From Methanothermobacter thermautotrophicus str. Delta H (lineage in GTDB: Archaea > Methanobacteriota > Methanobacteria > Methanobacteriales > Methanothermobacteraceae): a stretch of 32,000 bases of DNA. Below are positions 1-32,000 of this stretch, piece by piece (position 1 is the first letter of the stretch; every line of letters begins with the position of its first letter). Location of the stretch: positions 570,001-602,000 of the forward strand of contig NC_000916.1 in assembly GCF_000008645.1 (NCBI RefSeq), read 5' to 3'. The position numbers were made by a program, and so were the translations under genes. The notes beneath the pieces are model-generated. The model did not search any database and was not told where the DNA came from. It saw only the letters and a list, made by a program, of their open reading frames with translations.

Positions 1-643
1 TGGCCTCAAGCTCACTCTCCTGGACAAGATTGCTTCTGGGCACAGCTCCAATCAGCCTTGAACCTATCCTTGAAGCAAATTCAGATACGATTTCCACCTC
101 ATCCCTGATGCCCCTGCAGTTACATATGACACCTCCAAGTTTACCCTTGAGCTTCCTTATGCCCCGTGCAATGTTGTTGGCTGCGTAAAGGGACATGTAC
201 TCACCGGATGTAACTATGTAGACCTCATCTGCAAAGTCCTCCCTCAGGGGAACTGCGAAGCCTCCGCAGACAACGTCACCAAGGACATCATAGATAACGA
301 CATCAATGTCCTCCCTGAATACTCCAAGCCTTTCCAGGAGGTTCATTGCAACTATGACGCCCCTCCCGGCACACCCCACACCTGGTTCAGGGCCCCCTGA
401 TTCAACGCACCTTACACCCCCAAATCCTGTGTGTATTACCTCAGAAACATCGGGTTCTCTGTTCTCCTTCAGCACATCCAGAACCGTGGGGAGCCTCTCA
501 CCATAGAGTGTCCTTGTGGTATCTGCCTTGGGGTCACAGCCTATCACAAGGACCCTGTGCTCCGATGAATAAGCCGCTGCCATGTTTGAGACGATGGTGG
601 ATTTACCTATACCTCCCTTACCATAGATGGCTATCCTCTTCAT
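1..643 (-). CDS. cfbC: NifH/BchL-family [4Fe-4S] ATPase, N-terminal 214 codons only (gene runs off the window start). Probably the methanogen NifH-like CfbC/NflH (F430 biosynthesis) rather than a true nitrogenase reductase.
   Basis: Hand translation of the minus strand from ATG (643-641): [48 protein letters not shown]...[20 protein letters not shown]...[15 protein letters not shown]...ICNCRG. It shows the P-loop GKGGIGKS and both NifH cluster-ligand Cys contexts. It is absent from the ORF track because there is no stop inside the window. No nifDK follows. The CfbC assignment is inference; the family assignment is strong. Confidence 0.8.
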
Positions 644-661
644 TGAGACACCACTGAGCGA

Positions 662-1165
662 TCACTTAACAAAGGCCCCTATTATATCTCCCCTCGTTAT
701 TATTCCGGCCAGCCTTCCATTCTCATCAATCACTGGCAGTCTCTTGATGTCATGCCTTTCCATGAGCTCAGCTGCATCTGAGACCGAGGCGTGTGGGGGC
801 ACGGTTACAACCTTAGGGGTCATTATCTCCTCCACGCGCATGACCGCAGCCTTCCTTATACCCCTCGCTATCTCATCATATTCGTGTTTCATGCGGAGGG
901 GGAGTTCAAGGAGGTCCAGTGGTGAGGGCATGATGAGGTTAAGGCTGGGGGAGTGGACCTCTATGAGCCTCATTATATCTCCCTCACTGATGATACCCAC
1001 AAGTTTCCCGTCCTCGTCCACAACCGGGGCACCGCTTATCCTGTTCTCCCTGAGTACCCTTGCCGCATCATGGATACTGCTGGTTCTCTTAACGGTTATA
1101 ACATCGCTCTGCATAGCATCCTTTACCCTTATCATCTCTTCACCCATCTTTAATATGTGGACCAT
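662..1165 (-). CDS. CBS-domain pair protein (two tandem CBS motifs)
   Basis: ORF 662..1363. The N-terminal 66 codons of the track ORF overlap the upstream U32 gene and look non-coding, so I start at ATG 1165 (MVHILKMGEEMIRVKD...). Two CBS repeats are visible: ...ISGAPVVDEDGKLVGIISEGDIMRLI and ...IKRLPVIDENGRLAGIITRGDIIGAF. The start is uncertain (alternative ATG 1147). Confidence 0.75.
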   Translation of the reverse strand: MVHILKMGEEMIRVKDAMQSDVITVKRTSSIHDAARVLRENRISGAPVVDEDGKLVGIISEGDIMRLIEVHSPSLNLIMPSPLDLLELPLRMKHEYDEIARGIRKAAVMRVEEIMTPKVVTVPPHASVSDAAELMERHDIKRLPVIDENGRLAGIITRGDIIGAFVK

Positions 1166-1280
1166 CACTTTTAAAAATAACAGTCCCCCTCCACATACTG
1201 ACCTGGAAAGATGATGTTTAGGAGGCCAGAAAAAAGGAACAACTGGAACATTGAAGGTGGGTTTTTCAGAAACCGGGTTC

Positions 1281-2477
1281 TCAGGAATCAGGCCTCTTAA
1301 CTCTCCTGTAGACAAGATCCCCTGGCCGGACCCTGTCCTCAACAAGGAGGCCAACCTCCCCACCTTCAGCCACCTCTACCGATTCCCCCTCTATCTGGAG
1401 GGACTTAACACGCTGTATGAGGGCCCCGGTGGTTTTTCCCTGGATTATAACCTCATCACCCACCCTGAGGGGTCTCCATAGTCGTAGTCTTGCTGCACCG
1501 ACCTTCCTGTAGTAATTAACTACCTCTCCAATGTCCTCCTTGATGTATTCGGATATGTTTCCGCTGCTACCGTTCTCAGGTTCGCTGAAATAGAATCCCG
1601 TGCTGAAGCCCCTGTTGAAGACCTTTCTAAGTTCACTGAGCCAGCGCTCCTCAAATCTCCACTCACCACTGAGGTACCTGTCCAGGGCCTCCCTGTAGAC
1701 ACCTGTCACCGTTGCAACGTAATCAGCAGGGCGCCCTCGACCCTCAATTTTAAGTGCATGGACACCTGCATCAACAAGTTCAGGTATGTGCTCGATCATG
1801 CAGAGATCCGCGGGACTCAGGAGGTAGCTCCTTACAGCCTCTGAAGCTGACACCTCAAGGTCGAATTCACCGTCCTCGGATACCAGTCTCCAGCTCTTCC
1901 TGCAGGGCTGCAGGCAGTCACCACAGTTTGCACTTCTGCCATAGAGGTAGGAACTCAGGTAGCACCTCCCTGAGATGGCGGTGCAGAGGGCTCCGTGAAC
2001 AAAGACCTCAACCTCAACCGGTGAAGCCGACGCAATCCCTGCGATTTCTCTGAGGGACAGTTCCCTTGAGAGTATAGCCCTTGAGACCCCCATGTCCCTG
2101 AGTATGGTGAGTGTACGGGTGTTTGTAATGTTTGCCTGTACACTTACATGGACATCCAGCCCGCATTCAGCTGCAAGGTCCACCGCTGCAAGGTCAGAGG
2201 CTATGACAGCATCAACACCTGCGGAGTGGAGTTCTGGAAAGATATTCTTGAGCCTCTCAACATCATCATCCCTGAGGGCCGTGTTGGTGCAGACATATAG
2301 TCTTGAGCCGTGGTCGTGGGCCCTCTCCACCGCCTCTGCAACCTCACTTACCCTAAAGTTATCTGCCCGGGCCCTCATGTTGCAGCCCTCGAGTCCAATG
2401 TAGACTGCATCCGCCCCTGACCTGAGGGCTGCCATGAGGGAAGAAAAGTCTCCGGCCGGTGATAGGAGTTCAGGCAT
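1281..2477 (-). CDS. U32-family protein (historically 'peptidase/collagenase U32'), Fe-S cysteine-motif type
   Basis: ORF 1281..2516. The sequence EVFVHGALCTAISGRCYLS fits the U32 signature E-x-F-x2-G-[SA]-[LIVM]-C-x4-G-x-C-x-[LIVM]-S, and further Cys follow (CGDCLQPC). I prefer ATG 2477 (MPELLSPAGD...) because the track's TTG start lies inside a TATA-like element. Confidence 0.85.
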   Translation of the reverse strand: MPELLSPAGDFSSLMAALRSGADAVYIGLEGCNMRARADNFRVSEVAEAVERAHDHGSRLYVCTNTALRDDDVERLKNIFPELHSAGVDAVIASDLAAVDLAAECGLDVHVSVQANITNTRTLTILRDMGVSRAILSRELSLREIAGIASASPVEVEVFVHGALCTAISGRCYLSSYLYGRSANCGDCLQPCRKSWRLVSEDGEFDLEVSASEAVRSYLLSPADLCMIEHIPELVDAGVHALKIEGRGRPADYVATVTGVYREALDRYLSGEWRFEERWLSELRKVFNRGFSTGFYFSEPENGSSGNISEYIKEDIGEVVNYYRKVGAARLRLWRPLRVGDEVIIQGKTTGALIQRVKSLQIEGESVEVAEGGEVGLLVEDRVRPGDLVYRRVKRPDS

Positions 2478-2502
2478 CTCAATCACTGAAAAACAATCCT
2501 TA

Positions 2503-2510
2503 ATTTTATA
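2503..2510 (-). promoter_or_regulatory. TATA-box-like element (TATAAAAT on the minus strand) about 26 nt upstream of the U32 ATG
   Basis: The minus strand reads TTGTTGTATAAAATTAAGGATTGTTTTTCAGTGATTGAGATG. The spacing suggests a leaderless or very short-leader mRNA. Confidence 0.4.
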
Positions 2511-2540
2511 CAACAATGAAAATCAGCAGTCAGGGTCCCA

Positions 2541-3965
2541 TCATCTGGAGCAGGACCTCATGGCCTCATATTCACTTATGTCAGATGGTAGGGGTGTGGG
2601 GTAGTCCCCGTCAAGGCATCCCGTGCACAGGAATCCCTTCTTTATACCTATGCACTCCACCAGGGACTCGATGCTGAGGTAGCCCAGGGAATCAACACCT
2701 ATTATCCTCCTTATCTCCTCAACGTTCCTGGTGGATGCTATGAGCTCCTTCTTCGTTGCCATTGCTATGCCATAGTAGCACGGGGACTTTATGGGTGGGC
2801 AGCCTATCCTCAGATGTATCTCCTCTGCCCCGGCATCCCTTATGATGTCAATGAGTGCCCTTGAGGTTGTCCCCCTCACTATACTGTCATCGATGAGTAC
2901 TATGCGTTTACCCTCAAGTTCGGACCTTATGGGGTTCATCTTGAGTTTAACCGCTGTTTCACGTTCCTCCTGGGTCGGCATTATAAATGTACGACCCACG
3001 TACCTGTTCTTTATCAGGCCCTCACCGTAGGGTATCCCTGAGGCCCTTGAGTATCCTATGGCCGCCGGGATGGATGAGTCAGGTACGGGTACAACCACGT
3101 CTGCGTTGGCCGGGTGCTCCCTGTAGAGGGCCTCCCCAATATTGAGGCGGACCCTGTATACGTTGCGCCCGTCGATTACACTGTCCGGCCTTGCGAAGTA
3201 GACGTACTCAAACATGCAGTGGGCCCTCCTGGTGTTGGGGGCGTTTGCAACCCAGTAGGATTTGCCCCGGTTCAGGTGGAGTATCTCACCGGGCTGGACG
3301 TCCCTTACATGCTCGGCACCTATGACATCAAAGGCCACGGTCTCCGAGGCCACGATCTGGGTGCTGCCCTTCCTTGCAAAGGCCAGTGGTTTTATACCCA
3401 CAGGGTCCCTGACGACATAGAGGTCCTGGTTCAGAAGCACCACCAGGGAATATGATCCCACCAGCTGCTCTGAAACCCTCTTTATGGAGTATATCATGTT
3501 CGGTTTCTCATCGTATTCCCTGCTGAGGAGGTGGCAGATGACCTCTGAGTCCGTCGTTGAGACAAAGTTGTGACCCTCCTCCTCGAGTTCCTCCCGGAGT
3601 TCCATGGAGTTTATGATGTCTCCATTGTGGGCTATTGCAATTTTACCTCCCTGAAATTCGCTCCAGAATGGCTGAGAATTCTCAATCCTTGATTCGCCTG
3701 TGGTTGAGTAGCGCACGTGTCCTATCCCGACGTTCCCCTTAAGTTCCTCTAGCTTCTCAGGATTGAAGACGTCGCAGACCAGCCCCATTCCCCTGTGTGT
3801 CAGTATATCGTTCCCATTGAATGTTGAGATCCCTGCAGACTCCTGTCCCCTGTGCTGCAGTGCGTAGAGCGCATAATATATCTGGGAGGCCACACCGGTT
3901 TTCTTATCCTGTGAGTAAATCCCTACAATACCGCATTTATCTCTCACTTCAGATTCTCCCAACAA
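2541..3965 (-). CDS. purF: Amidophosphoribosyltransferase (glutamine-PRPP amidotransferase)
   Basis: 474-aa ORF. It has a short propeptide then the Ntn nucleophile CGIVGIY, the PRPP-binding loop [12 protein letters not shown], and C-terminal Cys residues typical of the Fe-S type PurF. The start is TTG 3965, or GVG-type GTG six codons in. Confidence 0.95.
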
Positions 3966-3980
3966 GAAGGTTTATCCACG

Positions 3981-4823
3981 TTAGGACGATTCTTCATCTT
4001 TTTCAGTGAATACCAGGGCCGATTTTATTATCCGGAGCCACTCCACCGCATCTTCCCGTGAAGGCGCCGCTATTGAGCCCTGTCCAAGGATTATACCCTC
4101 GGGTTTAATGTGATCGGTTACAAAATAAATCCTCTCAAGGTCATCGGGTTCCTCTCCAAAGGTTTCCCTCCAGAGGTCCGTGATTGAGAAGGTCTCAAGA
4201 AGTTCCTTATCTTCAAGTTCAGAAAAACGAGTTTCGAGTTTGGAGTACTCTCCCTCCAGGAGGCGGAATTTCTCCTCAAGCTGACTCAGCTCCCCCCTGA
4301 GGGATTCTATCCTTTCATTACCTGCCTCAACTTCACCCTGCAGCCGGGTATTCTCATCCCTCAGTGCAGTGTTTTCGGCAACTGTCTCATCCAGCTTCTC
4401 CCGGCACTCTTCAAGCCTCTCCTTCATGTCACTGAGGCTCCTTATGCCTGTGAGTGTCTGGAGTCCGGCCCTTATGATGGCGTTTTCTATTTCCTCCCTT
4501 ATGAGGTCCGGGTCAAGGTATTCCACGTCATGACCATAGGGGAGTTTCATCCGTTCAATGTGCCCAACATGGCCCCTGAGTGCTTCCCTGAACTTATCTG
4601 CAAGTTCCCTGCCTGTCTGGTCAACATCCGTTGCTATCAGGACAATGTCAGCACCCTCAACGGCCCTGAGGGCGATCTCAAGGCTTGTTGTTGGGACTAT
4701 GGATGATATGGTTATGTGGTATTTGGCGCCGAGGGACACCCTCTGAAGCGCCCTCGAGACGCTTTCAACATCAGAGGCTCCCTCAACAATTATCCGCACA
4801 TCAACAGGGCCTTTATTATCCAT
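3981..4823 (-). CDS. Toprim-domain protein with a central coiled coil and an unassigned C-terminal domain
   Basis: 280-aa ORF. The N-terminus VRIIVEGASDVE...IVLIATDVDQTGRELADKF gives the Toprim catalytic Glu and DxD. Residues about 128-208 are heptad-rich and charged (LEECREKLDETVAENTALRDENTRLQGEVEAGNERIESLRGELSQLEEKFRLLEGEYSKLETRFSELE). Its ATG (4823) directly abuts the rpl37e stop (4824-4826). Confidence 0.8.
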   Translation of the reverse strand: MDNKGPVDVRIIVEGASDVESVSRALQRVSLGAKYHITISSIVPTTSLEIALRAVEGADIVLIATDVDQTGRELADKFREALRGHVGHIERMKLPYGHDVEYLDPDLIREEIENAIIRAGLQTLTGIRSLSDMKERLEECREKLDETVAENTALRDENTRLQGEVEAGNERIESLRGELSQLEEKFRLLEGEYSKLETRFSELEDKELLETFSITDLWRETFGEEPDDLERIYFVTDHIKPEGIILGQGSIAAPSREDAVEWLRIIKSALVFTEKDEESS

Positions 4824-5006
4824 TTATTTCAACCTTTGGCCTGTAATTTTTTTGTTCTGCCAGCTGTAGCGCCTTATTCTGCGGGATCTGCCGAAACCGC
4901 ATGCAGCGCAGACCTTTTTACGTACATGATACGAGTTTTTACCGCATCTCCTGCATCTTATATGGAGATTCTTGTTACGCTTACCAAATGATGGAGTACC
5001 TTTCAT
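4824..5006 (-). CDS. rpl37e: 50S ribosomal protein L37e
   Basis: 60-aa basic protein [39 protein letters not shown] with a C4 zinc ribbon. A strong SD (AAGGAGGAT) lies upstream. Confidence 0.95.
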
Positions 5007-5071
5007 GTTCTAATCCTCCTTAAAATCAGTTAATCTGTAAAGTTGATCCACCCTTCCCCTTACAATTAAAT

Positions 5072-5317
<246 letters not shown>

Positions 5318-5618
5318 CTATCCTAGATTAAAATTTAGCCGGATTATATTTAAATCTAACTAACGAGCTGAAAATCTTCCAATCAGATACTTCATTTTTC
5401 TATTCTACTAATATATAAGTTTTCTTGCACTGCAGTACCTCTTCAAATCCATTCCAGGGTCCGCCCTGGGATCCCCCCATCCATGAGAGATGCATGTGGT
5501 GCACGTAAAGTAGTTTAGAAATGAGCTATAGATATACTTGCAGAAGAGTTTAAATGAGTCAATGATGGTAAAGCAGATTAAGGAACAGACTGCAGACCAT
5601 TCATAAAATGAACAGGGT

Positions 5619-6101
5619 GTGACTGTGAAGATCAGGAAGAGGTACCATATAAAGAAGAAGAAGCTCAGGGAGATACGGGGGCAGATTGGAGACTACTCCT
5701 CCCTGATACCTGAAAAGGCCACGGTTGAAATCATTGAGACTGATGATAACAACATCATACTGGTTAATGGGGAGCCACTCCTCATGTTCATTGACGACAG
5801 GGTTGTCCCGACCCTGAGGGGCGCCCTGAAGATGGAAATAGATAGGGGATATGTGGTCGTTGACATGGGGGCCGTCAGGTTCCTTGCAAACGGGGCCGAT
5901 GTCATGAGCCCCGGTATAGTTGACGCCGACCCTGAGATATCTGAGAACGACACCGTCGTTGTGGTGGATGAGAGAAACCGCAGACCCCTTGCAGTGGGTA
6001 TAAGCCTCATAAGTGGACCTGAAATGGTTGAAAGAGATTCAGGAAAGGCTGTTAAGACCATCCACCACATCGGAGATGCCATCTGGGAACTGGAGGTCTA
6101 G
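5619..6101 (+). CDS. PUA-domain RNA-binding protein (MCT-1/Tma20-like archaeal family)
   Basis: 160-aa ORF. The C-terminal PUA-like block is [48 protein letters not shown] start at 5619 (alternative GTG 5625). Its stop overlaps the next gene's GTG start. Confidence 0.85.
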
Positions 6102-6805
6102 TGTTGGTTGAGCTGAACCTCGACGCCGGGAACATAATCTCAGAGGATGTCCACAGGATCGGGATACTGGCAGTGGGGTCACACCTCGAGAACCATGGCC
6201 CGGCACTCCCCATCGACACCGATGCAAAGATAGCATCCTACGTGGCCCTTGAGGCAGCCCTGAGGACCGGGGCCAGGTTCCTGGGGGTGCTCTATGCCGC
6301 CTCAGAGTTTCCCTACGTTAAACACGGCATACACATGGACAGGGATGAACTTGTTGAGAGGGAACTGAAACCTGTCCTGAGGAAGGCCAGAAGGCTTCTA
6401 AACCTTGAGGCCGCTGTAATTGTAAACGGTCACGGAGGGAACAAACTGGAGGACTGTATGGACGACCTCGAAGAGGAACTGGGCCTTGAAATCGCCTGGA
6501 ACAACCGGATAGTTGAGATTGAGGGACCGCACGCAGGTAGCGGTGAACTATCCGCAGGTCTCATACTCGGTATCGCGGATCTGAGGCGCCTTGATGAATG
6601 CATACCTGAACTCTACCCTGAAATTGGAATGATAGGTCTGAAGGAGGCCCGTGAAGCCAACAGAGAAATAGATAAGGCTGCAAGGATATGTGAAAGGGAT
6701 GGTGTGAACCCCGACCCTGTTCTGGGCCAGAGAATACTTGATGATGCCGTTGAAAGTGTTATATCAGATGTGAAAGAGCTCCTGAAGATTATACAGGAAT
6801 TTTAG
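6101..6805 (+). CDS. arfB: Creatininase-superfamily amidohydrolase, likely ArfB (2-amino-5-formylamino-6-ribosylaminopyrimidin-4(3H)-one 5'-phosphate deformylase, archaeal riboflavin/F420 branch)
   Basis: 234 aa. The motif VGSHLENHGPALPIDTD matches the creatininase-family E-x-H-G-x-x-L-P-x-x-T-D metal site, and the size is typical of archaeal ArfB. The family call is firm (about 0.85); the specific ArfB call is from memory (about 0.55). Confidence 0.75.
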   Translation: MLVELNLDAGNIISEDVHRIGILAVGSHLENHGPALPIDTDAKIASYVALEAALRTGARFLGVLYAASEFPYVKHGIHMDRDELVERELKPVLRKARRLLNLEAAVIVNGHGGNKLEDCMDDLEEELGLEIAWNNRIVEIEGPHAGSGELSAGLILGIADLRRLDECIPELYPEIGMIGLKEAREANREIDKAARICERDGVNPDPVLGQRILDDAVESVISDVKELLKIIQEF

Positions 6806-6812
6806 CATAAAG

Positions 6813-8924
6813 ATGATCAGTTTAAGCACAACAGCCCTGAAGGTGCTTGAGGAGAGATACCTTCTCAGGGGTGAGGGTGGTGAGGTTGTAGAGACACCAG
6901 AGGAGATGTTCAGGAGGGTTGCGCGGGCCGTTGCATCTGCAGATGAGGCCTACGGTGATGACCCTGCAGTTGCGGAGGAGGCCTTCTACTCGGTTATGGG
7001 TAACCTTGAGTTCCTCCCAAATTCCCCGACCCTCATGAATGCAGGCACGCCCATCAACCAGCTCTCCGCCTGTTTTGTACTCCCTGTTGAGGACTCAATT
7101 GATAGTATATTCAGCTCCCTGAGGGATATGGCCATCATCCACAAATCCGGTGGGGGTGTTGGCTTCTCATTTTCAAGGTTAAGACCCAGAGGGGACATCG
7201 TCGCGTCCACAATGGGTGTTGCCTCGGGGCCGGTGTCCTTCATGAGGATATTCGATGTTGCGGTTGACGTTATAAAGCAGGGCGGGCGAAGAAGGGGCGC
7301 CAATATGGGTGTCCTCCATGTGAGCCACCCCGACATATTCAGCTTCATAGACGCCAAGTCAAGGGAGGGTCCCCTGCGGAACTTCAACCTCTCAGTCGCC
7401 GTACCTGATGAGTTCATGGATGACCGCCCGGTGGATCTGATAAACCCCAGGAACGGTGAGGTGGTTGACTCGGTAGAATCCAGGGTGATACTTAAGAGGA
7501 TCGTGGAGGCAGCCTGGAGGTCTGGAGATCCCGGGATCCTCTTTGAGGACCGTATAAACCGCTACAACCCCACTCCACAACTCGGGAGGATAGAGGCAAC
7601 CAACCCCTGTGTATCCGGTGACACCATTGTAATGACATCCGGGGGTCCGCGGACAGTGGCTGAACTGGAGGGCAAGCCCTTCACCGCACTTATCAGGGGC
7701 TCAGGGTACCCCTGCCCCTCAGGTTTCTTCAGGACCTGTGAACGGGACGTATATGATCTTAGAACCAGGGAGGGTCATTGCTTAAGGTTGACCCATGATC
7801 ACAGGGTCCTTGTAATGGATGGTGGTCTGGAATGGCGTGCCGCCGGTGAACTTGAAAGGGGAGACCGCCTTGTGATGGATGATGCTGCAGGGGAGTTTCC
7901 GGCACTTGCAACCTTCAGAGGCCTCAGGGGCGCCGGCCGCCAGGATGTCTATGACGCCACTGTCTACGGTGCCAGTGCATTCACAGCCAATGGATTCATA
8001 GTCCACAACTGTGGGGAGCAGCCACTCCTCACCCATGAATCATGCAATCTGGGGTCAGTTAATCTCAGCCTCATGGTAGGCCCCTCCGGTATTAACTGGG
8101 AGAAGCTCCGGAGGACCATCCATGTGGCAGTGCACTTCCTTGACAATGTGATAGACGTTAACAGCTACCCCCTCCGTCCCGTGGAGGAGATGACACTGAG
8201 AACCCGTAAGATAGGGCTGGGTGTCATGGGCTTTGCTGATATGCTGATAAAACTTGGAATACCCTACAATTCAGTGGCTGCCCTTGAGGTGGCCGGAAGG
8301 GTAATGTCATTCATATCATCTGAGGCCAGGAGGGCCTCCATGGAACTTGCCAGAGAGAGGGGATCATTCCCTGAATTTAAGGGCAGCATATGGGATATCC
8401 AGGGATTTGAGTGCATGAGGAACGCCACATTAACCACCATAGCCCCAACTGGTTCCCTGAGTATAATAGCAGGCACCAGCAGTGGAATTGAGCCCCTATT
8501 TGCCGTGTCCTTCACAAGGAACATCCTGGGAAGGAGCTTCCATGAGCTGCACCCCCTCTTTAAGACGATGGCGGGAAGACTTGATAAGAGATCCCTTGAG
8601 GCCATAGAATCCCGGGGGAGTCTGAGGGGTGTCCCCGGGGTGCCTGCGAGGATAAGGAGGCTCTTTGTGACTGCACATGAAATAGACCCTGTATTCCATG
8701 TTAAAATGCAGGCCGCCTTCCAGCGGTACGTGGACAATGCTGTATCAAAAACAGTGAATCTGCCAGCTGATTCATCACCTGCTGACGTTGAAAGGGTGTT
8801 CAGGGCCGCCCATGAGCTTGGCTGCAAAGGTGTTACTGTTTACAGGTATGGCAGTAAGGTGGATGAGGTCCTGAGGTTCCCTGAATATGCGGGTTCATGC
8901 CGTGATATGACCTGTCCTAATTAA
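6813..8924 (+). CDS. nrdJ: Class II (adenosylcobalamin-dependent) ribonucleotide reductase, interrupted by a mini-intein
   Basis: 703-aa ORF. Class II RNR blocks are present (LPNSPTLMNAGT, SACFVLP, GGGVGFSFSRLRP, GGRRRGANM). The catalytic N-P-C-G-E-Q-P-L motif is split as ...EATNP | intein | CGEQPLL. Confidence 0.95.
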   Translation: MISLSTTALKVLEERYLLRGEGGEVVETPEEMFRRVARAVASADEAYGDDPAVAEEAFYSVMGNLEFLPNSPTLMNAGTPINQLSACFVLPVEDSIDSIFSSLRDMAIIHKSGGGVGFSFSRLRPRGDIVASTMGVASGPVSFMRIFDVAVDVIKQGGRRRGANMGVLHVSHPDIFSFIDAKSREGPLRNFNLSVAVPDEFMDDRPVDLINPRNGEVVDSVESRVILKRIVEAAWRSGDPGILFEDRINRYNPTPQLGRIEATNPCVSGDTIVMTSGGPRTVAELEGKPFTALIRGSGYPCPSGFFRTCERDVYDLRTREGHCLRLTHDHRVLVMDGGLEWRAAGELERGDRLVMDDAAGEFPALATFRGLRGAGRQDVYDATVYGASAFTANGFIVHNCGEQPLLTHESCNLGSVNLSLMVGPSGINWEKLRRTIHVAVHFLDNVIDVNSYPLRPVEEMTLRTRKIGLGVMGFADMLIKLGIPYNSVAALEVAGRVMSFISSEARRASMELARERGSFPEFKGSIWDIQGFECMRNATLTTIAPTGSLSIIAGTSSGIEPLFAVSFTRNILGRSFHELHPLFKTMAGRLDKRSLEAIESRGSLRGVPGVPARIRRLFVTAHEIDPVFHVKMQAAFQRYVDNAVSKTVNLPADSSPADVERVFRAAHELGCKGVTVYRYGSKVDEVLRFPEYAGSCRDMTCPN
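7608..8009 (+). mobile_element. 134-aa mini-intein (no homing-endonuclease domain) inside nrdJ
   Basis: It starts with Cys (TGT 7608-7610; CVSGDTIVMTSGG...) and ends ...FIVHN (AAC 8007-8009), followed by +1 Cys (TGT 8010-8012). Block B (TxxH) is seen as LTHDH. The 402-nt length preserves the host frame. I recognise it as the Mth RIR1-type intein. Confidence 0.95.
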
Positions 8925-9003
8925 TAGAAGATTTAAAGCAGGTCCTTCATGATCACCAGTTTTTTCAAGAGCATTTCTAATTAAATTAATAGAAGATTTA
9001 AAG
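8917..9003. repeat. Direct repeat CTAATTAA(..)TAGAAGATTTAAAG, two copies 65 nt apart; the first overlaps the nrdJ stop codon
   Basis: AATAGAAGATTTAAAG occurs at 8923-8938 and again at 8988-9003, and both copies are preceded by CTAATTAA. Confidence 0.8.
8960..8965 (+). terminator. Oligo-T tract (T6) 36 nt after the nrdJ stop, a candidate archaeal intrinsic terminator
   Basis: The sequence reads gatcaccagTTTTTTcaag. Archaeal RNAP terminates at T-runs. Confidence 0.35.
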
Positions 9004-9038
9004 GTGATAAAATGGACACCAGACCTTTAAATCTTCTA
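8990..9038. repeat. Perfect 16-bp inverted repeat (TAGAAGATTTAAAGGT / ACCTTTAAATCTTCTA) with a 17-nt spacer; hairpin-capable
   Basis: The arms are 8990-9005 and 9023-9038, verified base by base. The left arm is the second copy of the direct repeat and contains the SD-like AAGGTGAT of a 20-codon micro-ORF. Confidence 0.85.
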
Positions 9039-9040
9039 AG

Positions 9041-9079
9041 GAGCTTCATAAGGACGCTGTACGTTGTCTCATGAAGCTC
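9041..9079. repeat. Second inverted repeat, 9-bp arms GAGCTTCAT / ATGAAGCTC with a 21-nt spacer
   Basis: The arms are 9041-9049 and 9071-9079, immediately after the first hairpin. Confidence 0.7.
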
Positions 9080-9245
9080 AAAATGTTACCCATCATAATA
9101 TGGGCACATTTTTCATGTTTTGCATTCGCCTTATTTAAAGCTTTATCAAAATCTCCTGTAGAGCAGCATGCATGCTAATCTTTTCCCTGGCTTGAAACAT
9201 CGATCTTATCGATGCTGTACTTCTCTTTGGAATATTCAACACCCC

Positions 9246-10769
9246 CTACAATACCCTGTATACAACGAAGTCCTGATTCTCATAGATTTTCTGAAGGTAG
9301 GGATACTCCAGATCGCTTATATTGATGCGGTTTGGGTTGTAGAATAGGAAACTGCTGGAGGCGTTGAATTTAAAATCTCCACTCGCTTTAAGTCTTTTAT
9401 CAAATACAAGATAACTGATTTCCCTTTCAGTCAGCTCATCCCTTGAAGGGATCTCAGATTTCTCATATAACAGGGAATCCACAGGTCTGTTTGTATATGC
9501 CATTACAAATCCCCCAGTGAAGTAATTTGATAGGGAGATCTTACCATCTTCATTTTGACTGTTGAACCATTTTGCAAGTTCAAATTCTGAATCAGTAGGA
9601 GGAGCAATGTTTATCCTTCCATAAGCAGTCATTGCACCGTAATCGGCTACCTTTGAGCTTGAAAGGTTGTTGAAGGCCTGGAAAACGGCAAATATGAAGA
9701 GGGCTATCAGGAGAATTCTTGCAATATCCTTATTTTTATTTTTGATTGCCTCCACGACGGATATCAAGCCTGAGGATGCCAGGATTGTGAGGGGAATCAT
9801 TATGTATATGAGTACCCTGTAGGTTATGACGTTAATTCCAAAGTAGTAGGACTTTGAGAGAATAAACATTGAAATTATCCATAAAAGTATGAGGCGATCC
9901 CTTAACTCAAATCTTCTGATGGCAGGTATGATGCCTGCGACAGCCAGTACCAGAACAAAATATCCAAGGGCATCGGGATATTTAAGGATACTGAGACTCC
10001 TGGAAACAGAAAGAGATGTGGCGACACCACCATGTCCAAGACTCTTAAAGTAAAATGCTGGTAGCCACCATACTGATGCAATTAATCCTGCTGTTCCAAT
10101 AAGGATGGCATACCCCTTCAAAGCCCTTTTTATAACTCCAGTGTCCCTTTCAAAGTAGAATTCAGTTATCACCAGACCCGCGGTGATGAATGTGATTGCA
10201 AAAACCAGACAGAATGTTGCGGCAGGATGTATAAGTGCGACCAAACCTGTTAAACATCCTGATATGAATGATGCTATAATTTTATCATCCTTAAAAAATT
10301 CATAGAAGAAGAAAATGCTCAGAGGAAGGAATATGAGAGCCATGTTCTCAGGCAGTGATGAACCAAGCCTCATGGCAATTGAGCCAGAGAAAAGGATTAA
10401 ACCAGCAAAGATGCCAACGTACTTATCTTCATATAACCTTGAAGCGACCACAGTAACTGATAAAGCAACCAGAGCTGCTAAAAATGGTTGCATTAGCCTT
10501 GCCACATCAAAGAGGTCCATTCTGAGAACATAACCTAAAACTAGAATTACTAGGTGAAAAACTGGGGGATAATTAATAATGGTTCCCGGAGCGTTGTATA
10601 TAGGGTCAAAAAATGTTAAACCATTTGCCATGTAAACCTTTGAAAGGTGAATATGATAGAATATATCCCACCCTATGGGCCAAGAATACTTAAGAGTCAC
10701 TGAAAGAGTTATTAAAAATATTATAATGGACGGTATGAGGTAAATAAATTTTTGATACAGATCTTTCAT
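9246..10769 (-). CDS. Large polytopic membrane protein with a C-terminal extracytoplasmic domain; GT-C-like (putative glycosyltransferase/polymer-assembly protein), function not established
   Basis: 507-aa ORF with a strong SD (AGGAGGAT, 5-nt spacer). More than 10 hydrophobic segments are followed by a soluble tail of about 120 aa. This resembles the architecture of PMT/ArnT/AglB-type GT-C enzymes, with acidic or aromatic residues in the first loop (WPIGWDIFYH...FFDP). AT-rich codon usage. Confidence 0.6.
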   Translation of the reverse strand: MKDLYQKFIYLIPSIIIFLITLSVTLKYSWPIGWDIFYHIHLSKVYMANGLTFFDPIYNAPGTIINYPPVFHLVILVLGYVLRMDLFDVARLMQPFLAALVALSVTVVASRLYEDKYVGIFAGLILFSGSIAMRLGSSLPENMALIFLPLSIFFFYEFFKDDKIIASFISGCLTGLVALIHPAATFCLVFAITFITAGLVITEFYFERDTGVIKRALKGYAILIGTAGLIASVWWLPAFYFKSLGHGGVATSLSVSRSLSILKYPDALGYFVLVLAVAGIIPAIRRFELRDRLILLWIISMFILSKSYYFGINVITYRVLIYIMIPLTILASSGLISVVEAIKNKNKDIARILLIALFIFAVFQAFNNLSSSKVADYGAMTAYGRINIAPPTDSEFELAKWFNSQNEDGKISLSNYFTGGFVMAYTNRPVDSLLYEKSEIPSRDELTEREISYLVFDKRLKASGDFKFNASSSFLFYNPNRINISDLEYPYLQKIYENQDFVVYRVL

Positions 10770-11057
10770 GGAACATCCTCCTATCGTGTCATGTACACCT
10801 TGTTAGGGCTATGTTCCACTTGAATTTAAGTTTTTTTCTGCATTCAAATTAGTCACAGAAAAACATCTGCAGAACCAAAGCGTGGTTACCACGGTAACAA
10901 TAAAAGATACTCCATAAGATTAAATAGGATGATGTTAATGACCTCATTATGATAGGAGCATGTAGAGTACTGGTATTCCTTAAAAAATGAGAAAATGTTA
11001 ACATGATGCTGCTCATGTCTGAAATTAAGTTCTGAAAAAGAACTTGGAGAGATAGAA

Positions 11058-11822
11058 ATGAAAATCGGTCGATTAACAATAATAGACATTTTGATAATCC
11101 TTTTCCTGGCCTCGCTAGTTTTATATGGCTTTTTCAAAACCTCAGACATCGATTCAAACATTCAATCATTCACATTCGATTCCTCTGAAATGACTAAGGT
11201 CCAGATAAAGTACAATGATCTTTACAGTAAGGGAAAAATCATAAACAGCAAAATCCATGGATTTAATTCCTTAAAGCAGAAGAGAGAAGAAATCTATGGT
11301 GAAGTTATATGGGTGGGAACCGTTAACGGAAAGGTGGAAGTCCTCCTTGACGTTAATGGAAAGAAAATTCTTGCCGGAGGATATGATGATAAATTTGCAG
11401 ATTATTACATTGATTCCATCACACTGGAAGCTGCAGGTAGTAAGAACGCCACTGACATCATTATAGAACCCCTTAAAATTAACAGAATGTCCGATTTAAT
11501 TCTGGATATTCCCGGGCTAAAATATGAGCTAACAACAAATATACCCATCAGCGATGTGGATGCATCCAGATTCCAGGAACTTACAAAGGAACTGTACAGC
11601 AGAGAAAGATACGTGCCGATCACATTAAATTCCCCTAACAGCAGGATAGAAGTATTTCAGGCCACACCCGAAGCCTTGAAGGTATCTGATGAAGTCCTCG
11701 GAGATCTAAATGGTCAGACAGATTTCATCACGATAAGGGTATACAACGCCAATGAGGACGTAATAGAGAAAATAAAAGGTAAGTACTCCGTCATAAAGGT
11801 CGTTAATCTCAACAACCTATAA
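11058..11822 (+). CDS. Hypothetical membrane-anchored extracytoplasmic protein
   Basis: 254-aa ORF with SD GGAGAG. It has a single N-terminal TM or signal anchor (LTIIDILIILFLASLVLYGFF) followed by a hydrophilic beta-rich domain. I recognise no family. Confidence 0.6.
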   Translation: MKIGRLTIIDILIILFLASLVLYGFFKTSDIDSNIQSFTFDSSEMTKVQIKYNDLYSKGKIINSKIHGFNSLKQKREEIYGEVIWVGTVNGKVEVLLDVNGKKILAGGYDDKFADYYIDSITLEAAGSKNATDIIIEPLKINRMSDLILDIPGLKYELTTNIPISDVDASRFQELTKELYSRERYVPITLNSPNSRIEVFQATPEALKVSDEVLGDLNGQTDFITIRVYNANEDVIEKIKGKYSVIKVVNLNNL

Positions 11823-11844
11823 AATTTTGAAGGTACCGATTATT

Positions 11845-13113
11845 ATGAGCCAGATTTATGATACAACAAGAAGACTGTGTAAAAGCTTTGAATGGAAGTT
11901 TAAGGAAGCATTTATCTTCAATTTACTCCTGGCCCTCTTCATGGGTATTGAAGAGAAATGGTTAAATAGCTTTATAAAGAGTATGTATCCTGGACATAAT
12001 TTTCTCAGCTCCCTCAAAAGGAGCAGGGTACTGAAAAACCATATCTTTTCACCTCCTTCATTTATCGTGTTCTTCTCAATGTTCATGGCCCTTGCTGCCA
12101 TTCCAGTCCAGAAAACATTACAGATCAATATACTGATCGGTTTTTCATGTTTTCTTCTTTTTTCAGTGATTATGCCAGGGGTGATTCTAAGGGGTGATAG
12201 GTACCTGAGATTCAGTATTGATGACATCAGATCAATGGGTTTCACTTTATTCATTATTGGATCTGCCTTTCTGGCCATAACACTAACAGACGTTGGTGGC
12301 ATCCCCCTCCTGAAACCTTCCCTCAGATACCTCCTCAATCCGAAGCTAACTATCCCGGTTTATCTTATGATTCCAGGGACAGCTTTCATGTTAGCTTACA
12401 TAACCGATAAGATGCAAAAAAGCGTTATAGACAGATCAACTGCAAGGTTCCGGGCCATTACTGTTTCACTGACCTGTCTTGTTATGCTGGCCCTCCTGGG
12501 ATACCGGACACCCCTGGTTGCTGTAATACTCATAACCTTTATCATGGGTTATTACAGTGGATTATTCGAAATATGGGAGGTCCTGGGATCCTTCGCGGTA
12601 GCCTTAATGATAATTATGGGCATAGGTTACTTCAGATCCGTTGAGGAGTACTCATTAAGCAACCTGGGTCCGCTTACAGTTCTAAAAATGAGGGCATCAT
12701 TTACAATGAGCATACTCAACAGATTATCCGCACTTGCAGGGATGACAGGTGTTATGCATGGTGATTTAACCCTCAGCATGATTCCAGGTGCAGGTAGTGG
12801 TCCGCGAGCATTGATAGGGAAGCTGGTCCTCTGGAGAACAGGTGTTACAATCACTCCAACCCTGTTCGGTCAGATGCTTGTGGAGTTTGGTACCATCGGA
12901 GTGGCATTCGGTATGAGCATCCTTGGTCTTATCCTGGGAATTGGATACAGGATAATGCAAAAAACACGAGATTCGTTTTATATCATGCTCTACTCAATCG
13001 TGATGGCATACTGTCTCATCTCAATCGAAACTGGAATCCTTGATCAGCTCGTGGTTATCTACATTTTATGTGCATTTATTATATACATCTACAACATATA
13101 CCTTAACATATGA
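11845..13113 (+). CDS. Polytopic membrane protein, Wzy/oligosaccharide-repeat-unit-polymerase-like (tentative)
   Basis: The track ORF is 11827..13113 (TTG); I prefer ATG 11845 (MSQIYDTT...). It has about 10-12 hydrophobic helices with one larger loop, and it starts 5-23 nt after the preceding gene. The assignment rests on architecture only. Confidence 0.55.
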   Translation: MSQIYDTTRRLCKSFEWKFKEAFIFNLLLALFMGIEEKWLNSFIKSMYPGHNFLSSLKRSRVLKNHIFSPPSFIVFFSMFMALAAIPVQKTLQINILIGFSCFLLFSVIMPGVILRGDRYLRFSIDDIRSMGFTLFIIGSAFLAITLTDVGGIPLLKPSLRYLLNPKLTIPVYLMIPGTAFMLAYITDKMQKSVIDRSTARFRAITVSLTCLVMLALLGYRTPLVAVILITFIMGYYSGLFEIWEVLGSFAVALMIIMGIGYFRSVEEYSLSNLGPLTVLKMRASFTMSILNRLSALAGMTGVMHGDLTLSMIPGAGSGPRALIGKLVLWRTGVTITPTLFGQMLVEFGTIGVAFGMSILGLILGIGYRIMQKTRDSFYIMLYSIVMAYCLISIETGILDQLVVIYILCAFIIYIYNIYLNI

Positions 13114-13117
13114 TTTT

Positions 13118-15619
13118 CTATGCCCCCCTACCTTTTTCAATGGCCCGCACAATCCCTGAACATTCCTTCAGGTACCTCCTCCTTTTAAATGCGCTGGCGA
13201 TCCTCCCTATGGATTCAAGGGCCCTGACGGTGGTATCAAGCCAGCTGAAGATATCCCCTGGGTAGGCCTGAATCTGGTATCTGGACAGAAGTCCCCTGCT
13301 TATCTCCACCGGGTCCCTGCCACTGATACGCTCTGCTATAATATGTTCAGATAATCTGCGCTGTATGCATCCACAGAATGGTCTGTCCCTACATTCACAG
13401 GATAGGAAATCCATCTGCAAATTGAGAACAGCCTCCTGAAGTTTACTGTCAAGCTTCACAAGGTTATCCCCATCTGAGAGTATGTCGAGGGTTGAATCCG
13501 CCATCAGATTCATTGAGAACCTTGCTCCAGCTGCCCTGCTGAGGGCACGGTGCAGCCTCCCTGATAGATATGCTCCCTCAAAGGGTTCGAGCTCCAGTGC
13601 TATGTCCAGGGGTCTCCTTGAAGCCCCCTTAAGGTGGCCCCTTATGTACTCGGCATCGGTCACACCTATGAATGACTTTGAGACTGCCACCCCATAACCG
13701 GTGGCGCGGAGTCCACCATCCCTGACTATCATGCCATGGGATTCAAGGATGTCAAGGGCTCCTTCAGGGTCCAGGGGCCATGAGGGGTCTGGAGAGATTT
13801 CAGATTCAGATTTTATAGCACCTGAGGTTATATCTGCCAGGATGTTCTCAAGGACATCCTCCTCTGTGTAATTTACATCCACAGGGTCAGGTCCGCTTTC
13901 AAGGAGTTTGAGCGCCATGGCCTCCTCTGACTCGCCATCAAACTCCATTCCAACCTCTGCAAGGACATATACAACGCCACGGTCATGGTAGGAGGGTCTG
14001 CCCGCCCTTCCAAGCATCTGTGCAAATTCGTTGGGCATGAGCCACCTGTTTCCCATGAGAAGCGTTTCAAAGACTACCTGTGATGCCGGGAAATCCACTC
14101 CAGCGGCAAGTGCGGCAGTTGTAACTATTGCTGCGAGTTCCTGTGATGCGAAGGCCCTTTCTATGCGCTGCCTTTCCCTGTAGGATAAACCTGCATGGTA
14201 GGCCGCCGCCCTCACACCCCTCCGTGTCAGATAATCTGCAATGAGCCTCGTCTTTCTACGGGAATTGGTGAAGACTATCGTCTGGCCCCGGAACCCCTTT
14301 TCTGATTCTGTGGAGAACTCCCTCTCAGCAAGCCTGAGTATGAGGTTCTTCTTATCCTCCTCCCCCCTGGAGAATACGAGGTGCCTCTCAAGGGGGACAG
14401 GTCTCCTGTCATACTCAACCAGTCTAAGCCCGAACTCAGAGGCCACCTCAAGGTTGTTCTTCACGGTTGCAGAGAGTGCGATTATCTGGGCATCAGGAAA
14501 GAGTCTTCTTATGCGCTTTATCATTCCCTTGAGCCTTGAACCCCTCTCCTCATCCTCAAGGGTGTGGATCTCATCAATGACAACCACACCAACATCCCCC
14601 AGGATGCCAGACCTCCCTGCCCTCAGGATGTAGTCCATCCCCTCATAGGTTCCGACCACTATATCGGCTTTGCTAACATCTGTCTCCGGAATTCTGAGTT
14701 CATCTCTTGCCCTTATGCGACTCATACCGACCTTTATGGCTGTTTTGAGTTTTAGGGGTGAGTACCTCCTTCTGAAGTCCCGGTACTTCTGGTTCGCAAG
14801 GGCCACCAGTGGCGTGAGGTATATGAATTTTTCACCACCCAGGGCCCTGGGTATGCCTGCAAGTTCAGCTATGAGGGTCTTTCCGCTAGCAGTTGCAGAT
14901 ACAACCATGAGGTCCTCCCCCTCCAGGAGCCCCGCATCCACTGCAAGGACCTGTACAGGTCTGAGAACCGTGTTACCCTCCCTTTTAAGCATCCTCTTAA
15001 ATTTTTCCGGTACTGCAAGTTTATCAAGAGGGACGCGGGGGGTCCTCTCTGATTCCGATGTCACGGTGTCATAGCGGGTCAGTTCATGGTTCTCGAGAGG
15101 GTCAAAGCGGGGGGACATCATCTCCAGTATCTTATCAAGGCTTACACCACGCCTTATAAGTCTCCTGAAGTTTCTGAATGTTGATCCGTCCATGCCTGCA
15201 AATTTAAGCTCCCTCTTTATGAGCTCATCAACGCATCTTGAACATATGATCTGACCTGCGTGCACCGTCGATGACCTTGAACTTACAACTGTCAGATAGC
15301 CCTCATGGAGGCAGTGCTGGCATACCCTTGCATACCTGTAGCTGATGCCGTAGGATGAGAGTAGATCCTCAATTTCCGGGTCACGTCCTGTTAAAATAAC
15401 AGCCTGCTTCTTCAGTATCTTAAGGGCCTCTGATGGTTTCCTGAGGGTTTCACGTTCACCCTTCTCAACCGTGAACCTTGATATCCTCGGTCCTGCTTCT
15501 GTGCTCCTGATTTTTAGTCTGCCCCAGTAAGCAGGTTTTCTGCGTGTGTTGAGGATCTTCTTTGGGTTTCCTGCCGGTATAAAATCAACGGACCTTTTCC
15601 TTCTGTTTAAAACTATCAT
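13118..15619 (-). CDS. Archaea-type superfamily 2 (DEAD/DEAH-like, DEIH) helicase with an N-terminal zinc ribbon and a C-terminal Cys cluster
   Basis: Helicase motifs are present: I SATASGKT, II VVIDEIH, III SAT, VI QMLGRAGRP. The N-terminal part has CQHC...CSRC and the C-terminal part has CECRDRPFCGC. The track start (15676) overlaps the upstream gene, so I use ATG 15619 (MIVLNRRKRS...). Confidence 0.85.
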   Translation of the reverse strand: MIVLNRRKRSVDFIPAGNPKKILNTRRKPAYWGRLKIRSTEAGPRISRFTVEKGERETLRKPSEALKILKKQAVILTGRDPEIEDLLSSYGISYRYARVCQHCLHEGYLTVVSSRSSTVHAGQIICSRCVDELIKRELKFAGMDGSTFRNFRRLIRRGVSLDKILEMMSPRFDPLENHELTRYDTVTSESERTPRVPLDKLAVPEKFKRMLKREGNTVLRPVQVLAVDAGLLEGEDLMVVSATASGKTLIAELAGIPRALGGEKFIYLTPLVALANQKYRDFRRRYSPLKLKTAIKVGMSRIRARDELRIPETDVSKADIVVGTYEGMDYILRAGRSGILGDVGVVVIDEIHTLEDEERGSRLKGMIKRIRRLFPDAQIIALSATVKNNLEVASEFGLRLVEYDRRPVPLERHLVFSRGEEDKKNLILRLAEREFSTESEKGFRGQTIVFTNSRRKTRLIADYLTRRGVRAAAYHAGLSYRERQRIERAFASQELAAIVTTAALAAGVDFPASQVVFETLLMGNRWLMPNEFAQMLGRAGRPSYHDRGVVYVLAEVGMEFDGESEEAMALKLLESGPDPVDVNYTEEDVLENILADITSGAIKSESEISPDPSWPLDPEGALDILESHGMIVRDGGLRATGYGVAVSKSFIGVTDAEYIRGHLKGASRRPLDIALELEPFEGAYLSGRLHRALSRAAGARFSMNLMADSTLDILSDGDNLVKLDSKLQEAVLNLQMDFLSCECRDRPFCGCIQRRLSEHIIAERISGRDPVEISRGLLSRYQIQAYPGDIFSWLDTTVRALESIGRIASAFKRRRYLKECSGIVRAIEKGRGA

Positions 15620-15629
15620 TATATCTCTC

Positions 15630-15644
15630 AAAAAAATTAAAAAA
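15630..15644 (-). terminator. T6-AA-T7 tract directly after the acyl-CoA synthetase stop
   Basis: The minus strand reads TGA-TTTTTTAATTTTTTT-GAGAGATATA-ATG (helicase). It could act as a terminator and/or an AT-rich promoter element for a near-leaderless helicase mRNA. Confidence 0.35.
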
Positions 15645-17291
15645 TCAGGGCTGCTCCTTCTTCTTGAGGAGCTCAACCGCCATCTCCCTCAATTTGAACT
15701 TCTGGACCTTCCCGCTTGCAGTGAGGGGGAACTCGTCCACAAAGAAGACGTGCTTTGGAACCTTGTATCTTGCTATTCTCTGGATGGCATAGTCCCTCAC
15801 GTCCTCCTCCAGGATATCTGCACCGTCCTCCCTTATGATGAAGGCTCCTACTATCTCCCCGTACTTCTCGTCGGGTATACCCACCACCTGCACGTCCTTT
15901 ACACCCGGCATTGTGTGGAGGAACTCCTCGATCTCCCTGGGGTAGATGTTCTCACCTCCCCTTATGATCATGTCCTTTATTCTGCCCACGATGGAGTAGT
16001 AGCCGTCCTCATCCATAACCGCCAGGTCACCGCTGTGGAGCCATCCATCCTCATCGATGGCCTCTGCTGTCATCTCAGGCATCTTGTAGTATCCCTTCAT
16101 GACGTTGTAGCCGCGGCAGCATATCTCACCGGGTTCTCCGGGTCCGAGTTCCTCTCCTGTTTCAGGGTCGACTATCTTGACCTCAATGTGGGGGAGGGGT
16201 GTCCCAACGGTCTCGACGCGCTTCTCGATGGGGTCGTCCACACTGGTCTGTGTGAAGACAGGTGATGCCTCTGTGAGGCCGTAGGCTATTGTGACCTCCT
16301 TCATGTTCATGTCATTCATGACACGCTTCATGGCCTCTATCGGGCAGGGTGACCCTGCCATGATACCCGTGCGCAGTGAGGAGAGGTCGAACATGTCAAA
16401 CATTGGGTGGGTGAACTCTGCTATGAACATTGTTGGAACTCCGTAGAGTGCGGTGCACCTCTCCTTTTCAACAGCTGCAAGGACGAGGAGGGGGTCGAAG
16501 AGCTCTATCATCACCAGTGTGCCCCCGTGGGTGAGGAGGGCAAGGACACCCAGGACTATGCCGAAGCAGTGAAAGAGGGGTACCGGCAGGCATAGCCTGT
16601 CCTCCTCTGTGAACCTCTGTCTTTCCCCTATGTAGTAACCGTTGTTGAGTATGTTCCTGTGGGTGAGCATTACCCCCTTGGGGAATCCTGTGGTGCCTGA
16701 GGTGTACTGCATGTTGATAACATCGGTGTTTTTGAGGGTTGACATCACCGTCCTTAGCTCGGTGTCAGGGACGTGTTTTCCGAGGAGCATCAGTTCATTG
16801 GTGTTGTACATACCCCTGTGCTTCTGAGCACCGATGTATATTACGCTTCGAAGTTCAGGGAACCTTTCACTCCTGAGGTGGCCCCTCTCATGGGTCTTGA
16901 GTTCAGGTACCAGTTCATAGAGTGTCTGTACATAGTCAACATCCCTGAAGCCGTCTATTATGGCTAGGGCCTTCATATCGGACTGTTTCATGACGTATTC
17001 CAGTTCATGACTCTTATATGCTGTGTTGACCGTTACAAGGACCGCCCCTATCTTTGCAGTTGCGAACAGGAAGGTGAGCCAGTCAGGTACATTGGTTGCC
17101 CAGATACCAACGTGGTCCCCCTTCCCGATGCCAATAGATAGGAGGCCCTTCGCAAGGAGGTTGACCCTTTCATTGAATTCTCTGTAGGTGAAACGCAGGT
17201 CCCTGTCGGGGTATACTATGAATTCCTTATCAGCGTACCTTTCAACCTGTTTCTCGAAGAATTCCCCTATTGTATCTTCAGTGAAAACCAT
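15645..17291 (-). CDS. AMP-forming acyl-CoA synthetase / acid-CoA ligase (ANL superfamily, FadD-like)
   Basis: 548 aa. The AMP-binding signature is [12 protein letters not shown], with later [19 protein letters not shown] and a C-terminal ...SGKVQK lysine motif. SD AGGGTGGAT. Confidence 0.9.
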
Positions 17292-17308
17292 AAATCCACC
17301 CTTATAAG

Positions 17309-17714
17309 TTAATCTTCCTCCACGAGGTGCTCCTCAAGCTGCTTCCTTATCTCGGGAGGTATAGGCTTCTTTCTCTGCTCTATGAAGTCATAGTGGACAA
17401 GGACGGCCTTGTTCCGGTGCCTTGAGTTCCCCATCCTGCCATGCCTCATGCCCTATTGTGAAGGAGGAGTTTCCGATGTGGGTTATGTAACTCCTTATCT
17501 CAACGTCACTTCCATAGTACATCTGGGCCAGGAAGTCGAACTCCGTCCTCACGAGTATGAGCTTCCACTTCTCATAGCTGAGGTCGAGGTCGGGCGTGAA
17601 CATCCTGAATATCGGGTTCCTGCCCTTTTCGAACCAGACCGCGAGAACTGTGTTGTTGACATGCCTGAGACCGTCTATATCCCCGAAGCGGGGTGTTACT
17701 GTGATTTTGAACAT
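17309..17714 (-). pseudogene. Hotdog-fold (4HBT/YbgC-like) acyl-CoA thioesterase with an apparent 1-nt frameshift near 17411-17420 (or a sequence error)
   Basis: Track ORF 17388..17714 ends ...GELKAPEQGRPCPL*. Shifting one base at GCACCGGAAC gives ...(N)[33 protein letters not shown], ending at TAA 17311-17309. That restores a typical 134-aa thioesterase. The N-terminus has RFGDIDGLRHVNN (catalytic Asp context). Confidence 0.7.
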
Positions 17715-17725
17715 TCTATCATCAA

Positions 17726-18298
17726 CTAGAATGGTGTGTAGACGACTGCAAGTATCCTTGCATTTTCCTCGCCGGCTGCATGGAGGTGGTGGGGTACCAC
17801 GGAGTCATAGTAGATGCTGTCACCCTCTGATAGAAGGTAGCGGTCCTGTCCATAGATAACCTCTATTTCACCCTCAAGGACGTATATGAACTCCTCACCC
17901 TCATGGGATGATAGTTTGAAGTCATCGGTGTGGAGTTCCACGTCGATTATGAAGGGTTCCATGTGCCTGTCACCTTTACCTGCGCCGAGGGAGTGGAAGC
18001 TGAGGTTGCTGGTGTCTGTCTTCTCCTCATAGCCTGAGAAGTGTATCACCCTCTGGGTTTTACCCTTCCTCACTATGACCGGTTCGTCCTGGACCCTGTC
18101 ATCAAGGAGGGTGCCGAGCCTCACACCAAGGGTTCTTGAGATCTTTATGAGGGGTGTGAGTGATGGTATAATGTCCCCTTCCTCTATTTTCTTTATGAGT
18201 TCCGCATTAACCCCGCTTCTTTCTGCGAGCTCATCTACTGTTATGTTCTGGTTATCTCTGAGCTGTTTTATTCTCTCTCCCACTGTGTTTTCCGGCAC
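17726..18298 (-). CDS. Transcriptional regulator, XRE-type HTH plus C-terminal cupin domain
   Basis: 190 aa. The HTH is GERIKQLRDNQNITVDELAERSGVNAELIKKIEEG and the cupin is GEEFIYVLEGEIEVIYGQDRYLLSEGDSIYYDSVVPHHL. GTG start preceded by AAGGTGATC. Confidence 0.9.
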   Translation of the reverse strand: MPENTVGERIKQLRDNQNITVDELAERSGVNAELIKKIEEGDIIPSLTPLIKISRTLGVRLGTLLDDRVQDEPVIVRKGKTQRVIHFSGYEEKTDTSNLSFHSLGAGKGDRHMEPFIIDVELHTDDFKLSSHEGEEFIYVLEGEIEVIYGQDRYLLSEGDSIYYDSVVPHHLHAAGEENARILAVVYTPF

Positions 18299-18514
18299 GT
18301 GATCACCTTAACATTATGGTAAGCTGTATCTATTATCTAAAATCTCAGTTTAAAAAAATTGCTGTTTAAAAATGTGCAGAGCATCAGCATATGCATGACG
18401 AACTGTTAAGTAATCTCCTAAATGATCTCCGGTTATCTGAAAATATGTCAATGTTCACATCCCTGCAGAGATGCAACCATTCCATGTAATATCTGAGGGG
18501 GTAATGGATTCGTA

Positions 18515-18823
18515 TCAATCCTGGTTACGGTTAAATGGCGTGGAGGACCGGTTGGTTCTATTGTCAATGTAGACAGTGACATCGCTGGTGTTGGTTATAT
18601 TGGTTGTGTTATTCAGCACATGCTTCCTGAGGGTTACCGGTTCAAAGCCAGGGTTTCCCATGGTCTGTATCTTTTCTTCGGAGGGAAGGATGTCAGTGGG
18701 TAGCTCAACTGCAAAGGATGGCTTTAGAAGTATACACATGGTCGATGAAAACCCGTAGGCAATTAAAGCTATCATGAGGATCGCGAAAAGCCTTCCCTTC
18801 TTTGTTGAGTTCAATGGTAACAC
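18515..18823 (-). CDS. Small hypothetical secreted or membrane-anchored protein, N-glycosylation-sequon rich
   Basis: About 100-aa ORF with an N-terminal hydrophobic anchor ([15 protein letters not shown]), then [10 protein letters not shown] and NRTNRS. The start is ambiguous (GTG 18823, or TTG 18814 after GAGGTG). Confidence 0.45.
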
Positions 18824-18850
18824 CTCTCTACTTTTTTTATTCTCATGATA

Positions 18851-18858
18851 TTTATAAT
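18851..18858 (+). promoter_or_regulatory. TATA box (TTTATAAT) of the first amt-glnK operon
   Basis: It lies about 85 nt upstream of ATG 18943 in an AT-rich context. Confidence 0.45.
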
Positions 18859-18872
18859 GTTGGTAGATTTTC

Positions 18873-18886
18873 GGAAGTAGGTTACC
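18873..18886 (+). promoter_or_regulatory. NrpR-operator-like inverted repeat, one mismatch (GGAA-GTAGGT-TACC)
   Basis: It starts 15 nt downstream of the TATA box, which is about where transcription should start. Compare the Methanococcus NrpR operator GGAA-N6-TTCC. Confidence 0.4.
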
Positions 18887-18942
18887 GGCATCCTTATATT
18901 GGTGATTGCAGATATGTTAGGCACATCCAAAAGGAGAGTGAT

Positions 18943-20166
18943 ATGATGCTAAATTCAGGTGATACAGCATGGATGTTGATCTCAACTGCACTCGTGATAC
19001 TAATGACGGTGCCAGGGGTTGCTATGTTCTATTCTGGTTTAACAAAACGTGAGAATGTTCTGAACACCATCTTTCTATCATTTGTTTCCCTTGGCATTGT
19101 GAGTCTGCTCTGGTTTCTGTTTGGATATGGTCTAATATTCGGCGGGGATGTTTCAGGGATCATAGGATCCCATCAGGTGGGCATCAGCCTTATTAATTTA
19201 GGGTCTGCTTCAAAATATGCTCCAACAATCCCCGAAGGACTCTTTGCAATTTTTCAGATGACCTTTGCTGCAATAACAGTTGCCCTGATTTCTGGCGCTG
19301 TGGTGGAAAGGATCAAATTCTCGTCATGGATACTGTTCATCCCCCTCTGGTTTGCACTCGTATATGTACCCGTGGCCCACTGGGTATGGGGCGGAGGATT
19401 CCTGCAGAACCTTGGTGTTCATGATTTCGCAGGGGGAATTGTGGTGCACATCACCAGTGGCATAGCCGCCCTTGCCCTTGCCCTTGTTACTGGTCCAAGA
19501 TATGACCAGAAACTGATGCCACATCACCTTGGATATTCTGTTATAGGTACCGGTCTTCTCTGGTTTGGCTGGTTTGGATTCAACGCCGGTTCAGCCCTCT
19601 CTGCCGGATCCCTTGCAGCTAACGCCATGATAGTGACAAACACCTCTGCAGCGGCGGGTATGATAGGATGGATCCTCATGGATAGACTTAAAACCGGAAA
19701 ACCAACACTTCTTGGCGCTCTTTCTGGAGCAGTTGCAGGCCTGGCATCAATAACACCTGCAGCAGGTTTTGTGGATATAGGTGCCTCCATTGTCACCGGA
19801 CTTGTGGCAGCTGTTATATGTTATCTTGCAGTTTCATGGCTGAAGCCAGCTGCTGGATATGATGATGCGCTTGATGTATTTGGGATTCACGGTGTTTCAG
19901 GGATCATAGGAACCCTTGGAGTTGGTTTATTTGCAGTTCCAGCCCTAAACCCATCTTTGACCTCAGGAGGTCTTTTAACTGGAAGCACATCCCTTCTTGT
20001 CAGTCAGCTGATTGGTGTTGTCACCGTCACTGTCTACACCTTCGTCGTTACATATATCCTTGCGATGCTGCTGATGAAATTTAAGGGGCTCCGTGTTGAA
20101 AGGGAAGAGGAAATTCAGGGACTTGACATAAATCTCCATGAGGAAACAGGTTACAGACTGACATGA
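18943..20166 (+). CDS. amt: Ammonium transporter (Amt family), copy 1
   Basis: The track ORF starts at 18802, but SD AAGGAGAGTGAT precedes ATG 18943 ([18 protein letters not shown]...). Amt signatures are present: [35 protein letters not shown]. Confidence 0.95.
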
Positions 20167-20236
20167 ACACAGATTTAAACATGGTTCACAGAAGTACTTA
20201 TAAGAAATCCGGTTAAGGATATTTAAGGTGAAGACC

Positions 20237-20575
20237 ATGAGGAAAATCACAGCAATTATCAGAAGGGAGAAACTTGAGGATGTTAAGGATGCTCTGGAGC
20301 TTATGGGAATCCACGGGATGACGGTTTCAGATGTGAAGGGAAGGGGTCAGCAGATGGGTATCCGGGAGAGCTACCGTGGAATGGACTACTGTGTTGATCT
20401 CCTCCCAAAGGTTCAGCTTGAGATCGTGGTTGATTCAGAGGACCTTGAAAGGACTGTTGAGGCGATATCTGAAAATGCCAGGACCGGGGATGTGGGTGAT
20501 GGAAAAATCTTTGTAACCGATGTAATTGATGTTGTTAGGATAAGGACAGGTGAACACGGCAGAGATGCCATCTAG
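20237..20575 (+). CDS. glnK: PII nitrogen-regulatory protein (GlnK/GlnB family), copy 1
   Basis: 112 aa from ATG 20237 (SD AAGGTGA): MRKITAIIRREKLEDVKDALE...GRGQQMGIRESYRGMDY (T-loop)...GDGKIFV. Confidence 0.95.
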   Translation: MRKITAIIRREKLEDVKDALELMGIHGMTVSDVKGRGQQMGIRESYRGMDYCVDLLPKVQLEIVVDSEDLERTVEAISENARTGDVGDGKIFVTDVIDVVRIRTGEHGRDAI

Positions 20576-20677
20576 GAAATTAAACAATTATTTTTATTTA
20601 ACATATTTCAGTAATTGAGGTTATTATCTAAACTTGTTTTACTCAGCATACATTTATCTGAAACTATATCCGAAAGA

Positions 20678-20686
20678 TTTATATAT
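20678..20686 (+). promoter_or_regulatory. TATA box candidate (TTTATATAT) of the second amt-glnK operon
   Basis: AT-rich intergenic region. A second TATA-like element, GATATAAAT, lies at about 20739-20747, so the assignment is ambiguous. Confidence 0.4.
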
Positions 20687-20711
20687 CAGCATCATCTTAC
20701 TCTCATTGTCG

Positions 20712-20725
20712 GAAGTTACCTTCCT
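20712..20725 (+). promoter_or_regulatory. Perfect NrpR-type operator GGAA-GTTACC-TTCC
   Basis: Read directly as tgtcGGAAGTTACCTTCCtatttccg. It is nested in a larger CGGAA...TTCCG symmetry and starts 26 nt after the end of the upstream TATA candidate. Confidence 0.55.
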
Positions 20726-20780
20726 ATTTCCGACTATGATATAAATTGTTGGAGAGAAAAAATATAATTAAGAACAATAT

Positions 20781-22368
<1,588 letters not shown>

Positions 22369-22400
22369 TTTTTTAATTCATTGCTTTCATTTTTTAAAAA
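22369..22400 (+). terminator. Multiple oligo-T tracts after glnK copy 2
   Basis: The sequence reads TAA-TTTTTTAATTCATTGCTTTCATTTTTT. Confidence 0.45.
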
Positions 22401-22523
22401 CTACTTAATCCCACCCTATTTTTCTTTTCAGGTTTTAAATTAAAGAACTATTTAATTACATATAAATACATGGAAACCCCAAGTAAGTATCAGATCTGGG
22501 GTGGGGATTTGAAGGGACATGTT

Positions 22524-23033
22524 ATGTTTATTACAGTAATAGCATCTGTTTTTTTACTTGGAGTTGTATCTGCGGACACAGGGAATAACACGACAAACAC
22601 TACTACTTCACTGAATACAACTGCAGTAGAACCCCTTGCGAGTGGTATCCAGATTTCTGTAACACCCACAGCCCTCAACCTTGGCACCGTGGACCCCGAT
22701 GGTCTTGAGAGAGCATATTACTCCATAACAGATGTATCTATAAGAACAAGCGGCGGGATCCTGAGGGTCTCTGTAAGGGCCAGTGGCGACCTCATAAGTA
22801 TCAACAACAGCTCAAACAGAATACCACTCTTAAACCTCAAATACAGCATAAAATATTGATGCCCCTACGGGCCCATAGATGTTCCAAAGAGAAGCTTCAC
22901 AACAAGATACTACACTTTCTGGACCTACAGAGGCTCAGTTAATATAAAAATCCCTGTAAATTATTATCTGACTGTGCCGCCCTATACAGACCCCGGAACA
23001 TACAGGGTAACTGTCACCTACAGGGCCCTTTAA
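22524..23033 (+). pseudogene. Secreted beta-rich protein (signal peptide plus Asn/Thr-rich linker) interrupted by an in-frame TGA at 22857-22859
   Basis: The track ORF 22470..22859 stops at TGA, but the same frame stays open for 57 more codons with no start codon (CPYGPIDVPKRSFTTRYYTFWTYRGSVNIKIPVNYYLTVPPYTDPGTYRVTVTYRAL*) to TAA 23031-23033. The likely start is ATG 22524 (MFITVIASVFLLGVVSADTGNNTTNTTTS), downstream of TATA-like CATATAAATA. Confidence 0.6.
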
Positions 23034-23058
23034 AGATTAAAAATAATAAAGGATGGAT

Positions 23059-23940
23059 TTACCATCCTCTATCCTGCATTCTGCCCTCTTCAGGGATTTC
23101 GCTGATTTCCAGCCCCCTCATTGCTGTTCCAAGTCCCCTTGAAACCTCTGCTATAACCTCAGGGTCATCATAGTGAGCTGTGGCCTCAACTATGGCTCGG
23201 GCATACCCCTCAGGGTTGTCTGATTTGAATATACCTGAACCAACAAAGACACCGTCGGCTCCAAGCTGCATCATGAGGGCCGCATCTGCAGGTGTTGCAA
23301 CCCCCCCGGCTGCAAAGTTAACCACAGGAAGCTTTCCAAGTTTCGCTGTTTCCCTGACAAGTTCAAGGGGGGCCTCAATCTTTCTTGAAACCTCCCAGAG
23401 CTCCTCTTCCTCCTTGTTCTGGATCTCCCTGATCTCACTCATCATTATCCTCATGTGCCTAACTGCCTCAACGATGTTGCCTGTTCCTGGTTCCCCCTTG
23501 GTCCTTATCATGGCGGCCCCCTCATCTATCCTTCTGAGGGCCTCTCCAAGGTTCCTTGCACCGCAGACAAATGGTACAGTGAATTTCTTCTTGTCTATGT
23601 GGAACCTCTCATCAGCAGGTGTCAGGACCTCACTCTCATCTATCATGTCAACTCCTAGGGCCTCGAGGACCTGGGCCTCCACGAAGTGTCCTATCCTGAC
23701 CTTGGCCATGACCGGTATGGACACCGCATCCATTATCTCCTGGACCTTGTTTGGATCAGCCATCCTTGCAACTCCACCTGAAGCCCTTATATCAGCAGGT
23801 ACCTTTTCAAGGGCCATGACAGCGACTGCTCCTGAATCCTCTGCAATTGCTGCCTGTTCAGCGTTGACAACGTCCATTATAACGCCGCCCTTGGTCATCT
23901 TTGCAAATCCCTTCTTGAGTACTTCTGTACCATGCAGCAT
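23059..23940 (-). CDS. pdxS: Pyridoxal 5'-phosphate synthase, lyase subunit PdxS
   Basis: 293 aa: ...[35 protein letters not shown]-like block, ...[32 protein letters not shown]..., ...[42 protein letters not shown]. Confidence 0.97.
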
Positions 23941-24091
23941 GATAAATCTCCTCCATCAGAATGATCATTATTATCTTTGAAAATAAAGGGTTAAATATCT
24001 ATTGCAGCAGTTCATGGCACCGGTATGCACAAGGTATTTAAGAATCCCCACCATATAATTCACAGTTAAAAAAAGCGTGTTAGTGATTCAA

Positions 24092-24286
24092 ATGGTTGCT
24101 GGAACATTCACCGGATCTGTGATCTACTCCCATGCAATACCTGCACTTATGGGATTCCTGAGCATGATTCTGATATGTAATGGTGTTATGGATGATAACC
24201 GGGACCAGGTCCTTGCAGGTGTGGGCATATTCTTTGCAGCCGGACTCTTACCCTTCATCATCCTGCCCTTCATCCTGGGAATCTAG
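24092..24286 (+). CDS. Small hypothetical two-helix membrane protein
   Basis: 64 aa from ATG 24092 (after GTGAT): MVAGTFTGSVIYSHAIPALMGFLSMILICNG...GVGIFFAAGLLPFIILPFILGI. No family recognised; it could be spurious. Confidence 0.4.
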   Translation: MVAGTFTGSVIYSHAIPALMGFLSMILICNGVMDDNRDQVLAGVGIFFAAGLLPFIILPFILGI

Positions 24287-25113
24287 TCAGATTTCACCCT
24301 CAAGTTTTCTTGTGGCCATTAGGGATGCAAACCTTCCAGCCGCCTCCGGCCCCACCATTCTTCTGGCATGTACATAGGCTGCCATGTAGGTATCCCCAAG
24401 GCCGTGGGGTCAAGTTCTCTCACAGCCCTCACAGCCCTTATCCTTGTTCTGGAGCCGCCATGGCAGATGACTGAACCCCTCCTGCCGCATGTTACCACCG
24501 CCTCAGGGGTATGCTCAGCCAGCATACGCAGAGCCCTCAGAGGGTTATCTGAGATTGTCCCGAGTTCATTCACATCAAGGAATACACCATCCCCTGCCTC
24601 CATGACCCTCCATATGTGCCCTGCATGTTTCAGTATTACACTCCTTCCCTGAGGGTGCCTGAGGTAACCCTGGAGTCCTGTGTAGAGCCTGTACCTTTCA
24701 CCCAGGAATTCCAGGGTCCTGAGGGGTATGTCTGATGGGAGGAGGGGTCCTGCGAGCACTGCAGTCCAGTCCAGTGATGCAAGGCCTTCAAGGTCCTCCA
24801 CCTCTATGGGGTTTTCAGCAAAGTTTGACCTCTGAGTCCTTCCTGCAGTATCCCCGTTGGAGTAGATATTTTCAAATTCAACTGTACGGTCATGGTATAC
24901 AGGCACAATCCTTGTTTTATCCGGGAATTCCTCAAGAAGTTCGGAGTCATCCTCTGAGATGGTCACAAGGGCTGTGTGACGGACTCCAAGGTGGGACAGG
25001 AGTCTTGAGTAGTAGTAGACCGCACCACCAGCCTTCACCTCATGGGAGTCCCCTCTCACTATATGGTCCCTGCTTACCGGACCGATAAGGAGGTAACCTT
25101 CCCCTGAGCTCAC
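24287..25113 (-). pseudogene. PfkB-family (ribokinase-like) sugar/nucleoside kinase with an apparent 1-nt frameshift just before the catalytic DPTG-x-GD motif (or a sequence error)
   Basis: Track ORF 24319..25113 ends ...VRELDPTALGIPTWQPMYMPEEWWGRRRLEGLHP*. Shifting frame at about 24394-24409 gives ...DPT(G)LGDTYMAAYVHARRMVGPEAAGRFASLMATRKLEGEI*, ending at TGA 24289-24287. That is the PfkB C-terminal signature. Its GTG start overlaps the upstream stop (GTGA). Confidence 0.7.
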
Positions 25114-25793
25114 CCGGGCCTCACCATCCCTTCATGGAGTGCCCTTCCAACAAGAGCCGCCCTGACACCCATAGCCTCAAGTTCAGGTATCTCCTCAGGG
25201 AGAACACCACCCCCGGGTATTACACGCTCGATAAGGGGTCTGAAGAGTTCAAGGAGTTCCCTGTTGAAACCAGAGGATGTACCGACGGACCCGATATCCA
25301 AGAGGATTATGTCTACTTCATATCCCATCAGGAGGTCCCTTAATTCCTCAAGTCCAATCTCAAGGTTTCTTGAGTGGAGCCTCATGTCCTTAACGTCCAC
25401 GCTGACAACGGTCCTCTCAGGAGGATAGTTCCTGAGGATCTCCTCCAGCTCCTCTGTGCTCTCAAGGGTCTCCGTTGCAACAACGACCCTTGATGCGAAT
25501 TCAAGCATGAAGTGGAAGGTTTCGAGATCCCTGACACCGGCATCAAGGATCACGGGGAGGACATGGTTCACCCTCCTCACTGCCTCAAGGTTTGATCCTG
25601 TGCCCTCGATGGCATCGAGGTCCGCTATGTAGATTGACCTTGCACCTGCTGCCCTGAGGGATAGTGCAATGTTAACTGGATCCGGTGACGGTGAATATAC
25701 TGACTCCAGGGGCCTGTATTTTTCACGTTCACCGGATTTGCCGGATACCGCGATACCATCCATTAAATCAATAACAGGTATGATCTCAAGCAT
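25110..25793 (-). CDS. HisA/HisF-family (beta/alpha)8-barrel protein, a paralogue outside any histidine operon
   Basis: 227 aa: MLEIIPVIDLMDGIAVSGKSG..., IYIADLDAIEGTG, ...VIPGGGVLPEEIPELEAMGVRAALVGRALHEG. This matches the HisA-type N- and C-terminal phosphate-binding blocks. Confidence 0.8.
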   Translation of the reverse strand: MLEIIPVIDLMDGIAVSGKSGEREKYRPLESVYSPSPDPVNIALSLRAAGARSIYIADLDAIEGTGSNLEAVRRVNHVLPVILDAGVRDLETFHFMLEFASRVVVATETLESTEELEEILRNYPPERTVVSVDVKDMRLHSRNLEIGLEELRDLLMGYEVDIILLDIGSVGTSSGFNRELLELFRPLIERVIPGGGVLPEEIPELEAMGVRAALVGRALHEGMVRPG

Positions 25794-25938
25794 CGGTATA
25801 ACTCCTGACTAGCTCAATTCTGAATATTTTATGTGTATGGAATACTTAAAGCTTCATGTAAATAGCAGGGATCTAAAAAATAGGGGTCTACAATAAAAAG
25901 AGCAGTACTTGCTGTGGAAATAAGTGAAAGGCGGTCCA

Positions 25939-26223
25939 TTATCCCTGGACCATTATGAGTTTACCTGTCTTGGGGTCACGGTAGACTGTTCCCATCTCAA
26001 CGTATCCCTGACCCGAACCCGAAGTGGTCTGTGGAGTGTCGTTAAGTTCCTGACCCTTCTGGACCTCAACAGCCTTTTTCATGGCCTCCATGGTCTCCTG
26101 TCTCTCCTGGGGAGTCATATCTGCAAATACAACGTTCTGCATGTTCCATGAGAGTACCAGGAATATCAGGAAACCGACTGAGAGTACCAGCATGGCGTCA
26201 ACCAGGTTGGCGCTTCCAGCCAT
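25939..26223 (-). CDS. ExbD/TolR-like small membrane protein (DUF2149-type)
   Basis: The track ORF starts at 26277, inside the upstream gene. I use ATG 26223 (SD GAAGAGGA), 10 nt after the ExbB-like stop. MAGSANLVDAMLVLSVGFLIFLVLSW carries the L-V-D-x-M-L-V-L Asp-in-TM motif of ExbD/TolR, followed by a periplasmic-type tail of about 60 aa. Confidence 0.7.
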   Translation of the reverse strand: MAGSANLVDAMLVLSVGFLIFLVLSWNMQNVVFADMTPQERQETMEAMKKAVEVQKGQELNDTPQTTSGSGQGYVEMGTVYRDPKTGKLIMVQG

Positions 26224-26233
26224 GGGGTCCTCT

Positions 26234-26914
26234 TCATTTTGATCCGAGAGGAGCCTTCGCCGGCGTCTGAGTGGCATTATCCATCACCTCCAGCACTGCC
26301 TCGGCCATTGTCTCAAGATTTGAGAGGTACTCCTCATACCATCTTCTCCTGACCTTGGAGATGATGTATGCTATACCCCCTGATGCAAGTCCCACAACTG
26401 TTGTATCGAAGGCTATGATGATGGCCTGGGCCAGTGTATTGATGTCACCTGCCCCGAGGGCTGCGAGTCCTGGACCCATGGGTATGAGTGTCCCCATCAG
26501 TCCAAGGGTTGGGCCGAGTCTGGTTACAATGTCTGTCTTCTCAAGGCTCTTGGCAGCCCTGAGTTCCTCATTCTCTATCAACTTCCTTGCGAGGGCCTCC
26601 CTTGATTTTGGTCCGAGTTCAGCTGTCCCTGCGATATCAGTGAGCACGGCCTTCTGGCTCTGTGGTATGTCCATCGAATCGACGACCTCAATTATCTTTT
26701 CAGGGGTTCCTGGGTTTGAAATTGATTTTATTGCCGATTCAAGTTCCTTAACATCAGTCCTTATCCTTCCAGAGTACTCTGATATGAGCCCTCCGAGGGT
26801 CACTATGGCGTATACCATGAATAACAGTAGACCTGCTATAACCGGTATGAGGAGGCTCTGGGAGACAACGTGTAGTGCACCGCTCAGTATCTCACTGCCG
26901 GGTACTGCAACCAT
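26234..26914 (-). CDS. MotA/TolQ/ExbB-family proton-channel protein
   Basis: 226 aa with three TM segments. The C-terminal core [19 protein letters not shown]...[24 protein letters not shown] resembles the ExbB/TolQ LGLLGTV...A(L/F)xTTxxGL blocks. SD AGAGGTGAT. Confidence 0.85.
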
Positions 26915-26930
26915 ATCATATCACCTCTTT

Positions 26931-27641
26931 CTATTCTATGAATGTGCTTTTTCTCTTGTTAAGGTATATTCCAAGCCCCATCAGCGCGAGGGTTCCAAGG
27001 ACGACGTATATTATTGTGTCTATCCCCGGCACCGTGAGGGGTGTCATCTTCATGCTCATGACGCTGTTCACGTTGGGGAGCACGATGGCAGCTGTCAGGA
27101 AGTATAGACCAGCAAAGAGCATGAAGTTTCCAAGTAGAACCGGGTATGGTTTCTTGATGGCGGCTGCGATCCCGTTGGCAAATACATAGAAGAAACCTAT
27201 GAATGCTGCAAGGATTATTCCTGAGTACTTGCCAAGTGTAACCGCAGATACTCCTATTATCGGTGATACCAGAATTATGCTGACGATGACCGCCCCGAAA
27301 CAGCAGGGGCAGGGTGCAACCATAGCCACACATGCAGTCTTTGCTGTGTCACGCCTGTGTTCTTTCCACTCACGGAGAGTGTGGACACCTGCGAATATGA
27401 GAATGGCTGCCATTATGATTGTTATGAGCGAACTGTAGGTGTTGAAGAAGCCCTGAACCGAGTTCATGTAGGCATTTGCCAGTGCTGAAAGGGCATAAAT
27501 CCCTAGACCGTAACCTGCGGTTATTAGGGCCGCCATCTTCCTTGATAGGCCTGCAAAGCCCATTGCCAGTCCAATCTTCACACCGAATATCAGGAGAACC
27601 GATAGGATTCCTGCCTGCCACAGTAGATTTGCAATGTCCAT
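26931..27641 (-). CDS. Polytopic membrane protein with an intramembrane C-x6-C-P-C-C motif (DUF2162-like); putative metal permease
   Basis: 236 aa from ATG 27641 (SD AAGGTG). It has about 6-7 TM helices and the motif TACVAMVAPCPCCFGAVIV at nt 27300-27332. Its stop lies 16 nt before the ExbB-like start. Confidence 0.7.
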   Translation of the reverse strand: MDIANLLWQAGILSVLLIFGVKIGLAMGFAGLSRKMAALITAGYGLGIYALSALANAYMNSVQGFFNTYSSLITIIMAAILIFAGVHTLREWKEHRRDTAKTACVAMVAPCPCCFGAVIVSIILVSPIIGVSAVTLGKYSGIILAAFIGFFYVFANGIAAAIKKPYPVLLGNFMLFAGLYFLTAAIVLPNVNSVMSMKMTPLTVPGIDTIIYVVLGTLALMGLGIYLNKRKSTFIE

Positions 27642-27681
27642 GATCCACACCTTCCACCTTCAAGTTTTGTGATAATTAGTA

Positions 27682-27689
27682 TATAAATT
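27682..27689 (-). promoter_or_regulatory. TATA box (TTTATATA on the minus strand) for the DUF2162-ExbB-ExbD operon
   Basis: The minus strand reads AATTTATATACTAATTATCACAAAACTTGAAGGTGGAAGGTGTGGATCATG, placing it about 40 nt upstream of the ATG. Confidence 0.5.
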
Positions 27690-27823
27690 AAATTATTACA
27701 GTTCCCTAAATTAAACGCCAATTTTTATTACTACATTTTTTATTACTGAGATCCGGATCCAGATAATAATTCATTCAAATAAATTTTATTTAAATTAAAG
27801 TTAATGTGATATTTAAGTTTTTT

Positions 27824-27836
27824 CAAAAGAAAAAAT
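27824..27836 (-). terminator. Oligo-T tracts just after the CobN-like stop
   Basis: The minus strand reads TAA-CCCCTTCCCCAATTATTTTTTCTTTTGAAAAAAC. Confidence 0.4.
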
Positions 27837-27850
27837 AATTGGGGAAGGGG

Positions 27851-30800
27851 TTATTTCCTTCCAGGTCCCATGAAGTAGCCCACTCCAACCAGGGCAACCA
27901 GTGCTATGACACCCAATATGGCGTACACAGGCATTCCAGTATCTGATGAACCGGAGGAACCAGATGCTGTAACCTCATATGATTTTCCTGCACCCTGTGA
28001 TGATTCAGAGCCTGCTCCCACATTCTGTGAGGAGCTCTGAGTACCTGGACTTGCCGCTGAAACACCTTCAGATCCTCCTGAGGTTCCACTACTTCCATCA
28101 TGAGGCTGCCCTCCGGGTGTTGAACCTGATTCTCCACCCTGGTTTGGGTTCTCAGATGGTGCAAAGGCTGCGGCCCCTGTGGCTTCGTATATCTTTGACT
28201 TAACCCTGGCAAGTAGATCAGGGTTAACATACTGCATTGCCCACTCCATCATTGCAAGGTTGCCGCAGCTGCAGTCACAGCATGCCACACCGTACTCAGC
28301 AACAGTGCTTGCCCATGTATTTGCAACCAGCCTCAGAGTGGCCTCATCAGCCTTCCAGAAGCCCTTATGTGCTGCTGTTAATAGCGTCCCTGTTATACTG
28401 ATCATAGAATATGCCCTGTTACCTGTGGAGAGCCATCTGTTCACACCTAGATTGTATTTGTCTTTAATGTATATGTCTGTGATCTCATTCCAGTCATAGT
28501 CATCAACAAGCTGTGGTGCGGTAACCTGCCATCCCCAGAGGTATGCGACGAACTTGTTTGAGATGGTCCTTGCACCGCTATATCCCTCGTTCATCATTGA
28601 CTTTATCCATTCAGGGTTGTAGTAGCGTGTCCTCATTTCACGTCTCATGAACTCCTGCAGTGAGACAACTTCAGGCCTTGATGGGTTGGCGTAGTAGAGC
28701 ACATTGAGTGAAGGTGCCACCCCACCGTTGACCTTCTCAATTGCCATTGAGAGGCCCCCATAGTAGTCGTAGTAGTCATCGTTGTCAATTACACCATAAA
28801 GGTTGGTGCTCCTGCTGTGGTATGCCACTGTTACACCCTTCAGGAGATTCTCAAAGAGACCTTCCATTGATGCTCCCCAGCGCGTGTTTGAGTATGCGTG
28901 ACTCATCCTTCTGAGGTATACATCGGCAAGTTCTGACCTGTTATCCCATGTCCATGCCTCTTCAACACCATGGTTAACCCCTGCGCCATAGTCACCGACA
29001 GGTGGAGCGAATATACGTGTTATGGCAGTATCACCGTCATAACCTGCGAGTACCAGCTCTACCCAGTGCTTTGCAATGTAATTGACGTTAAGTGAATCAT
29101 TTTTGTCTATGATTTTAAGAAGATCTGCCATTGTCTTAGCCTGTTTGAACTGTCCTGTGAGCAGTGGATCTAGGGCAAGGTCAAGCTGTGTCTTGAGTTC
29201 GGGGTAAGCTTGAAGGATCTTTGAGTATGATGCTCCGAGTGCAACCCTGTATGCTACGTCCATTTTGGCCAGAAGGTTGGGGAATAGATCCCTGAAGAGG
29301 CCACTGGTGGTTACTATGACATCAATCCTTGGCCTTGATGTGAGGTTTGAAAGGCCCATGCTGCTTCTCACATTATTGAGGTCTGATAGAAGCTCTGTTA
29401 AATTTGTTGGAACTATGTAGGATAGTTTTCCGCCTCCGAGCCAGGTCTTATCGTCCATCTTTGGCTGCACACCCAGCATTCTCAGGACGAATGAAACCAT
29501 TGCACCGTCGTCTCTTGCCGTCTCAACGCACCAGACCACCGCAGCCATCTTTTCAGGAATTGTATCGAGCTGGGCCAGGGCCATATCTGCGAGCCTCTTA
29601 CCAAGATCCCACGCCACCTTTGTTGGTAGTGTGTTGTCGTCCTGGGCATAGAAGTTTCTTCCTGTTGGAAGGGCGTATGGGGCCTTAACTGGATCTCCTC
29701 CCTTTGCAGGAGTTATGTAGTGTCCGGATAGACCCTCCATAAGTGCATCCATTTCACTGGAAGGACTGTCCTTAAGGAGTGATGCATACTGGAGTGCCAG
29801 CTCAAGCTTTGAGTGGAGTGTTGCCTTGAGAGATGGATCCGTGATGTTTTCAAGTAGTGTGTCGATCGATGTTCCCCTTAAAAGTTCCATTATCATCTCT
29901 ACAGTGGCATTGTTAAGTGCTTCAGCCTGTTCAAAGGTGAGGTTGCTGAAATTCCATCCATTCATCATAGATATGAGTCTCTGTAGTGATGGGTCCACGT
30001 CGCTGTCTGGTGAGAGCATCCCTGATACCATGAGGGCCACTTCACTGTCAGTCCAGTTGAGACCAAATGTGTCAAGTCCATAGGGCATCAGTGTACTGGT
30101 AATGCTCAGAAGGTAGTCATGCACCCTGTCTATGTCATCGTCCGTCATGTTGGTTGCGTTAATCCCAAGATCCCTTGCAAGGTCAAGTTTGATTATGGTT
30201 TCCCTGATCTGCTTTGCATATTCGTCTCTCATGGGGTTTCCAGTTGGTGTAGCCTCGTAACTTGACACGAGCCCTGCAAGTTCCTGAAGGTCACCGTAGA
30301 GCTTTGTTCTTGTCAGCGGTGGTGTTAAATGATCTATGATCACTGCAAGTCCTCTTCTCTTGGCTTGCAGACCCTCTCCAACACCATCCATTATGTAGAT
30401 GTATAGTGATGGTGTATCTCCTATGCATATATCAGGGTAATCAAAGGATGAGAGGGCATACTGTTTCCTTGGTGTCCACTCGTAGGTTGCGTGTCTTCCA
30501 ACGTGTATCTGCGCATTTGCACCGAAAACCGTGTTTACCCATGCATACCATGCAAGGTAGCAGTGAGGTGGTGGAACTATTGTGCTGTGGTAGAGGTTTG
30601 CAGCGTCGGCTTCCCATCCCCTCTGTGGTTCCGGGCCTATGAAGACATTTCCAAACATGAGCCCCGGGATCACTACGTACTTCCTTCCATTTCTTGTTAC
30701 AACCATGACGTTTCCTGGTGGTTCACCCCAGCCAGTCATCCCTGAAACATTGAGGGCCATGAACTGGTTTTTGTAGATGTAGAAGAGATCCCATGCCGTT

Positions 30801-32000
30801 GTGTTGGATGTGTTCCAGATGACTGCTGTCAGGGCAGCGCTCATTTTGTTTATAAGATCAATTGCTGTTCCTGCGATCTGAGGGTGTGTATTCGCATTTG
30901 AGATCATCTCCTGGGTCCAGCGGTTGAGTGTCTTGAGCATTTCATCCCTGACCCTGCAGTCTCCTTCATTGATACACTGCACCGCAACCCTTGTGAGTTC
31001 CTCTATGTATCCAACGGGACCTTCAACCATCTCCTTGCGGGCAACAGGATCAAGTGTATTGAACCATGCAAGGTAGTCCTCGTATGGCCACAGTATTGCA
31101 TTTGAACTGTTTGCAAGTTTCTCAAGTTCACCGGGGGCCCAGTTGGCAACATTTATACCGTTTTTGATCATCATCTCAACCAGTGCATCAGCGTCCTGCG
31201 GTATTTCACCAACACTGTAGCCCTCTGCCTTCATGCGCTTGAGTATCTCAATGATACTTTCGGGGACATTAAGGTAACTTGCACCTATGTTCTGCTTACC
31301 CGGCGGGTAGTTGTAGTATACAATTGCCACCTTTTTGTCACTATTTGCCATGGTCTGGAGTCTGATCCAGTTGAAGGCCCTGCTGACAAGTTTCTCTATC
31401 CTCTCTGGAATGGTCACTGTTATGTCCCACTGTGCACCTGTTTCAGGATCTGAACCTATCTCACCCACACCTATGGCAAGTGGTTCTATCTGACCCTGCA
31501 TCTCTGGCTGTGCACACTGCCAGTAAACTGACATCCAGCTGAATCCCTCCTCTGAGACAATCCACTGACCAATTGTTCTGTATGTAGAACTGGTTATCAT
31601 TGCCCTCAGAACAGGGATATTTGATCTATCAAAGAACTTGGTAACACTGGCACCGGATGTTGTTGACCCGGTTATAAACGTCAGCATATCTATGATAACG
31701 TTTGCCTTGACAGGGTATTTTTCAGGGTTGGCCTCGTACTGAACAACGTTTGATGCATCTGTGAGAAACTTTACTAGGGCTGAATATACGTTCACCGGCT
31801 GTACTGTGCTGATCTTGAGACTCCTTATTAGGTTACCATTATCAAGTATCTGAACCTCATAAACATTCGCACTTGAGACGCTGGTAACACCAAGGATTGA
31901 TGTGAGGTCAGTGTAGTTCCCTATTCCCCTGATGGCAGTTATGTTGTAGGTCTGGTTTGGCATGCATAGCGTCTGGATAATGTTCTGCATACCAGTCTGG
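27851..32000 (-). CDS. CobN/Mg-chelatase-H-family giant protein (partial; N-terminus lies beyond the window end) with a Ser/Gly-rich linker and a C-terminal TM anchor
   Basis: The frame is open from the window edge (codons upstream of the track's Met are ...QTG-M with no stop), giving more than 1380 aa. CobN-like blocks run throughout (e.g. VAIVYYNYPPGKQNIGASYLNV, HVGRHATYEWTPRK, GGDPVKAPYALPTGRNFY, DYGAGVN, YYDYYGG). The tail is ...GSSGSSDTGMPVYAILGVIALVALVGVGYFMGPGRK*. Confidence 0.9.
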   Translation of the reverse strand, partial: QTGMQNIIQTLCMPNQTYNITAIRGIGNYTDLTSILGVTSVSSANVYEVQILDNGNLIRSLKISTVQPVNVYSALVKFLTDASNVVQYEANPEKYPVKANVIIDMLTFITGSTTSGASVTKFFDRSNIPVLRAMITSSTYRTIGQWIVSEEGFSWMSVYWQCAQPEMQGQIEPLAIGVGEIGSDPETGAQWDITVTIPERIEKLVSRAFNWIRLQTMANSDKKVAIVYYNYPPGKQNIGASYLNVPESIIEILKRMKAEGYSVGEIPQDADALVEMMIKNGINVANWAPGELEKLANSSNAILWPYEDYLAWFNTLDPVARKEMVEGPVGYIEELTRVAVQCINEGDCRVRDEMLKTLNRWTQEMISNANTHPQIAGTAIDLINKMSAALTAVIWNTSNTTAWDLFYIYKNQFMALNVSGMTGWGEPPGNVMVVTRNGRKYVVIPGLMFGNVFIGPEPQRGWEADAANLYHSTIVPPPHCYLAWYAWVNTVFGANAQIHVGRHATYEWTPRKQYALSSFDYPDICIGDTPSLYIYIMDGVGEGLQAKRRGLAVIIDHLTPPLTRTKLYGDLQELAGLVSSYEATPTGNPMRDEYAKQIRETIIKLDLARDLGINATNMTDDDIDRVHDYLLSITSTLMPYGLDTFGLNWTDSEVALMVSGMLSPDSDVDPSLQRLISMMNGWNFSNLTFEQAEALNNATVEMIMELLRGTSIDTLLENITDPSLKATLHSKLELALQYASLLKDSPSSEMDALMEGLSGHYITPAKGGDPVKAPYALPTGRNFYAQDDNTLPTKVAWDLGKRLADMALAQLDTIPEKMAAVVWCVETARDDGAMVSFVLRMLGVQPKMDDKTWLGGGKLSYIVPTNLTELLSDLNNVRSSMGLSNLTSRPRIDVIVTTSGLFRDLFPNLLAKMDVAYRVALGASYSKILQAYPELKTQLDLALDPLLTGQFKQAKTMADLLKIIDKNDSLNVNYIAKHWVELVLAGYDGDTAITRIFAPPVGDYGAGVNHGVEEAWTWDNRSELADVYLRRMSHAYSNTRWGASMEGLFENLLKGVTVAYHSRSTNLYGVIDNDDYYDYYGGLSMAIEKVNGGVAPSLNVLYYANPSRPEVVSLQEFMRREMRTRYYNPEWIKSMMNEGYSGARTISNKFVAYLWGWQVTAPQLVDDYDWNEITDIYIKDKYNLGVNRWLSTGNRAYSMISITGTLLTAAHKGFWKADEATLRLVANTWASTVAEYGVACCDCSCGNLAMMEWAMQYVNPDLLARVKSKIYEATGAAAFAPSENPNQGGESGSTPGGQPHDGSSGTSGGSEGVSAASPGTQSSSQNVGAGSESSQGAGKSYEVTASGSSGSSDTGMPVYAILGVIALVALVGVGYFMGPGRK

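Follow-up and report, generated by a model that had tools for sequence, protein, structure and literature searches.

The closest described relative of the locus considered here is the hmuYRSTUV system of Bacteroidota (Porphyromonas gingivalis, Bacteroides), in which the CobN-like protein HmuS (PDB 9d26) is a demonstrated periplasm-facing heme de-chelatase (PMC12583661). Replacement of a catalytic histidine (H538A) abolishes heme turnover by HmuS (PMC12583661). Purified HmuS turns over heme without HmuTUV, and a motor is therefore not strictly required for de-chelation (PMC12583661). Class I chelatases need ATP-driven partners, and the role of the many archaeal CobN paralogues has explicitly been called unclear (PMC12583661). 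Methanogens, for their part, have an unusually large demand for nickel, which serves F430, [NiFe]-hydrogenases and CODH/ACS.

In the current study, we characterized a CobN-like locus in the MTH673 region of Methanothermobacter thermautotrophicus; the window analyzed is a stretch of 32,000 nucleotides, and all features given below lie on its minus strand. Open reading frames and Pfam matches place four co-directional genes here, as the original prediction had it: a CobN/ChlH/HmuS-superfamily gene orthologous to MTH673 (27851..>32000; CobN-Mg_chel, E 4.6e-263), a gene for a polytopic DUF2162 membrane protein of 236 aa counted from its ATG (26931..27641; PF09930, E 3.2e-73), one for a MotA/TolQ/ExbB-family channel subunit homologous to HmuU (26234..26914; PF01618, E 2.8e-10) and one for a single-pass DUF2149 protein homologous to HmuV (25939..26277; PF09919, E 1.4e-24). 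The DUF2162 and MotA-like genes are separated by the 16 nt that had been predicted, but a second gap of 10 nt was not borne out, since the DUF2149 reading frame, taken from 26277, overlaps the MotA-like gene by 44 nt. Just upstream of the CobN-like gene, beyond the window edge, is a gene for an FmdE-domain surface protein, and MTH675, the gene for thermonicotianamine synthase (NAS), lies two genes upstream. Consistent with the expected lack of motor and chelatase partners, no TonB/TolA gene was found in the window plus 10 kb upstream, and no AAA+ CobS/T or ChlI/D gene in the same 42 kb. The claim that mechanism and substrate are undescribed, however, had overlooked Bacteroidota hmuSTUV, whose order and MotA_ExbB and DUF2149 families match and whose HmuS is a proven de-chelatase (PMC12583661). 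Nickel scavenging by the four-gene system appears to be the function, with proton-motive-force-driven metal capture as the best reading. On balance, we lean towards seeing in the locus the core of a machine with which Methanobacteriales acquire metal during nickel starvation, an outer-membrane-free counterpart of Bacteroidota HmuS-T-U-V.

The CobN-like reading frame is still open at the window edge, and the window holds the 3′ 1382 codons of a gene of ~1696 codons; the N-terminus was read from near-identical genomes. In the L001 orthologue (98.8% identical) it consists of MRKHLITVTAVLLMLMFCQSVAA followed by ADNST, a Sec-type signal peptide (signal or anchor sequence). At the other end, a Ser/Gly/Thr-rich low-complexity linker (27935..28162), ending in a conserved juxtamembrane KSYEV (27971-27985), is followed by a C-terminal TM anchor, MPVYAILGVIALVALVGVGYF (27872..27934; hydropathy 2.4 over 19 residues), and a short basic tail, MGPGRK. 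The protein also contains 28 N-x-S/T sequons versus 14 expected. Because of the signal peptide, the C-terminal TM anchor and the doubled sequons, its chelatase domain is predicted to be extracellular, in agreement with the linker, anchor and external display originally proposed. The same architecture is found in 41/41 neighbouring CobN-like proteins, all of which keep the TM plus G-Y-F-[KR]; the FmdE-like protein, too, has a signal peptide, a C-terminal TM anchor and a two-fold sequon excess. An x-[YH]-E-[VI] motif is common to the CobN-like, FmdE-like and DUF11 surface proteins encoded beside the motor.

Within the ectodomain, the chelatase-superfamily active-site loop IHVGRHATYEW (30476..30508) aligns to the HFGTHG loop of HmuS. 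Its second His is the counterpart of catalytic His-538 and is kept in 37/37 readable archaeal neighbours. In the domain-V active-site motif VIDNDDYYDYYGG (28754..28792), aligned to 9d26, 9uk9 and 4zhj, the position of HmuS His-1209 is Asp, as in CobN (DSDDYY), while ChlH has His; D-x-D-D is invariant in 38/38 archaeal orthologues. The last helical domain carries a Cys cluster, ACCDCSCGN (28259..28285), which orthologues have as CC[DH][CH][ST]C and HmuS as CSGFVC; it is a candidate metal site or disulfide knot. In a phmmer search of the PDB, the protein matched HmuS at 381 bits, CobN at 360 and ChlH at 336. For the C-terminal segment with the Cys cluster, HmuS was the sole match among PDB chains (E 5.7e-6), and the propionate-pocket stretch SRSTNLYG is closer to HmuS PRQSNTWG than to CobN or ChlH. 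The best NCBIfam CobN/BchH equivalog score was 760 bits against a cut-off of 1619, and the protein fell below every such cut-off.

The predicted 200-bp AT-rich spacer with its own TATA box was found between the CobN-like and DUF2162 genes (27651..27850; 76.5% A+T). It contains an oligo-T terminator just after the CobN-like stop codon (27824-27838), two copies of the direct repeat AGTAATAAAAA (27722-27732 and 27737-27747), and GTAATAATTTAA (27688-27699) abutting the TATA box TTTATATA (27680-27687), with the RBS GGTGGAAGGTG at 27648-27658. The GTAATAA-TATA layout has been conserved in M. marburgensis and Methanobacterium as well as at the FmdE and CobN promoters. For DUF2162, a GTG at 27650 is also possible as start. 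The match to PF09930 ('predicted transporter') is full-length (profile positions 1-223 of 223), and the protein has about 6-7 TM helices. The intramembrane CPCC motif of the original prediction is present as C-x6-C-P-C-C within C-x-A-M-x-A-P-C-P-C-C-F-G (27294..27332), which is (near-)invariant in 23 homologues. APCPCC is kept in 39/39 CobN-linked DUF2162 proteins and degenerate in four FmdE-only loci, and distant members of the family retain P-C-P-x-C. The family is rare (204 representatives among 1.84 billion), and an AF2 model (pLDDT 73) had no fold match in the PDB. DUF2162 is without structural or functional precedent, and we propose it as the metal-conducting subunit.

The MotA-like protein has three TM helices, with two further segments of 12 residues (26468-26503) and 10 residues (26387-26416) recorded, and its PF01618 match of 40.5 bits against a gathering cut-off of 22.9 upholds the assignment as a MotA/TolQ/ExbB-type channel. 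By BLASTP it is 33% identical to Bacteroides HmuU over its full length (E 9e-38); among PDB chains, flagellar MotA comes closest (E 8e-4), with a match confined to the last two TMs. The DUF2149 protein, 100% identical to the M. thermautotrophicus protein, shares 27% identity with Bacteroides HmuV (BLASTP, E 1e-8). Its start was placed at 26277 instead of the ATG at 26223 because the Arg-rich N-terminus is conserved (R7, R8, E16, D17, P18) and aligns with Bacteroides HmuV. The predicted layout comprises this cytoplasmic N-terminus, a TM helix and an external tail of ~65 aa. The helix, NLVDAMLVLSVGFLIFLVLS (26149..26208), includes Asp27 (codon 26197-26199), which is invariant in 20 DUF2149 homologues and, in an hhalign comparison over 18 columns (E 0.006), lies in a helix in register with that of ExbD D25. 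We propose Asp27 as the proton-binding residue. The signature Asp of NLVDAMLVL thus stands as predicted, but the assignment of the small subunit to the ExbD family was rejected: Pfam places it in DUF2149, no ExbD match was obtained even at E<=10, and the resemblance is confined to the TM helix. No PDB relative of DUF2149 was found. AF2 modelled it poorly (pLDDT 57), giving a low-confidence helix with a short hairpin.

MotA and DUF2149 genes are paired in 79/80 loci. Gene content was counted in the 53 related loci for which 9 kb or more of upstream sequence was available; the pair occurs in 53/53 of these, DUF2162 in 47, a CobN-like surface protein in 35, and either a CobN-like or an FmdE-like surface protein in 39. 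Co-conservation, whose absence would have refuted the original prediction, extends across Methanobacteriales and to one Firmicutes MAG, whose locus also has a NikA-type SBP/ABC system, FmdE and CbiM. CbiM/NikM genes lie within 10 kb in eight archaeal loci, one of them Pfam-confirmed at 1.3e-44. A NAS gene is adjacent in Methanothermobacter and in 4/53 other loci, and this limited adjacency counts against a nickel-starvation machine. The motor pair is also found beside adhesin-like surface proteins without a metal signature, at loci lacking DUF2162, and the role of the motor may therefore be more general.

A nickel response of these genes is already published, its authors having annotated merely a 'transporter'. 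In the proteome of M. marburgensis, in which we assigned gene identities by synteny, the MotA-like protein MTBMA_c10530 rose about 35-fold under Ni limitation at 50-250 nM Ni (~5e6 to ~2e8), the DUF2162 protein c10540 went from 0 to ~1e6, and the FmdE surface protein c10580 increased about 300-fold (~2e7 to ~6.5e9), as a role in nickel acquisition would lead one to expect; a putative ABC transporter was induced alongside (PMC12350162). Under Fe or H2/CO2 limitation, c10530 was unchanged and c10580 did not rise, dropping when Fe was limiting (PMC12350162). The CobN-like protein is absent from the M. marburgensis Ni-limitation tables, though the rest of the locus responds (PMC12350162), and in the type strain of this species its gene is split into three CDS. 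The nickel evidence consists of the MotA-like, DUF2162 and FmdE proteins, and the split CobN-like gene counts against the metal-acquisition reading.

Gene content, predicted topology, co-conservation and the homology to HmuU and HmuV are established here. In the metal-acquisition machine that we favour, the MotA-like and DUF2149 proteins would form an ExbB/ExbD-style proton-driven stator, of assumed stoichiometry and rotation, with a proton path over DUF2149 Asp27, and DUF2162 would conduct metal through a membrane path lined by the APCPCC thiolates. The CobN-like and upstream FmdE-domain proteins would act as extracellular capture modules on a Ser/Gly linker and a 'YEV-TM-GYF' anchor. The CobN-like module would hold a metal chelate, perhaps a tetrapyrrole or a compound of the thermonicotianamine type, in its class-I-chelatase cavity and free Ni(II), possibly Co(II), by what is presumably the chelatase reaction run backwards, in the way HmuS removes iron from heme. 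Since there is no ATP outside the membrane, the proton-motive-force motor would take the place of the ChlI/D or CobS/T AAA+ proteins and deliver the mechanical work via the membrane anchor. The freed ion could then pass through DUF2162 or be handed to NikMNQO.

Other explanations must be weighed against this one. It is possible, though unlikely, that the locus salvages tetrapyrroles, the CobN-like protein binding an external corrinoid, F430-type or heme-type tetrapyrrole that a motor-energised step passes, with or without its metal, to DUF2162 for import. In favour of this, a class-I chelatase cavity is made to take tetrapyrroles, and the propionate-pocket stretch resembles that of HmuS; HmuS itself binds heme and produces PPIX, HmuTUV has been proposed as an inner-membrane heme transporter in work on P. 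gingivalis, and external F430 would be valuable under nickel limitation. Yet DUF2162, with its ~236 aa and thiolate motif, has more the appearance of an ion path than of a macrocycle permease, handling of free ions is suggested by the FmdE-domain modules and the CbiM/NikM neighbours, and these methanogens make their own B12 and F430; moreover, the Met-rich insertion of HmuS is absent, and its heme ligands could not be placed in the N-terminal part, which does not align to it. The missing insertion, together with Asp at the His-1209 position in 38/38 orthologues, the absence of HmuY and HmuR, and the failure of the locus to rise under Fe limitation, when c10580 fell, also makes it very improbable that we are dealing with a true Hmu orthologue that extracts iron from heme anaerobically as in Bacteroides. 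That reading would account for HmuS as best PDB match, for the HmuU and HmuV homologues, and for the increase of CobN-like 'BtuS' proteins in some iron/sulfur regimes in Methanosarcina.

Quite unlikely, in our estimation, is a general proton-motive-force device that moves, remodels or exports the large wall-spanning proteins of pseudomurein-walled archaea, comparable to GldLM/PorLM of type 9 secretion, in which the CobN-like protein would be one cargo class and metal transport as such would not be the function. The pair does adjoin diverse giant secreted proteins (CARDB, PKD, DUF11, beta-helix) at loci without DUF2162, and one C-terminal YEV-TM-GYF module, resembling a recognition tag, occurs in all adjacent surface proteins. 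But for these surface proteins, equipped as they are with ordinary Sec signal peptides and TM anchors, no additional export step is needed, the pair accompanies an inner-membrane-anchored enzyme in Bacteroidota, induction is specific to nickel limitation, and APCPCC is kept in all 39 CobN-linked DUF2162 proteins. That MTH673 is a chelatase of the cytoplasm serving F430 or B12 biosynthesis, as was suggested in 2011 (PMC3087415) and as would be compatible with a CobN-Mg_chel domain bearing a CobN-like DxDDYY motif, is scarcely credible. This idea is already disfavoured by the signal peptide, the TM anchor and the surplus of sequons; the window plus 10 kb upstream encodes no AAA+ partner, the equivalog score lies far below all cut-offs, and Ni insertion in F430 synthesis is now known to be the work of a class II chelatase, CfbA (PMC8179277).

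A bolder version of the metal-acquisition reading, which we put forward only tentatively and regard as rather doubtful, is that the MotA-like and DUF2149 proteins constitute a distinct, outer-membrane-independent class of proton-driven motor, whose clients are C-terminally anchored ectoproteins recognised via the shared 'YEV-TM-GYF' anchor. Here the motor would replace the AAA+ ATPase and reverse an extracellular chelatase fold, passing Ni(II) from an environmental chelate to DUF2162 as a new thiolate-lined channel. If so, HmuUV of Bacteroidota would energise HmuS, and not the TonB-dependent receptor HmuR as currently drawn. The locus links archaeal CobN paralogues to a nickel-starvation response and a proton-driven motor. 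A HmuU/HmuV-type motor exists here without an outer membrane or TonB-dependent receptor, which speaks for the CobN-like ectoenzyme, or else its membrane companion, as the conserved partner of the motor and alters the way in which the medically relevant Hmu system of Bacteroides and Porphyromonas ought to be depicted. Genetic tools are now available for M. thermautotrophicus, and the predictions are directly testable there.

The locus resembles several known systems in part. With ExbB-ExbD, TolQ-TolR and MotA-MotB, the pair shares a MotA_ExbB channel domain with three TM helices and conserved Thr-containing helices, a single-pass partner with its N-terminus inside and an invariant TM Asp that lines up with ExbD D25, and translational coupling of the two genes. 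Unlike in these 5:2 motors, the partner is DUF2149 without the ExbD/TolR periplasmic domain, no TonB/TolA transducer is encoded in the annotated neighbourhoods, and the organism has no outer membrane; the clients are likely C-terminally anchored ectoproteins, whereas TonB is anchored N-terminally. The class I chelatases CobN-CobS-CobT and ChlH-ChlI-ChlD have in common with the window protein a full-length CobN-Mg_chel signature, the active-site His and, in CobN, DxDDYY, but the window protein is predicted to be secreted and anchored instead of cytoplasmic, lacks encoded AAA+ partners, and has an extra ~300 N-terminal aa besides the C-terminal linker and TM anchor. Genes of known Ni/Co uptake systems, which include NikMNQO/CbiMNQO ECF transporters and NAS-like metallophore systems such as staphylopine Cnt, lie near the locus in some members of the family, and the locus is induced by Ni limitation together with a putative ABC transporter. 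There is, however, no sequence relationship to these; the drive proposed here is a proton-motive-force stator-like motor in place of ATP, and capture would fall to large, enzyme-like proteins instead of solute-binding ones.

The locus and Hmu both have the order CobN-like protein, polytopic protein of ~230 aa, MotA_ExbB and DUF2149, with HmuU directly before HmuV as in the window pair (33% and 27% identity). In both, the CobN-like protein is extracytoplasmic and membrane-anchored, HmuS having TM regions at both ends, and a C-terminal helical segment with a C...C motif is common to the window protein and HmuS only. The HmuY hemophore and the TonB-dependent HmuR of Hmu have no counterpart in the locus, since the organism lacks an outer membrane; the upstream genes here are FmdE-domain and NAS genes, the FmdE-domain surface modules being extra to the methanogen system. 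The position of HmuT is filled by the unrelated DUF2162: comparison of B. fragilis HmuT with the profile of DUF2162 gave an hhalign probability of 0.08%, a phmmer search of HmuT against 148 DUF2162 family representatives gave no match, and HmuT is without the Cys motif. His-1209 and Glu-1212 of HmuS LSLDHxxEFMGG are Asp and Asp in the window protein, which also lacks the 120-residue Met-rich insertion (query 656-734 is matched to HmuS 695-922). The first ~490 aa (493) of the CobN-like protein gave no alignment to HmuS, so that the heme ligands of the latter could not be placed. Finally, the sister species M. marburgensis responds to Ni limitation, as opposed to iron/heme starvation for Hmu. 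The best reading is a Hmu-related system that differs from Hmu in its DUF2162 subunit, its His-1209 change, its FmdE modules and its nickel response.

The four co-directional genes of the original prediction were recovered on the minus strand at 25939-32000. The first encodes a CobN-like protein (27851 to beyond 32000, minus strand; Pfam CobN-Mg_chel, E = 4.6e-263) whose ORF is open at the window edge, and it is followed on the same strand by a DUF2162 "predicted transporter" (26931-27641/27650; Pfam E = 3.2e-73), a MotA_ExbB protein (26234-26914; Pfam E = 2.8e-10, 40.5 bits vs. a cut-off of 22.9) and a DUF2149 protein (25939-26277; Pfam E = 1.4e-24). As described, the CobN-like protein ends in a Ser/Gly linker (27935-28162) and a TM anchor (27872-27934). 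An oligo-T run lies just past its stop codon in the 200-bp spacer at 27651-27850, which is indeed AT-rich (76.5% A+T) and contains a TATA box, TTTATATA, at 27680-27687. The 16-nt gap between the DUF2162 and MotA-like genes agrees with their coordinates, and the CPCC motif of DUF2162 is part of a C-x6-CPCC sequence at 27294-27332. On the other hand, the 10-nt gap proposed before the last gene rested on an internal ATG (26223); the DUF2149 start is most likely at 26277, giving a 44-nt overlap with the MotA-like gene, since the Arg-rich N-terminus is kept in 20 homologues and aligns with HmuV of Bacteroides. Moreover, assignment of this small protein to the ExbD family had to be abandoned in favor of DUF2149, with no ExbD Pfam match at E ≤ 10. 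An exact database look-up with the GTG-start DUF2162 protein gave no match because databases use the ATG start, and the MotA-like protein served as query in its place.

Elsewhere in the window, a low-GC island (9001-12000; 37-40% GC vs. about 50% elsewhere) holds a DUF6541 membrane protein (9246-10769, minus strand), a weak TrmB-like ORF and the start of an O-antigen-polymerase-like protein (11827-13113) that runs past the island, an arrangement that resembles a surface-glycan cassette and differs in composition from its surroundings. In the class II ribonucleotide reductase ORF at 6813-8924, a Pfam intein-splicing match fell below threshold (33.8 bits vs. a cut-off of 35.8), consistent with MTH652, reported in the literature as the sole intein-containing gene of M. 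thermautotrophicus.

The DUF2149 protein of the window is 100% identical to an M. thermautotrophicus protein, and the MotA-like protein is unchanged on several Methanothermobacter chromosomes, where the CobN-like gene encodes 1696-1708 residues. In agreement with the surface location first proposed, the CobN-like copy of a near-identical Methanothermobacter locus (L001; 17 differences over 1382 shared positions) starts MRKHLITVTAVLLMLMFCQSVAA|ADNST, where a basic n-region leads into a hydrophobic core and small residues mark the cleavage site. Apart from this signal sequence, the protein has a single hydrophobic segment, its C-terminal anchor. N-x-S/T sequons number 28 vs. 14.2 expected by composition, and ten other window-encoded proteins have 0-3 each. 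A similar signal peptide starts most CobN-like neighbours in 38 related loci, and a TM helix followed by G-Y-F-[KR] ends every one of them. Since signal peptide, anchor, sequon excess and shared ends point the same way, the chelatase-like domain is predicted to be extracellular, which answers the first check proposed with the original prediction. This domain also carries a Cys cluster, ACCDCSCGN (28259-28285), conserved as CC[DH][CH][ST]C in 36 of 38 archaeal orthologues and reduced to the outer Cys pair in HmuS, the CobN-like heme de-chelatase of Bacteroidota; it is possibly a metal site.

Immediately upstream of the CobN-like gene, beyond the window edge, a gene encodes a protein of 933-968 aa that contains two FmdE domains (HGHVCMG, HNHVCPG). 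It shares its type of signal peptide, its S/G linker and its TM anchor with the CobN-like protein, and its sequons number 21 vs. 9.0 expected by composition. Further upstream is a nicotianamine synthase gene; in L001, the stretch that precedes the CobN-like gene is 1-3785. By gene numbering, the FmdE protein is MTH674 and the synthase is MTH675, the characterised thermonicotianamine synthase. MTH673 and MTH674 were non-specific preys in a yeast two-hybrid paper, which is uninformative.

Three hydrophobic helices are present in the MotA-like protein, along with the pair of Thr-containing helices that typifies ExbB/TolQ. In the DUF2149 protein, a single TM helix separates an Arg-rich cytoplasmic N-terminus from an external tail of ~65 residues. 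Its TM residue Asp27 is invariant and in register with ExbD Asp25 (hhalign over 18 columns, E = 0.006). A profile search vs. PDB sequences found no solved relative of the external tail, the AF2 model was poor (pLDDT 57, pTM 0.22), and the two motor proteins are far removed from every stator of known structure; we infer the stoichiometry and rotation of the motor by analogy. A Zorya-like anti-phage reading was rejected, as the weak PADLOC match to ZorA (E = 0.0024) came from the shared MotA domain only, and PADLOC gave no match for the other three locus proteins.

When surface proteins encoded near the motor were inspected, a common C-terminal module was found: x-[YH]-E-[VI], 10-20 S/T/N-rich residues, a TM helix and G-[YF]-[FLY]-[KR]. 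It is common to CobN-like, FmdE-like, DUF11 and other proteins near MotA-DUF2149 pairs (window 27872-27985; L001 3600-3785; L015 8263-9102; L039 4807-6588, minus strand; L082 3473-5668; also L020, L043, L074 and L088, all loci used for comparison), and it is matched by neither Pfam nor NCBIfam models. A different ending, VPMQKTGxPxAGLA...GRRK, is found on the other secreted proteins of these loci. The module could serve the motor as a docking tag, or could instead be a lineage-wide anchor.

The DUF2149 alignment was scanned vs. one genome per species, yielding >540 relatives, of which the best 80 loci were annotated with phmmer. Nearly all belong to Methanobacterium, Methanobrevibacter, Methanosphaera and relatives, with one Firmicutes MAG. 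Co-conservation was evident, the MotA-like gene adjoining DUF2149 in 79 of these best 80 loci. Upstream DNA of at least 9 kb was available for 53 of them; DUF2162 occurs in 47 of these, a CobN-like gene in 35, in some cases as a tandem pair, and a surface protein with FmdE domains in 6, while 39 of the 53 encode at least one of these two surface proteins. The DUF2162 family is rare, with matches at E ≤ 0.001 in 204 of 1.84 billion representatives, and its distant members retain P-C-P-x-C. The APCPCC motif is kept in 39/39 CobN-linked DUF2162 proteins and is degenerate in four FmdE-only loci. The Firmicutes locus encodes, after DUF2162-MotA-DUF2149, a CobN-like protein that is secreted and anchored, and it is flanked by a NikA-type SBP/ABC system, FmdE and CbiM. 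A minority of archaeal loci (L015, L020, L043, L074, L088; about 8200-10300) have a secreted DUF11 protein of ~280-310 aa instead of DUF2162 and adjoin adhesin-like giants (CARDB, PKD, CHB_HEX_C domains); ORFs resembling formylmethanofuran dehydrogenase subunits and ABC-transporter components also adjoin them, as judged from N-terminal sequences only. Three further loci (L039, L042, L045) encode a 705-aa ChlI/ChlD-type AAA+ plus VWA protein (about 1000-3130, minus strand) ~5.5 kb upstream of, and on the strand opposite to, a DUF2162-MotA-DUF2149 triad, which lacks a CobN-like neighbour and is flanked by NosD-like beta-helix secreted proteins. Methanomicrobiales were represented by one MAG contig (L038) with synteny identical to Methanothermobacter, which may be mis-binned and was not relied on.

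Nickel regulation of the locus, through its MotA-like, DUF2162 and FmdE proteins, is shown in the literature for M. marburgensis. Kaster et al. (2011) listed MTH673/MTBMA_c10550-10570 as chelatase-like CDS, and proteomics of M. marburgensis in 2025 reported a "Transporter, MTBMA_c10530" induced by Ni limitation (PMC12350162). The gene order in an M. marburgensis locus examined for this purpose is NAS, FmdE (968 aa), CobN-like, DUF2162, MotA-like, DUF2149, HisA-like and PfkB; therefore, c10580 is the FmdE protein (105 kDa), c10540 DUF2162, c10530 the MotA-like protein and c10520 DUF2149. In the source data (PMC12350162), c10530 rose from about 5.5e6 at 5 µM Ni to about 1.6-2.2e8 at 50-250 nM Ni and was unchanged under Fe or H2/CO2 limitation, and c10540 rose from 0 to about 1e6 over the same Ni range and was missing from the Fe and H2/CO2 tables. 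The locus protein most strongly induced (about 300-fold) was c10580, which went from about 1.9e7 at 5 µM to about 5.5-7.3e9 at 50-250 nM Ni, a few percent of total signal, and fell under Fe limitation (PMC12350162). The adjacent HisA-like gene was not raised, so an operon boundary is placed there. The CobN-like gene of the Marburg type strain is annotated as three CDS (66, 94, 21 kDa) absent from the Ni-limitation tables, and another paralogue, CobN1, was up about 300-fold (PMC12350162). In another M. marburgensis genome (L007), the gene is a single 1643-aa ORF; the three-CDS split could be a laboratory-strain frameshift or a sequencing artefact. In M. thermautotrophicus Delta H, MTH673 is intact. 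Independent genomic support for the nickel link is provided by CbiM/NikM genes, which occur within 10 kb in 8 archaeal loci and also in the Firmicutes locus.

An element, GTAATAA/AAGTAATAAT, abuts the TATA box of the FmdE, CobN-like and DUF2162 genes in both Methanothermobacter species (window 27680-27747; L001 9160-9235, 3895-3925 and 860-925; L007 equivalents), and in Methanobacterium it is found upstream of DUF2162 as an inverted repeat flanking the TATA box. Its 7-mers are ~3-fold enriched across 55 upstream regions, and the 32-kb window has only two copies of AGTAATAA, 15 bp apart, both in the spacer at 27651-27850. We regard the element as a candidate operator to which a nickel-responsive repressor could bind.

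The gene inventory, the predicted topology, the co-conservation and the homology come from the present analysis; coupling, reaction direction, substrate and transport path we infer as follows. Nanomolar nickel capture needs tight binding, and therefore energy for release. The ectoproteins would capture nickel, the FmdE modules directly via HxHxC sites and the CobN-like module as a chelate bound within the chelatase cavity. Driven by the proton gradient, the MotA-like/DUF2149 stator would then deform them via their membrane anchors, work done for cytoplasmic class I chelatases by the ATP-driven ChlI/D or CobS/T motors (PMC12583661), and the freed ion would enter via thiolate-lined DUF2162 or pass to NikMNQO. 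This mechanism is weakened most by the presence of the motor beside surface proteins unrelated to metals; a further weakness is that purified HmuS was active in vitro without HmuTUV (PMC12583661).

The first of these weaknesses is what a general surface-protein motor would predict, a reading we hold to be quite improbable alongside the specific induction by nickel limitation and the APCPCC motif kept in all CobN-linked DUF2162 proteins. Import or salvage of a tetrapyrrole, for which the class I chelatase cavity speaks and against which DUF2162 looks more like an ion path, is unlikely. True heme-iron acquisition has in its favor the kinship with Hmu and against it the behaviour under Fe limitation, and is very unlikely. 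A cytoplasmic biosynthetic chelatase would fit the CobN-Mg_chel domain and conflict with the predicted topology; its probability is close to negligible. Nickel capture driven by the motor is the favored reading, held with moderate confidence.

The outline of the original prediction stands, whereas its view that mechanism and substrate are undescribed overlooks a comparable system, as the DUF2149 literature leads to the heme-iron operon hmuYRSTUV of Bacteroidota. In that operon, HmuS is annotated as "cobaltochelatase subunit CobN" and HmuT as a membrane protein of hypothetical status, while HmuU belongs to the MotA/TolQ/ExbB proteins and HmuV to DUF2149; HmuV has been described as lacking homology to known families. 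Genetics, biochemistry and cryo-EM have identified B. thetaiotaomicron HmuS as a membrane-anchored anaerobic heme de-chelatase (PMC12583661). Three Bacteroides loci gave intact HmuT, HmuU and HmuV, and an HmuS fragment search gave frameshifted pieces only. The MotA-like protein shares 33% identity with HmuU along the entire length (E = 9e-38), and DUF2149 shares 27% with HmuV (E = 1e-8). Equivalence of HmuT with DUF2162 was rejected (hhalign probability 0.08%; no phmmer match vs. 148 family representatives). HmuS is narrowly the best PDB match of the CobN-like protein (381 bits vs. 360 for CobN and 336 for ChlH), and the protein approached none of the NCBIfam CobN/BchH equivalog thresholds. 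The superfamily His (HmuS H538) is kept, the propionate-pocket stretch SRSTNLYG resembles HmuS PRQSNTWG, and a C-terminal helical segment with a Cys pair matches only HmuS among PDB chains. In contrast, HmuS His-1209/Glu-1212 are replaced by Asp/Asp in the window and in 38/38 orthologues, which is the CobN state (ChlH has His), and the Met-rich HmuS insertion is absent. The N-terminal ~490-493 aa had no significant PDB sequence match, so the HmuS heme ligands Met-79/His-254 are not alignable. The locus thus appears to work like the HmuS-(T)-U-V core, yet differs in several features by which HmuS membership would be judged. It represents an archaeal form of the Hmu-type chelatase-plus-motor system, free of an outer membrane and responsive to nickel; it merits experimental follow-up, and what is new relative to Hmu is the membrane partner DUF2162 together with the capture modules.
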